From an uncultured Verrucomicrobiae bacterium (GTDB lineage: Bacteria > Verrucomicrobiota > Verrucomicrobiia > Limisphaerales > Palsa-1400), in NCBI GenBank assembly GCA_963707025.1, contig CAVPOM010000005.1, forward strand, positions 512,001 to 576,000: a DNA stretch of 64,000 nucleotides, in the 5' to 3' direction. How positions within the stretch are numbered: the first letter of the stretch is position 1; every line of letters begins with the position of its first letter. The position numbers and the translations under genes are program-made. The notes below the pieces were generated by a model that worked only from the letters and a program-made list of their open reading frames with translations, was not told the DNA's origin and did no database searches. Of the stretch, positions 1-64,000 are shown one piece after another.

Positions 1-3000
1 ACCGTGCCCCCCGGCATGATGGTCAACTGGTTGAGGATAGTTCCCGCGCTGCCGCCGACACGAAGATTGAGCACAGCGCCCGGGTTGACGGTGGTGCCGC
101 CGGCGAAGGTGTTGTAAGCCGCAAGATCCAATGAACTCCCCGCCTGGCCACTGTTGACCACCAGCGCGCCGGTCCCGGACATGATGCCGGTGTTGGTCTG
201 GTTGACTCCGCTGTTGAAGTTAAACAGTCCATTGTTGGTAATGGGACTGGCATAAGTGTTTTGTCCGGAGAACGGGCCGCTGTTCAACGCGCCGGTAAGC
301 CCGGCGAGGATGAGCGTGCCGGAATTGATGGTGGTGCTTCCGGCATAAGCATTATTGCCCATCAGGGTGGTATTGCCGGGGCCTGCCGTGACCAGGTTGC
401 CGTTTCCGCCAACCGCTTGCTCGAGCACAAGGTTGCCCACAGCCGCAGTGAACACCGGGGATGCGCCCGTGGGAAGATTAACGGGCAGGTTCAACGTTTC
501 CACGTTGGCCGAGTTGTTGGTCAGGCCACCGGTGATTCCCAAGTTCAGGCCGCCGCCGATGACGAAAAGACCGGCCGTGGCATCAAACCCCAGGCCGTTG
601 ACGGTGTAGGCTTGATCCATATTCGGCGCCAATCCCTTCGTGCCGGAAAAGATCAAGCTGTCGCCCACATAGCCCGGCGCATAAGAGCTCACCCAGTTGG
701 CATTATCATCCCAACTCGAGTTAAGGCCGGTATCAGAACCGTTCCACGTTTCCGTTGTGACCTGAACGTTGAAGGGAATGAGGACCGAGCCGCCCAAGCC
801 GGTGTTGTCGGTAATCAATCCCGTCAAGGTCAACGGCCCTGGCGGGGCCGCCGGAGGCAGGATGGTGTTGGCGGTGAAAACGGTGGGACCGCCGGTCAAA
901 GTGACCAAGGAGCCGCCAAGGAAGGTGAGATCCACAACGACGTTTCTGACGCCGGTGTTGGCGAAGGTGACATCCACACTGATGGTGAACGGGTGGTTGC
1001 GCACCACGTTGTTCGGAACGGCCGAGCCAGTGCCGGTGGGCGTGGCGGTGGAGGTGTTCTCGAGGACCACCTCGTTGCCAGAGGTCTGAACGGACCAATG
1101 ACCGGAAGCGGCATTGAGAGGCGGCACATCAAAAACCGGCGTGGTGGAAGCGAATCCGCTAATCGCGTAAGCGCCGCCGACATTGAAAAGCACATAGGGG
1201 GTTGTGGTATCCAGAGCAACCAGGGTGCTCGGGGCCTTGATATGGAGGGAGTTGCCATTCAGCGCCAAATTGCCATAAACCTGCAGCCCGTCATTGGGGC
1301 CGACGCTGGCGGAAGTGCTCAAACCAAAAACGGCCGTTGAGCCGGAGCCCAAAACTATGCCGCTGGTTGTGAGCGTGCCGAGGGTGGCCCCTTCGCCCGG
1401 GAGAATTTGTGACCCGGCAGCCGCGACAATGGAGCCATTGACCTGGCCGAGTCCCTCCAGGACCTGGCTGCCTTGCAACGTCCAGGGGGATACCGCCGAA
1501 ACGTCAAAGTAGGACCCGCTTAGCATATTGACCCCGGAGGAGTTGCTGATGGAACCTCCCACACCCAAGGCCAGCGTGCCGGCGTTGACGGTGGTCAGGT
1601 TGGTGTAGAAGCAGGGAGCGGTCAGCGTCAGGAAGCCGCCGCCCGTGCCCAATTGGGAGGTCTTGGTCAGGCCGCCGCTGCCGTTCAGGGCCAGAACCGG
1701 GGTGCCGGCGACCGCCGCGGTGCCATGCACACTGTTGACGCCGCCCCCGTGGAGGGCGACAGTGAGAGCATCGCCGGATGAATAACCGCTGCCGGGGTTG
1801 ACGACATTAATTTGGGTGACGGCGCCGCCGGAAACCGTGGCAACCGCGCAAGCGCCGCTGCCTGTGCCGCCGGAAATGGTGACAACGGGCGGGCCAATGT
1901 AGCCGGCACCGCCGCTGGTCAGCGGAATTGAACTGACTCCGTAACCCGAGGGCGCGAGCAGCGGCTGAGAAATAATGATGGTGCCGCCGCCGTCATCAAT
2001 CGTGGCGCCGCCGGGATAGACATAGGCCCCGGTCAAGCCGAACATGAACGCCGGGCCGAGAGGCACAGTTGCAGTTATCTCAACATTGACATTGGACAGG
2101 GTGCCCCCGTTGAAATTGACGGTTCCCGTGCCCGCGCCCAGCGCGACCTGGCCGGTGCCGAGCGTGCCACCCATGAGGTTGATGATGCCACTGCCTCCCG
2201 CCACTCGGGCCAGAGTCACATTGGTCTGGCCAAACCCGGTGACCACGGCATTGCCGGAAATATTCAAAACTCCGGCGCCGTTTTCACCCACATAGAATCC
2301 GCCCTCACGGTCGGCGGCTCCGTTGACGTAATCACTGGAATTGAGGACGGCGTTTCCACCGAAGTTCGCCACGCCGACGGCATTGGAGCCGGTGGCGGCA
2401 ACGGTAATAATGTTGGTGGTGACGGTAAAGGTTCCACCGGTCATGTCGAAAACCGCGTAGTCATTATTAGCGCCAATGACAAAATAGCTGCCGGCGCTGC
2501 CGGTGCCGCCGCTCATCTCGAGGCCGGCATAGCCTCCATTGCCGTTGCCCAGGTACAATCCCTCCGCGGCCAGTGTGCCGCCTGAGACGAGGTTAATAAC
2601 GCCTGCCGAATTGGTGGCAAGTCCCATGGAGACCGAGCCGGGCTGGCCGGCGAAGTTAGTGTAAGTCTCAATAAGCGAGCCAGTGCCGGTGATGTTCAGG
2701 ACGGCGTTCAGGTTGCTGACATCGGCGACAAAGAGCTGATTGCTGGTCTGTAATGTGCCCGAAAGCGCCGCCGTGCCCTGGCGGATGGCGACAAACCCGG
2801 TGAAGGAGGGAGTGGCGGTGTCGCTCATGACGCCCGCAAGAGTCAGAGTGTTGGTGCCGTTGACGACGAATCCGCCACCATTGTCGGAGATGGCCCCGCC
2901 CATGGTGAGGTTCCCGTTGCTCGCGCTGAAGGTCACAGGCCCAACCGAAGCCAGGTTGACCGGCAGATTCAGAACCTGCGCGTTGGTCGAGTAGTTGGTT

Positions 3001-6000
3001 ATCCCGCGAGTCACGTTCAGGGTGTTGCCAGTGCTGGAACTGATAATAAAGTTGGTGGCCCCGTTGGTGAAGGTCACACCGGCAAAGGTGTAGTTGGTAT
3101 CCACATTCGGGGTGGGTCCGGCCACGCCGCCGGTGATGGGAACGCCGAAAACCACGCTGTCGCCCACATAGCCCGGCGCATAAGTGCTGACCCAGTTGGC
3201 ATTATTGTCAAAAAGTTCATTGGCGCCAGCGCCGGCCCATGTTTCCGATGAGACGGCCACCGTCACGACGATCAAAGCCGCGCCGGCCGACGGGGTGGTG
3301 TCAATGGCGGTGGCGGTCAGGGTGTAAATGCCCGGCAGGGTGGTCGGGGGAACAAAGACGGAGTTAGTGTAAACGGATGTGGCGCCGACTTGGACCAAAG
3401 TCAGCGCGTTGGTCCCGCCCAGGGGACTGGCATCGAGGGTGAGGTTGGTCACCGTGCCGGCTCCCGACGTGAGCGTGACACTGATGAGCACGGTTTCGTT
3501 GCGCAGCGCGGTTGACGGAGCGGCCAGCCCGGTAAGAACGGGCACCGCGACCGCGCTGTACTGCAATTGGACGGTGTTGCCGGAAACCCCAACGATGAAA
3601 TGGTTTAAATTGAGCGGCGGGGAATCCCAAGCCACACCCGCGCTGAAAGTTCCTGTAAGGGTGCCCGCCGTGATCAGCGTATAGGGGGCGCCGGCCGGGT
3701 CCAGATCCTTGGTCGGGTCGGGTGCCCTGACATGGAGAGTGTTGCCACTGGCCGCCAGGGTTCCGGTGACGGCAATCTTGTCATACTGCGGACTGGGAGA
3801 AGTGCCAAAGTCAAAACGGGCCACGGAGCCTCCAACCAGAGTCAGCGTGCTGTTGAAGGTGAGGGTGCCAAAGTCGTTGCTGGTCACGCCTGGATCAATC
3901 ACCGCGCCGGCCGAGGTAGTGAGCGGCCCGCTGACGGTGCCGTCGCCCGTCAGGGTTTGCAGCGCGCCCACCGTGAAGGGACTGGTCAGGGTTGAGACAT
4001 CGAAAATGCCGGCGTTGGAAATGATAATGCTTGGGGACGAGTTGATGGAAGAGGCCCCGGACAGCAGGAGCGTGCCCGCGCCGACCACGGTGTTGCCGGT
4101 GTAGGTTTCCGCGTTGGTGAGCGTCAGGGTGTTGGCCGGAGCGCTGACCACCAGGTTGCCCGTCCCGCCAATAATTCCGCCCAGGGACTGCGCGGCGGTG
4201 CTGGTAAAGAGGAAGGTTCCGTTGTCGGTAATGTTGGCGTTATAGGCGCCGGCGGCCAGCGAGCCGCGCCCGAGAGGTTTAACGTGCCGGCAGTGGTGAA
4301 GCCGCCTCCGGTATTGATGTTGATGGCAGAGGTAAAGGTATTGCCGGCGGTGAGGGCAAGAGTCCCTGGTCCATAGACATTCACCGTCACACCGCCCGCG
4401 CCGCCGCCATAGCCTTCCAGGGGGCAGGCAATGGTCATCGTGCTGTTGGTGGCAAGACCGAAGTAAACGCCGCCGGTGCGCAAGCCGAACCAGCCGCCAC
4501 TGGCGGAAGTGATCAAACTGGACGTGTTGGGAAGGGTGTCAATAAAACCCCCGAAGAAGTTATAGGCTTCCCTGGCCGTGGTGTAGTATTGTGTCAGGGT
4601 GCCGCCGCCAAAATAGAAGGGGCGGAACATGGTCTCAGACTGGTTGGAATTGGTCTTATTGATGATGCCATAGTTCGTGACGGGGACGCTCATGGCATAG
4701 CCCAGCGTGTCGCCCTGGAGCAAATCCATTTCTCCGCCGACATTGACGGTAATCGCGCCCCTGGCCGTGCCGCTGCCGCCTATGGCGCTCGATGCTGCAA
4801 GTATTCCCCCGTTGACAATCCACTGGCTGAGGGTGGATGAGCCGAAGGGCATCGTCATCGTGCCGGGACCATTGACCTTCAGCACGCCAGTGCCCGTTAA
4901 GGCGGAATAGGCCCCGTTGGTCGCGCTGTTGAAATTGAAGACTCCATTGTCGGTAATGGTGCTCGGATAAGTGCCGGTCAGGCCGCCCAACTGGCCCACA
5001 GAACCGCCGATGGTCAGCGTGTCAGCTATGCCGATGGTGGTGCCGCCGGTGTAAGTGTTCACGTTGGTCAACGTCAGCGTGCCGCCACCAATCATGGCCA
5101 GGCCGCCCGTTCCGCTGATCACGCCGCTGTAAGTCTGGGTCGAGCTGTCGCTGCCCAGGGTCAGGGTGCTTCCCCCGACGTTCACGTTGCCGCCGGTGGC
5201 GCCGCCGCCGGTCAACGAACCGATCCAGGTACTGTTGCTCAGGACAAGGGCCGCGGCCGCGGAGTTGGCCAGGGACACCGCCGAGTTGACTCCCAGAGGC
5301 CCGCCTGCTCCGGCCCAGGTCGCCGCAGACACCAGGGTGCCCGAGTTAATGACTGTCGGGCCGGTATAGGTGCTGATGCTCCGGTTGGTCACGAATCCCG
5401 TGCCGTTCAGGGTGACGCCGGTGATGCCTGCAATCGTCACGGTGTTGGAAATGGTGTAATTATTGAGGGAGTTGTTGAAGGCAACGCTCCTGGGCGAAAC
5501 GGGCGCGCCTCCCAGCAGATTGGTAATGGCGAAAATCCCGCCCGTGTTGTCCGCGTCATCAAATACCACCTGATTGTGGTCCTGGTAATCGCCGGTGGAC
5601 CAGTTGGCCGTGGTGCCGATGTCCCAGGTGCCATTGACCGCCGAAGTCCAGGTGGAGACGGGCGCCGCCGTCACCGAAGTCACATGCAGATTCCAGACAT
5701 TGCCGCTTGGGCTGAAAGTGCCCGCGATATTGGCCGGAAGGAGGAAGTTGGCGGCGCTGAGCGCGGCGCCCGGCAGGGTGGTGTAGCTGAGAACAGGATA
5801 GGTCTGGCCGGCCACAACGGGGCTGGCGGCGGAAATGACGATGGTGTTGTTGGCGCCGGTCAGGTTCAAGGCTCCGGGAGTCAGCGGCGCCTGCGTGGTG
5901 CTGCTGAGGGACAACTGAATGCTGGCTCCGCTGACGCTGCCCACGTTGAGGGTGGCGGGCGAAAAACCGGTGATCGCGCCAGGCGTGGGGTAAACGCGCA

Positions 6001-7765
6001 GGGTGCCGCCGTCGTTGACCGTAACGGTGCCTGTGTTGGGCTGAGAGGAGTTCACCGCCAGCACGCCGCCGTTGATGGTGGTCAGGCCGGTGTAGGTGTT
6101 GGCGCCGTTGAGCGTCACAATGCCGGGGCCGTTTTGGGTCAGCGCGCCGGTGCCGGAGATGGTTTCAAAGAAAGTCTGGTTGCCGGTGCTGGTGAAGACG
6201 ATCGTGCCCTCGTTGGTAATGAATCCAGACTCGAACACGTTGCCCGCGCCGGTGAAGTTGATGGCTCCCGTATTGGTGATGTTTCCCGTCAAACCCTGGC
6301 CGCCGGCGGCGCTAAAGGTGAAGGTGGCATAGTTGATGATGTTGCCGGCATAATTGGCGCCGTTGTTCAACAGGCCGGTGGGAGCAACGGTGACGGTGCC
6401 ATTGCTGATGATCGTGTTGGCAGTGTATGTGTTGGTGGCCGTCAGGATGAGGTTCCCCGGTCCCAATTGGATCAGTGACGCACCACCTGAATATTGGTAA
6501 ACAGGGACGCTAATGGTCAGCGTGCTGCCGCTCCCGACATTGAACCAGTTGGTGCCGCTGCGCAACCCGAACTCGCCGACGCCGCTGATGAAATTGGCCG
6601 TGCCGGCGACCGTGGTAATCGAGTTTCCGAAAAAGTTCCATTGGGTTAATCCGTAAGCATTGGTGCCGTTGAACGAGGTCAGCGTGCCGCCATTCATGGT
6701 GATGGGGCGGTTCAGTGTTTCCGACTGGTTGTTGGTCTTCAGCACAGTGCCGTAAATCGTGAGGGGCTGGCTAATGCTATAACCCAGCGCGTCGCCGGCG
6801 TTCAAAATCAACAAACCGCCCGCGTTCACGACGATAGGCCCCTCAACGCAGCCGTTGCCACCCGAACTGGATTGGAGAAGAAGTGTTGCCCCGGCATTCA
6901 CCGTGGTCGTCCCAGCGTAGGTGCTGGGGGAGTTGTTCAGCGCCAGCACGCCGGGGCCATTGACGGTCAGGGCGCCGGTCCCGGAAATGATCCCCCTGTT
7001 GGTATTGTTGGCCGAACTGCTGTAAACAAAAAGTCCATTGTCGGTAATGTTACCCGCATAAACATTGGAAACCGCGCCCGCAGTAACGTTGCCCAAAATG
7101 CCCGCCCCGCCCAGGGTCAGCGTGCCGGAGATGCCGATCGGACCGGTGAACGTGTTCGTGCCGGTGAGGGTCAGCGTGCCGGTGCCCTCCTGTTGCAAGC
7201 TCAAGGAGGTCGCGCCGCCGTTGGTCACGTTGCCGGCGATGGTAATGTTGCCCGAATTGGTCAGGGATTGGGCCCCCGCCGTGCCTCCGCTGCCGCCCTG
7301 GATGAGGGTCCCCGCCGCGAAGGTCAGGCTGGCCGTGCCGCCGTTGGTGATGAGATAATTGGTGGCCACCCCGGTCCCCAGGACGACGTTGGCGTTGAAC
7401 AACTGGCTGGCGGTGACCGTCCCGGTGACCTGCACCGAGCCGCCGTCATTGAGCGTCAGGGTCTGGCTGCCCGCCGCCCCCGACCCAATCGTGTAGGGCA
7501 CCACCGTCGCCGTGTCAAAGACAAGGTTGCTGATGGTGACGCCGCCGCCCAGGGAAATGGTGGTGTTGCCGTTGCCGGCGCCGTTGAAGGTGGCGGTGTT
7601 GCCGGTGCCCGGAGGACCCGAGGGACTCCAGTTGTTGGCGCCGGCCCAGGTGTTATCCGTGGTTCCAGTCCAGGAGAATTGGGCTTGGGCAACCGCCAGG
7701 CTGGCGAGCAGCACCAGGCCGGTTGAGGTGATTATCTTGCTGAGTTGGTTGATTTGGGTTTTCAT
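1..7765 (-). CDS. Giant secreted autotransporter-associated beta-strand (passenger) repeat protein, >2500 aa; frameshifted at ~4264 and running off the left end of the window
   Basis: Signal peptide MKTQ...LASLAVAQA; many 'GxGTLTLTGxNTYTGxTTINxGTL' repeats. ORF 4124-7765 changes frame at LNLSGA|GSLAAGAYN (one C missing on the + strand at ~4264); the second frame appears open with the same repeats down to base 1. Confidence 0.85.
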
Positions 7766-8017
7766 AATGAGATAAATCAGGTTGACACGCGAAGACGATG
7801 GTTCGTGAATGGCTTCTTTTATTGCAATTCTCTACTCTACTTTATTGGCTGCGGGAAATGGTTGACCAGAAAGCATACCCGTCAAAACGCAAGGCGAAAA
7901 ACCGCCGCCCAAGGGCGCCGAGACTCCCGCCCGTAATGACTTTCTTGGTGGTCATAGCGTCGAGAATACAGACCTGGAAATATAAAGCAAGCACTTTTTT
8001 CATAAAAATCTGATGCC

Positions 8018-8033
8018 ATTTAACCGGTTTAAT
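8018..8033. promoter_or_regulatory. LacI-family operator upstream of the giant repeat protein gene
   Basis: Near-palindrome ATTTAACCGGTTTAAT with a central CG, typical of LacI/GalR sites; near-identical copy at 9329-9344. Confidence 0.7.
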
Positions 8034-8083
8034 GCCCGCAAGCCGCAAGGCCGCCAGCCAGCGCGGGAAACCGCCGGCGCAAA

Positions 8084-9208
8084 TCAGCCCGGCCGGGGGT
8101 CATCGGCGGCTGCGGCGCCCACCGGCCGGGAGGGCGCGGGCGCGTCCTGAAGGGTGCTTTGCTTCCGCGCTGGCGGCGAGCCGGAGGCGCGCGCGGTGGA
8201 ATCCCGGACAATCAGGCTGGTTTGCAAGCGGTGCTCCACCCCCATCTTGCCTGGATCGGACATCATGGCCTGGAGGGCGTGGCAGGCCAGACGCCCAAGC
8301 TCGCTGCGAGGGATCGCCACGGTGGTGAGCGGCGGCAGGGTGTGCTGGGCGAAACGGATGTCGTCGAAACCCACCACCGACAAAGCCCCGGGAATCACAA
8401 TTTTGCGGTCGTAAGCGGCATGCATGGCGCCGATGGCCATGAGGTCATTGGCGGCCAGGATGGCCGTCGGCCTTAACCCGGCCAGCAGTTTGGCGCAGGC
8501 CACATAACCGCCCTGCACGGTGAAATCCGAATCCACCACCATCGTCTCCAGCGGGCCCATCTTTTCCGCGCCGGCGACAAAGGCCGTTCTGCGCATGCGG
8601 GAGGAGAGCAGCGGCGGTGGACCGCCGATGAAACCGATGCGGGCATGCCCCAAGGCGCGGACGTGTTCCAGCGCGGCGCTGATGCCCGCCTCGTAATCCA
8701 CTGCGATATTGCTGACCCAACGGTCCGGCCGGCCCAGATCCAGATAGACGGCGCAAATCCCCCTCGAGGCCAATACGCTGGCGATGGAGGGATCTATTTG
8801 AGAGGTGAGAATCGCCACCCCGGGCACCTGCAAGGCCAGCAAGCGGTTGACGCTGGCCTTGGTGCGGTGCGCGTCGTAATTGGTGTTCATCACGATGGCT
8901 TCCATGTCGTTCAGATTGGCCGCTTCCTGAAAGGCGGCGATGATCTCCGGGAAAAACGGGTTGCTAATGTCCGAGACGATGACCCCTAGAATATGACTCC
9001 GGCCCACCGCCAGGTTGCGCGCCAGCACGTTGGGGGAATAGCCCAGCGCCTGGGCCGCCTGGAACACCCGGTGCTGCGTCGCAGGCAGAATGCGGTGGCG
9101 CTGCGCCTCGTTGAGCACGAAGGACACGGTGGCGACCGAAACACCGGCGCGCCGGGCCACATCCCGGATATTCGGAACCCGGTCCGACGGCAACCGGGCC
9201 ACAGTCAT
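8084..9208 (-). CDS. LacI family transcriptional regulator
   Basis: N-terminal HTH 'NIRDVARRAGVSVATVSFVLN', then 'LGYSPNVLARNL' and a sugar-binding domain 'LSVVGFDDI...PPLTTV'. Start placed at ATG 9208. Confidence 0.95.
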   Translation of the reverse strand: MTVARLPSDRVPNIRDVARRAGVSVATVSFVLNEAQRHRILPATQHRVFQAAQALGYSPNVLARNLAVGRSHILGVIVSDISNPFFPEIIAAFQEAANLNDMEAIVMNTNYDAHRTKASVNRLLALQVPGVAILTSQIDPSIASVLASRGICAVYLDLGRPDRWVSNIAVDYEAGISAALEHVRALGHARIGFIGGPPPLLSSRMRRTAFVAGAEKMGPLETMVVDSDFTVQGGYVACAKLLAGLRPTAILAANDLMAIGAMHAAYDRKIVIPGALSVVGFDDIRFAQHTLPPLTTVAIPRSELGRLACHALQAMMSDPGKMGVEHRLQTSLIVRDSTARASGSPPARKQSTLQDAPAPSRPVGAAAADDPRPG

Positions 9209-9328
9209 TCTCGTCTTTCGCAAACCACGCGTCCTGGCCGCGCCACGAGATTGCTTCTGGGTGACCACAACAGACCGTCTATCCTTTTCCCGGCAGCCGG
9301 TCAAGGAGGATTTTGCCTTGCCACGGCA

Positions 9329-9344
9329 ATTTAACCGGTTCAAT
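9329..9344. promoter_or_regulatory. LacI-family operator, probably autoregulatory
   Basis: ATTTAACCGGTTCAAT about 120 bp upstream of the lacI-like start; 15/16 identical to 8018-8033. Confidence 0.7.
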
Positions 9345-9858
9345 CCCGGCCGGCGTTTGTCGAAGCGGAAAGAACGGGAGTTTGATTCTTTTTGATCCGT
9401 TTCGACCCTGGCAAACGAACGGAAATGGGTTCGTTTCTCTGCATGTTTGCATCACCAAAACTTACATAAGTGACTCATTTTGAAGTGGTTGGGACTTTTT
9501 GTATTTGGGTTCGTTTGGCAAAAATCAGTTTTTTTGATTAAACTCTCGCCGAGACTACCATGGTGATGAGCGGCCTGGCCTGCCTGGATTGAGTTCTCTG
9601 CGCCGCGAATTTGCGCGCCTTCCCGAGGAGAAGGGCCGGCAGTTTTTCGGGCGTGATCTCAGATTTGATTTGAACATTCATGGTCTCGGTTTTTTCGATG
9701 GACGGCCTTCCCGGCGTGCAAGGCCCCGCAATCCCCCCGCTGCACCCGCCGCGGCAGGCCGGGGCGCGGAGCCTCCCGGGTTTTTCCCCGTCTCATTCCG
9801 CGTGACAGGCGCCTTGATCGGCGTATAGTTCGCCATATTCCGCATCGTCCTGCTAAGA

Positions 9859-9887
9859 AGAATATACTTTTAAGGAATATTTGTCAA
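9859..9887 (-). promoter_or_regulatory. Sigma70-type promoter divergent from the XRE repressor gene
   Basis: Minus strand reads TTGACA-17 bp-TATTCT within an AT-rich stretch carrying repeated (G/A)AATAT boxes. Confidence 0.6.
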
Positions 9888-9896
9888 ATTTAAAAT

Positions 9897-10292
9897 ATGC
9901 CAAAAGACGTTTTTTCCGCCCGCTTGGGCAAAGCCCTGGACAAAGCAGGCTTGACCCAGGCGCAACTGGGCCAAGCCGCCGCCTGCAGCCAGGAGGACAT
10001 ATCCCGCTATTTGCAGGGGAGAATTCCCGGAGGCGGGAGGCTGATTTTGATCGCAAAGGCCCTCGGGACGACGGCGGAGGACCTGCTCGGTGACGAACCG
10101 GAAGATCCCGTGGAGAGCATCCGTGAAGCGTTCCAGCGGCGCAACTACGCGCGGGCGATGGAGGAAATGAGGCGGATGAAGAGATCCCTGCGAAAACTGG
10201 AGGCGCTTTTGGGCAGTCAGGTTGGGATCCGTGCGAGCGCAGAACGCGTCTCCCCACGCAAACGACGGCACAAAGTGGGAAAACGGAAATGA
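9897..10292 (+). CDS. XRE/Cro-CI family helix-turn-helix regulator
   Basis: 'FSARLGKALDKAGLTQAQLGQAAACSQEDISRYLQGRIP...IAKALGTTAEDLL' is a typical HTH_3 domain followed by a coiled coil. Confidence 0.85.
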   Translation: MPKDVFSARLGKALDKAGLTQAQLGQAAACSQEDISRYLQGRIPGGGRLILIAKALGTTAEDLLGDEPEDPVESIREAFQRRNYARAMEEMRRMKRSLRKLEALLGSQVGIRASAERVSPRKRRHKVGKRK

Positions 10293-10428
10293 AACCTCTC
10301 CTCACCAGCTTTTCCAAGCCGCTGGCGAGCTCCGCCCACTAATGAGATGACCACCGCTTAAAAAAGTCGCGTGAAAAAGTCAAAGCGTGCCGCGACAATT
10401 TTGGCGGTCTTCTGATCAAGCTGCTTGC

Positions 10429-10620
10429 TCACAGCATCTCTTGATGTTTTTCGGGCTTGGACTCGCGTTGCGCTTTGGCGAACGGATTCAATTGCGGCGG
10501 GGCGTCAATCCGCTCGGTGCCGTCGAGCAAGCCTTCGATGGTGAGAATCTGGATTTTGGGATAATCCTTGTCGTGCCACATTTTGGAGGCGTACCGTCCC
10601 GCGTCGGCGGCTTCTAGGCG
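10429..10620 (-). pseudogene. C-terminal fragment resembling DNA methyltransferase/Mrr-like endonuclease fusion proteins
   Basis: 'EAADAGRYASKMWHDKDYPKIQILTIEGLL' resembles the C-terminal end of N6/N4 MTase-Mrr fusions; the preceding part of the gene is absent. Confidence 0.55.
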
Positions 10621-10657
10621 CAACTCGTGAGCCGCCGCGCGGGAGATTTCACAAAGT

Positions 10658-10975
10658 TCAAGACAGGTGGCGCCCATTCCATCCTCGCAAGATTTGACCA
10701 AACACCAGGTAATCAGGATCGGGATAAAATTCACGGCGAGATGGAAGATTAATCGCGTCCCGGCAACTTTCACGAAAGGCCTTCTCACCGCCGTCCCAGC
10801 CGATGGCTCGCAATTTTGTGAAGTTCTCCTCGTGGAAAATGATTGAATAATTGCGTTTGATTCCAAGCAGCCCGTGATCGAAGGCACGGTGATGAATCGC
10901 GCTGAGGCACAAACCGTTTTTGGTTTCGTCCGTCCCGCGCTCGTGCTCAACGGGAATGATGTGAGCGGCGTCGAG
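10658..10975 (-). pseudogene. HNH endonuclease (HNH_2-type) C-terminal fragment
   Basis: The frame reads 'LDAAHIIPVEHERGTDETKNGLCLSAIHHRAFDHGLLGI', an HNH motif; N-terminus missing. Confidence 0.7.
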
Positions 10976-11274
10976 AAAGTCCTACAGAAGTCGCCTTTAG
11001 CTTCGGCGATTGGTCGCATGCGGCGTAGGCAGGAAAGTACTATTCGTTTCCCTCTGGTAGCCGTGCTGCTTCACGAATAATCACGACTGCCATACGAGCC
11101 GCTTCTTCCAATTGCTCGTGGGTCTGCCAATCGAGAGTTGAATGGAAAATGACGTTCCGCATGCAGTCTTCGATTTCCAGTGCTTTGGAGTCACTATGAG
11201 CTGGACCCCTATTTTTAGACCACAGGTAAGTTTCGATTTTTGCCGGTTTGCTGTAGATAAGAAAGAGCAGACTT

Positions 11275-11565
11275 ATGAAAGCAAAACGGAAAAGACACAG
11301 TGCGGCCTTCAAGGCCAAAGTGGGATTCGAAGCCCTGGTGGGGCTGAAGACGGTCGCGCAATTGGCGCGAGAGTATGCGGTGCATCCGGCGCAGGTCACG
11401 CAGTGGCGGGCGACGATTCGGGATCACATGCCCGAATTGTTTGAGCCCGGGCAACCCCGCACGGAGGATCAGGAACAGTTGATTGCCCAACTGCATGAGA
11501 AGATTGGCCAACTGACGGTGGACTTGGACTGGCTTAAAAAAAAGTCCAGGCAACTGGGGCTTTAA
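11275..11565 (+). CDS. IS3 transposase OrfA
   Basis: 'KRKRHSAAFKAKV...TVAQLAREYAVHPAQVTQW' HTH; slippery A8G at 11536-11544 whose -1 frame is open into orfB. Confidence 0.9.
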   Translation: MKAKRKRHSAAFKAKVGFEALVGLKTVAQLAREYAVHPAQVTQWRATIRDHMPELFEPGQPRTEDQEQLIAQLHEKIGQLTVDLDWLKKKSRQLGL

Positions 11566-11597
11566 CATGTTTAATCGCTCCCGATCCGCAGCTCAGC

Positions 11598-12452
11598 GTG
11601 CGGCGCCAGTGCGAGCTGCTGGCGGTGTGCCGTGGCAGTTATTATTACCAGTGCTGTCCGGAGACAGAGGAGAACCTGGCGCTGATGCGGCGGTTGGACC
11701 AGATGCATTTGGACCACCCGGTTTATGGCAGCCGCAAACTGACCGTGCTGTTGCGCCGGGAGGGTTTGACCATCAATCGCAAACGGGTGGTGCGGCTGCT
11801 GCGGTTGATGGGGATCGAGGCGATTTACGCCAAGCCCAAGACGAGTCTGCGGGAGATGGGGCACCAGATTTATCCGTATCTGTTACGCAATTTGGCAGTG
11901 ACGGGACCGGATCAGGTTTGGTGTTCGGACATTACGTATGTGCCTATGGCAACTGGGTTTATGTATTTGGTGGCGGTGATGGATTGGTGGAGTCGTTACG
12001 TGCTGGGATGGCGCTTGAGCAACACGTTGGAGGCGGACTTTTGTGTGGACGCTTGGGAGGCGGCGTTGCGGGCGGGGCGTCAGGCGCCGTTGATTTCCAA
12101 TACCGACCAGGGATCGCAGTTCACCTCCCCGATGTTTATCGATGCGGTGGAATCGGCGGGGGTGGACGTGAGCATGGACGGACGGGGTCGCTGGATGGAC
12201 AACCGGTTTATCGAGCGGCTGTGGCGGAGCGCCAAGTATGAGGACATTTATTTGCAAGACTATGGCGACGGGTTGGCGGCAGGGCGCGGACTGGGCCGGT
12301 GGTTTGACGGCTACAACCGGGAACGACCGCACCAGGCGTTGGGCTATGCGACGCCGGCGGACGCGTATTTTGATCCCGGCACGCATGGAGCCCAACCGGC
12401 CAAATGGGAAGCGATGCAACCTGCCAGAGGCAGGAGCGATCGCAGCACTTGA
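11598..12452 (+). CDS. IS3 transposase OrfB (rve DDE domain), probably fused to OrfA by -1 frameshifting
   Basis: 'VWCSDITY', 'NTDQGSQF', 'DNRFIERLWRSAKYE' DDE motifs. Confidence 0.93.
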   Translation: MRRQCELLAVCRGSYYYQCCPETEENLALMRRLDQMHLDHPVYGSRKLTVLLRREGLTINRKRVVRLLRLMGIEAIYAKPKTSLREMGHQIYPYLLRNLAVTGPDQVWCSDITYVPMATGFMYLVAVMDWWSRYVLGWRLSNTLEADFCVDAWEAALRAGRQAPLISNTDQGSQFTSPMFIDAVESAGVDVSMDGRGRWMDNRFIERLWRSAKYEDIYLQDYGDGLAAGRGLGRWFDGYNRERPHQALGYATPADAYFDPGTHGAQPAKWEAMQPARGRSDRST

Positions 12453-12689
12453 CAGAGAGGCAGGCGGCAGGAAAAGGCTTGAAATCAGACCGCCTGCGGC
12501 GGTAGAGTTGAGAACCCTAAGAAAACGGAGAGGGAGGACGGGCAGTGCTCCGCATCGCTCGTTCTCTCTTTCGAAAGGGTTTTGAAACACGGAATGAACA
12601 GTAGTCAACTACAATTAGTAATGACAGCAATCGGCAAAAGTCGCGCTTATTTCATGCGCTCCGTGGTCTAAAGGATGGGGTCCACCTCA

Positions 12690-12888
12690 ATTTGTCTGCA
12701 TCGACATTTCCATACTCTTTCTTCCGCACCAAGCCGAAAGGTGGACTCGTCATGATCAAATCCACAGAGGCCGGTCGCAATCGCGTCGCGAGCAGATCGA
12801 GCGAATCGCCGTGGTAGATTTCGCCAAGGGCTGTCGAGTGAAACAGCTTAACGGGCGGACGCTCTTTCGTTTGTGATTCTTGCGGCAT
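12690..12888 (-). pseudogene. N-terminal fragment of an N4/N6 DNA methyltransferase truncated by the IS3
   Basis: 'IYHGDSLDLL...SVDLIMTSPPFGLVRKKEYGN' (SPPF motif IV) stops at the IS right end. Confidence 0.75.
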
Positions 12889-13034
12889 GATCGGCTCAGT
12901 TACAATCCGTAAGCATTGTGCGTCACCACAGCAACTTCAATTGTAAACTTTACGTACATTTGCAGGATGAATCGCAGCGCAATTTCGCGCAACACGCCGC
13001 GTTTGAAGATTTTGAGGAAATATTCAGCGAGGCA

Positions 13035-13148
13035 ATCCGCGTTGGAATTGAAGGGCGGGTCCAAATAAACCAGGTCCACGCTGGCGTCGGGAAAAATCTC
13101 CCTGTTCCGCAGCCAATTCAGATTGTCGCCGAATAAAAGCCGGTTCAT
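13035..13148 (-). pseudogene. N-terminal fragment of an adenine DNA methyltransferase
   Basis: 'MNRLLFGDNLNWLR...FPDASVDLVYLDPPFNSNAD' (DPPF motif), then an abrupt switch to unrelated sequence. Confidence 0.75.
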
Positions 13149-13197
13149 GCGCGGCCTTTGTACCACAGGCCCCTGCCCTCTGCGAGCAGGAAAAGAA
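13141..13197. repeat. 57-bp direct repeat, copy 1 (copy 2 at 26864-26920)
   Basis: Manual ungapped alignment gives 49/57 identities; covers the MTase start codon and its upstream region. Confidence 0.75.
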
Positions 13198-13461
13198 CCT
13201 CCATTTCCGCCACGGATTCGGCCCGCGCAGCCTCCGGCTTGCTCCGCATTTCTGGCGGGAGTTGGGACACGTCATTTGCGGTGGCGACTACGCAGACGGG
13301 CGCCTTTCATTCCCGCATCCAGGAGCTGAAAGAGCCAAAGACCCGCCTTGATGTCCCGCCGTGAGTCGAGTGGGAGCCGGTTGCAGCAGAAACCACCACC
13401 GATCCGGGCGCTGGTTTAAATGTTTGCAAAAGCACTCGACCGGAGTTAAGGTAATTAAACC

Positions 13462-13881
13462 ATGACCATTACCGAGCTTCTTCGGATCGAACATGCCGCC
13501 TTTAACACCATCCTCCAAGAAATCGAGGCCGTTCTGCCCAGCACCGCCACCCTGGGCGAACTCCGGCTGCTGGTTCGCGTCATGGCAGGATTTCTGCAAG
13601 AGCACGGAGGCAAGGAAGAGGCGGTTCTTTACCCGGCCCTGGACCACATGCAAGCCCAACGCGGGCAATTGAAGGAGATGACCCAGGAACATGGCGAACT
13701 GGACCAACAAATCCGGCAGGTGGCCAAAAACCGTGATTTAAAAACTGCGCGGCAGCAGCTTGGCCAACTCATCCAGGCGGTACGCGAACACTTCGAACAC
13801 GAGGAACGCTGTCTGTTTCCGCTGGCCGAAGAAGTGCTGGAGGCCGAAAACCTGGTGGCGCTGGCCGATGCGTCAGGATGA
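13462..13881 (+). CDS. Hemerythrin/HHE cation-binding domain protein
   Basis: Motifs 'LRIEH', 'HGGKEEAVLYPAL', 'EH', 'HFEHEERCLFP'. Confidence 0.88.
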   Translation: MTITELLRIEHAAFNTILQEIEAVLPSTATLGELRLLVRVMAGFLQEHGGKEEAVLYPALDHMQAQRGQLKEMTQEHGELDQQIRQVAKNRDLKTARQQLGQLIQAVREHFEHEERCLFPLAEEVLEAENLVALADASG

Positions 13882-13987
13882 AGACCATCGAAAATCACCC
13901 GCGGAGCCGGGTTTTGGCCCGCACCCCATGGGATTTTCCGTTTTTTGCCGTGTCAACATGGATGAAAGCCTTTGTTTAGGCGGCTTT

Positions 13988-14016
13988 ATTGTCTGTCAAT
14001 ACTAATCGCTTGTCAA
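13988..14016 (-). promoter_or_regulatory. Sigma70-like promoter with no obvious downstream gene
   Basis: Minus strand TTGACA-17 bp-GACAAT. Confidence 0.4.
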
Positions 14017-14103
14017 AAGCGCATCCGGGAAATCCGGGTCAATGCCTCCCGCAAGCGGAGCGGCCAGTGCAGGCTGCCGCTGCGGCGGCCGTGACCCGGG
14101 AAT

Positions 14104-14134
14104 AAAAAAAAGGCCCGGAATTTCTTCCGGGCCT
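14104..14134 (-). terminator. Rho-independent terminator of the pilin gene
   Basis: Minus strand AGGCCCGGAA-gaaa-TTCCGGGCCT followed by a T run. Confidence 0.85.
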
Positions 14135-14174
14135 GAGCTGTCATGAACTCAACAATCTCGAGCAAGGACCTGAA

Positions 14175-14552
14175 CTAGGGCAGACTGTGCGTGGCCGGCA
14201 CGATGTTGCACACCGGTTTGACGCCAACCGCGTTGGGGCTGTAGCTGGAGTCGAAGGTCTGCGCCGAATCATTCGGGCAGGTAGGCAGTTCACCGGCGGA
14301 ACCCCGGCCCATGTAGGGCTGGATGTCGGTGTCACCGGGCGTGTCGGTGTTTTGCTTGTGGACTTCCAAGGCCCACTGGCCCTTGGCTCCGTCAATGATA
14401 CGGAGATTGCTGATGCAGGCATTCATCTGCGAAGTGGTGCGGGCGCGAACGAAGTTCGGAATCGCGATGGCAGCCAACAGGCCGATAATAGCGACGACGA
14501 TCATGATTTCCACCAGCGTGAACCCACTCTGTTTCTTATTCTGTATTTTCAT
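14175..14552 (-). CDS. Type IV pilin-like protein with prepilin N-terminal methylation motif
   Basis: 'KKQSG|FTLVEIMIVVAIIGLLAAIAIPNF'; short polar leader; Cys residues in the head. Confidence 0.92.
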   Translation of the reverse strand: MKIQNKKQSGFTLVEIMIVVAIIGLLAAIAIPNFVRARTTSQMNACISNLRIIDGAKGQWALEVHKQNTDTPGDTDIQPYMGRGSAGELPTCPNDSAQTFDSSYSPNAVGVKPVCNIVPATHSLP

Positions 14553-14690
14553 AGTTATGGACTGACCTTTCTTTTGTTTGTAACGGCGTTCGTTAAGGCC
14601 AGCAGCGGGTTATTATGATTGCGTTTGTACGATATCTGTAAGGCCGCCAGCCTGCCGTTTGTCGTGAACATTCACGACGCTCTTGCAAAA

Positions 14691-14707
14691 AGCAAAAGCG
14701 GTGCCAG
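14691..14707 (-). promoter_or_regulatory. Sigma54 (-24/-12) promoter of the pilin gene
   Basis: Minus strand CTGGCAC-cgctt-TTGCT matches TGGCAC-N5-TTGC, about 140 bp upstream of the start. Confidence 0.8.
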
Positions 14708-14823
14708 TCTCCCGGGGAAGGCAATAATGATGATTCCGCGCCTTGTCCCCCCGGCGGTTGGCCGTACCGGATGGCAAAAAGCTCCCCGCCAGATGCGCCG
14801 CCTGTCCAAAAAAACCATTCCAC

Positions 14824-14840
14824 TGTCCGCTTTTTGGACA
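14824..14840. promoter_or_regulatory. Candidate enhancer-binding-protein site (UAS)
   Basis: Palindrome TGTCC-gcttttt-GGACA about 120 bp upstream of the -24 box; a half-site TGTCC lies 21 bp away. Confidence 0.55.
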
Positions 14841-14874
14841 ATGCAGCGTCCCGCAATGCTCTGGCCGCGTTTCA

Positions 14875-15229
14875 TAAAGCGGTTTCGCAAATAGAGACCT
14901 CTGCAAAACGCCTGTAGCGGCGGTCTGTGACCATCGCCATGCCGTTATTTCCCCTGGGCTGGCGGCGGTCTGTGACCGTCGCGATGCCGTTATTTCCCCT
15001 GGGCTGGCGGCGGTCTGTGACCGTCGCCATGCCGTTATTTCCCCTGGGCTGGCGGCGGTCACAGACCGCCGCTACAATCGTGGACGCGCGTTTTGCAGAG
15101 GTCTCAAATACTGTACCCGCATTAAAAGGAAGGTTCCCGGTCCGGAATGATCGGGACCCGCCGCGGCGCGCGCGGAGTGAGCGGCCTGCCACCCTCATTA
15201 AGGGCCACACAATTTCTTAAACCGCCACA
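14875..15229. mobile_element. MITE family A (TAGAGCGGTTTC...AAACCGC ends, REP-like core), interrupted by MITE B
   Basis: Homologous to 46206-46343 and 51210-51343 once the 14894-15105 insert is removed. Confidence 0.7.
14894..15105. mobile_element. MITE family B, 212 bp, carrying three 45-bp tandem REP-like units
   Basis: Perfect 18-bp terminal inverted repeat GAGACCTCTGCAAAACGC; 5-bp direct repeat AAATA on both sides; inner GTAGCGGCGGTCTGTGACC...GGTCACAGACCGCCGCTAC. Confidence 0.8.
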
Positions 15230-15302
15230 GGGAGCACGAACAGACAAGGCTTGAACCGGGAAAGCGGCCGGTTGCCGGCGGTTGGCGGCAGGATCAACGT
15301 TG

Positions 15303-18008
15303 CTACGGCAAAAGCGCCACCCGGTAGAATTTGGGCGGGCCGGCTCCGATGGTTAGGGAAATGGTCATGGGATTGGCGGTGGCGGTGATGACGCCGCCGA
15401 GATTGATCCAGTTGGTCTGGAGCAGGTTGGTCAAGTACTGAACCTGATAGGTCGCGCCGGCCAGCGCGGTCCAGGCCAGTTGGAAGGAGCCGCCGGCCGG
15501 CGCGAGGGCGTGGAGGGCGGGCGCGGGCACAGGAAGGACGCTGACACTATCAAGGCAGAAGAAATCGTTGTCGTTGCGGTTTCCAAACTGGAGCGTGGTG
15601 AGGTTGGTGGAGGCTTTGACGGTGAAGACCAGGTTGCTCCAGGCAAAAGCGCCCATGTTGGTCTGGTTGAAAATGACATTGGTGGCAGCGGCGTTGGTGT
15701 TCCACCGCACCACGAATTGATTGGGATTGGAGGAACTTTGAGTGTCTTCCAAAGGATTTTCCAGCCAGAGGGAAAGCAGGTAAAGCTGGTTGGCCCGCGT
15801 GGGCAGGGGTTGGGACAGATAGGCCAGCGTGGTAATCTGGCCCAGGGCGGCAAGATAATCCCCCTGGTACGGTGCGTAGAATGTGTAGGTTCCGTCATCC
15901 GGGAAATTGTTGGTATAAATGGACGAGTTCCCCGAGAGGGTCCAATAGCAGAAATCGCCCGCTCCGAATCCGCCGTCCAGCACCAATTCCTGGCCCACCT
16001 GCAGGGTAAACTGGCGGAGCTGCGCCAGGCCGCTGCTCAGGTTGGTGAACCAGAGTTCGCTGGTGTAAACGCCCGCAGGAAGGAGGCCGGCCGCTGAGTT
16101 GAGGGTCACGGAGACGGAGGCGGCTCCGCCGCCCGCCGTGAGGGTGCCGCCGCTGCCCGACACATCCAGCAAGGCCGGGGCAGTGCCGAGCGACCAGTTG
16201 AAGGCGGGCTTTCCTGCGTTTGTCAAAGAAAACGACTGCGTGGAAACCGTAAAGGGACCGCCCACCGGGCCGTTGGCGACCGCGCCTCTTGCGGGGGTGA
16301 TCTGGAAACCGTCCGGCTGGGTCAGGGCGATGATCAAGCTGCCGCCCGCGGGGCTGCCCCAACCCGTGCAAAGATCATAGCCGGGCAGGGCGAGATATTC
16401 CTTGGGGTTGCTGTTGGTGTTGTTGCCCACCGTGATGTCGTCCAAAAAGGCCGTGAAACCGGAATCGGTGCCGATGTGGTAGAGGGCCGGGTTGAGGAAG
16501 CCGATGTTCGACACGCCGGCAGCCACGGCCTGTTGGTTGGCCAGCGCCGCGAAGGCCGCCCATAACGGCGCGGCGGTGCTGGTGCCGCCCGTGGTTTCCA
16601 ACTGGCCGTCGTCCGCCACAATGAAAACGTTGTCGGCCACCATGGCCACGTCCGGGCAGTTGCGTTTGGCCGTGGAACCGTTGTTGGTGGACATGTTGAC
16701 GCCCTTTTGCCAGGAAGGAATGGCGTAGCTGGCGCTGACCCCGCCGCCGCTGTCGTTGAAGCCCGGCCCTTCCCCTGCGTTCCAAACCGTCTCCGACAAC
16801 CAAGGGCCGCGCGGCCCAGCGGTGGCCAAGGCCGTTCCCCCCACCTGCGTGATATACGGATCATCATTCGGCGCCGCGATGGCTCCGGAGGTGGCGCCGC
16901 CGTCCCCGGAAGCGTTGAAGAACGACTGTCCCTGTGCGTCCATCTTCAAGAAATATTTGTCCATGTTGGTTCGCTCCGCGCTGGTCAGCGCACCAAAATT
17001 CCAGGAACAACTGAATTGTTTGATGAGTGTGTTGGTGGACATGGCATCCAGCACGTCGTTGGGCATTCCGTTCGTGCCGGCTTCAAAGACCATGACGCTC
17101 AACAGTCCCGGGGCCATGGAAATCGTCATCTCGATATCCAGGGCCACCTCGCTGTTGCCGCTCTCAGGCCCCGGGGGGGTGGGAGTGCCATCGAACCCGT
17201 CCAGCAGGACGATTTGCAGCGGAACATCCGGCACTCCGGTCTGGCTCTCGTACATCGCGATGTCGCCGGCGTAATAACCGTCGAACTCCACCAACCCGAC
17301 GCTCTGACCGGTTCCCGTCAGGGAGAGGCCCGGCACGTAGGCCGCCCGGTAATCGAAGCCGGCCAGATTGCCGTTCGGCCCCGACCCGATGGTCTTGGGC
17401 CTGGGGTTGGCGGACGCCTGCAACGGAGCGCGCCGCAGGTTTTTCGGATGCGGGCGGGCGAAATTGTTCAGGCCGCCAATGTTCAAAATCGGCACGCCCA
17501 TCTCGGCCGACGGCTCGGTATCCGGCGCAAAGAAAGTGCGGGCCTCCCAGGGATGCGCATAAGTCCGCATCGTCACCTGCAAGGCGCCTTCAATCGCCGC
17601 GACCGACGCGCTGACTTCCAGCAGCATCCGATTGGGATGACGGGCCGTGACCGCGAACCCGCTGCGGGCCGCCCAAGCCATGAGAGCCTGATAATCCTCC
17701 TCGGTGGGGCCGAAGCGGGCGTCGAAGTCTTCGGGCGTCAGGTAGCGGTGGTAGAGAGGGCTGGCGGGGTCGTAGAGTTGCTCCAGCAGATTCGTCAGCT
17801 CTGCCTGATGGTGCAAAGGCAGGCTGATGGACAGCCTGAGCCGGGTCGCACCGTCAAGGCGTCCGAGTGGCTGCAGACCGGCCGCCGCCTCCGGCAGATG
17901 GCCGGGCAGGAGCGTTCGTCGCGGCGTTTGCGCCATCATGGTGACGGTGCCCAAGGCCAAAGCGATCATGCAGCCGGTCAGGATTTCTGTTCTCCTTGTT
18001 AAATTCAT
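15303..18008 (-). CDS. Secreted S53 (sedolisin/kumamolisin) peptidase with pro-domain and C-terminal beta-rich domains
   Basis: Signal peptide; pro-kumamolisin 'YDPASPLYHRYLTPEDF'; catalytic 'EVALD', 'SGDGG', 'GGTS'; Ca site 'GYDLCTGWGSP'; ends '...KFYRVALLP'. Confidence 0.92.
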   Translation of the reverse strand: MNLTRRTEILTGCMIALALGTVTMMAQTPRRTLLPGHLPEAAAGLQPLGRLDGATRLRLSISLPLHHQAELTNLLEQLYDPASPLYHRYLTPEDFDARFGPTEEDYQALMAWAARSGFAVTARHPNRMLLEVSASVAAIEGALQVTMRTYAHPWEARTFFAPDTEPSAEMGVPILNIGGLNNFARPHPKNLRRAPLQASANPRPKTIGSGPNGNLAGFDYRAAYVPGLSLTGTGQSVGLVEFDGYYAGDIAMYESQTGVPDVPLQIVLLDGFDGTPTPPGPESGNSEVALDIEMTISMAPGLLSVMVFEAGTNGMPNDVLDAMSTNTLIKQFSCSWNFGALTSAERTNMDKYFLKMDAQGQSFFNASGDGGATSGAIAAPNDDPYITQVGGTALATAGPRGPWLSETVWNAGEGPGFNDSGGGVSASYAIPSWQKGVNMSTNNGSTAKRNCPDVAMVADNVFIVADDGQLETTGGTSTAAPLWAAFAALANQQAVAAGVSNIGFLNPALYHIGTDSGFTAFLDDITVGNNTNSNPKEYLALPGYDLCTGWGSPAGGSLIIALTQPDGFQITPARGAVANGPVGGPFTVSTQSFSLTNAGKPAFNWSLGTAPALLDVSGSGGTLTAGGGAASVSVTLNSAAGLLPAGVYTSELWFTNLSSGLAQLRQFTLQVGQELVLDGGFGAGDFCYWTLSGNSSIYTNNFPDDGTYTFYAPYQGDYLAALGQITTLAYLSQPLPTRANQLYLLSLWLENPLEDTQSSSNPNQFVVRWNTNAAATNVIFNQTNMGAFAWSNLVFTVKASTNLTTLQFGNRNDNDFFCLDSVSVLPVPAPALHALAPAGGSFQLAWTALAGATYQVQYLTNLLQTNWINLGGVITATANPMTISLTIGAGPPKFYRVALLP

Positions 18009-18169
18009 AATGCCTTTCCTTGGGTGAAGGCTCATTGCGATTCGGGGGGGACATTTCCCAGCGCCGACCGTCCCATATAACATCACTCCTCCAAGAGTAC
18101 TTTAGTCTCAACCGAGTGCAAGGCCATTTTGACTCGTGGCGGAGGGGTTCCGCCGCCATACTGTGGGAG

Positions 18170-18835
18170 GTGAACAAGCGAAATCGCATTCGGCCGGCGG
18201 TTATGGCGGCGGCCGCGTTGCTCGGAATCATTGGCGTGGCCGTGTGGGTGGCCTCTCCGCGCGAGCCGCAGTATCAGGGGAAGGCGGAGCATGTCTGGCT
18301 GGATGAAATGTATGAGTGGGATGGAGACACCAACTATCCGGCGTTTCAGGCGTTTCAAGCGATGGGAACAAAGGCGCTGCCCGAACTTCTGGCGATCGTG
18401 CAAAAAGGTCCTTCGGAACTGTCCGCACACATCAACGTATTAAATTGGATGCAGTCGTCAATAAAGATACCGGGTGGCGGCGCCTGGGAAAAAAATAGGT
18501 CTGCCTTGTGGGCATTGTACGCCATGGGCTCGAATGCGGTTCCCGTGTGGCCGGCGTTGACCAATATGCTCTTTCATCGCAAAAGCGATTTCGCCGAAAT
18601 CAGCATTCCGGCCTTGCTTGCCGCCTATCCGACAGAGGATGCGAATGGGCGAGTTTTTATCATGGTTGCTCTCGCCCAGTTTGGCCCGAACGCGCGCTCA
18701 GCGATACCAACCATGAACGCGGCGCTCAACGATCGGAATTCAGATGTGCGCCACGTAGCGGCGTTTGCCTTGAAGAAGATTGATCCGCAAAAGGCCGGTT
18801 CGGTGCAGGGGTCAAGCGCCAGCCATGCACCGTGA
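18170..18835 (+). CDS. Membrane-anchored HEAT-repeat protein
   Basis: N-terminal hydrophobic helix, then 'ALAQFGPNARSAIP...ALNDRNSDVRHVAAFALKKI'. Start placed at GTG 18170. Confidence 0.75.
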   Translation: MNKRNRIRPAVMAAAALLGIIGVAVWVASPREPQYQGKAEHVWLDEMYEWDGDTNYPAFQAFQAMGTKALPELLAIVQKGPSELSAHINVLNWMQSSIKIPGGGAWEKNRSALWALYAMGSNAVPVWPALTNMLFHRKSDFAEISIPALLAAYPTEDANGRVFIMVALAQFGPNARSAIPTMNAALNDRNSDVRHVAAFALKKIDPQKAGSVQGSSASHAP

Positions 18836-18986
18836 TGATGCTTGACCAATTTTCAATCGTTTGAATCGCGGAAATCCTGCCCAAGGCAAAGAATCGCCAA
18901 AAAAAGTGAAATGCGCCCCAGCCCTGTGTGGCAGGGCGGGCATGCGCCTTCGCCAACCCTACGGCGCGCGGCGCGAAGTGGCCGCC

Positions 18987-19820
18987 CTACTTTTCCCGGC
19001 CCGCCTCTGACATGATAATGGGCGGCTTGATGCCCGCGGCGTCGCGATTGAGGCGGATCGCGGTCGGAAGGGCGGCGGCGAAACGGCGGACGGTTCGTTG
19101 CAGGGTGCCGACCGAGGTGTAGGTGTATTGGCCGGCCGGGTAAGCCTGGATGACGACGTAATCATAAGGCTTGGGTTTGGCGGCCGCACGGGATTTGGGG
19201 AGCGCCGTCAGAAACACCAGCCCGGTGCAGACGCAGCCCGGCTCGCTGCCTTCGACCAGATTAACTTCGCGCGTGGCCTGCACGGTGCCGGGCGCCAGCC
19301 AGGACCGGCTCAGGGGCGCGCGCATCAGATTGGTGTAACCGCTCTCCACCACCAGCCCGTCGGGGAGAATCTTTAAAATCTTGCCGCATACGGTCCGGCG
19401 GCCCTGGACGCATTCCGCCCGGATTTTCTCCGTGGCCTGCTCGTAGGCGCGGGCCTGCCGGGCCGGGCTTGGGGAATCGGTTGGCGGCGCGTTTGTCTTG
19501 CCTTCAGGGCGATTGGTCAAAGCGCTCCCATCGGTTTGCGCCAAAGCCGCCGGCAGCGGGGCGGCCAGCATCGCCAGGACCGCCAGCAAACCAATCCGAA
19601 TGAAGGCTCCGCCCGACAGCAGGATGGCAGGGAGGGAAGTCCCCTGCCCGCCGTCGGGCACTGGCGAAGGAGGCAATGATGCACCGCGGTCGTGCGGCGG
19701 GTCCCGATAATTCGGGACCCGCCCTACCTTTCCCGCGCCGGCGCGCTGCGCCGACCGGATCCCGATTCCGAATCGGGACGGCGTCCCTACCATCCAAGAC
19801 TGACGCATTATCGTCTTCAT
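18987..19820 (-). CDS. Hypothetical secreted protein with a REP-derived insert in its 5' region
   Basis: ATG overlaps the upstream stop (ATGA); hydrophobic signal-like stretch 'IGLLAVLAMLAAPLPAALAQ' follows the repeat-derived segment. Confidence 0.6.
   Translation of the reverse strand: MKTIMRQSWMVGTPSRFGIGIRSAQRAGAGKVGRVPNYRDPPHDRGASLPPSPVPDGGQGTSLPAILLSGGAFIRIGLLAVLAMLAAPLPAALAQTDGSALTNRPEGKTNAPPTDSPSPARQARAYEQATEKIRAECVQGRRTVCGKILKILPDGLVVESGYTNLMRAPLSRSWLAPGTVQATREVNLVEGSEPGCVCTGLVFLTALPKSRAAAKPKPYDYVVIQAYPAGQYTYTSVGTLQRTVRRFAAALPTAIRLNRDAAGIKPPIIMSEAGREK
19626..19791. repeat. REP-like (GGTAGGG-footed) palindrome cluster
   Basis: Minus strand GGTAGGGACGCCGTCCCG..., GGTAGGGCGGGTCCCGAATTATCGGGAC and an inverted partner; shares GTCCCGAATTATCGGGAC with the MITE at 46206. 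Confidence 0.65.
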
Positions 19821-22800
19821 GGCGTGACGATTCGATAGAAGCGGTGGGGCGCAGTTGCGGCGGCGGGATCAACCAAAGTGAAGGGGGCGGCGGCGGGCAC
19901 ATTGGTGCTCACCGGGGTCCAATTGATCAGGTCGCTGCTGGCCTGCAAGATGTAGGTTTGCCCCGCCGGCCCCCAATACTGGATCTGGAATGAGCCGTTG
20001 GCCAGGAAGGCGGGAGCAAAGAAATTGTTCAGCGGCGGCACAATGGTGAACAATCCCGACACGGCCACGCTGTTGACATAGCCGGCTTCAAAGGCGTTGG
20101 CCTTGACCGTCGCGCTGGAGGCCAGGTTGAACGGCCCGCTGTAAGGGGTGGAATTGGTGGTCGGCAGCGTGCCGTCCAGCGTGTAGTAAAGGGCCGCAAT
20201 CCCGTCCGGGGGCTGCAACGCCAGGGTCACTTGATTGGTGAAAATGCCGGAGGCGGGCGTGAGGACCGGCGGGGCCAGGGCCGGGGTGCCGCCCAGGCTG
20301 TTGATCCAGTCGGCCAGCTCCGCCACCGCGTTGCTGTCAATGGTGTTTCTGGCCAGCGGCGGCATTTGGTGGTTCGCATCCAGCGTGTTCATCCGGTCGT
20401 AAAGGACCGACCGCCATACGTCCGAGGGCGCGACAATTTTGGCGTTGTCGTAACCCAGCGAATGGGCGGCCGGGACGTTGATGATGTTCTGATTGGTCAG
20501 GGGAGTGTCGTAACGGGCGTCGAAGGTGATGCCGGTGCCGCCGGGCTGATGGCACTGGGCGCAGTTGGCGTCCAAATAGGAGCGGGCGCGCTGGACGAGC
20601 GGGGCGTTCTGGTTGGTCACACTCGACAGTTGCTCGTAGTTGGCGATGTTCGCCTCGTCGAAGGCGGGATAGAAAAGACCGAGGCGGTTCAACGCGCGCA
20701 ACTGGTTGTCGGCAACCCCGGTGGCCGGATAAGTGTTGGCGCCGTTGAGTTGGCGCGTATTCAGGCCCAAAACGTAACCGGCCACCGCGGTATGGCAGGT
20801 CAGACAATCCGCCGGGCTGGGATAGTACCAGTTCTGTGTCGCCACGCCGGTGGCGTTGGTGACGAGGATGGCTTCCGTCAGGCTGCCGGTGAGCAGGTCG
20901 GCCTCGCTGTTGTCCGGCCGCCATTTGTAGGTCACGCCATAGACGGCGCCGTTGGTGTCGCGCACCAGGAGCCGGGTTTCCAGGCGGCGCAGCGGGGTGT
21001 CCGGGTTGGTTTCATCCACCACAAGATCAAAGTTTTTGACAAAGACGGTGCCGGATGGAAAGGTCCACTGGCCCGTGGCCGCAAAGCCAATTTGCCGGGA
21101 CGGCGGGATCAGTCCGCCGCTGTACGGCACACCCAGATAACGGCTTTTGACCGCGCTGTCCGACCAGAGGGGGGTGTTGGGCACATAGGGAATCAAGCCG
21201 GGGGCGGGAAGGCGGTTGGAGGTGTTGGCAAAGGCGCCTGTCTCTGAAAGGAGCAAGGGGATGGACCCCGTGTAGGCGCCGGGCATGTTCTGGTTCAAGA
21301 ACGGCGCCAGCGCCCCATTGGTGGTCAAACCGTAGGCAAGCCCGCTGGCGGCGGCGACGGTGATGCTGACCGGGGCCGAAGTGCTGCTCAGGCCGCTCCC
21401 ATCGGTGGCCGTGGCCGTCAAGGTGTAACTGCCGGCCGGCAAACCGGTGGCCGTCAAAGAATAGGGCGCATTGCTGACGTTCCCGAGGATGACGCCGTTG
21501 GTGTAGAAGCTGACATAACTCAAAGGATTGTAAAGGGTGTCGGCCTCGGCACTGAACGAAACGCTGGCGGCGGCGGTGAAGGTCGAGCCGTTGGTCGGAG
21601 CCGACAGGAGGACGGCGGGAGGCGGGTTGGCGACCGGAAAAAGCTGGGTTTGCGGGATGAAGTTTTGCGGGGTGGACGGGCTGCTCCAGGAAAGCTGGGC
21701 CACGGCCCCGCCGGTTTGGTTGTAGAAATCCATCTCGATGTTATATCGCTCCTGGGCAAGGAGAGGAATGGAGTTGCTCCAAGCGGTCGCGGGCTGGTTG
21801 ACCCACTCATTAATCAGCAACTGGCCGTTGACATAGAGACGGACCCCGCTGTCGGTCTTGGTGGTGAAAGTGTAGGTTTCATTGAATTGGGGTTGGATTG
21901 ATCCGGTCCAACGCACGGCAAAATCGGTCAGGCCGATGGAGGGATCGGGCGGGGTGGCGGTCCAGTTAAAATCAATGGCCGCATCCGTGCGAACCAGGGT
22001 TGGCGGAACTGAAAAGGACGAGTTGGTGAAGGCCACGCTGGTCACATTGGACCAATAGGAACCGAGCAAGCCGGTGCCGCTGCCAATGGCCGAGCTGTCC
22101 ACAAAGCCGGCGCTGGCCACCCCGCTGTTGACGGCCCCAGGCTGGGCCGCGATGGCATGCACGCTGGCGCTGGTCGTCAGGACGAACGGGCCGGCATAGA
22201 GCAGCGAGTTGGTGGTGGGGGTGGTTCCATCCAAAGTGTAGTAAAGGGTCGAGTTGGGCGTGGCATCCGAGAGGGTCACCGTCACCGAATTGGTGAACAA
22301 GCCGCCGGCCGGCGCGATCAGCGGTGTGGCCAGGAACAGGCTGTTGCCAAAGATGGACAGGGCATATTGGGCGGGGAGGAAGACCTTTCCGTTGACCACG
22401 GTGGGGGTGGTCATTTGAATGGCCCCGCCGGGATTGTCGCGGGCTGGATTCTGGCTGCTGTTGTACAGTTCCAGCGCCAGGTTGGTCGCATTGTAAGCGT
22501 GCAAAACGGCCGGCCCGCTGCTGGCGAAGGCATCGGATTGGATCGTCCAGACGATGCCGTTGTTGGTGCCATTGGCCGAAATGGAGGGCGTGCCACCCAG
22601 GGCGCTGAAACTGGTCCTGGCCTTGGAGACGGGTGCGGCGACAATGACGCCGTTGGTGATGAGGAACCCTTTGGTCACGTCGCCGGCGCCTTGATAATAA
22701 ATCTGATTGTTGAAGTAAGCCGGTGAACTGAAGGCGCTGCCGATGGCGTAGGGCACCTCCTGCACGATTTGACTGTCGTTGGCCGCATTGAACTGTCCCA

Positions 22801-25800
22801 TGTTGTCCCGATCCACAAGGTGGAGCGTGCCTTCTTTTCCCGCCCCCACGATCAGGTGGGGATGCGCCGCGCTGCCCGCCGAATCGGGCAACAACATTGG
22901 ACCGCCCGATCCCAAGTCCGTGTCGCCCGCGGCCAGGCTTTCCTGATTGTAGGGAGTGAAATAATCCGCCACCGCCAGGCCGCCGTTGGTGGTCGAAAGT
23001 TTCACAAAACTATCCGAATAGTCCCCCCCGTTGGTATTGGCGGTGAAACTGCCGTTGGCGGTTTCAAAGTAAAGATTGGTGTTGGCGTCAACGGACAGTC
23101 CGTTACCACCCATCCAGAGCGCGCCTTCCGCGGCGTTGGCGCCAAAGTCCGCGATGCTGGCGTTTGGCGTGGTGCAAAAGGCGTAGCTGGCCGACTGCGC
23201 AAGATTGGTTTTGTTAAAACCCAGGACCCAGCCATGATAGGGATCGGTGTCCGCAAAGCTTCCGTAGGAGACATATAACATGCCGCCGGCCAGAGTCATC
23301 CCGGGGCGCTGATTCTCCTGCCGCGGATTAAAGCCGACCACGTTGTTGGTGCTGTCCACGCCCGTCCCGGGAAACGAATTGGTGACCACCACCGGGCTGT
23401 AGGGTTGGCCGGTCCCGTTGGTGATGTTCAAGGCGTGAACCCAGTGGTAATAGTTGGTGGTCGCCCCAACCACCCGGGTGCGCACATCCACATAGAGCGT
23501 GCCCGAAGCCAGGTCTATGGCGGGCGTGCCGGTGATGCCGACTTCCGGGACGATGTCGGTGTATTGGCCCCCGTTGTAACGGTCGCCAAATTCGTGGTTA
23601 TCGCTCAAGGCCGAAGTCCCCAGGTTGGCATGCCAGAGCAATCCCCCGTTGCTCCCCGCTGCGCTGTCCGCATCGAAGGCATAGACGCTGTTATGCTCGG
23701 TGGCGACGAAGACCGCGTTGTGCGTGCCTTGTCCGGGGATGACCAGACCGGACACGTACAACGGCTGGGCGTAAATGTAGCCATCCACCGGATAAGTGAT
23801 CAAACGGCCGAAAGTGGACACATTCACATTGGCAAGGGTCAGCAGCACTTCATTGGTATTGGCGCCCTGGCGTGTATTGTCGTTGTGATAAGTCAGGACA
23901 TTGAGCGCGGCAGGATCGGGCGGAGGAAGGATGGTCAACACGGAGGGCGAACTGTTGGTCAGTCCGAAACTGTTGGAAGCCGCCAGCGTATAGCTTCCCG
24001 CCTCGCCGGCCTGCAAGGAGGCCAGCGTCAGGCTGCTGGCCGTGGCGTTGAGAATGTTGACGCCGTTGTGCTGCCACTGCAATTGAATCGGCGGCGTGCC
24101 GTCCACCCCCGCGGTGAAGGTGACCAAGCCGCCGGTATAATTGGTGGCCGCCGCCGGCGCCGGTTCCTGCGTGAAAATGGGCGCTCCCGCGGGGTTTACT
24201 GTCAAAACTACTGTTGCGCTCTGATTGGTGCCCGAACCGTTGCCCACCACCACATCATAACTGCCCGAATTGGCCGCCAGCGCGTTGGTCAAAACCAGGG
24301 AGGCGTTGGTTGCGCCAGTCAAGTTTGTCCCGTCATCCTGCCATTGGTACTGAAACGGCGCCAGGCCCAGCACCGTGGCGCTCAGCGTCACGCTGGTGCC
24401 GGCAAACACGGTGTTGGAGGGCGAAGCCGCCGGCGCGCCCACCTGCGGAGCGCCCCCGGCGGCGTTAAAATAGAGGCCCAAGACCTGTGCCGGCGTGAGT
24501 GCGCAGTTGAAAATGGCCACTTCGTCCATCACGCCGTTGAAGGTGCGGGCGCCGTTCCCGCCGTCCGCGGTGTCGCCTCCGATCAGCGTGTTTGCCGCAA
24601 AAGCCTCGGCGGTGCTCGCGACGGCATTGGTCGCGGAGGACTGGCCGTTGGAATTGCAAAGCCAGACGACCGCGTTGGAGGGCGACACCACCAGCGCGAT
24701 AAACGACCATTGCCCTACCGGCGGCACCAGCCCCGAGCTGGCCCAACCCCACGTATCCTGGTTGTTTTGGTTCCAAGTGTAGCCGAGTTGTCCGCCGGTG
24801 CTGAAGCAGAAGCCGGATGCGTCCGAACCGTTGCGGCAAAACACCAACCCGGCCGCGTTGGCCGGAGTGGTGGCCGGGTAAATCCAGGCCGTGATCGTCA
24901 CGTTGTTGGTGTTCAAGTCCAGGGCGGGCAGGGTGACATAGGAATTGGCCACGCCATTGCTGAACCGCGCGGCGGTGTTGTTGGTTTCAAGACCAGGGAA
25001 GCCAATGGCTGGTGTCGGGCCCGGAACTCCATCCGCCGCGGCGGCGCCGTAAGTTCCGTTGAAATGGCTCATGTCGTCAACCGCCACCACCGTCCCGCCG
25101 GCAGGATTGGCCGTCTCGTTCAACCTCCAGTAACCCACCGGATTTGCGGCCAGCGCCGCGCCGGGGAACGCTGGCAGGGGCAACACCGCGAGCGACGCCA
25201 CGCTGCTGGCCACCGGACCTCCCACGGAGTTTGTGGCGAGAACCTTGTAGCTGCCCGCGTTAGCCGCTTGCAGGCGGGTCAGGGTCAGCGACGCATTGGT
25301 GGCGTTTGGGATGTTGGTCATGCCGCCCCCCGTATTGGCCTGCCATTGGCACGCAATCGGCAACGTGCCATTAAAAGCGGCCGAAAAAGTTTGTTGTCCC
25401 CCGGCGTAAGCCACCGCCGAACTCGGCATAATGTCCGACACCAGCACCGGAACGCTCGCCGCCGCCACATTGAGCGCCGCCACCGCGCTGGTGGCTGCGC
25501 CGGCCGAATTGGTCACCACCACATCATAATTATAAGTGGCCGCGGGGAAGCTGCCCGTGTTGATGGTCAGATTTGAAACGGTCGCGCCGGGGATGTTGGT
25601 GCGCGCGCCTGCGCTGCCGCCGTCAGTCCGCCAATGATAAAACAGCGGTGTGGCGCCGGTCGCCACCTCGGTCAGCGTCAGCGGCGTTCCCGCGTAGATG
25701 GGAGTATTGGTGGGCGCAATCACGGGCCTGGCGGGGACCGGCGGCCCGACCGAGGCCGTGTCAATAATTTGAATCCCCATCATGGCGACATTGCCGTCAG

Positions 25801-26419
25801 GGGTCTGCCCGGTTATGGTAAAGCCGGCGCCTGTGACGCCGGTGAACTCCACATAATTGGCTTGCATCTGAGTGCCCTCCGCCAACTCGGTCGTTTGAGT
25901 GTCCAGGACGTAAGGCGGGATCACGTCACCGTTCCCATCAAATACCGCCCCCCAATAAATGGTTGATCCCAGGGTCAAGCCATAGCGGCGATTGGGGTGA
26001 TTATCATTGAGCATATAGACATAAACATTATAGCTGGCATAGGGGATGCCTGTCGCCGCCACCGTGTAACCGCTCCCGCTCCAAAATCCTCCGGACATCA
26101 TGATGCCATCGGGCGTGCTTTGCGAGTCGCCCGAAGCATACTGGCTGTTATTATATTGGACAGTGATGGAAGCCGCGGTTGCGGTTCCCGTGCTGTCCAC
26201 CAAACCAGCCTGGGTTCCCCCCGAGGCGTGGTCATCCACGTTCCAATTGTCGAGCGGATAGGCGCCGGCAATCTGTGCGGCCGAGAGCACCCCGGGAGTA
26301 TTCCCCCCCCCTGCCTTGCCTTCAAACTGCACGCTAATGCCCGGCTGGGCATGCGCCGGCGTGGTGGTCGCGGCGGCCAAGGCAACAGCACTGAGCAGGG
26401 TGACGAGCCGTTTTTTCAT
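19817..26419 (-). CDS. ~2200-aa secreted multidomain protein: Ig-like, LamG, PQQ-like propeller, Fn3-associated/CHB_HEX_C, PA14, Big and diheme cytochrome c domains
   Basis: Signal peptide MKKRLVTLL...AHA; LamG 'FNGVMDEVAIFNCALT'; propeller-type 'VLTYHNDNTRQGANTNE...VATEHNSVYAFDAD'; PA14 'FAVRWTGSIQPQFNETYTF'; two CxxCH motifs (CLTCH, CAQCH); ends 'RFYRIVTP'. Confidence 0.85.
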   Translation of the reverse strand: MKKRLVTLLSAVALAAATTTPAHAQPGISVQFEGKAGGGNTPGVLSAAQIAGAYPLDNWNVDDHASGGTQAGLVDSTGTATAASITVQYNNSQYASGDSQSTPDGIMMSGGFWSGSGYTVAATGIPYASYNVYVYMLNDNHPNRRYGLTLGSTIYWGAVFDGNGDVIPPYVLDTQTTELAEGTQMQANYVEFTGVTGAGFTITGQTPDGNVAMMGIQIIDTASVGPPVPARPVIAPTNTPIYAGTPLTLTEVATGATPLFYHWRTDGGSAGARTNIPGATVSNLTINTGSFPAATYNYDVVVTNSAGAATSAVAALNVAAASVPVLVSDIMPSSAVAYAGGQQTFSAAFNGTLPIACQWQANTGGGMTNIPNATNASLTLTRLQAANAGSYKVLATNSVGGPVASSVASLAVLPLPAFPGAALAANPVGYWRLNETANPAGGTVVAVDDMSHFNGTYGAAAADGVPGPTPAIGFPGLETNNTAARFSNGVANSYVTLPALDLNTNNVTITAWIYPATTPANAAGLVFCRNGSDASGFCFSTGGQLGYTWNQNNQDTWGWASSGLVPPVGQWSFIALVVSPSNAVVWLCNSNGQSSATNAVASTAEAFAANTLIGGDTADGGNGARTFNGVMDEVAIFNCALTPAQVLGLYFNAAGGAPQVGAPAASPSNTVFAGTSVTLSATVLGLAPFQYQWQDDGTNLTGATNASLVLTNALAANSGSYDVVVGNGSGTNQSATVVLTVNPAGAPIFTQEPAPAAATNYTGGLVTFTAGVDGTPPIQLQWQHNGVNILNATASSLTLASLQAGEAGSYTLAASNSFGLTNSSPSVLTILPPPDPAALNVLTYHNDNTRQGANTNEVLLTLANVNVSTFGRLITYPVDGYIYAQPLYVSGLVIPGQGTHNAVFVATEHNSVYAFDADSAAGSNGGLLWHANLGTSALSDNHEFGDRYNGGQYTDIVPEVGITGTPAIDLASGTLYVDVRTRVVGATTNYYHWVHALNITNGTGQPYSPVVVTNSFPGTGVDSTNNVVGFNPRQENQRPGMTLAGGMLYVSYGSFADTDPYHGWVLGFNKTNLAQSASYAFCTTPNASIADFGANAAEGALWMGGNGLSVDANTNLYFETANGSFTANTNGGDYSDSFVKLSTTNGGLAVADYFTPYNQESLAAGDTDLGSGGPMLLPDSAGSAAHPHLIVGAGKEGTLHLVDRDNMGQFNAANDSQIVQEVPYAIGSAFSSPAYFNNQIYYQGAGDVTKGFLITNGVIVAAPVSKARTSFSALGGTPSISANGTNNGIVWTIQSDAFASSGPAVLHAYNATNLALELYNSSQNPARDNPGGAIQMTTPTVVNGKVFLPAQYALSIFGNSLFLATPLIAPAGGLFTNSVTVTLSDATPNSTLYYTLDGTTPTTNSLLYAGPFVLTTSASVHAIAAQPGAVNSGVASAGFVDSSAIGSGTGLLGSYWSNVTSVAFTNSSFSVPPTLVRTDAAIDFNWTATPPDPSIGLTDFAVRWTGSIQPQFNETYTFTTKTDSGVRLYVNGQLLINEWVNQPATAWSNSIPLLAQERYNIEMDFYNQTGGAVAQLSWSSPSTPQNFIPQTQLFPVANPPPAVLLSAPTNGSTFTAAASVSFSAEADTLYNPLSYVSFYTNGVILGNVSNAPYSLTATGLPAGSYTLTATATDGSGLSSTSAPVSITVAAASGLAYGLTTNGALAPFLNQNMPGAYTGSIPLLLSETGAFANTSNRLPAPGLIPYVPNTPLWSDSAVKSRYLGVPYSGGLIPPSRQIGFAATGQWTFPSGTVFVKNFDLVVDETNPDTPLRRLETRLLVRDTNGAVYGVTYKWRPDNSEADLLTGSLTEAILVTNATGVATQNWYYPSPADCLTCHTAVAGYVLGLNTRQLNGANTYPATGVADNQLRALNRLGLFYPAFDEANIANYEQLSSVTNQNAPLVQRARSYLDANCAQCHQPGGTGITFDARYDTPLTNQNIINVPAAHSLGYDNAKIVAPSDVWRSVLYDRMNTLDANHQMPPLARNTIDSNAVAELADWINSLGGTPALAPPVLTPASGIFTNQVTLALQPPDGIAALYYTLDGTLPTTNSTPYSGPFNLASSATVKANAFEAGYVNSVAVSGLFTIVPPLNNFFAPAFLANGSFQIQYWGPAGQTYILQASSDLINWTPVSTNVPAAAPFTLVDPAAATAPHRFYRIVTP

Positions 26420-26863
26420 GCCTGAATTCAGACTGGGGACAGATAGCCGGGGGAAAAGGGCGGTCCGTTGCCCCGGCCGGGTTGGAGCAGGCGCGGGGAT
26501 TGCCGGCAGCCGTTGCCATTGGCGCAAGCCAGCCCTTGCCGCCAGCTCCGGCAAGCATGGCCTGCTAAACCACCATGTGGCCCAACCACACCTCCGCCCC
26601 GTGGTTGCGCCATCGTTTCCTGCGAGATCAGATTCGGGCATCAGACAACCATTCACCGCGGGCTGGATTGCGACAACTGCACATCTCAGGGAACGCCGCT
26701 TCAAATGTTATCATCATTATTAGCACAAGTGTCGCCGGTCGTAAAGCAAATTCCTCTGCGCAAGCCATTTCGGGCATTTTCCCTCTCTCCCCATGGGGAG
26801 CGCAGGCCGCCTCCAAGCCGGCTTTTGGCGGGCATTGGGGGGGAACCCAAAATGCGCAGCAAA

Positions 26864-26920
26864 CGGATCATGTGCGGGCTTTGTCCCGCGGGCCCCTGCC
26901 CTCTGTGAGCACGAAAAGAA
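26864..26920. repeat. 57-bp direct repeat, copy 2
   Basis: 49/57 identical to 13141-13197, same orientation. Confidence 0.75.
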
Positions 26921-27167
26921 AAGACTTTATCCATCCGGCCTGCCCGGCTGGGCGTGGCTGGCTCCTGCTACTCCCGCCGCCAAAGGCGAGTGGTTTTCCC
27001 GGGTGCGCCCTGTGAACAACCGGTGAACAACTTCTCTTTGACGGCTTGCGGCCCAACGCATAAACTAAAGGGTGCGAAAGAATTTTGGATAAGGGGACAA
27101 GGATTTGCCGAGTGGAATGTTGGTGGCGGGCGATAACGAATAACAAACGAAAAGAAAGGAAGTTCGC

Positions 27168-27443
27168 ATGGCAAGGAAAAATCAAATCAAGCAGCAATCC
27201 TTCTCCTTCACCGCGCCCACGGCATTAAGCGTGCAGTTGGTGGGGGATTTCACACAATGGGAACAACATCCGATCAACCTGCGCAAAGCCGCGGACGGCA
27301 TTTGGCGGGCCACGGTGGGGCTGGAGCCGGGCGAGCACCATTATCGGTTCCTGGTGGATGGCCATTGGCGGGACGATCCCGAGTCGGTTTGGCGGGTGCA
27401 AAATCCGTACGGCTCTGAGAATTCGGTGCGCCAGGTTGTCTGA
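27168..27443 (+). CDS. Stand-alone CBM48/AMPK-type glycogen-binding domain protein
   Basis: 'SVQLVGDFTQW...GIW...LEPGEHHYRFLVDGHW..DP...NPYGSENS'. Confidence 0.9.
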   Translation: MARKNQIKQQSFSFTAPTALSVQLVGDFTQWEQHPINLRKAADGIWRATVGLEPGEHHYRFLVDGHWRDDPESVWRVQNPYGSENSVRQVV

Positions 27444-27449
27444 CCTGTC

Positions 27450-27680
27450 ATCAAACTCCAGAAGCCGCCGGTCAAAGAAGAACGGCCGCCGGTCATCGGC
27501 CCGCTGGCGTCGTGCTGGCCGATGGTGCCGCTGAGGGAATAGTGGCCGTTGCTGCTCGTGCCGCCGCCGCCGCTGATTTTATACCAGCCAATGGAGTATT
27601 GTTGGGCGTGGAGGGCCGGGGCCAGCAGACCCAGCGCCAGGGTGAAGCCAAGAAGTTCTTTCAGAGTGTTGATAATTAGG
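27450..27680 (-). pseudogene. Decayed copy of the small secreted partner protein (paralogue of 35925-36377)
   Basis: Reads 'ALHAQQYSIGWYKISGGGGTSSNGHYSLSGTIGQHDA...LTGGFWSL'; no ATG at the paralogous position and the C-terminal domain is absent. Confidence 0.8.
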
Positions 27681-28838
27681 ATGCGTTGATCGGGTTAATT
27701 GCCAACCGTGGCGGCACCACCCCCCGCGGTTATAGTCATCGGTTTGGAGATGGTCAGGGTTTCAGAACTCGATCCCGCCGTCTTTATGAAAATAGTTCCG
27801 TAGTTGGAGACCGCATTCACTGCTTTGGTCATAGTGTTGAAAGGGGTGTCATAAGCTCCATCCTGAATCGTCCCGGTGAAGTTGAAATCAACAAAGCAGG
27901 GGCCGGCGTAACCAACCAGGGCATTAATCAAATTGGTGCCAGTGGGCGATCCCCATCCGGTGCAAAGATCGTAACCAGGTGCGGCATAGTAAACATTGGG
28001 ACTATTGCTCCAAGTATTGTTTCCATTCGTGATGTCATGGAAGCAACTGGCATAACCGGAGCCCTTGGCAATGGCGTAAAGGGCGGGATTAATAAAGCCA
28101 TCGCGTGGTTTTCCCTGCGCCGTGGCTTGCTGATTTACCAGCGCGTTGAAGCCCGCCCAAAGCGGGGAGGCAAAGCTGGTTCCCCAGGAAGTCCAAGCCG
28201 TTCCCGGACTGGCCACGCCATTGGTGCTGTAAACGGTCAGTATCACCAGAATTTGGTCCGCAACCATCGCAACGTCCGGACCATTTCTAAACTGAGTCGA
28301 GCCCATATTGGCCGTCATACTGATCCCCAATTGGTAATCTGGAATGGGCTCGTTGGTGAAGTATCCACCGGCGCTGGCGAATTGCCCCCCCTCGCTGGGG
28401 TTGTTCCAGACAGTCTCGGCACTCCAATACCCGCCGGAATTGGTCAACTCCGTTCCACCCACTTGGGTAATGTCTGGCTCGGCATTTTCATTACTGGAAG
28501 CATCTCCTGACTGCGTCGGAAAGGCACCCCCGTCCCCCAGGGCCAAAAAGAAAGACTGCCCCTGGATGGCAAATCGAACGAAGTTGTTAATGGACGCCGA
28601 GTCTGGCGAAAAGACCCAGGAACAATTTATCTGATGAGGCAGTGGTTCACCCTGCTCAGGCTCGGCCATTTCGTCAAAAATAGTGTTGCCAGATCCATCA
28701 GCGCCGGGGTCGCCTTCATAGACATTCAGAGCTTTGATTCCCGGGGCCATGGCCAACACCATCTCAATGTCCCCGGAGATTTCGACATCATTTGGTTGTG
28801 GGGCCTGATTGTTGGTGATATCATTCAAAAACACATTG

Positions 28839-30289
28839 CACAGCCATCCCACAGGAAATTGGAAAAAAGTGTTGGCTTGACCATTTGAACCTGCCACAAG
28901 GCAGGCATGAAAAACAAAAAAATCAAACCAACACGGTCCCGGTTTAACGTTTTGCGCCAGATTTGCAATCTCATTCCTGCGCATGAAGTCTCCAAAATAG
29001 CGCGGGAGACCGGGGCTCTGGATAAGTCGCGCACCTTCAGTCCGTGGAGTCACACGGTCAGTTTGCTGGACGCGCAACTCACCCATTGCATCGGACTCAA
29101 CGATCTGTGCGACTCGCTGCAATTGCATTCCGGGCCGCTGTCCACTTTGCGCGGCGCCAGCGCCCCCAGCCGCAACGGCCTCTCCCACGCCAACCGGGAG
29201 CGTCCGGCCCAGATGGCCGAACAACTCTTCTGGCGGGTCCTGGAGCATTTGAAAGCACAGACGCCCGGCTTTGCCGCGGGCCAGCGCCGTGGCCCCGCCT
29301 TCCGTTTCAAGATGCCCATCCATGTGATTGATAGCACGACCATGGAACTGGTGGCCAACTGCCTGGACTGGGCCAAGCACCGCCGGCGCAAGGCCGCCGC
29401 CAAAACCCATATGCGGTTGAATCTGCAGAATCTTTTGCCCGGTTTTGTCATTGTGGACACTGCCGCCGAGCACGACAACCGACGGGCGCGGGAACTGTGC
29501 GCCGACTTGAAGAGCGGCGAAATCGCCTTGTTCGACAAGGGTTATGTGGACTTCGGCCACTTGCGGGATTTGGACGGGCGCGGGGTCTTTTGGGTGACGC
29601 GGGCCAAGGAGAACATGGGCTATGAGGTGGTGCGGAAAATGCCCGCCTCCAGAGACCCGAAGATTTTGCGCGACGAAGTGATCGTCCTGAGCAACGAGAA
29701 CAAACCCGCGCCGGAGTTGATGCGCCGGGTGGTGGCGCTGGTCGAGATTGATGGAGAGGAACGGGAAATGACCTTCCTGACCAACAACCTGGAGTGGAGT
29801 CCGCGCAGCGTGGCCGACCTTTACCGCTGCCGCTGGCAGATCGAAGTCTTCTTCAAACAAATCAAGCAGACCTTGCAGTTGGCGGATTTTCTGGGCCACA
29901 ACGCCAACGCCGTGCGCTGGCAGGTGTGGACGGCGCTGTTGACCTACGTGCTGTTGCGCTACCTCAGTCACCTCTCCAACTGGGCGCACAGCTTCACCCG
30001 GCTGTTCACGATTTTGCGGGCGGCGCTCTGGGAGAAATATGATCTGCTCAATTTGCTGGCGTGCTATGGGACAGCAGGCGGCAGCTTTCGCCACTTGGCG
30101 CGGCCCGAGCAGGCGTATTTCCCCGGCTTCCAATAAAGCTATGGGACAGCACACGCGCCCAAACAGGCGCATACCAAACCCAAAAGCCAAACTCGGAAAA
30201 ATCAAAATCTCATTTTACCCCGAAGACCAATTAAACCCTTGCAAATGAACAGGTCAGCACCAGACTTTTCCCCTTATGAGACGGGTGTG
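28839..30289 (+). mobile_element. IS4-family insertion sequence, copy 1 (1451 bp)
   Basis: 9-bp target duplication AACACATTG (28830-28838 and 30290-30298); imperfect inverted ends CACAGCCATCCCA / CACACCCGTCTCA. Confidence 0.93.
28907..30136 (+). CDS. IS4-family DDE transposase
   Basis: 'VIDSTT', 'LFDKGY', and the YREK signature 'LYRCRWQIEVFFKQIKQ'. Confidence 0.95.
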   Translation: MKNKKIKPTRSRFNVLRQICNLIPAHEVSKIARETGALDKSRTFSPWSHTVSLLDAQLTHCIGLNDLCDSLQLHSGPLSTLRGASAPSRNGLSHANRERPAQMAEQLFWRVLEHLKAQTPGFAAGQRRGPAFRFKMPIHVIDSTTMELVANCLDWAKHRRRKAAAKTHMRLNLQNLLPGFVIVDTAAEHDNRRARELCADLKSGEIALFDKGYVDFGHLRDLDGRGVFWVTRAKENMGYEVVRKMPASRDPKILRDEVIVLSNENKPAPELMRRVVALVEIDGEEREMTFLTNNLEWSPRSVADLYRCRWQIEVFFKQIKQTLQLADFLGHNANAVRWQVWTALLTYVLLRYLSHLSNWAHSFTRLFTILRAALWEKYDLLNLLACYGTAGGSFRHLARPEQAYFPGFQ

Positions 30290-31106
30290 AACACATTGTT
30301 AATCGTCGGGATGTCTGGATTACCCGCATTGGTTTCATATTGGTAGATATCACTGTAGTTGTAACCATTGTACTCAAACAAGCCAACCACTTCGCCGGCG
30401 CCATTAAGGGATGTCCCGGGAGCATAGGCACCCCGGAAATCGTTTCCACTAAAAAGGCCGCCACTGGAACCACCGTTGCCATAACTCGTCAGGTTCAATG
30501 CCTGGCGGGAGGTCACGGGTCTGCCCGAGCCATAGGGGTGTGGGATGATATAATTGTTCAAATCGCTGATGCACAGGACGGGGATGTCCTGGTCAACCGA
30601 CGGTTCGGTATCCGGCGCAAAAAAGGTGCGGGCCTCCGTGGGGTGCTGGTACACCAGCATTTTCAGATGCAGCGCCCTCTCGATGTCGGCCACCGAGGCC
30701 TTCACTTCCACCAAACTGCGGCTCGTGCGCGTACCCACAACTGTCCAGCCGTTGGTTTTGGCGAAATGGATGACCGCCTGATAATCCTCCGCAGACGGCC
30801 CAAACTTTTCCGTGAATTCTTCGGGTGTCAGATAGCGGTGGAAATTCGTGCCGGCCGGGTTATAGATGTCCCGGAATAAATTGCCTCGTGCTGCAGCATT
30901 GCGCGGCGGCAGATTGATCACGAGGTGCAACAGGTTGGTGGCGGCCAGCCAGGCCCAATGGCTGCAGGTTGAACTGCGCCACTGCGGCTGGCACATGACC
31001 CTGGAGCATTTGTCTTTCCGCCGCCGGGGCTGGGGTCGCGGGCAGTAAAACCAGCAACAGGCCTGCCGCCATTTTGGATAGTTTGTTTATCATAATCGCG
31101 CCTCGA

Positions 31107-31244
31107 TTATTGAAGAGTGACCAGCACCAGCACCATGCCCTGGCCTGCGCTCAATCCCGTCATCGCTTTGCCCAGAATCGCACCCTGGGCTCGGACGTGG
31201 TCGGTGACTTTCATGGCCCGGCCCGGAGTGCTGGAAGTGGTCAG
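31107..31244 (-). pseudogene. C-terminal remnant of a fibre protein (chaperone tail)
   Basis: 'LTTSSTPGRAMKVTDHVRAQGAILGKAMTGLSAGQGMVLVLVTLQ' closely matches the ends of 33090 and 38337. Confidence 0.85.
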
Positions 31245-31321
31245 CGTAATCAACCGCGGCGAAATTAGGAGCGGGACGATTTTATTCAGGACGATCATAA
31301 ATTGGCATCAAGTTGATTTGT

Positions 31322-33061
31322 CTATTGACCAATGGTGGCCGTGCCACCAACCGCCACAATCGTCATGGCTTTGGTAATTGTCGGGGTTTCACTGCTCGAC
31401 CCGTTGCCTTTGATGGCAATTGTTCCACCGACAGCAACAGCGCTTATTCCCTGCGCCAGAGTCGAGTATGGATTGGCGAAGGTGCCGAACTGGAAAATCC
31501 CAGCGTAGTTGAAATCCACCCAGACCGGCCCAATAAACGGCACTGGGTCGGAGGCGATGCCATTGGCCACCACCACCATGGAATAGCTACCCTGTGGCAG
31601 GTTAGGTGACGCCAGGAATTCTGTGGTCACAATATTGGTTCCAGTCTGGACTCCGGTGCTGCTCCAGTTGAAAGTTCGCCCGTAATATACATTGCCGTTC
31701 GCATCGGTCATGCGAACCAAAGGATAATTGCTGTCCATTTGCGCGTCATCACCGTACGCAGCGCCCTCGGAAATGCCGTTAAGCCCAGTGCCGGTCAGCA
31801 GATAAGAACCGTCTGAATTCAAAGCGACGCTGATGATGGCGGGCTTCCCGGCGGCCAAAGGGCCGGAGCCAGGTGTGTAAACGTACAGGTCGGAACCTTG
31901 ATGGGCGTATAACACGGTTCCGTCCGGAAGATCGAGCATGGTGGTTTGGAAAGTGGCAACGTTATCTGATGAGCCGGGCGTCGGATTGCCAGGAGCCGGG
32001 ATATTGGTGTTAAACGAATTTGCGGCGTAGTCATATTCATAAAAAAATGTTGGCGCGTTGTAATCTAAGTAATTGCCGACGGCGCACAAAATCTTTCCAT
32101 TGACCATCATGGCTCCACTGGAGTCAGCAGTTCCCAAGCCGTTCGGAATGACTGGGCCATCCGTCCAACTGCCAAAATTGGTGCTTCCGGAAGGGGTGTA
32201 AATGGCCGTTACAGGCGGCCCACCAATAAAAAACACATTCCCATTTGGAAGCAGAAAGCCCGGCCCGATTTCCCCCAAAGCTAAGGAGAATAACTGCTCC
32301 GGCAAGTCTTCGTCATCAATCCATTCGCCAAGAGGCGCGTTCAATGACGGGATGTAGCGCTGAGATTTCAGATCACCCCGGAGGGTAAGCTCACTGCCAT
32401 CGGAAAGCTTAACCATGCTTTGTTCATCGGCATTAGCGTCGCCCTGAGCCAGTTTCGGCCCAGAGTAGATCGTGTTCGAAGAAGGGTCGAAGATTACTGT
32501 GTAGCCATTTTTGGCCGGTTCTACCGGTGTTATAAGCACTCGGCCGTCCTGCAAAGTGAAAGACATTGAATCAACAAAGCCGTACTCATTGTTCCCTCCA
32601 CTACCTACCACGGGGTTCGTGGTTATCAGACCAGGCGGAACCGGGATGATGGTCCAGGTATTGAGCTGGGGATCGTAAACCTCCGCATTGGTGGTCCCGT
32701 CACCGTACTCCCCTCCCGCCACGAAGACTCTGCCATCGCGCAGAACGTCCGACGAGTACCATGTCCTGTTGCAATGCATGGAAGTGAGATTTGTCCACGA
32801 CCCATTGACATAACTGCCATGTATATCAGGTGTCAACTTGTACCATGCATTTCCGATGTCGCCGGTAGTGCCATCGTTATTTGCGGCCATGACCGTGCCA
32901 TCCGGCATCAACAACATCAAACAAACCGCACCCGGTGCGGGGTTTGCCAGTTGAGTCCAGGTTCCCGCTATCGCAAGCGAGGGAAGCAGCAGTGCGAAGA
33001 AAATCAGCGCCTGTCCATTCAATCGGACCACGTCGCGAAAGGTTGAGTAATATTTTCTCAT
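31322..33061 (-). CDS. Secreted Kelch/beta-propeller protein with the C-terminal module shared with the adjacent S53 peptidases
   Basis: Signal peptide; 'LRDGRVFVAGGEY...AEVYDP..NTW', 'LLPNGNVFFIGG' repeats; tail 'VWVDFNY...PYSTLAQGISAV..GGTI...SSSETPTITKAMTI'. Confidence 0.85.
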   Translation of the reverse strand: MRKYYSTFRDVVRLNGQALIFFALLLPSLAIAGTWTQLANPAPGAVCLMLLMPDGTVMAANNDGTTGDIGNAWYKLTPDIHGSYVNGSWTNLTSMHCNRTWYSSDVLRDGRVFVAGGEYGDGTTNAEVYDPQLNTWTIIPVPPGLITTNPVVGSGGNNEYGFVDSMSFTLQDGRVLITPVEPAKNGYTVIFDPSSNTIYSGPKLAQGDANADEQSMVKLSDGSELTLRGDLKSQRYIPSLNAPLGEWIDDEDLPEQLFSLALGEIGPGFLLPNGNVFFIGGPPVTAIYTPSGSTNFGSWTDGPVIPNGLGTADSSGAMMVNGKILCAVGNYLDYNAPTFFYEYDYAANSFNTNIPAPGNPTPGSSDNVATFQTTMLDLPDGTVLYAHQGSDLYVYTPGSGPLAAGKPAIISVALNSDGSYLLTGTGLNGISEGAAYGDDAQMDSNYPLVRMTDANGNVYYGRTFNWSSTGVQTGTNIVTTEFLASPNLPQGSYSMVVVANGIASDPVPFIGPVWVDFNYAGIFQFGTFANPYSTLAQGISAVAVGGTIAIKGNGSSSETPTITKAMTIVAVGGTATIGQ

Positions 33062-33089
33062 GGGTTTATTTTTAGAGCGGACATCGTGA

Positions 33090-35672
33090 TTATTGCAGCG
33101 TGACCAGCACGAGCACCATGCCCTGGCCTTCCTGCAGTGTGGACATGGCCTTGCCGAGGATCGCGCCAGCGGCTCTGGCGTGGTCGGTCACTTTCATGGC
33201 CCGGCCCGGCATGCTTGAAGTGGTCAGCAAGTCGCCCGGTTCGATGGCCCCGTTGGAGGCGTCGGCTTGAACATAAACACGCCCGGTCAGGGCCACATTC
33301 CTTCCGCCTTCGAGCAAGCCCTGCTGCTGCATCCTGATTCCAGGTTTGATTCCGTTGGCGCCGCTGACGACGCCAGCCACACGGGTGTCATACGGTCGGT
33401 CGGTTAATTTCAACTGACCTGGATGCGCCGCGTCAATCACCACCACCGCGCCTTCGGTAACCGGCTGCTCCCCCGCAGAGATCGAAAACGGCTCCGCCAG
33501 GTCGGAACCACCGGTAATGATGATTTCTGTACAGGTAACTGAAGTGCATATCGGACTTTGAATCGTCCCGGCAATGAAGGTCTTGGTCTGGTCGGCGCCA
33601 ATGCGGATGACGGCGCTATCCGTGGAAGCGCCCAGACTGCCGATATAGATATTGTCGCTGCCACTGCTGAGACTAACGCCCGCGCCGAAACCGATTGCGA
33701 TATTGAAATCACCACTCTTATTGCCAGAAAGCGCAGACTCCCCAACAGCCGTGTTGTATACTCCACTCGTATTGGCAGAAAGCGCAGAATCGCCAATGGC
33801 CGTGTTGTATTCGCCACTCGTGTTGGCGGCAAGCGCCAAATAGCCGTTGGCCGTGTTGCCATAGCCGACGGTGGTTAACTGGAGGGCTTGATAACCGATG
33901 GCCGTGTTCTCACCGTTGTCCGAAGTACTGCCTTGAGCATAAGCATTGTCGTTCTCAAGAGCATGATAGCCAATGGCCACGAGTTGATTGTCATTCGTGC
34001 AATTCCCCAGCGCCAGATCGCCCAAGGCCACGTTTTGATAGCCAACTTGATTCAATTTCATCGCATCATGACCCATGGCCGTGTTCTGGTAGCCGCTCGT
34101 GTTGTTGTTAAGCACATTATAGCCATCGGCCGTGTTGAAATAGCCGCTCGAGTTGGCGTAAAGCGCTTCGTAACCATTGGCCGTGTTGTTGTAGCCGCTG
34201 GTGTTGGACAGGAGCGCCCAGTAGCCATTGGCCACATTATTTGAGCCGGTCGAGTTGTTATACAATGCCTCATAGCCCAAGGCCGTGTTGTCGTTGCCGA
34301 CGGTGTTGTTTCCCAGAGCGCCGGCACCCACCGCCGCGTTGAATGAGCCACCGCCGTTCTGCGAAAGAGCGGCATAGCCAAGCCCCGTGTTAGCGGCACC
34401 GGTGGTGGTAAAATTACCGGCGAACGGCCCGGCGTAGAAGTCAAAGTCGTTGTCGGCAATTAAAAGTCTGTTGCCGCCGTAATAAATGGCGGCCGGCCCC
34501 GGCCCCGGCAAATTCAGATTGCCGCCGACCGTCACACTGCCAAAGGTCACGCTCGGTTCGTTGTTCGTCACCAGGCCGGCTGGCAATTGCGTTGATGAAA
34601 AAGCGCCGGTTAAATTTGTTGCGTTGAGATTGGTCAGGCCCGCGCCGTTGCCGGTGACGACGCCGGCAATCAACGCCTGGGTCTGGCCGGTGCCAATGCG
34701 GATGATATTGGTGTCCGTGGCCAGGCCCATGTTCCCAATGTCAATGTTGGAACTGCCGGTGGTGATATTGTAACCGGCTTGGTAGCCCAGCGCGATGTTG
34801 TAGCTGCCGAGACCGTTGAGGCTGTAAAGCGACTGATAGCCGTTGGCCGTGTTGTAGCTGCCGGTGCCGTTGGACCAGAGCGCATATTCGCCAATGGCCA
34901 CATTGAACGAGCCGCTCGAGTTGTTGCCCAGCGCCAAGGCGCCGAAGGCGGAGTTGTTTTCGCCGACGCTGTTCATATACATCGCCAAATAGCCAACGGC
35001 CGTATTTTGGTAGCCGCTGCTGTTGTTGATTAGCGCCAAATAGCCGACCGCTGTGTTGTCGTAGCCAATCATGTTGTCGTAAAGCGCCTGGAAGCCATAG
35101 GCCGTGTTGGCGTTGCCAGTCGTGTTTCTGCTAAACGCCTGAAAGCCATCCGCCGTGTTGTAGGAGCCGCTCATCGTCGAATTGCCCGACGGACCGACGA
35201 AGAAGTTCTCACTAAGAGTGTAGTTGGTATTGCCGATGCTTGTCAATTGAGAGGCCGACAAGGTGCCGCTCAAATTGCTGGAGTTTTCCGCATAAATTGC
35301 ATACGGCACGGGCGTCAGTTCCTGACGCGGCGTCAACGGGGTGAAACTGCTGACGCCATTGCTTTCCACGCCAATCTGCAACCAGTCGGTCGCGCCAGTG
35401 AACACACCAGAGCCAAAATCAATCAGCACCGTGAACAGGCCGTTGGTGACAATGACGGCGTTGTTGGTCACCGGCCCGGCCATGGCGACACCGCCGGTGT
35501 TGGTGTTGAACAGCGAGAAGGTCAGATTATAGGTGCCGCTGGCCGGACTACCGTTGTCTTGGAGCTGGCCTTGATAGGTGAAGGCCGTGCCCTGGGCGAG
35601 CACCGGCTGGATGGAGAGGAGCAGGCCGCCCAAAGCGGCCGCGGGCGCGAGACGCGCCAACAGGTTTTTCAT
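33090..35672 (-). CDS. Secreted fibre-like protein: conserved N-domain, 14-aa YadA-head-like repeats, peptidase-G2-like chaperone tail
   Basis: Signal peptide then '[11 protein letters not shown]...NGLFTV.IDFG...PVPYAIYA'; tandem 'YNTAxGxxALxxNxxG'; 'GGSDLAEPF...GDLLTTS..PG.AMK'. Start at ATG 35672. Confidence 0.8.
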   Translation of the reverse strand: MKNLLARLAPAAALGGLLLSIQPVLAQGTAFTYQGQLQDNGSPASGTYNLTFSLFNTNTGGVAMAGPVTNNAVIVTNGLFTVLIDFGSGVFTGATDWLQIGVESNGVSSFTPLTPRQELTPVPYAIYAENSSNLSGTLSASQLTSIGNTNYTLSENFFVGPSGNSTMSGSYNTADGFQAFSRNTTGNANTAYGFQALYDNMIGYDNTAVGYLALINNSSGYQNTAVGYLAMYMNSVGENNSAFGALALGNNSSGSFNVAIGEYALWSNGTGSYNTANGYQSLYSLNGLGSYNIALGYQAGYNITTGSSNIDIGNMGLATDTNIIRIGTGQTQALIAGVVTGNGAGLTNLNATNLTGAFSSTQLPAGLVTNNEPSVTFGSVTVGGNLNLPGPGPAAIYYGGNRLLIADNDFDFYAGPFAGNFTTTGAANTGLGYAALSQNGGGSFNAAVGAGALGNNTVGNDNTALGYEALYNNSTGSNNVANGYWALLSNTSGYNNTANGYEALYANSSGYFNTADGYNVLNNNTSGYQNTAMGHDAMKLNQVGYQNVALGDLALGNCTNDNQLVAIGYHALENDNAYAQGSTSDNGENTAIGYQALQLTTVGYGNTANGYLALAANTSGEYNTAIGDSALSANTSGVYNTAVGESALSGNKSGDFNIAIGFGAGVSLSSGSDNIYIGSLGASTDSAVIRIGADQTKTFIAGTIQSPICTSVTCTEIIITGGSDLAEPFSISAGEQPVTEGAVVVIDAAHPGQLKLTDRPYDTRVAGVVSGANGIKPGIRMQQQGLLEGGRNVALTGRVYVQADASNGAIEPGDLLTTSSMPGRAMKVTDHARAAGAILGKAMSTLQEGQGMVLVLVTLQ

Positions 35673-35924
35673 AGATTTCGTTTTTGGCTGTGGAGTCGTT
35701 GGACGTGAACGCGGTGTTGCCAGGATTAAAGGCTCACAGCCACGAAACCCGGAATAGTGACAACCCGTCAAATCTCACACACATTGCGCTAATTGCAACC
35801 AGTATCTTTTCTCATTGCCACATTTCCGCATTCTCCATTCTCCGCTTCCTGGCCGCTGGAAACATGCGGCTCCGCCAACGGAGCACGTCAGACTTCCGGC
35901 GTCAGACAGGTGGCGGGAGACGTT

Positions 35925-36377
35925 TTAGGGATGGCTCAGGCGGAAAAAGAGATTTCCCTTCGGTGGCGCGTTGGTCACGCTGTTATTGACGACCGGGCCG
36001 GTGTAGTTGCCCCAAGGGGTCGTGCCGACCTGGCTGTTGGTTTGGAGCGTCCAACCGCTTGAAGGCAAGGGCCAGGAGACGACCGCTTGACCGCCGGAAA
36101 AAGTGATCGTCAACAAGGGCGCGCCGGGTGTTTGCACCACGGCAAGCAAACTCCAGAAGCCGCCCGTCAAGGAATAATTGCCCCCGGCCATCGCCACCCC
36201 GGCGTCGTGCTGGCCGATCGTGCCGCTGACGGAATACTGCCCGTTGCTGCTTGTGCCGCCGCCGCCGCTGATTTTATACCAGCCAATGGAGTATTGTTGG
36301 GCGTGGAGGGCCAGCCCCAGCAGAATCAGCGGCAGGGTGAAAAGGATCATCTTTTTCAAGGTGATGCTACGAGACAT
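35925..36377 (-). CDS. Small secreted fibre-associated protein with a C-terminal F[FY]R module
   Basis: Signal peptide; 'YSIGWYKISGGGGTS...SGTIGQHDAG...LTGGFW'; tail 'VVSWP...WTLQ...GNLFFRLSHP'. Confidence 0.8.
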   Translation of the reverse strand: MSRSITLKKMILFTLPLILLGLALHAQQYSIGWYKISGGGGTSSNGQYSVSGTIGQHDAGVAMAGGNYSLTGGFWSLLAVVQTPGAPLLTITFSGGQAVVSWPLPSSGWTLQTNSQVGTTPWGNYTGPVVNNSVTNAPPKGNLFFRLSHP

Positions 36378-36390
36378 GGGTTTGATGGGG

Positions 36391-38322
36391 TCAATTGCCG
36401 ATGGTGGCCGGGCCGTCCTGGGAGGTGATGGTCATCGGTTTTGAAATGGTCATGGTTTCGGAACTGGAGCCGGCAGTTTCGATGAAGATGGTTCCTCCTG
36501 AAGTGACAGCACTTACGCCGCCCCCCAGGGTGTTAAATGGCTGATAATAACTTCCGGTCTGGGTGCCGGAGTAGTTGAAGTTAACAAAGACGGGGCCGGC
36601 GTATCCGACGAGGGCCTTGATGAGGTCCGCGCCCGCGGGCGATCCCCATCCAGTGCAAAGATCGTAGCCTGGCTTGGCGTAGTAGAGACTTGGGCTGTTG
36701 CTCCATGTATTATTCCCGTTGGTGATGTCGTGGAAACAGGAAGAATACAATGAACCTTCGGCAACGTTGTAGAGGGCGGGGGTGACAAAGCCGACCGGTG
36801 GCAGCCCCTGCTCCGCGGCCTGCTGATTCACCAGGGCCATAAACCCAGCCCAGAGCGGCGCCGCACAGCTTGTGCCAGCTTCGTCCTGGAAAATCCGCAC
36901 TCCGTTGGTGGTAGTAAATACGTCCAGGACACCGTCCGCCGCCGCGGCGACATCCGGAACATTACACTTGGCCGAGGATCCGCCATTGGCGCTCATATCG
37001 ACGGACTGTTGATAAAGCGGGATTGGAATCGGGGTCAGGATTCCGCCGGAGCTGCCGTTCGGACCGCCGCTTGGTCCGCTTTGTCCCCAGACCGTTTCGC
37101 CAGTCCAGGTTCCTCCGTCGTAAGTCAGCACCAATTCCGTACCTCCCACCTGGGTCATATACGGTTGCAGGTCAGCGGCAGAGGCTCCGTTAATATAGGT
37201 TCCTCCGGGACCATTGGGATCAACCGGCAGCGCGCCCTCATCACCCATCGCATAGAAATAGGACTGGCCCTGCACGGCCAATCGGAGGCAACAATTGGAA
37301 GTCGCGCCATCGGTGCCACTCCCATAGGAGGAACTGATCTGGAGAGGCAATGGCTCACCATTGGTCGGATCCGCCATGGAGGTTAAGACGCCATCCAGGT
37401 CACTGTAGTAGCCGTAATAGAAAACCACTTTTTGGAGGCCGGGGGCCATGGAGATGGCCATTTCAATGTCCAGCGACGCCTCCCCATCTCCGTCAAAGGA
37501 AGGAATGTGGGGGTAGCCGTCCACCAGCACCTCCTGCACAGGGACATTCGGCAATCCGGCCGTCGCTTCGTAGGCGAGAATGTCGTTGGTGCTGTAGCCT
37601 TCTTGGAACTCAATCAAGCCGACCACTTGTCCGGAGCCCTCATTGGTCGTGCCAGCGGCGTAAGCATGTCTAAAATCGGAGCCCATCAGTAATTGTTGCC
37701 CATTCGGGTCATAAGAGCCTCCGCCATACTTGGGAGCTTGACTATTGTCGTGAGCATGGGCTTTGGCATGGGGCAATTCATAGTCATTCAAACCGCTGAT
37801 GGCCAGGACCGGGACGGCCAAGTCCAGGGACGGCTCGACATCCGGCGCAAAAAACTGGCGTGCTTCGGTTGGGTGCTGATACAGGCGCAGCGTCAGATGA
37901 AAGGTCTTTTCAACGTCCGCCACCGCGCCCTCAACACTGACCAGGGTGCGGCCCGGATTGGTGTGAGTCACGGTCAAGCCGTTGGCCTTGACAAATTGGA
38001 TGACGGCCTGAAAATCCGCTTCTGTCGGCCCGAACCTCTCATTGAACTGCGCTGGAGTCAGATAGTGGCGGAAATTCGGGCTGGCCGGGTCGTAAATCCC
38101 CTTGAGCAACTGGCCCAGCGCTTCATTATTGCGCAGCGGCAGACTTATCCCGAGGTGCAGAAGATTGGTGGCCGCCAGCCGGCCCAGCGGCTGCAAGTTG
38201 CGCTGGGCCACGGCGGCCGGCACATGGCCTTGCAGCACTTGTCTTTCCGCCGCCGCCAGGGAAGCGACCGACAGAAAGAGCAGTGCCAGGCTGGTGGCCA
38301 TTTGCGAGAGTGTCTTCTTCAT
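36391..38322 (-). CDS. Secreted S53 peptidase with the shared C-terminal module
   Basis: Pro-domain; 'EASLD', 'GDEG', 'AGTSCAAP', 'GYDLCTGWGSP'; tail 'VFVNFNY...PFNTL..GVSAV..GGTI...SSSETMTISKPMTI'. Confidence 0.92.
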   Translation of the reverse strand: MKKTLSQMATSLALLFLSVASLAAAERQVLQGHVPAAVAQRNLQPLGRLAATNLLHLGISLPLRNNEALGQLLKGIYDPASPNFRHYLTPAQFNERFGPTEADFQAVIQFVKANGLTVTHTNPGRTLVSVEGAVADVEKTFHLTLRLYQHPTEARQFFAPDVEPSLDLAVPVLAISGLNDYELPHAKAHAHDNSQAPKYGGGSYDPNGQQLLMGSDFRHAYAAGTTNEGSGQVVGLIEFQEGYSTNDILAYEATAGLPNVPVQEVLVDGYPHIPSFDGDGEASLDIEMAISMAPGLQKVVFYYGYYSDLDGVLTSMADPTNGEPLPLQISSSYGSGTDGATSNCCLRLAVQGQSYFYAMGDEGALPVDPNGPGGTYINGASAADLQPYMTQVGGTELVLTYDGGTWTGETVWGQSGPSGGPNGSSGGILTPIPIPLYQQSVDMSANGGSSAKCNVPDVAAAADGVLDVFTTTNGVRIFQDEAGTSCAAPLWAGFMALVNQQAAEQGLPPVGFVTPALYNVAEGSLYSSCFHDITNGNNTWSNSPSLYYAKPGYDLCTGWGSPAGADLIKALVGYAGPVFVNFNYSGTQTGSYYQPFNTLGGGVSAVTSGGTIFIETAGSSSETMTISKPMTITSQDGPATIGN

Positions 38323-38336
38323 GATTTTCGCCTCCG

Positions 38337-40460
38337 TTATTGCAAGGTGACCAGAACCAGCACCATGCCTTTGCCTTGGTTTAGCCCCGTCATGGCTTTG
38401 CCCAGAATCGCGCCCTGGGCCCTGGCGTGGTCGCTGACCTTCATGGCGTGGCCGGGGGTTGCGGAGGTCGTCAACAAATCACCCGGATTGATGGCGCCGT
38501 TGGCCGCGTCGGCCAGGACGTAAACCCGTCCGGTGAGAGCGACGTTTTTGCCGCCTTCGAGCAAGCCTTGCTGTTGCATCTGGATGCCGGGATTGACGCC
38601 GTTGGCGCCACTGAGAACGCCCGCCACGCGGGTGTCGTAGGGTTGGCTGCTCACTCGCAAATGCCCTGGATGGTCCTGGTCAATCACCACCACCGAGCCT
38701 GGGGGAAATTGGCCGGAAGGGCTTGAAACCGCAAACGGCTCGGCCAGGTCGGAACCGCCTTCGATGGTAATGGAACTGCAAAAGATATGCATGTAGGTGC
38801 TGTTGCCCCAGTTGTAAAAGGCGACGTTGGCGATGCTGCTGTTCATGCTGCCGATCTGCACGTCGCTGCCCGAACCATTGCCGCCGATGTAGGCGTCTAT
38901 GGGGCCGGCCCCGTTGAACGCGTTGGCCCCGGTTATTTGCGCGAAATTGCCGCGCACGGTCAGGGAGTCGGCGGAGAAGTTGTTGCTGACCCAGACATTG
39001 CCCGTATAGTCCCAACTCAAACTGATCTCATTCGGTGCAACGGTGCCCAGCGACCCGCCATTGAAACCGTAAAGAAACGGGCCAGCTCCGCCGGGGACTG
39101 CAATCAGCCCGGTTGTGTCATAGACCAGTCCGTTATCCGTGTCGCCTCCGTCCAATGCAATGGTGCCGGCAACGTAAGTCGCGGTTTGGACGCCCGGCGT
39201 GCCGAGACGGATGATGCTGTTATCGCCGGAAGATCCCGCGTTGCCGATGTCAATGTTGTTATTGCCGTTGAGGATGTTGTAACCCGCCTGATAACCCAAG
39301 GCGATATTGCCGCTGCCGCTCGAGTTGGCCAGGAGCGCCAGAGAGCCATCAGCGGTGTTGCGGGAGCCGGTCGTGTTCTGCCAAAGCGCTTGAAAGCCAT
39401 TGGCCACGTTATTGGAGCCGGTCGAGTTGTTTTCCAGCGCCTGAGCGCCACTGGCGGTGTCGAAGGTGCCGGCCGTGTTGACATTCAGCGCGAAGGCCCC
39501 GCTGGCGGTGTTGTAAGAGCCGGAAGTGTTGCCATATAAGGCCCGATAGCCGGTGCCGGTGTCTTGAAAGCCGGTGGTGTTGGCGAGAAGCGCCTGGGAA
39601 CCGACGGCGGTGTCCTGACTTTGATTGGTATTATTAAGCAACGCCTGAAAACCGACAGCCACGTTGTTGCCACCGGTGGTATTGAAGAAAAGCGCCCCCG
39701 CGCCATCCGCCGTGTTCTGGAAGCCGTTGGTGTTGGAGAAAAGCGCATCGGTGCCGGTGGCCGTGTTGTTGGCGCCGGTGGTGTTGGCGACAAGCGCATC
39801 AAAGCCAACGGCGGTGTTGTCCGCGCCGCTGGTGTTGGCGAAAAGCGCGCCCGCGCCATCGGCCGTGTTGTAGGAGCCGTTGGTGTTGGCGGAAAGCGCG
39901 CCCACGCCTTGAGCCGTGTTGTAGGAGCCGGTGGTGACGGAGAAAAGCGTGCCAAAACCCACCCCCGTGTTTTCAGACCCGCTCAGCGCGGAATTGCCGG
40001 AATTCTGACCGGCAAAGAAGTTCAGCGATCCATAATTGTTCAGCAGAGCGGTGGAGCCGGCACTCTCGGCGTAAATGGCGTAAGGGCTGGGCGTCAATTC
40101 CACGCGTGGACTCAAGGGCGTGAAAGTCGCGCCGGCGCCGTTGGTGCGCACGCCGATTTGCAGCCAGTAGGACGTGCCGTCAAAGACAGCGCCAAAGTCC
40201 ATGGTGATGATGAACAGCCCGTTGCTGACGGGCACGGCCAAATTGGTGTAGAGCACACTGGCCAGAACCCCGCCGGTGCTGGCGGGGTAGAGACTGGTGC
40301 GAATGTCGTAAAGCCCGTTGGCCGGGGCGCCGGAGTCCATCAACTGGCCTTCATAGGCGAACGCCGTGCCCTGGGCGAAAGCGCTGGAGAGTTGTGAGTT
40401 GAGAGTGGCCAGCGCCAGCAAGGCCAGCGCGCTGGACCAGCGGGGTGATCTGGTTTTCAT
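38337..40460 (-). CDS. Secreted fibre-like protein with YadA-head-like repeats and peptidase-G2-like tail
   Basis: Same N-domain and 'GGSDLAEPF...VLVLVTLQ' tail as 33090, with a different middle. Start at ATG 40460. Confidence 0.8.
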   Translation of the reverse strand: MKTRSPRWSSALALLALATLNSQLSSAFAQGTAFAYEGQLMDSGAPANGLYDIRTSLYPASTGGVLASVLYTNLAVPVSNGLFIITMDFGAVFDGTSYWLQIGVRTNGAGATFTPLSPRVELTPSPYAIYAESAGSTALLNNYGSLNFFAGQNSGNSALSGSENTGVGFGTLFSVTTGSYNTAQGVGALSANTNGSYNTADGAGALFANTSGADNTAVGFDALVANTTGANNTATGTDALFSNTNGFQNTADGAGALFFNTTGGNNVAVGFQALLNNTNQSQDTAVGSQALLANTTGFQDTGTGYRALYGNTSGSYNTASGAFALNVNTAGTFDTASGAQALENNSTGSNNVANGFQALWQNTTGSRNTADGSLALLANSSGSGNIALGYQAGYNILNGNNNIDIGNAGSSGDNSIIRLGTPGVQTATYVAGTIALDGGDTDNGLVYDTTGLIAVPGGAGPFLYGFNGGSLGTVAPNEISLSWDYTGNVWVSNNFSADSLTVRGNFAQITGANAFNGAGPIDAYIGGNGSGSDVQIGSMNSSIANVAFYNWGNSTYMHIFCSSITIEGGSDLAEPFAVSSPSGQFPPGSVVVIDQDHPGHLRVSSQPYDTRVAGVLSGANGVNPGIQMQQQGLLEGGKNVALTGRVYVLADAANGAINPGDLLTTSATPGHAMKVSDHARAQGAILGKAMTGLNQGKGMVLVLVTLQ

Positions 40461-40534
40461 AAGCGATTCAGGGTTCAGTCCGCCTCGGGAGGGCGACAGC
40501 CTCAAGAGGGCGGCGATTAACTGCTTGAGTTTTC

Positions 40535-40569
40535 ATCCTACCATTCACCCAAGTTAAGGTCAACTTAAA
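40535..40569 (-). promoter_or_regulatory. Sigma70 promoter with a direct-repeat regulator box, copy A
   Basis: TTGACC-17 bp-TAGGAT with an extended TG; TTTAAG-N5-CTTAAC overlaps the -35. Confidence 0.7.
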
Positions 40570-40723
40570 AAGCGCATTAGCCATTGGCCAAACGCTGAAA
40601 CCGCGTTGCGCCGCGGGAACAGCCACGCCGGGTCTGGTCCAAAGGTTGATCCGGGCAGGCCAAATCTGAGTGGCTGTCAATTTGCTCAAGCGGCCTGAGC
40701 CGACGCCACCTTCTTCGCAGGAT

Positions 40724-40870
40724 GCCGCCGCCGCTGATTTAATACCAGCCAATCGAGTATTACCGCCCCAAAGCCCGAAGGCAGAAGCAACTTTGCAGAA
40801 GCAGGACACACAGCAGCAGCTTCGCCGCCGGCCATCCGCCATTTCCAATCTTCAATCCTCGCGCGTTCAT
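40724..40870 (-). pseudogene. Nonsense-inactivated remnant of the small secreted partner
   Basis: ATG overlaps the upstream stop; reads signal peptide then 'R*YSIGWY*ISGGG', with two TAA codons where the paralogue has Q and K. Confidence 0.75.
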
Positions 40871-43512
40871 TGGGCGCTTCCTTTCCTCCCGTTCATCAGT
40901 TGTTCCAGCTTTTCAAGACGTTGTTTCAATTCCTGAATCTCCGCGTCCTTCTCGTTGAGCTTCTGGTTCAAGCCCTGGATGGCGGCCAGGGCCACGCCCT
41001 CCTCGTCCACGGTGGCGATGTGTTTGTCATCGGCCCCGACATTGAAGGCGGCGTGGAAATCCTGAGCCATCGGCCCGATGTGCCGGGTGGCGGTGTCCAG
41101 CTTGAAACTCCACTCGGAGATGGGCAGCCGCGCCACCCGCGCCAGCACCTCCTGCGGGTCAATCCCGGTGAATTTCTCTTTGACGTCCCGGTCGCTGGTT
41201 GTCGTGAAAGTGACTGCCGAGACATTGCCGTTGGTGCCGGTGAGCACGATGGGCGGCTTGCCGCCAAGGATGGTGGAAGTGCCGCGCACGTCCAGATAAC
41301 CGCCCGCTGTGTTGTCCTTAGAGGGCCAGATTTCCAAGGCGTTGCGGAAGCGCATGTGGCCGGGGTAATTGATGCCCCCCACTACGATGCCCGGCGTAAC
41401 ATCATCATCGTTCTCAATGACCACCGTGCCCACTCCGGTGTCCACAGTAAATGGGGCATCAAAGGTGACGTTGCTCTCAGTTTTGGTGACCACCACGGCT
41501 GGCAAGGCCTGCAAGGGCACTGTGCCCGTGGTCAATTCCGAAGCGTTGAGATTGTCCAGTCCACTGCCATTCCCATTAAACGTGCCTGCCAGATTGCTGA
41601 TCACCATCGGCATATTCATGGCAACACGCTGTGGATAGACCAGCACCTCCGTCAGCGTATTGGTGCCGCTATTGGCGCTGAACAAATCCGGTGTGCCATC
41701 GTCGTTGACATCGGCGGCCACAACTTGCCAGGGGCCGGCTTCCACATGGATGGTGGCATAAAACCCAAAGATGCCGTGGCCATTGTTGGTCAGCACCGTC
41801 AACGAATCGTCGTCGGTATTGGCGGTGACCAAATCCGGCGCGCCGTCGCCGTTGATGTCCACCGCGATGACCGATTGCGGTTTAATTCCCACGTTCAGCG
41901 TGGCATTGGAACCAAAGACCCCGTGGCCGTTGTTGGTCAGCACGGTCAGCGTGTTTTCATAGGTTTCGGCACAAACCAAATCGGGTGAGCCATCGCCGTT
42001 GACATCCACCGCCACAACTGAAACCGGACTGTTGCTCACTGCGAGCGTGGCGTTGGAACCAAAGACGCCCTGGCCGTTGTTGGTCAGCACCGTCAATGTG
42101 CCGGAAGTGATATTGGCGCTGATCAAATCCGGCGCGCCGTCGCCGTTGATATCGGCCACCGCCACTTGATTCGGTCCCTCGCCCACGATGAGCGTGGCAT
42201 TGGAACCGAAGACGCCGCTGCCGTTGTTGGTGTACACGGTCAGGATGTTGGCGAACGTGCCAGAGGCAATCAAATCCACTGCGCCGTCGCCGTTGACATC
42301 CGCCGCCGCAACATAATATGGGCCGACTCCCACGTTGAGCGTGGCATTGGAAATAAAGCCGCCGTGGCCATTGTTGGTCAGCACCGTCAAGGTGCTGTCG
42401 CCGTTATTGGCGCAGATCAAATCCGGTTTGCCGTCGCCATTGACATCCGCCGCCACCACCGAAAGGGGAAAGTGGCCTACGTTGAGCGTGGCGATGGAAC
42501 CAAAAACGCCGTGGCCGTTGTTCGCCAGCACCGTCAACGTGTTGGAGCCTCCATTGGCGCTGACCAAGTCCAGTTTGCCGTCTCCGTTGACATCCACCGC
42601 GACAACCGAATATGGGTTGGCTCCCACGTTAAGCGGAAGGCCGGGGGTAAAGAGCGACGGCAGCAGGTTGAATGTTCCGGCCGGGCCAACCGACGAAAGG
42701 CTGATATTGGTCACCCCGGCCCCATTGCCGCTGAAACTACCGGTCAGCGCCACGTTGGCTGCGCCATTGGTCAATACGCTACTCGGCAACTGTCCCACCG
42801 GCAGCGTGCCCAGCAGATTGCTCGCGTTGCCGGCCACGACGGCGTACGGCGTGGGCGTCAAGTCCTGCACCGGACTCAGCGCGGCAAACCCGTTCACGCC
42901 GTCATTGAACCAAATGCGCAACTGCAGGCCGGATGCGTCCGTGAAGACGGAAACGGGGATGGCCGTCATGTTGGCCAGAGTCGTGTCGCCCAAAACCACG
43001 GTGAACAGGCCGTTGTTGACTCCCAGGCTCACCGCGTGGGCAGGTTGGCTGCCCGCGCTGCTGGTGCCGTCGTTGCTCCAGTAGGTTGTGAAGGAAAGGT
43101 CAACGGGGGGCGCGCCAATCGTCACGGTGGGCGTGCCGGTGTAACCGGAGCCGGGATTGTTCACCGTGATGGCGGTCACCGCCCCGCCGCTGACGCTGGC
43201 TGTGGCCGTGGCGCCCGAACCGCCGCCACCGGAAATGGTGACGGCGGGGGCGGTGGTGTAACCATTTCCGCCGAACGTGACGTTAATGACGGTGATGAAC
43301 CCGCCACTGGGAGGACTGGCCGTGGCGGTGGCCTGGCTGGCGACGTTCGAACTGGTGACCAGGGCGAACTTGAACTGCCCTGTGCCGCTGAAGTTGGTGC
43401 CGCCGTCCGTGACCAAGCCTTGATAGGTGAAGGCCGTGCCCTGGGCATGGGCGGAAAAGCAGATGGCGGAAAGCAGATGACAGATGGCGATAGACTTGAG
43501 TTTGATTTTCAT
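40867..43512 (-). CDS. Secreted fibre-like protein with seven FG-GAP repeats and a peptidase S74 intramolecular chaperone
   Basis: '[10 protein letters not shown]' N-domain; seven 'D[VI]N[GD]DGxxDL' repeats; 'TSDRDVKE...HIGPMAQDF...[10 protein letters not shown]' plus coiled coil. Confidence 0.88.
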
Positions 43513-43525
43513 AACTGGATTCCTT

Positions 43526-44518
43526 TCAATTTGATTTTCGGCTGAGAAGGATTCTTTCCAGCGCTTGGAGACGCAGCCTCAGTTCCATGTTCTCCGCATC
43601 GCGCCGTTTCAATTCCTCCTGGAGTTTCTGATTCAGCCCCTGAATGGGGGCCAGGGCCACGCCGCCTTCGTCCACGGTGGCAATATGCTTGTCATCCGGG
43701 CCGACGTTGAAGGCCGCGAAAAGATCCTGGGCCATCGGGCCGATGTGGCGCGTGCCGGCGTCGGCCTTGTAACTCCATTGGCTGATGGGCAGCGCCGTGA
43801 CCTTGTCCAGAATCTCCGCCGGACGCACCGCCTGGAAGCCTGGTTTGGCGTTGCGATCACTGGCGCTGACAAACGTCCCGCTGACCGTCAGCCCGCTGAG
43901 GGTGAGCTGCATCAACTCGGTGCCGCCGCTGCCCGGATCGTCGGTCGTATCACTGTGGCTGCCGCCGGGGAACCAGGCGAAGCCGGCGCTGGCGTGGGTG
44001 CGGAAATACTCCCGCGAGTTCTGGACCCCGATGCCGTAAGTGCTGGTCGAGAAATTGAGCATTTGCCGGGTCAGGTTTCCAAAGAACATGCTGGTGGAGG
44101 TGTCCGCTTGAATGCCTCCCTGCGCGCGGATGCAAAATTGAAAGTCAGCGGAGGAACCGAAATCAAAGACCTGGCCGTCCGACCAGACAAAACAGTTGTC
44201 GTTGGTCGCGGCTGCATTCAGGCCGGCGGCGAAGGACTCCAAGCCGCTGGCAAGATTGTCCACGCCGCCTGGAACTGTCGAACCGTAGGCGTCCGCCATG
44301 TTGCCGTTACCGCCGCCCACCGTCGCATCCCCGCCGTTGCTGGGATAAAGGCTGGTCCGAATGTCATAAAGGCCGTTGGCCAAAACACCGCTTTCCATCA
44401 ACTGGCCTTGAAAGGTGAAGGCCGTGCCCTGGGCGAAAGCGGGGGAAAGTGGCGCGTTGATGGTTGCAAGCGCGGGCAACGCCAGCGCGATGAACCAGCG
44501 GGGTGACCTGGTTTTCAT
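43526..44518 (-). CDS. Short secreted fibre-like protein with S74 chaperone; N-domain internally deleted
   Basis: First ~60 aa closely match the 40460 protein, then jump to 'ATVGGGNGN...'; S74 motif 'SDRNAK...HIGPMAQD'. Confidence 0.75.
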
Positions 44519-44593
44519 AGGCGATTCAGGGTTTCCATCCGCCTCGGGGCTGCGACGGCCTCCGGAGGACGGCGATTGACTGCTTAAGTTGTC

Positions 44594-44628
44594 ATCCTAC
44601 CACCAGCCCCGCTTAAGTTCAAGTTAAA
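44594..44628 (-). promoter_or_regulatory. Sigma70 promoter with a direct-repeat regulator box, copy B
   Basis: TTGAAC-17 bp-TAGGAT with an extended TG; TTTAAC-N5-CTTAAG overlaps the -35. Confidence 0.7.
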
Positions 44629-44774
44629 AACCGCGACACGACCTCCAAACCGTCAGAAAGCCGTCACAAGAAACTTGCCAAAAGCCGGGATTGGCCCAAT
44701 ATCACCACAAGTCTCCGCCACAGATTGGCAAAAACAAACGCCGCCAGGCGAAAGTTCCAACAACGGATTAACTA

Positions 44775-46139
44775 ATGAACACTGCAAAAGCCGGTGCCGG
44801 CATCAGTCGGCGACGTTTTCTCCTCTCCGGCGGCGCCGCTCTTGTGCTGCCGCAACTGGTTGCCGGTTGCGCCACGGCTGGCGCACCCCGTTCGCAACCG
44901 ATTCCGCCCAGCAGCCGGATCACGCTCGGCTTCATCGGCATGGGCACGCAAGCGCGCGGCTTGCTGGACAATTTTCTCCGGCAGGAGACACGCGTGCTGG
45001 CAGTCTGCGATGTGGACACGACCCGCCGCAACGACGCGAAGCAGAAGGTGGACACATTCTACACAAACCAAAACTGCGCGGCTTACAACGATTTTCGCGA
45101 AATCATCGCCCGCCCGGACATTGACGCGGTTTGCATCGCCACGCCCGACCACTGGCACGCGATTCCGACGCTGGCGGCGCTGCGCTCCGGCAAGGACGTT
45201 TATTGCGAGAAACCTCTGACGCACAACATCCACGAGGCGGTGGAGGTCATGAAGGCGGCGCAGAGGCACAAACGGGTCTTGCAGACCGGCTCGATGCAAC
45301 GCTCGATGAATGAATTTCGCGTGGCGTGCGAACTGGTGCGCAACGGGGTGATCGGGCAGATTCAGAAGGTGGAATGCAGCTTCGGAGATCCCGGCTGGCC
45401 ATGCGACTTGGCGGAGGAAAAAATGGAGCCGGGCCTGGATTGGAACCTCTGGTGCGGCCCGGCGCCGCTGCGCGGCTACAGTTCCGTGCTCAGTCCGCGC
45501 GGCGTGCATCAGGTTTTTCCGGCGTGGCGCGATTTCCGGGAGTATGGCAGCGGGGCGGTGGGCGATTGGGGCGCGCATCACCTCGACATCGCCCAGTGGG
45601 GCCTCGGCATGGACGAGAGCGGCCCGGTGGAGGTCATTCCGCCCGGCGATCCGAACGCCAAACGGGGCGCGAAACTGGTCTATGCCAGCGGCGTCACGGT
45701 GGAACACAAAGACGGATTTGGCGTGCATTTCTTTGGCAAAGGCGGCGAAGTGCGGGTCAACCGCGGGAAGTTCGTGCTGATCGTCGGTGGGGAGACCATC
45801 GCCAGTTTCACCGATGACAAATCCAAGAAAAGCGAGGAGGACACGACCTGCGCGGCCGAGGTCAGAAAGGCCCAAAGCCGCTGCCTGGCCAACGCCGCGG
45901 TCAAACTCTATGTGAGCCATCAGCACATTTCCGATTTCATGGCGTGCGTCAAGAGCCGCAAGCAACCCATAACCAATGAGCAGGTCGGGGCGCGCTCCGC
46001 CATCTGCTGCCATCTAATCAACCAGAGTTACTACCACCACGCGCACCTCCAGTGGAATCCGGCCCAGTTCAAGTTCACCGGGGGCACCGGTGATCCGAAA
46101 TGGCTGACCCGCGACTATCGCAAGCCCTGGACGGTCTGA
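44775..46139 (+). CDS. Gfo/Idh/MocA family oxidoreductase, Tat-exported
   Basis: 'SRRRFL' twin-arginine signal; 'GFIGMG', 'ATPDHWH', 'YCEKP', 'DWGAHHLD'. Confidence 0.93.
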   Translation: MNTAKAGAGISRRRFLLSGGAALVLPQLVAGCATAGAPRSQPIPPSSRITLGFIGMGTQARGLLDNFLRQETRVLAVCDVDTTRRNDAKQKVDTFYTNQNCAAYNDFREIIARPDIDAVCIATPDHWHAIPTLAALRSGKDVYCEKPLTHNIHEAVEVMKAAQRHKRVLQTGSMQRSMNEFRVACELVRNGVIGQIQKVECSFGDPGWPCDLAEEKMEPGLDWNLWCGPAPLRGYSSVLSPRGVHQVFPAWRDFREYGSGAVGDWGAHHLDIAQWGLGMDESGPVEVIPPGDPNAKRGAKLVYASGVTVEHKDGFGVHFFGKGGEVRVNRGKFVLIVGGETIASFTDDKSKKSEEDTTCAAEVRKAQSRCLANAAVKLYVSHQHISDFMACVKSRKQPITNEQVGARSAICCHLINQSYYHHAHLQWNPAQFKFTGGTGDPKWLTRDYRKPWTV

Positions 46140-46205
46140 GGCGCCTGAAAGAGGCGCGTGGCAGAGAAGTCCGGCGATGGAAGAAAATGTAAGCACTGCG
46201 ATACA

Positions 46206-46343
46206 TAGAGCGGTTTCACAAATACTGTAGCCGCATTACGCGGCAGGGTCCCGGTCCCGAATTATCGGGACCCGCCGCGGCGCGCACGGAGTGCGCGCCC
46301 TACCTTCTTCATTCAGGGCTACTCTATTTATTGAACCGCTCCA
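46206..46343. mobile_element. MITE family A, intact copy between convergent genes
   Basis: Ends TAGAGCGGTTTCA...TTGAACCGCTCCA; core GGCAGGG...GGCGCGCACGGAGTGCGCGCCCTACC. Confidence 0.7.
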
Positions 46344-46359
46344 GGCTTAAATATATTTG

Positions 46360-47706
46360 TTAACTGTGTTCCGCCGGGTGGGTCCAGGGGGCGCGGTAAG
46401 GCCGGCGCAAGAGACGATTTGCAGCCTCGTCTCCAATGACCTCTCCCTTTTCAGTGTCCCAAGCCAGGGACCGGCCGAGTTGCATGGAAATGTTGGCCAG
46501 AATGCAAGAGGCGGTGGAAATGTATCCCTGCTCGATGTCCGCCACCGGCCGGCCATGTGTTTGGATGGAGGAGAGAAAATCCCGCATGTGCCGGCGCGTT
46601 GCCGGAGCACAGTGTTTCTCAATGTCTTTCTCAGTCCGATCTTCAGGATATTCGTCCAGTTCGTAGGTGACATCGCGATGGAGCGGCGGCCCATTGCCGG
46701 AGGGGATAAAATCATAACTGTAAACACTGGCTTTGAGGGTTCCCTTGTCGCCATAGAAGGTTGCCGCCCAGGGATAGTTTTGGTCCGGGGGCTGTCCCCA
46801 AGTGCGGTGCTGCCAGACGACTTGAAGGTTGCCATAGTCGAAGATGGCGCTCTGGGTGTCGGAAATGTTGGCCTTGCTGTTTTTGTAAACGAGGATTCCT
46901 CCGGAGGATTGAATCGTCTTGGGCCAGCCCAGCTCCAGCATCCAACGAGTCATGTCAAACATATGAATGGCCATGTCGCCGATGATGCCGTTGCCGTATT
47001 CCATGAACGCCCGCCAACCCCGTGGATGGACCAGGCGGTTGTAGGGCCTCATGGGGGCGGGGCCGGTCCACATTTCGTAGTCCAAATTCGCGGGCGGGTT
47101 GGTGTCAGGAGGATTGTCCCGCGCGCGTGTGGGGTAATAACAGCAAATCTCGACCAGCCCCACGGTGCCCAATTTGCCGGCCTGGATGATAGAGTCGCGC
47201 GCTTCGATCAAGTGCGGGGTGCTGCGCCGCTGGGTGCCCACTTGGACGACGCGATTCATCTTTCGCGCGGCTGCCAGCATGGCCTTGCCTTCAAGGACAT
47301 CCACACTGATCGGTTTTTGCACATAGACATCGGCGCCGGCTTCCAGCGCGGCAATCAGGTGGAGGGCGTGCCAATGATCGGGCGAGCCGACCAGCACAAT
47401 ATCGAGGTCCTTTTCCTTCAACATTTCCCGGTAATCGCGGCAGGTGCGCGGCTTCTTGCGGGAAACCTGGCGAGAGGCCACTAAATCAGCCGCCTCTGAC
47501 AGCATCCGGCTGTCAACGTCGCAGAGCGACACCACCTCAACAGGGGCAACCTGGATGAGCCGGAACAGATCGCTCTTGCCGTACCATCCGCAGCCGATCA
47601 AGCCGACGCGTTTTTTTGCGCCAGCAGTTTCCTGGGAATAATCGTTGAAGGCACCCAAGCCCAGGCTGGCTGCGCTGGCGACTTTGAGAAAGTGGCGGCG
47701 ATTCAT
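46360..47706 (-). CDS. Gfo/Idh/MocA family oxidoreductase, Tat-exported
   Basis: 'MNRRHFLK'; 'GLIGCGWYG', 'SPDHWH', 'VQKP'. Confidence 0.93.
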   Translation of the reverse strand: MNRRHFLKVASAASLGLGAFNDYSQETAGAKKRVGLIGCGWYGKSDLFRLIQVAPVEVVSLCDVDSRMLSEAADLVASRQVSRKKPRTCRDYREMLKEKDLDIVLVGSPDHWHALHLIAALEAGADVYVQKPISVDVLEGKAMLAAARKMNRVVQVGTQRRSTPHLIEARDSIIQAGKLGTVGLVEICCYYPTRARDNPPDTNPPANLDYEMWTGPAPMRPYNRLVHPRGWRAFMEYGNGIIGDMAIHMFDMTRWMLELGWPKTIQSSGGILVYKNSKANISDTQSAIFDYGNLQVVWQHRTWGQPPDQNYPWAATFYGDKGTLKASVYSYDFIPSGNGPPLHRDVTYELDEYPEDRTEKDIEKHCAPATRRHMRDFLSSIQTHGRPVADIEQGYISTASCILANISMQLGRSLAWDTEKGEVIGDEAANRLLRRPYRAPWTHPAEHS

Positions 47707-47878
47707 ATTTTTATAATGCGACCGGCAGGCGCCCCGGGTCAAGGCTCGCGCTTGCCGGTATAACCCATTCTGCGCAGTAATCGCCAATGCAAGCTGGTTG
47801 CACTCCGCTCCCTCTGGCCATGTCAGCCGATTTGGGTTTGCCAGTGAGTCGCGTTTAAGAGATTTTCAAGGTCAGAAT

Positions 47879-49328
47879 CACACCCGTCTCATAAGGGGAA
47901 AAGTCTGGTGCTGACCTGTTCATTTGCAAGGGTTTAATTGGTCTTCGGGGTAAAATGAGATTTTGATTTTTCCGAGTTTGGCTTTTGGGTTTGGTATGCG
48001 CCTGTTTGGGCGCGTGTGCTGTCCCATAGCTTTATTGGAAGCCGGGGAAATACGCCTGCTCGGGCCGCGCCAAGTGGCGAAAGCTGCCGCCTGCTGTCCC
48101 ATAGCACGCCAGCAAATTGAGCAGATCATATTTCTCCCAGAGCGCCGCCCGCAAAATCGTGAACAGCCGGGTGAAGCTGTGCGCCCAGTTGGAGAGGTGA
48201 CTGAGGTAGCGCAACAGCACGTAGGTCAACAGCGCCGTCCACACCTGCCAGCGCACGGCGTTGGCGTTGTGGCCCAGAAAATCCGCCAACTGCAAGGTCT
48301 GCTTGATTTGTTTGAAGAAGACTTCGATCTGCCAGCGGCAGCGGTAAAGGTCGGCCACGCTGCGCGGACTCCACTCCAGGTTGTTGGTCAGGAAGGTCAT
48401 TTCCCGTTCCTCTCCATCAATCTCGACCAGCGCCACCACCCGGCGCATCAACTCCGGCGCGGGTTTGTTCTCGTTGCTCAGGACGATCACTTCGTCGCGC
48501 AAAATCTTCGGGTCTCTGGAGGCGGGCATTTTCCGCACCACCTCATAGCCCATGTTCTCCTTGGCCCGCGTCACCCAAAAGACCCCGCGCCCGTCCAAAT
48601 CCCGCAAGTGGCCGAAGTCCACATAACCCTTGTCGAACAAGGCGATTTCGCCGCTCTTCAAGTCGGCGCACAGTTCCCGCGCCCGTCGGTTGTCGTGCTC
48701 GGCGGCAGTGTCCACAATGACAAAACCGGGCAAAAGATTCTGCAGATTCAACCGCATATGGGTTTTGGCGGCGGCCTTGCGCCGGCGGTGCTTGGCCCAG
48801 TCCAGGCAGTTGGCCACCAGTTCCATGGTCGTGCTATCAATCACATGGATGGGCATCTTGAAACGGAAGGCGGGGCCACGGCGCTGGCCCGCGGCAAAGC
48901 CGGGCGTCTGTGCTTTCAAATGCTCCAGGACCCGCCAGAAGAGTTGTTCGGCCATCTGGGCCGGACGCTCCCGGTTGGCGTGGGAGAGGCCGTTGCGGCT
49001 GGGGGCGCTGGCGCCGCGCAAAGTGGACAGCGGCCCGGAATGCAATTGCAGCGAGTCGCACAGATCGTTGAGTCCGATGCAATGGGTGAGTTGCGCGTCC
49101 AGCAAACTGACCGTGTGACTCCACGGACTGAAGGTGCGCGACTTATCCAGAGCCCGGTCTCCCGCGCTATTTTGGAGACTTCATGCGCAGGAATGAGATT
49201 GCAAATCTGGCGCAAAACGTTAAACCGGGACCGTGTCGGTTTGATTTTTTTGTTTTTCATGCCTGCCTTGTGGCAGGTTCAAATGGTCAAGCCAACACTT
49301 TTTTCCAATTTCCTGTGGGATGGCTGTG
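47879..49328 (-). mobile_element. IS4-family insertion sequence, copy 2 (1450 bp); transposase 48032-49260 frameshifted at ~49154
   Basis: Reverse complement of 28839-30289; differences seen are one missing base in a G4 run and one synonymous change; own 9-bp target duplication GGTCAGAAT. Confidence 0.93.
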
Positions 49329-49362
49329 GGTCAGAATCTAAAATCGCACCGTGAATTCGCCT

Positions 49363-51212
49363 ATGAAGTCTCTTTTCGCAATGGCCCTGCTGGGCGCCGC
49401 CATTCCCTTGGCCGCCCAAGACTCCCGCACCAATGTCATCATCCGGGCCGAACCGCTTGCGGGCGGACGCGTCGAACCCACCTTGTTCGGCAACTTTATG
49501 GAATTGCTGGATGACGTTGTGCCAGGATCGTGGGCCGAGTTGTTGAACGACCGGTCTTTTGCCGGAGTCCTTCCGGCGGCGGATTGGGTGTACTACGACG
49601 GCTCCCTGGATATTTGCGACCGCCAGTGGGACACCAATGCCACCTGGAGCTACGACACCGACAACCCTTTCAACGGGAAACGTTGCGCCAAACTCACGGC
49701 CAGCCCCGGCAGGCCAGCCTCACCCAAACAGGCTTGTCGGCGCGAAAAGACATGGAGTATCAATTTTCAGCCTATCTGCGCGGGGACAACGGGATCAAAG
49801 TCACCGTCCTGCTCAAGGCTGCGCTGCCGACCGGAGAATGGCTTGCCTTGGCTTCGGCCACGCTTCCCCCGCCTTCGTCAGAATGGCAAAAGACCTCCAT
49901 CAAAATGACCTCCATTGGCCAGACCGACCGCGCGGTCTTTGAGTTGCGCGCCGAAGGCCGGGGCCGCCTCTGGGTGAACAAGCTTTCACTCATGCCCGGC
50001 GACAACCGGAACGGCTGGCGGGCGGATGTGGTGGAGGCGATCAAGGAAATCCGCCCCGGCATCATCCGCTGGGGCGGCTCCACGGTGGATCCCGGCCATT
50101 ACCATTGGAAGAACGGCATCGGCGACCACGACCGGCGCACTCCCTGGCCCAACGAGAATTGGGGCCGCCTTGACTCTAATGACGTGGGATTGGACGAGTT
50201 TTGCCAATTCTGCGAGCTGACCGGCGCGGCGCCGCTGATCTGCGTCAGCTTTGCCGATGGCGCCGCCAGCGCGCACGACCTGGTGGAGTATTGCAACGGA
50301 GAGGCCCAGACCACCTGGGGAGCCCGGCGCGCGGGCAACGGCCATCCCGCGCCTTACAATGTCAAGTATTGGGAGATCGGCAACGAGATCAACGGCGGCG
50401 ACGCCGACTACGTGGCTCAATTCCCCGCCTTCATCCAGGCGATCCGGTCAGCCGATTCCGGGGCGCGGATCATGACTTCGTATCCTTCGCAAAAGTTGCT
50501 GGACCGGGTGGGCCGGGAGGTTGATTATGTCTGCCCACACCACTACACGACCGATCTGAACCAGTGCGAGTTGGACTTTGCGCGGATCGGCCAGATGATT
50601 GACCGGACCCCGGGCTGCGCCCACATCAAGATGGGGGTAACAGAATGGAACATTGACGCCGGGGCGTGGGGCTTGGGCCGCGCCCTGCAATCCACACTCT
50701 TGGCGGGCCTGGAAAACGCCCGCTATCTCAACCTGCTCATGCGGCACTCGGACAAGGTCAAGATTGCCAACCGGTCCAATCTGGCCAACAGTTATTGCGG
50801 CGCGACCATTCTGACCGCCGCCTCCGGCACGGGCGTCCTGCGGCAGCCCAGCCACTATGTCATGAAACTTTACAGCCTCCACGCCAAACCGATCCCGCTG
50901 GTGATGCTCCGATATGATAACCGCCTGGACCTCTTCGCCTGCGGTTCTGATGACAAGAAATCCGCCGTCATATTTGCCGTCAATCCAACGCGCGAGCCGG
51001 TGCAGTTGGTCGCTGGTTTCGGCGGTTTCGATTCACTCCCGCGCATCGTCAGCGCCGAGACGGTGTGCGATGTCTTGAATCTGCGACAACCCGACGTGGA
51101 AAATCATTGGCAGGAGCCTGAACGGGTCAAGATTGTCAGGTTGCCTGTGAGTGACGGCGCGGTTCGGTTGCCGGCGCTGTCGGCTACGGCCGTTGAGTGT
51201 GTGACAGATTAG
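49363..51212 (+). CDS. GH51 alpha-L-arabinofuranosidase-like protein, frameshifted at ~49710
   Basis: Signal peptide, 'LFGNFME...WAELLNDRSF' in one frame; 'IRWGG', 'VKYWEIGNE', 'VTEWN' in the next. Confidence 0.85.
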
Positions 51213-51343
51213 AGCGTTTTCAAGAAAACTGTAGCCGCAGCACGCGGTAGGGTCCCGGCAGGCCGGGATTGCCCGCCGCGGCGCGCACGGAGTGCGCGCC
51301 CTACCTCCCTCGTTTCGGCTACACAATTTCTTAAACCGCCGTA
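51210..51343. mobile_element. MITE family A, third copy; its TAG is the GH51 stop codon
   Basis: TAGAGCGTTTTCAAGAAA...TTTCTTAAACCGCCGTA with the same REP-like core. Confidence 0.7.
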
Positions 51344-51461
51344 GGCCAAGATGGAGATGGATGCCGGCGACAAGGCCAGGCAGGCAGCTCAAGCCATCCA
51401 AGATAAGAAACAGGACATCCCTATGGCTTTTCCCCGAATTGTCCAACGAACTGTTGCGGTG

Positions 51462-51559
51462 TCATACCGTTTCCAGTTTGTAACTGCACTATTGCCAAGG
51501 CGATTGGCGGCGGTCGCAGACCGCCGCTACAGTGCAAAAGCAAACCGGAAAAGGTATCA
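51462..51559. mobile_element. MITE family C with a REP-like core
   Basis: Inverted ends TCATACCGTTTCCAGTTTG / CAAACCGGAAAAGGTATCA (16/19) enclosing GGCGGTCGCAGACCGCCGCTAC, the same REP type as MITE B. Confidence 0.6.
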
Positions 51560-51774
51560 GCCGCCGTTCCCTCACTGTCTCGATCTTCGTCCACGGGTTG
51601 TCTGCAACGCCTTGAGCCGTCGCCGGCCATTGGCGGGCAAACTCGCCTCGCGTCACGGCAAAGGGCCACATTGCTCCGCTACGGGAGCACTCCTCGCGCA
51701 GTGCATCCCAGCGCGCCAGCCAGACGCTTGGCACGGCCAGATGGCCCTGGCGAACGCGCGCCAGCAGTTCAGCG

Positions 51775-53829
51775 TTATCGAAGTCTTGCCGTCATCGCGG
51801 CGAGGCGGTCGGCGTTGGCTTTCATGGCCGTCAGATAATCGCCCTTGGCCGGCGCGCTGGCACATGTTTCGAAGGCGATGGGTTCGATGCCCATTCTGCG
51901 AAGGCGTTGCGCAACGGCTGGCAGCGGGTCTTCTTCCCAAATCATAATTTTGCCGGGATGTTCGGCGTGCAGCTTTTCCAATTGCCGCCATTCCGCCTCG
52001 GACGGCATTTCGTCCGGTTCCCAGTGGACGTTCTTCAGGTTCCAGCCATAGCGCCGGGCGGCGTAATGATAGACCGGATGCGAGGCGAGCAGCGGTGAGT
52101 TGCCGAGCGGCGCGGACGCGCGCTCCAGGGCGGCGTCCACCTCGTCCAGATCCTGGTCGAGAGACCGGAGGTTGGCGTCGAATTCCTTGGTTGCCGCAGG
52201 CAGGAGGCGGACCAGTTCATCGCGAATCGCCTGCGCTTGCAGCCTGGCCTGGCGCGGATCCATCCAGGTGTTGAAGTCGAGCAGGCCGTGGCTGTGCAAC
52301 CCTTCCGGGCCGTGACTGTGGGTAAGGACCTCGCCGTTTGTCAGGTAGCGATCCGCAAACGATGCGGAGGTCACGACCTGATTGGCCAGGGGCAATACGC
52401 TGGTCAGCCGCCATTTTTCGTAGTCCGCGCCGTTCAGCAGAATCAAGTCGGCCTGCTGATATTGCCGGATGCCATTGGCGTCCGGCCTCCAGAACGCGGG
52501 GTCCTGATCGCGCGGAATTGGGAAGACCAGCCCGACATGCCCGCCGGCAATGCGCGTGGTGAAATACCACAGCGGATAGTTGGCGACCGCCACACGCAGC
52601 TTCGCGTTGGCCGGGCGCGGCCAGAGGGGAGCGCCGCCCTGCGCCACTGGATTTGAAGCCACGGCCTTGCCTCTTGAAATGCCAAATTGGCCGATGACCA
52701 GCCACGTGCTCCCGGCGGCAATCGCCACGCCTGCGACCAGGACGATGACAATTTCCACCGACTGCATCCCGAAGGTCATCCATCGCGCGCAACCGATCTT
52801 GAACATGGTCTCCATCTCGCCGCGCCGCAGCCGCCATGAAAGCAACAGCACCAGCGAGAGCAACAGCACCGTCGCCACGCCGAGCAGAAGCGACTGGGCG
52901 TCGAAGAATCGCTTCACGCGAAATACAAGGTCGAGCGTCTCGGCAATGACCTGCTTGGGCACCAGCAATTGCACCGTGGCCTTGGGATCCTCGTAGCGTC
53001 CGCGCAAGATCGTCGCAGACTTGGCGTCCCGCGGCAGGACCAGGATCGCGCTGACGGGAAACATCGCCTCGTCGCCATGCACATGGAAAAGGATGAGGTT
53101 CTCCCCGGTGATTTCCTGAAACGGCAGCACCGCCGCGCCGGCGGTGACATGGTTGGCCTCGCGCCCGATGAGCAGGTTCGTATCCACCGTCGCCACGTCC
53201 TGGTGTCCATGCATGAGGCCGAGAATGATCCACTCCGTTTTGTAATCCGCAAAGATCGCGCCGTCATCCGCCGTGCCAGCGGGGGCGAGAACGCCCTGGA
53301 CGCGCATGTTGAGCGGATACGAGCCTGCGAGATCGAAAACATTTTCCGGGTCGCTCATCAATTTGTCGCCGGGCTTCAGTCCCAGCTTTTGCGCCACGGC
53401 AGCCCCGAGCACGCAATCGCCGACCCGCGTCAGGCCCTCGCCCTGCGCGATCCGCAGCCCGCGAGAATCGAAGTATTCCAGCGAAGTTCCGACGATGGGA
53501 AACCCCCGCGCCGAGTGTTTTTCAAGGATGGGGATTCCGAGGGCAAGGCCGCTTTGGTTGATGGCGGCAACGTCGCCCATCGTCAGATCGTGCGCGGGCT
53601 GGCCGCGAAAATAGAGGGCGTGCAAAATGAGATCCAGCCGGCTGCCCGGCGCGCCCGCGACGAGGGGCGTCGCGCCCGCGCGCGCCAGCAAATCGCGCTG
53701 GTAATCGCGCACGAGCAGGTTGACGGCAAGCGGAAGAAAAACGGCGACGGCGACGCTGAAAACCAGAATGACGGTTTTGATCTTGTTGAAGCGCAGATAA
53801 CAGAGGGCGAGCAGCAGGACGTTTTTCAT
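51775..53829 (-). CDS. MacB/FtsX-like ABC permease fused to a ZnuA-type metal-binding protein
   Basis: N-terminal TM, large soluble domain and two TMs, then 'QQADLILLNGADYEKW...HSHGPEGLHSH...TWMDP...SHPVYHYAARRYG'. Confidence 0.8.
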   Translation of the reverse strand: MKNVLLLALCYLRFNKIKTVILVFSVAVAVFLPLAVNLLVRDYQRDLLARAGATPLVAGAPGSRLDLILHALYFRGQPAHDLTMGDVAAINQSGLALGIPILEKHSARGFPIVGTSLEYFDSRGLRIAQGEGLTRVGDCVLGAAVAQKLGLKPGDKLMSDPENVFDLAGSYPLNMRVQGVLAPAGTADDGAIFADYKTEWIILGLMHGHQDVATVDTNLLIGREANHVTAGAAVLPFQEITGENLILFHVHGDEAMFPVSAILVLPRDAKSATILRGRYEDPKATVQLLVPKQVIAETLDLVFRVKRFFDAQSLLLGVATVLLLSLVLLLSWRLRRGEMETMFKIGCARWMTFGMQSVEIVIVLVAGVAIAAGSTWLVIGQFGISRGKAVASNPVAQGGAPLWPRPANAKLRVAVANYPLWYFTTRIAGGHVGLVFPIPRDQDPAFWRPDANGIRQYQQADLILLNGADYEKWRLTSVLPLANQVVTSASFADRYLTNGEVLTHSHGPEGLHSHGLLDFNTWMDPRQARLQAQAIRDELVRLLPAATKEFDANLRSLDQDLDEVDAALERASAPLGNSPLLASHPVYHYAARRYGWNLKNVHWEPDEMPSEAEWRQLEKLHAEHPGKIMIWEEDPLPAVAQRLRRMGIEPIAFETCASAPAKGDYLTAMKANADRLAAMTARLR

Positions 53830-54494
53830 CGCGGGCCTCCCGCCGCGAAATCGCGGCAGTTGATGACGCGGGGAAATCGGGCGGCGATTTCCGTGTCGTG
53901 CGTGACCAACAGCAGCGTCGCTCCGGTGCGCTCGATCTGCTGGAAAAGCAGATCAACCACGCGCTGCTTGGCGGATGGATCCAGATGGCCGGTCGGTTCG
54001 TCGGCGAGCAACAGCGGCGGCTCCGGCAGCATCGCGCGGCAGATGGCGACGCGCTGTTTTTCGCCCTGGGAAAGCCGGTGCGGAAAAGAGCGGAGCCGGC
54101 GCTCAAGACCGGTTTCCTTGCCCAGCCGTTCCACGCGGCGCGCGACTTCCGGCGACCAGTGCAGCGCGGGATTCAGGCGATAGGGCAGGAGAATATTCTC
54201 AAAAACGTTGAGATAGCTGATGAGTTCAAGGCTCTGGAAGACCAGCCCGATTTGCGCGACGCGGAAGGCGCGGCGCGCGGCGTCGCCGAGTGCATGGATG
54301 GGGCGATCCTGCACGCGCATCGTGCCGCGGGTCGGGGACAAGATCCCGGAAATCAAATGCAGCAGGGTGGTTTTGCCCGATCCGCTCGGTCCGATGATGG
54401 CCACGCGCTCGGCGCGGGCGATCTGGAGCGACGGAACCGCCAGCCGGAAATCGGAATGCGGAAAATGATATTCGAGATCGGAAATCGCGATCAC
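53826..54494 (-). CDS. ABC transporter ATP-binding protein (LolD/MacB-like)
   Basis: 'GPSGSGKT', 'LSQGEKQRVAICRA', 'LLADEPTG', 'VTHD'. GTG start overlaps the upstream stop. Confidence 0.92.
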   Translation of the reverse strand: MIAISDLEYHFPHSDFRLAVPSLQIARAERVAIIGPSGSGKTTLLHLISGILSPTRGTMRVQDRPIHALGDAARRAFRVAQIGLVFQSLELISYLNVFENILLPYRLNPALHWSPEVARRVERLGKETGLERRLRSFPHRLSQGEKQRVAICRAMLPEPPLLLADEPTGHLDPSAKQRVVDLLFQQIERTGATLLLVTHDTEIAARFPRVINCRDFAAGGPR

Positions 54495-56069
54495 AATTTT
54501 CTCAAGATGACCGCGCTTTTGACCTGGCTTTGCCGTGAAACATTCAGGCCGGTGATTTTCCACGAGCCGCCGGCGGAGTTAATCTCCAGGTCGGCGCAAT
54601 ACTCATTGACGCGCAGGTGGATGTGGCCCCAGTGCTCGACGGTTCCCTCGACCTGCCAGGTCACACGTTCGGCAAAGCCGTTTCTGCTTTTGGACTGCGC
54701 CGGCTCGGCCTTCACGATTTTGATTTCCTGCACACGGGCGACCGCGCCGCCCTGTTCCTGCATGATGAGACCCTGTTTGATTTTCAGATACAAATCAGCG
54801 AGCAACTCGCCGTGAACGCTCCGCGCCAGCGCGTCGTAAATGTCCGACTCGCTGTGATAGTCGAAGGCGCGATAGACATTGCGCAGCAGCGATGCGGCGG
54901 CGGCCTCGCGCGATTTTTCGCCCGTCGAAATCGCGGTGACCGCCGGCAGCGGCGGCGCGCCGGGATTGTCCCATTTGAAAACCGGGTCGCGGGCCAAGAA
55001 GGTGAACCGCGCTCCCTTGTCGTAGGCGAAAATGACCGCGCGGGCCGCGAGCATTTCGTGGTTGAACAGCGTCCACTTCAATTCAACATGACCGGGCGCG
55101 CCTTTGGTGGCATAGGTCAGGATCGCGCCGACGCGCGCGGTCCAGGCACTCAGCCGCCGCGCCTCGGGGCGCATCGCGAAATCCTTGAAATCAACGCCGT
55201 AAAAATCCAGCCGGTCCAGTTTCGGTTTCACCACCACGCCGTCAATTTTCAATTCGTTCTGTTCGGTGAAGAACTGCTCCAGCGGCCCGCGCGCGGCGCC
55301 CTGCTCGGAAACCCCGATGAAATCCCGGTTGGTGCGCGCGACCGGCTGCCACATTTCCAGGGTCAGCAGCGGCATGAGGATTTCGACGCGGACTTCCTGG
55401 TTTTGGATATAGACGAACGTGTAGGTTGCCGAGTAGCTGGCAATGCCCATCTCCTGCTGGCGCTTCTCTTCCTCGCGCGCCTGGGCTTCCGCGTAATCGC
55501 CCGTCACCGCCCGGGCCGTTTCATTCCAGTCGAAGGAGAAGGTCTGGACGTTTTCATCGCCGGGGATGTTGCGCGGCGGCTCCGGCGGCAGCCCCTCCCG
55601 CGTCACCAACAGATTCACGATGGAGGGAATCACCATTGCATCGCCGCCGAAGTGCTGTTGAAAGGTGAGATGGGCCGGCGGTTGCGCCAGCGGATATTCG
55701 AGATGATAGACAATCGCCGTGGCCATCAAATCCGTCACCGACAGCCCTTCCGCGGGAAGCGCCGGCATTTCGGTTTTGACGACCCTGCCTTCCAGGCGGT
55801 TGCCGTCCGCATCGCGGACAATCAGGCCATCCAGCAAATACTTCTTATGCCGCTCGGCGGACTTCGACAATGTCATCCGTGGCGATGCGCGATGCCGCGT
55901 TGGCATAAAGTCCATAGACCATGAGAAAATCCTCCGGCATCACGGAAACCTTCATTTCCAACCTGTCGCGGCGGACCAGCGCCTCGCTGGTGATGATGGA
56001 AATCGGATGTGCCGGCATCAAGGGAGCGGCCAGCAGCAGGCCAAGGGCGGCGGCGCGGCGCAACGCCAT
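54491..56069 (-). CDS. Hypothetical exported protein of the ABC locus, frameshifted at ~55865
   Basis: Signal peptide then 'HPISII' in one frame, continuing as 'KSAERHKKYLL...GTVEHWGHIHLRVNEY' in another. Confidence 0.65.
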
Positions 56070-56129
56070 TTCCAACGGTTGAAGAATTGTCCTCCCTTTC
56101 TTCCAAGGATTGGAAAAGGCCGTTGGCAT

Positions 56130-59100
56130 CTATTGCAATTCCGCCCGGAGCGTCTTGATTGCATACGCCGGCAAATCCACCGTGTCGCCCGCGGGCGGGC
56201 CGGTCTGTTCGAGAAGACCGGAAACGGAAATCGCCTTTGGTGAAACCGCGCCCCACTTCAGCGTCGCCTTGGCCGCCGAATCGCCGGTGTTGTAGAGGCG
56301 CAGGATCAGTGCCTTGCCGTCGTTGCTGGGCTTGAGCGAGGTGATCATGATCGGGCCGGAGGAAATCCCGACGGGCGGGCCGGACGGGGCGGGACCGGCT
56401 GCGGGCGCGGCGATGAGCGGCTCGGTGCTTTCGACGCCGAAATGCGCGGCGGCGGTCTGGTCATAGGCGGCGTGCAGACGGATGGCGTAGCGGAAAACCG
56501 TCCCGCCCTCCTGATCCGCGCGATAGTTGGTGTGCCAGTGGTTGTTCATCACCCAGGAATAAATCGTCGCCGAAGGTTCGATCTTGAACAGGTAAGCCCT
56601 GGGATTCGGTTGCGAGCGCGGCAGGTTTGCGGTCAGGCCGCCGATTTCGAGCAGGGGCGCTTCGACCGTGGACCAAGTCACGCCCAGTTCGCCGTTGGAG
56701 AGGTCCACCCATCGTTCGACGGAAAACCAGTTTTTGCAGGCTCCGGAAAGCTGGTCCTTTTCCGGCTGGATCACTGCCCACGGAATGTTGATGTGCAGAG
56801 CGGCCTTGGCCACATTGAAGGCGAAACCGATATGGACGCCCTCAACCGAGCGCACCGCTTTCTTGTCAATGGTGTCAATGATCTCGACGCGGTCGAGGCC
56901 GTCCACCAGCCGAATTTCGCGAAGGAGTTTGTTGCAGCCCGGCGCGTCGGATTCCACCAGCAGCGAGGCGACGAGCGGGCCGTTTTCTTTGACGGAGATT
57001 TTCACGGGACCGTTGCGCTGGGCGTTTTTGACGTTCCCACCGGGCAGATAAACGTATGCATTCAATCCGAGGTCCGCCGCGGCGTTGACGAATTCGTGGT
57101 CCACGCCGTTGGCGCGCAGGCTGGCAATCGCGCCGGAAATTGGGTCAAGTTTCAGTGTAATCGTCGAGTCGGCCAGGGTCACGCCATCCGCTTTGGCCGC
57201 GCCGGAGGCCTTGGCCCTGCCGGCTTCGACGGTGAAACGCCGCCCGCCGAAGGGCGGAATGTCTTGCGCGATGAAAACCAGTTCGCCGCTGGCGAGCCGT
57301 TGCGATGGCACGGCTTCGCCCCGGCTATTCTTGACGACATCGCAGCCCGGCTGCATGGTCTTCGGCAGCGTGACCAGATCGGTGCGCGGCCAGGAGGCGG
57401 TGTTGAAAACGTCCCTGACGCTGGCGGTTTCGGCCGTTGGGCCGCGGGTGGCGAGCGCATCGGCGAGCAGTTTTTTCGTTTCGGAATCGCCGTCGAGCGC
57501 AAAGGCCTGTTTGATTTTCCACTGGGCCTTGACGAAATCGGAATCCGGCGCGCTGATGCTGTTATAGGCGCCCCAGGTGTGTTCGCTGTACATCGCGATG
57601 TTCTTGAGCGCGGCGGCATAGGCATCCGCCGGCAGCGCGTCGGGCTTGAGCAGCGTCCAGAGGATTTCACCCTGCGTCATACGGTCGGACGCGAGGCGGT
57701 TGATGCCGGTTTCGCGCGCGCTCGAACCCGCTCCGTCTTCCCAGTACGGCGTCATGTCGCCGCGATAAACCGGGATCTGGGCGCCGTAGCGTTTTTCAAA
57801 TTCGTGAAACATATCGCTCGTCGTGGAGATGTCGAGCTTGGGCCAGGCGTACTTCGCATTCCAATCGCGCACCGCCGGCATGACGCTTTCATCCGGCCCG
57901 CCGTTGTCGCCCTTGGTCCAGCGCAATTGCACAATGTCATAGGGATAGCCCCATTCTTCCAGTTGCGGGGTCAGTTCGGCGATGGCATCGCGGATGGAGC
58001 CGCAGTGATGGCCGATGGAATAGCCGCCTTGCGCGCCCCAGTAAATCGCCCGCTCGCTTGCCCGAGGGCGAGACCCACGCGAACGGATGGTTCTCCCACA
58101 GCTCGCGCACATAGCCAATGCGGTCGCCGATCATGCCTCTGCTGGCATTGGGTCCGTCGGAAATATATTTCACGCCGGCCTGGGCGAGCGACGGCACAAT
58201 GCCCCAGGTCAGCCCCGGCACGTCGCTGATCATCATGGAATCGCACTTCACACCGCAGCGTTGATTGAGTTCGGTTGAGAACTCCAGTTGCCGCAGCAGT
58301 TCCTCGCCGCGCGCCAGGCCGGTCAGCAGGTTGCCATACATCGCGTCCATCCCGATGCGATGGTCGCGCACGGCCTGCTCGAATTTCGCCTTCTGTTCCG
58401 CCGTGGCAATTTTGTAGAATTGTTCGACCTGCCAGAATCCCTCCGTGTTCCACTTGAACTGCGCGCCGGGCGGATAATCCTTCGTCTTTTCGATCAATGC
58501 CAGCGCCTGGATGACGTTGTGCGCCTGCTTGTCCGCGATGTGCGGCTGGATGTCCGTGTAACCGATGTCGCAGTGCGAGTGCATGAGCACATAATAGGTC
58601 CGCGGCTGGTACGCCGGCACGTTCACCGTTTGCCTCAATGCCGCGCGGCCCGAATGCAGTTCCACCGTCGCTTCGCATTCATTGGTGACGTTGACTCCGG
58701 CCGGCAGGAAAACTGAAAAATGCTCCGCGCCGTTTCCGTTCGCCGGCACCGTTGTCCGCTCCCTGGCCCCGGCGCACCCGACATCGAATGTCACCGCGCC
58801 ATAAAGTTTCGCGCCCCTCAACGAGACGGCAATTGCGCGGCCCGGTTTGCCGTCGGGACGGTAGGGACAATACGGAAGCGCCGCGCAAGCCATGTCCGAC
58901 GGCACCGGCAAATCCGCCTCCGCCACTTCATGGCCGACGCCGAATCGCACGGCGCTCAAACCGAAATAATCGCTGCCGTAATTTCCGTCTTTCGTCTCTG
59001 CCGCGATCACGACTGATTGCAACGCGCGATCCTTTTGGACATTGGTGACAACGACCGCTTCAAGTCCCGGGCTGCCGCTGGCGCGCGGCAAGGCAATGGC

Positions 59101-59553
59101 TTCCGGCGAGGTCAGCGCGAACCACGACACCCCGTCAGAAGACCCAAAAATGCGTGTCTGTCGAAATCCCCGGTCCGTGAGATTCGCCTGATTGTGATTC
59201 CAGACATGAATCGTGTCGAATTTCTGCGGCTGCGCGAAATCGAAACGCACCCAAGCCGGCGACGCGGGCAACCCTGGGGCTGCGCTGGCCGGCGCAGGCC
59301 GCTGCGTGCTGTGCCACATCGTTTGGGCCGATTCGTTGTTATCGTGAAGGCCTCCTTGCATGCCCGATCCGTCCAGCAAATGCCGGACCGACTGTGCAGT
59401 GCCGTATTCGCTGGAAGCGCTGACTGTGATCACCTTCGCCGGGATTTCGTCCACAATCCAAGCCGCCCGGGCGGGCCGCCAAGTGATCAGAGCAAGCGGC
59501 ACCATCAGCCAATAGATAATGACGTTGTGAGTTTTCATTGTTTTTACTTTCAT
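56130..59553 (-). CDS. GH38-like alpha-mannosidase with an N-terminal discoidin-like domain, frameshifted at ~58056
   Basis: Signal peptide; 'HSHCDIGYTD', 'MISDVPG', 'GDNG', 'YWEDG', 'EHTWG', 'NNHWHTNY'; the two ORFs join at WVSPSGK|ERAIYW. Confidence 0.8.
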
Positions 59554-61328
59554 CGGATTTCATCCGGCACACCAACGCGGACAAACGCCTTGATCGTGGC
59601 GCATTCCCGCCGCTGCGAAGGGCCGTGCGGGCGGATGGTGTAGCGCCCGACCGCGGCAGGCACGATAAATGTTTCCGCATAGTGAACCACGAACGGCTCG
59701 AAAGCATGCGCGGGACTTTCCACCAATGCCTCGCCGCCTTCAACCAAATTAAGCACGTTCACACCGCCGCAGGTGTCATGCGGCACCGTCTTGGTGAACC
59801 AATGCCGCCGCGTCTCGATGAACTCGCGTTGGTGCAACCCGGTGCGTTCCTCGCGCCAGCCATCCCCCAGGCCGAGCGGTTCGAGGCGGTTGACGAGATT
59901 CAGCCGCGTCCATTCCGTCGTGCAATCCCACTGAATGTTGGCCAGGCCGTGCTCCAAGTGGATCGGCCGCGGCCTGCCGTCGAGGCCGGGCCGGTTCCAA
60001 TCCCACAGCTTGAAGGTGAAAAGATAAGGAGTGGCGCTGATTTCCAGCACCATGGATTCCGCGCCGCTGCAATGCACGGTGCCGGCCGGAATGAGGAAGT
60101 GATCGTGCTTTTTTGCCGGGAATTTATTGGCATATTTCTCCACCGGAAAGGGGGCGCTGCCAGTTTGCGCAAGTCGCAGATCGCGCCCCATCGCCGCTGG
60201 ATCCACACGGTCTTTGAGGCCGAGCCAGACACTCGCGCCGGGACGGGCATCCAGGAGATAGTAGCTTTCGTCCTGGGTGTAATGCATCCCGAAATGTTGC
60301 CGGATGTATTCGGTGAGCGGATGCACTTGGAAGGAAAGATTGCCGCCGCCAATCGTATCCAGAAAATCAAAGCGGATGGGAAATTCGTCCCCAAAACGGA
60401 CGTGAACCGCCTCGCCGAGCAGGGCGCGCGGTTGGTCGAACACCAGATCCAGAGAAGGAACCTCAAAGCGCACATCGCCGAAGCCGAGCAACAGGCTGTT
60501 CTCCTCCGGCACGCAATCGAAGCACCAGCCGTAGTTTTTCGTTGCGCGATCCAGATGGCAGACTTCCTTCATCCATTGGCCACCCCACGGCGCGGGATCG
60601 AAAAACGGCGCCACCCGAAACGGGCGCGTGACCGCATGGCGCAGCCCGCGGCGAACCGCCTCGGCGTCGGCCATCTTCGGCGCGAGAGGGTTGTTCGTGT
60701 CGAGAACGAAATCCCACTTCGCCATGAGCGGGCGTTTCCAGCGGTCGCAAACGCGCCAGTCCACAAAGAAGGCGCGCTTGTATTGCAGATTTGCGGCCAG
60801 CGCGCGGTTTTCGACACCGAGATTGCTGGCCTCATTGCGCCGGAAACGGAGTTGCCCTTCCCAACGGGCAAGATCGGCGTAAACAAGAATGTCCGGCTCC
60901 GCAATCAGGCTCGCCCCGCAGCCGGCCACCAGCACCACGCCTTGCGCAACCCCGCCAACCTGGGCGCGAAGCCGCCCGAGTTTCCGGCCGTCGAAAAATT
61001 GCGGAAGCGCCAGGCCGCAGATAAATCCGAACACGGGATCGTCCCCGCCAAGAAACGGCGCGACCAGCGCATCCACCTCTTCCGGCGCCAGCATCGCGTC
61101 CGCCGCGCGAAGCACCAGGGCCGGCATGAGCTGCGATTGAAGTTCGTGAATCACCAGGGCTTCATCCACTCCAACATAACAGTCCACGACGAGCACTGTT
61201 TTCTTGGCAACGCGTTGGGCCATGCGCTGGCGCAAGCGCGCGGCAATGCCAGCCCAGCCCTGGACGCAGCCTGTCTCGCCGCCGGGAACCGGCACGAACG
61301 GAAATTTGTCGTAGTTGGAAGTTCTCAC
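59550..61328 (-). CDS. Class I mannose-6-phosphate isomerase-like protein, long form
   Basis: 'PWGGQW', 'FPIRFDFLD', 'LSFQVHP', 'QDESYY', 'IPAGTVH', 'VLEIS'. Confidence 0.88.
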   Translation of the reverse strand: MRTSNYDKFPFVPVPGGETGCVQGWAGIAARLRQRMAQRVAKKTVLVVDCYVGVDEALVIHELQSQLMPALVLRAADAMLAPEEVDALVAPFLGGDDPVFGFICGLALPQFFDGRKLGRLRAQVGGVAQGVVLVAGCGASLIAEPDILVYADLARWEGQLRFRRNEASNLGVENRALAANLQYKRAFFVDWRVCDRWKRPLMAKWDFVLDTNNPLAPKMADAEAVRRGLRHAVTRPFRVAPFFDPAPWGGQWMKEVCHLDRATKNYGWCFDCVPEENSLLLGFGDVRFEVPSLDLVFDQPRALLGEAVHVRFGDEFPIRFDFLDTIGGGNLSFQVHPLTEYIRQHFGMHYTQDESYYLLDARPGASVWLGLKDRVDPAAMGRDLRLAQTGSAPFPVEKYANKFPAKKHDHFLIPAGTVHCSGAESMVLEISATPYLFTFKLWDWNRPGLDGRPRPIHLEHGLANIQWDCTTEWTRLNLVNRLEPLGLGDGWREERTGLHQREFIETRRHWFTKTVPHDTCGGVNVLNLVEGGEALVESPAHAFEPFVVHYAETFIVPAAVGRYTIRPHGPSQRRECATIKAFVRVGVPDEIR

Positions 61329-62275
61329 GCGAGAGAATGCGGATGCTGTTGTTTAAAGAGCACTTCGCACCCAAGCAGCGCGGCGTCATCACCCAGCGCC
61401 GCGGCAACGATGGGAGTTTGCAACGGCAGTGCCGGCATAAAGCGGCGCAGATGTTGTTCCATCGCGGGCAGGATAACGTCGCGACGGCGCAGCACGCCGC
61501 CACCCAGCACGACCACTTCCGGGTCGTAAGCGATCACGGCATTTTGCACCACAGCCGCCCAAACCTTGAGGCTTTGGTGCAGCAGAGCCTGGGAACAGGC
61601 ATCTCCTTCAGCGGCGAACCTAAAGACGGCCTCGTAGTCAATTTTTGCCGCATGAGCCAGTTTGCTGTCCTGGAAGTCGCGCCGGCCGCGCGCCCGTTCC
61701 GGCAGCGTCGCCGTGGAAGCGAGGTCTTCGGCGCAACCGATGTTGCCGCAGCGCCCGACGGAACCTTCATGGGCGATGGTGCTGTGACCCAGGAGAGTTG
61801 CCGCGCGGTTGTGCGCGCCCCGCAAAAGTTGACCGCCGCAGATCGCCGCGCAACCGACCCCCGTGCCGAGCGCCAGCATCACAACGTCGCCTTTGCCACG
61901 CGCGGCCCCCGCGGTCCACTCGCCCAGCAACGCCACGCGCAAATCGTTTTCCAACGCCATGGGCAGACCCAGCCGCGCCCGGCTCCAGGCACCGAAGTCA
62001 ATTCCCGCCGCTCCCGGGAATTTGCCGAATTCGCCCAGCACGCGCGGCATTTTTCCATCCGCCAAAAATGGAAGCGACCCTGCCGTCCCCAGGCAGTCTT
62101 GCAGGGAGCTGCCATTCTTTTTCAAGAGCGATTCCCATGCGCAAGCAACGGCCTCGAGCCGCTCCAACATCGGACGACCGGCGGAGGCGTCGAGCCGGCA
62201 TTGCGCGCGAACGCAGCCGTCGCGCACCAGCCCGAGCTTGATCGTGGTGCCTCCAAAATCAGCCGCCAGAATCAT
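61325..62275 (-). CDS. ROK family sugar kinase
   Basis: 'DFGGTTIK', 'ENDL', 'LGTGVG', 'GH...CGNIGCAE', 'VVLGGG', 'AALLG'. Confidence 0.9.
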   Translation of the reverse strand: MILAADFGGTTIKLGLVRDGCVRAQCRLDASAGRPMLERLEAVACAWESLLKKNGSSLQDCLGTAGSLPFLADGKMPRVLGEFGKFPGAAGIDFGAWSRARLGLPMALENDLRVALLGEWTAGAARGKGDVVMLALGTGVGCAAICGGQLLRGAHNRAATLLGHSTIAHEGSVGRCGNIGCAEDLASTATLPERARGRRDFQDSKLAHAAKIDYEAVFRFAAEGDACSQALLHQSLKVWAAVVQNAVIAYDPEVVVLGGGVLRRRDVILPAMEQHLRRFMPALPLQTPIVAAALGDDAALLGCEVLFKQQHPHSLA

Positions 62276-63057
62276 GGCGCCTCCCGCTTCAAGTCGAGGG
62301 TCAGTGTGAAACGCGCGCTGACGTAGTGGACCTCGGCGAATTCCATCGGCCTTTTCCCTGTGTCAAACACCGTGTGGCAACGCAACAACAGCGGTTCACG
62401 GAGAGGCACTTGCAAGTGCCGGGACAGCAACCTTGTGGCGCGCACGGCGGAAAGCTCCTCGCGGGCGCTCTCCGCCACCGCACCGGTTACCGCTTCGATC
62501 AGTTCGTAAAGCGGCCGTGAAAAATCCGCCGATGGCGTCAAACGCAGGCGCGGATGAAACCAGGAGCGGGAATGCAGCACGGGCCGGCTTTCCCAGCCGC
62601 GCACGCGATCCAACCGCAGCACTTCGGTTCCCGCCGCGAGGTGCAGCGCCTGGGCCACACGATTGGGAGCGGCAAAGCGGCGCGCCTCCAGAAAATAACC
62701 CTCCACGGTGATGTTCCGGCGCGCCATCTCCCGCGAAAAACTGCGCCACTCGCCGATGCTCGATTCCGCCGGGGCAGGGAGCACGCGCGTGCCGACTCCC
62801 GGCTTGCGTTCCAGCAAGCGCTGATCCACCAGCCGCGTGAGCGCCACGCGCACGGTTCCCCGGCTGATCCCGAATCGGTTGGCGAGCGTCAACTCATCGG
62901 GGAACAGCGCGCCGTTTTGGAACTCCGGCAAGGCCATCATCCGCCGGAGCTCCCGCTCGATTCGCGCATGAAGCGGGGCGGGATCAGACGAATCCACGCC
63001 ACGGAATGGCTTGGCGTTGGACGGGAAGGGACGGAAAGTTGTGGCCGCTCGGTTCAT
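62272..63057 (-). CDS. GntR/HutC-subfamily regulator (UTRA domain)
   Basis: 'FPDELTLANRFGISRGTVRVAL..LV...LLERKPGVGTRV' plus UTRA domain. Start placed at ATG 63057. Confidence 0.9.
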   Translation of the reverse strand: MNRAATTFRPFPSNAKPFRGVDSSDPAPLHARIERELRRMMALPEFQNGALFPDELTLANRFGISRGTVRVALTRLVDQRLLERKPGVGTRVLPAPAESSIGEWRSFSREMARRNITVEGYFLEARRFAAPNRVAQALHLAAGTEVLRLDRVRGWESRPVLHSRSWFHPRLRLTPSADFSRPLYELIEAVTGAVAESAREELSAVRATRLLSRHLQVPLREPLLLRCHTVFDTGKRPMEFAEVHYVSARFTLTLDLKREAP

Positions 63058-63079
63058 TTGTTTATACAAATAAACAAAT
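63056..63079. promoter_or_regulatory. Candidate GntR operator between the divergent genes
   Basis: Perfect inverted repeat ATTTGTTTAT-acaa-ATAAACAAAT containing the HutC-type TTGTTTATACAA. Confidence 0.7.
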
Positions 63080-63121
63080 AACTTGCCACCATTGCCAGGG
63101 TCAACTAAAAACCACCGCACC

Positions 63122-64000
63122 ATGCACGCGCCACTTTCCCCGGAAACTCCAATCCCCGGCTCCCATTCGCACTCGGGCGGCGGCATCCAGCTTTTCAGCG
63201 CGATCGTTGCCGCGCTCGGCTCATTGCTCTTCGGCTTTGACACGGCCGTGATCTCCGGCGCCACGGAAGCGCTGCGCCAGACGTTTGCGCTCAGCGACAA
63301 CCTGCTCGGGTTTACCGTTTCCAGCGCGCTGATCGGCACGATGGTGGGAGCGCTGGGCGCCGGACGCCCGGCCGATTGGTGGGGACGGCGGCCAGTTCTT
63401 GCGCTGCTTGCCATGTTGTTTCTCATTTCCGCCGCCGGTTGCGCCGGTGCGTGGAACTGGCACGCCCTTCTTTTTTTCCGGTTTCTTGGAGGTGTGGCCG
63501 TGGGAGCGGCCTCGGTTGTCTGCCCGATGTATATTACCGAAATCGCTCCCGCAAAGAAGCGCGGGTTGCTCGTTTCTGTGAGCCAGTTGAACATCGTGGC
63601 TGGCATTCTTCTCGCCTATTTGTCCAACTATCTCGTGGCTCATTTCCTCGGTGCGGAAAATCCGGGCGCGTGGCGCTGGATGTTTGGCGTGATGGCCTTT
63701 CCATCGCTTGTATTTCTGGCCGCCACGCTGGTTATTCCTGAAAGTCCGCGCTGGCTGGTCAAAAAGAATCGGCTGGCCGAGGCCGAAACCGTTCTCGTCC
63801 GCTTCGGCCATGAAGAGCCGGCGCGCGAAAACCGGGAAATTCAGGAATCGCTATCCACCGAAACTGCGGGTGTAAGCGACCGGCTCTTTCAGCGCAAATA
63901 CCTGCGGCCGCTGTTACTCGTCTGCATGGTGGCCGTATTCAATCAACTCGATGGCATCAACGCCGTCATTTACTACACCACGGACATCTTCCGCATGGCC
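63122..64000 (+). CDS. Sugar porter family MFS transporter, partial
   Basis: Own translation: 'ALGSLLFGFDTAVISGA', 'ADWWGRR', 'MYITEIAPAKKRG', 'PESPRWL', 'QLDGINAVIYY'; open to the window end. Confidence 0.93.
   Translation, partial: MHAPLSPETPIPGSHSHSGGGIQLFSAIVAALGSLLFGFDTAVISGATEALRQTFALSDNLLGFTVSSALIGTMVGALGAGRPADWWGRRPVLALLAMLFLISAAGCAGAWNWHALLFFRFLGGVAVGAASVVCPMYITEIAPAKKRGLLVSVSQLNIVAGILLAYLSNYLVAHFLGAENPGAWRWMFGVMAFPSLVFLAATLVIPESPRWLVKKNRLAEAETVLVRFGHEEPARENREIQESLSTETAGVSDRLFQRKYLRPLLLVCMVAVFNQLDGINAVIYYTTDIFRMA

What the first reader, a model, noticed from the sequence alone, without database searches (positions are those of the whole stretch)
27450..44628. Repeated fibre / cargo / small-partner cassette array: candidate undescribed surface-fibre system
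Seen: eleven co-oriented genes or remnants in the order fibre(S74), fibre(FG-GAP+S74), small(pseudo), fibre(G2-like), S53, small, fibre(G2-like), Kelch, fibre remnant, S53(IS-hit), small(pseudo). All intact members have Sec-type signal peptides. The fibres share one N-domain (QGTAF[TA][YF][QE]G...), the cargos share one C-terminal module, and the small gene recurs three times at unit ends. No capsid, portal, sheath, tube or autotransporter barrel is present. Known: S74 and G2 tails are self-cleaving chaperones that fold trimeric phage fibres, and Bdellovibrio displays S74-chaperoned mosaic fibres on its surface. Inference: a domesticated, modular adhesin system that pairs variable fibres with acid proteases or propellers, possibly anchored through the small protein.
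Basis: partly seen in the sequence, partly recalled or inferred. Interest (0 to 1): 0.9.

Follow-up and report, generated by a model that had tools for sequence, protein, structure and literature searches.

The report
Enzyme-capped bacterial surface fibres
Soil and water bacteria of two phyla carry gene sets for a three-stranded fibre that appears to cut off its own folding aid and then receive, on the freed tip, a separately made protease or binding protein; this would be an undescribed way to hold enzymes out from the cell.

Summary
The array is real and follows a strict gene grammar. Only fibres ending in a phi29-gp12-type (G2-like) self-cleaving domain are followed by a cargo with a 70-residue C-terminal 'cap'. 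That held for 40 of 42 scorable metagenome places, 24 of 27 in Phycisphaerae and 40 of 49 in Verrucomicrobiota loci, against 0 of 48 S74 fibres and 0 of 59 other fibres. The cap is an isolated beta-helix N-cap plus one rung. In a model of a homologous pair, one cap sits on the last nine residues before the cut in all three fibre chains (ipSAE 0.84, best control 0.00; binding supported, not shown). Cargos include ten peptidase families, propellers and unknowns, not only acid proteases. The small protein joins a conserved 55-residue domain to lineage-specific tails and tracks the fibres (59 of 61 genomes); its anchor role is untested. The fibre N-domain is a remote relative of the Bdellovibrio MAT N-domain, below that family's cut-off. 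In this window only F3-S53-small and F4-Kelch are intact units. Two earlier scan notes describe Bacteroidota-type fibres with partner genes; none describes the cap. Ten literature searches found no description.

The parts
43526..44518 (-). F1: short S74-tailed fibre (330 aa); N-domain truncated, probably a deletion derivative
   Evidence: Pfam S74; only positions 1-43 of 104 of the N-domain profile; first 63 aa 75% identical to F3
40867..43512 (-). F2: fibre with interrupted N-domain, FG-GAP repeat region and S74 chaperone (881 aa)
   Evidence: Pfam FG-GAP_3 (7 stretches) and S74; weak Bdello_MAT_N hit, E 0.0012
40724..40761 (-). 12-codon remnant of a small-protein gene, with in-frame stop
   Evidence: 38 bases 94.7% identical to the intact gene
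38337..40460 (-). F3: fibre (707 aa), full N-domain, repeat shaft, G2-like C-terminal domain; predicted self-cleavage S570|D571, putative catalytic E574
36391..38322 (-). S53a: sedolisin-family peptidase (643 aa) with C-terminal cap module at residues 572-643 (window 36394-36609); predicted cargo of F3
   Evidence: Pfam Pro-kuma_activ; E281, D361, S485 motifs present; cap model pLDDT 88
35925..36377 (-). Small protein (150 aa): signal peptide, 55-aa glycine-rich conserved domain, Verrucomicrobiota C-terminal domain; candidate tether
   Evidence: 7954 of 8000 candidates homologous; no Pfam on the 120 listed; its C-domain ends 36 of 37 ORFs that carry it in this genome
33090..35672 (-). F4: fibre (860 aa), full N-domain, repeat shaft, G2-like domain; predicted cut after S723
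   Evidence: Bdello_MAT_N E 3.6e-5 on the N-domain alone
31322..33061 (-). Kelch propeller protein (579 aa) with C-terminal cap module; predicted cargo of F4
   Evidence: Pfam Kelch; cap 56% identical to that of S53a
31110..31244 (-). Remnant: last 45 codons of a G2-like domain
   Evidence: 84% identical to the F3 and F4 C-termini
27695..31093 (-). S53b: broken second sedolisin gene with cap module (frameshift near 30950, IS insertion)
28839..30290 (.). Insertion sequence (DDE transposase), 8-bp target duplication, 45 near-full copies in the genome; not part of the system
27449..27667 (-). Truncated small-protein gene (signal peptide and N-domain only)
   Evidence: 77% identical over 73 aa

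Best explanation
A secreted, modular enzyme-display fibre. (1) All parts leave the cytoplasm by Sec (signal peptides seen by eye). (2) The fibre trimerises with help from its C-terminal G2-like domain, which cuts itself off at G-G-[SA]|D (inferred from the structural match to phi29 gp12 and the invariant D and E; not shown). (3) The cut exposes the hydrophobic end of the triple-stranded beta tip. One cargo molecule caps it through its C-terminal single-rung beta-helix module, one strand against each chain (gene linkage shown; complex predicted, not measured). (4) The small protein binds the shared MAT-like N-domain and ties the fibre to the envelope through a lineage-specific tail (inferred from gene order and architecture only). 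The result is a stalk carrying an interchangeable peptidase, hydrolase or propeller. S74 fibres of the same loci use the same base but carry built-in tips.
For: Next gene is a cap-bearing cargo after 40 of 49 G2 fibres, 0 of 48 S74 fibres and 0 of 59 other fibres. In loci picked only by the small gene: 6 of 7, 0 of 33, 0 of 45. G2-anchored tests: Phycisphaerae 24 of 27 within 3.5 kb; metagenomes 40 of 42 places with at least 2.6 kb downstream, of 81. The pre-cut motif [LVI]xIxG(G)[SAC] is in 72 of 75 G2 fibres, and its [LVI]xIxG core in 0 of 48 S74 fibres; two of the three exceptions also lack cargo. G2 model matches 3gqh residues 692-854, Z 13.2, and mature gp12* ends at residue 691 (PMC6542822). 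Complex model: ipSAE 0.84, best of 3 controls 0.00, contacts agree at least 96% between runs, partner pLDDT at least 91; the mark was reached by 116 of 157 solved and 2 of 215 mismatched pairs. The contact residues are the conserved ones: fibre I126 in 68 of 68 rows; six cap positions hydrophobic in at least 94%. Small gene: 59 of 61 genomes with it have the fibre N-domain; it follows 32 of 48 S74 fibres directly; its tail is a Verrucomicrobiota C-domain or a dockerin-like domain.
Against: No experiment. The complex was modelled on a homologous pair (locus L054, also a G2 fibre with S53 cargo), with only 9 alignment rows for the fibre, in a format unlike the tool's calibration. The two sharpest controls (S74 tip + cap; uncut fibre + cap) could not be run, so generic beta-edge stacking is not excluded. 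Some loci have two or three cap cargos per G2 fibre, two G2 fibres per cargo, or the cargo upstream. Five of 49 G2 places had no recognised family member next. Seven further fibre N-domain ORFs or fragments in this genome have no small gene beside them, one small gene stands alone, and 23 of 77 small-gene loci show no fibre. Genomes are kin, so counts are not independent. The route across the outer membrane is unknown.
Confidence: 0.66

Rival explanations
1. Carrier and release: the cap binds fibre or G2 domain only for export or folding, and the enzyme, or the whole capped fibre, is then released instead of displayed.
For: The gene linkage fits any obligate pairing. The G2 fold ties with capsid decoration trimers that act as binding platforms (Z 13.1). 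The tether role of the small protein is untested, and many fibres lack an adjacent small gene.
Against: The model places the cap on residues that are free only after the cut, and these are specifically conserved in cargo-linked fibres. The small protein carries tails of a kind found at the C-terminus of secreted proteins.
Confidence: 0.17
2. The cargo is a maturation factor: a protease that trims the fibre, or a lid that only stabilises the cut tip.
For: Peptidases are the largest named cargo class: 22 of 56, 9 of 25 in Phycisphaerae. An open triple-beta end may need a lid.
Against: The G2 domain keeps its own cleavage motif. Cargos span unrelated catalytic classes and include propellers, GDSL and beta-lactamase-fold proteins. 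No stand-alone cap gene class was seen in these loci apart from frameshift fragments.
Confidence: 0.1
3. Prophage or tailocin remnant, or a chance collection of duplicated secreted-protein genes.
For: S74, G2 and shaft segments are phage-like. The window array is partly decayed and contains 73-80% identical duplicated blocks.
Against: Signal peptides; no phage structural families in the ORFs scanned. Viral contigs gave one distant G2 hit and no small gene. The same gene order occurs in two phyla.
Confidence: 0.03

Closest known systems
Bdellovibrio bacteriovorus MAT (mosaic adhesive trimer) fibres (Caulton et al. 2024, PMC10769870; passages and Discussion read)
   Same: Signal peptide, conserved N-domain, mosaic shaft, S74 and non-S74 ends. 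The Bdello_MAT_N model hits 27 of 84 N-domains at E<=0.1 and nine fibre genes and nothing else in this genome at E<=1.
   Different: Scores are far below the 60-bit cut-off. MAT tips are part of the fibre chain. No G2 end, separate cargo or anchor protein appears in the parts read; the paper says the surface element bound by the N-domain awaits identification.
phi29 gp12 neck appendage, C-terminal autocleaving chaperone (PDB 3gqh/3suc; Peptidase_G2 label recalled)
   Same: Same fold (Z 13.2, rmsd 2.6, 111 aligned); the conserved D aligns with residue 692, the first after mature gp12*.
   Different: gp12 is a virion part; no cap protein on its cut end appears in the passages read. Here the domain is on a Sec-exported cellular fibre with a dedicated downstream cargo.
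Phage S16/T-even gp37-gp38 fibre plus tip adhesin
   Same: A separately encoded protein attaches to the end of a trimeric fibre, gene next to gene (PMC9608196 passages).
   Different: gp38 attaches through three short N-terminal helices and is a receptor-binding adhesin. Here a C-terminal beta-helix rung is predicted to attach, and the load is mostly enzymes.
VgrG/gp5 spike capped by PAAR/gp5.4 (recalled; paper not held)
   Same: One monomer caps a triple-beta end with pseudo-threefold symmetry and can carry a payload.
   Different: No sheath, tube or baseplate here; different cap fold; Sec export.
N-terminal cap of right-handed beta-helix proteins (DUF1565; pectate lyase Pel9A, pectin methylesterase, phage 7-7-1 fibre 9rkv)
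   Same: Sequence and fold of the cap module (best Z 7.6, rmsd 3.0, 70 aligned).
   Different: There it starts a long helix. Here it is the last 70 residues of an unrelated protein, with one rung left open.

Membership tests
Bdellovibrio MAT fibres | Conserved N-domain after the signal peptide scoring above the NF053851 cut-off (60 bits) | tested here: not met
   Best 23.6-23.8 bits: a remote relative, not a member by the model
Bdellovibrio MAT fibres | Mosaic fibre: common N-domain with varied shafts and ends, S74 and non-S74 | tested here: met
Bdellovibrio MAT fibres | Homotrimer | tested here: inconclusive
   Tip fragment modelled as a trimer by design, pLDDT 84-85; S74 and G2 ends imply trimers
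Bdellovibrio MAT fibres | Surface exposure and prey-glycan binding | not testable with these tools
   Needs cells
phi29 gp12-type (G2) autocleaving chaperone | Fold of the gp12 C-terminal domain | tested here: met
   Z 13.2 to 3gqh, tied with a capsid decoration protein at 13.1; Foldseek lists 3suc and 3gqh
phi29 gp12-type (G2) autocleaving chaperone | D-x-x-E motif at the domain start, in register with the cut | tested here: met
   D and E invariant in 25 of 25 and 68 of 68 rows; D aligns to 692
phi29 gp12-type (G2) autocleaving chaperone | Pfam Peptidase_G2 match | tested here: not met
   No such hit for 25 members at E<=1
phi29 gp12-type (G2) autocleaving chaperone | Actual self-cleavage and release | not testable with these tools
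   Needs protein
Sedolisin (S53) | Pro-kumamolisin domain and E/D/S catalytic motifs | tested here: met
   for S53a
Prophage / tailocin / contractile injection system | Capsid, portal, sheath, tube or baseplate genes in the locus | tested here: not met
   None among 22 array-region and 23 flanking ORFs scanned with Pfam
Trimeric autotransporter adhesin | C-terminal membrane anchor barrel | tested here: not met
   Fibres end in S74 or G2-like domains; no anchor family hit

The most novel reading that the evidence does not exclude
A widespread 'enzyme on a stalk' system of Verrucomicrobiota and Planctomycetota: self-cleavage acts as a quality gate, after which any protein with the cap module can be plugged onto the fibre and held against substrates or neighbouring cells; and the 55-residue small domain is the general anchor for MAT-like N-domains, including the surface element still missing in Bdellovibrio.
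Probability: 0.35. Interest if true: 0.93.

Novelty: categorically new. Interest (0 to 1): 0.86.

Why it matters
The parts are known separately, but I found no description of a cellular fibre that gains a separately encoded enzyme on a tip freed by self-cleavage. If right, it adds a surface-display route for extracellular peptidases in two abundant, poorly cultured soil and water lineages. It gives a function to three large unannotated families (the small domain alone matches 4051 clusters at 50% identity). It defines a compact nine-residue-trimer plus 70-residue docking pair that is easy to test. It also offers a concrete candidate for the open question of how MAT-like fibres are held on the cell.

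Tried and rejected
Alignments for the window's own fibre tips misaligned to internal repeats (A7, A9, A10), so the single complex job used a homologous pair. The small-protein/N-domain complex was not modelled, as only one job was allowed. No natural fusion of small domain with fibre N-domain, or of G2 with cap, among the 509 stored proteins; one small+S74 chimera looked like debris. Small and N-domain profiles are unrelated. Solved-structure sequence searches: G2 profile none, small profile nothing significant, N-domain one weak hit (4mkm, E 4e-4), not followed up. ESM Atlas: small domain only leads under 0.9; N-domain clusters without Pfam, commonest Verrucomicrobiota and Myxococcota. Small domain: no match in plasmids; 5 of 151 genomes in a phylum-wide sample. 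No RNA holder was listed. Bdellovibrionota, Bacteroidota and Chloroflexota could not be searched for want of a genome handle. The Pfam TcdB_toxin_midN hit in F2 lies on the FG-GAP repeats with no passing stretch and is taken as overlap. The cap profile also picks ordinary beta-helix N-caps at lower scores, so C-terminal position was required in counts. Literature searches that found no description; most subscription papers are not in the library. Two text supplements of PMC10769870 had none of the lineage or G2 terms; one file was unreadable and its Supplementary Tables 3-4 were not located, so they may list related fibres.
Full report
Setting. The window is G000:C5:512001-576000. Named relatives of its proteins are Verrucomicrobiota and Limisphaerales. 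The flanks hold sugar-metabolism genes, oxidoreductases, large secreted proteins and insertion sequences; no phage structural family was hit among the ORFs scanned.

Observation. The eleven items are there, on the minus strand, with gaps of 13-28 bases inside units. Blocks of 73-80% DNA identity show tandem duplication of units. Decay is extensive. F1 keeps 43 of 104 N-domain positions. S53b has a frameshift and an IS with an 8-bp target duplication. Two small genes and one fibre are remnants. The intact units are F2, F3-S53a-small and F4-Kelch.

Four modules. (a) Fibre N-domain, about 105 aa. The NCBIfam model of the Bdellovibrio MAT N-domain hits nine places in this genome at E<=1, all fibre genes, none over the cut-off, and 27 of 84 aligned members at E<=0.1. 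(b) G2-like end. There is no Pfam G2 hit, but the model (pLDDT 82.5) matches the phi29 gp12 C-terminal fragment best (Z 13.2, rmsd 2.6, 111 aligned, residues 7-141 on 692-854), tied with a capsid decoration protein. Mature gp12* ends at 691 (PMC6542822, passages), so the invariant D marks the expected cut. That the nearby E is catalytic is recalled; the original paper was not held. (c) Cargo cap, about 70 aa. It resembles the start of right-handed beta-helices in sequence and fold (pLDDT 88; best Z 7.6, a middling value), but it is the C-terminus. (d) Small protein: a 55-aa conserved domain with thousands of relatives and no Pfam family. Its tail is a domain that ends 36 of 37 ORFs carrying it in this genome, or a dockerin-like domain in Planctomycetota (GC-type dockerin over the cut-off in 1 of the 10 small proteins scanned from that group, weaker in 6).

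Gene grammar. In 100 other genomes of the order, the small domain is in 61 and the N-domain in 68; 59 have both and 30 neither. By coordinates, 33 of 45 G2 places have a cap within 3.5 kb downstream; three misses lie at contig ends and two are weak divergent hits. On fetched DNA (L031-L169, two duplicate loci dropped), the next gene is a cap cargo after 40 of 49 G2 fibres, 0 of 48 S74 fibres and 0 of 59 other fibres. Part of that set was chosen for having caps, so three less biased sets matter. Loci picked by the small gene alone: 6 of 7, 0 of 33, 0 of 45. Phycisphaerae, where 13 of 121 genomes have the G2 end: 24 of 27 places, scored with a cap profile built without them; the misses are one divergent G2, one contig end and one frameshifted cargo. 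Metagenome loci picked by G2: 40 of the 42 places with at least 2.6 kb downstream, of 81. The small gene follows 32 of 48 S74 fibres and 30 of 61 cargos, and lies within 6 kb downstream of 13 of 27 Phycisphaerae places. A cap-less S53 gene at 15306-18101 in this window has no fibre beside it. Kinship inflates all these counts, but two phyla agree. Viral contigs gave one distant G2 hit and no small gene.

Cargos. Of 56 scanned (54 of 61 cap cargos plus 2 near-terminal ones), 22 are peptidases (S53, S8, S1, M4, M12A, M12B, M23, M43, C10), 6 propellers, 1 GDSL, 1 beta-lactamase fold and 26 unassigned. Of 25 from Phycisphaerae, 9 are peptidases, 4 beta-lactamase fold and 12 unassigned. Of 58 metagenome cargos, 18 are S53-like and 13 Kelch by local profiles; of the other 27, 24 were scanned and 11 are peptidases, adding C1 and M6.

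Docking site. The residues just before the cut carry a motif in 72 of 75 G2 fibres, and its core is in 0 of 48 S74 fibres. This suggested, before the model was run (note), that the one-rung cap closes the open triple-beta end. The single complex job used locus L054 (G2 fibre, S53 cargo, cap 59% identical to that of S53a): 130 residues up to the cut, three copies, plus one cap. Result: ipSAE 0.84 (0.85, 0.84, 0.84), best of three controls 0.00, contacts agreeing at least 96%, partner pLDDT at least 91. The mark was reached by 116 of 157 solved and 2 of 215 mismatched pairs; these counts hold only roughly here. The cap's last strands touch residues 122-130 of all three chains. The contact positions are the conserved ones: fibre I126 in 68 of 68 rows, and cap positions 43, 55, 59, 61, 68 and 70 hydrophobic in 94-100%. 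This supports binding and does not show it. A pass from likeness to solved beta-spike caps, or from generic beta-edge pairing, is possible.

Mechanism. Shown: the anatomy, the linkage and the conserved motifs. Predicted: the G2 fold and the 3:1 tip complex. Inferred: Sec export, self-cleavage, release of G2, and tethering by the small protein. The tether inference rests on the small gene following fibres of every tip type, which share only the N-domain, and on its exchangeable tails. Against it, this genome has 12 N-domain ORFs but two intact small genes, one standing alone, so it would have to act in trans or be optional. The purpose is probably digestion of outside protein or attack on surfaces at a distance from the cell; substrates are unknown.

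Comparison and novelty. It works like phage gp37-gp38 (PMC9608196, passages) and like VgrG-PAAR (recalled), on a MAT-like cellular fibre (PMC10769870, passages and Discussion; PMC13689555, passages, names no anchor). PMC4690869 (passages) confirms that gp12 uses a released intramolecular chaperone of a different fold from S74. It is not a formal MAT member, not an autotransporter and not a prophage. Ten searches found no description. Earlier scan notes on Bacteroidota-type fibres with secretion-tagged partners fit the tether idea but were not tested here. I rate the system as categorically new because no known kind combines a cell-made fibre, a cleavage-gated tip and interchangeable enzyme cargos. 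A stricter reader could file it as a new variant of MAT-like fibres.

Noticed in passing
genome G000: C1:63850-65448, C3:113684-116314, C6:57588-59585, C9:55039-57813, C12:46603-49177, C13:35452-41067: Further fibre genes with the same or a related N-domain, without adjacent small or cargo genes; several are frameshifted or partial.
   Followed up: partly
genome G000: C9:274271-274693: A stand-alone intact small-protein gene with no fibre nearby.
   Followed up: partly
window 28839-30290 and 47878-49328: A DDE insertion sequence with 45 near-identical full copies in the genome, a recent expansion.
   Followed up: partly
window 43100-43400 and 1758-1952: A 50-70 aa glycine-rich insert inside the N-domain of F2 also occurs in a large secreted protein at the window start and matches several phage virion-protein families.
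   Followed up: no
L160:5539-14823, L159, L161, L162, L163; P0434, P0466: The small 55-aa domain also starts large proteins (up to 3095 aa, with tandem-95 and other repeats), some next to fibre genes, so the putative tether can carry its own passengers.
   Followed up: partly
P0366, P0453, P0470: Proteins with two tandem small domains followed by a dockerin or, in P0453, a hydrophobic-plus-basic tail that looks like a C-terminal sorting signal by eye.
   Followed up: no
L203, L206, L214 small genes: A third, unassigned cysteine-bounded tail type on the small domain in one Phycisphaerae genome.
   Followed up: no
window 19817-26704 (-): A 2295-aa secreted protein combining Ig, laminin G, PA14 and a diheme cytochrome c-like region, ending in the Verrucomicrobiota C-domain.
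   Followed up: no
window 15306-18101 (-): A third S53 peptidase without the cap module, with a weak choice-of-anchor C match and no fibre neighbour.
   Followed up: partly
About half of the cap cargos have no Pfam family: a pool of uncharacterised secreted domains.
   Followed up: no
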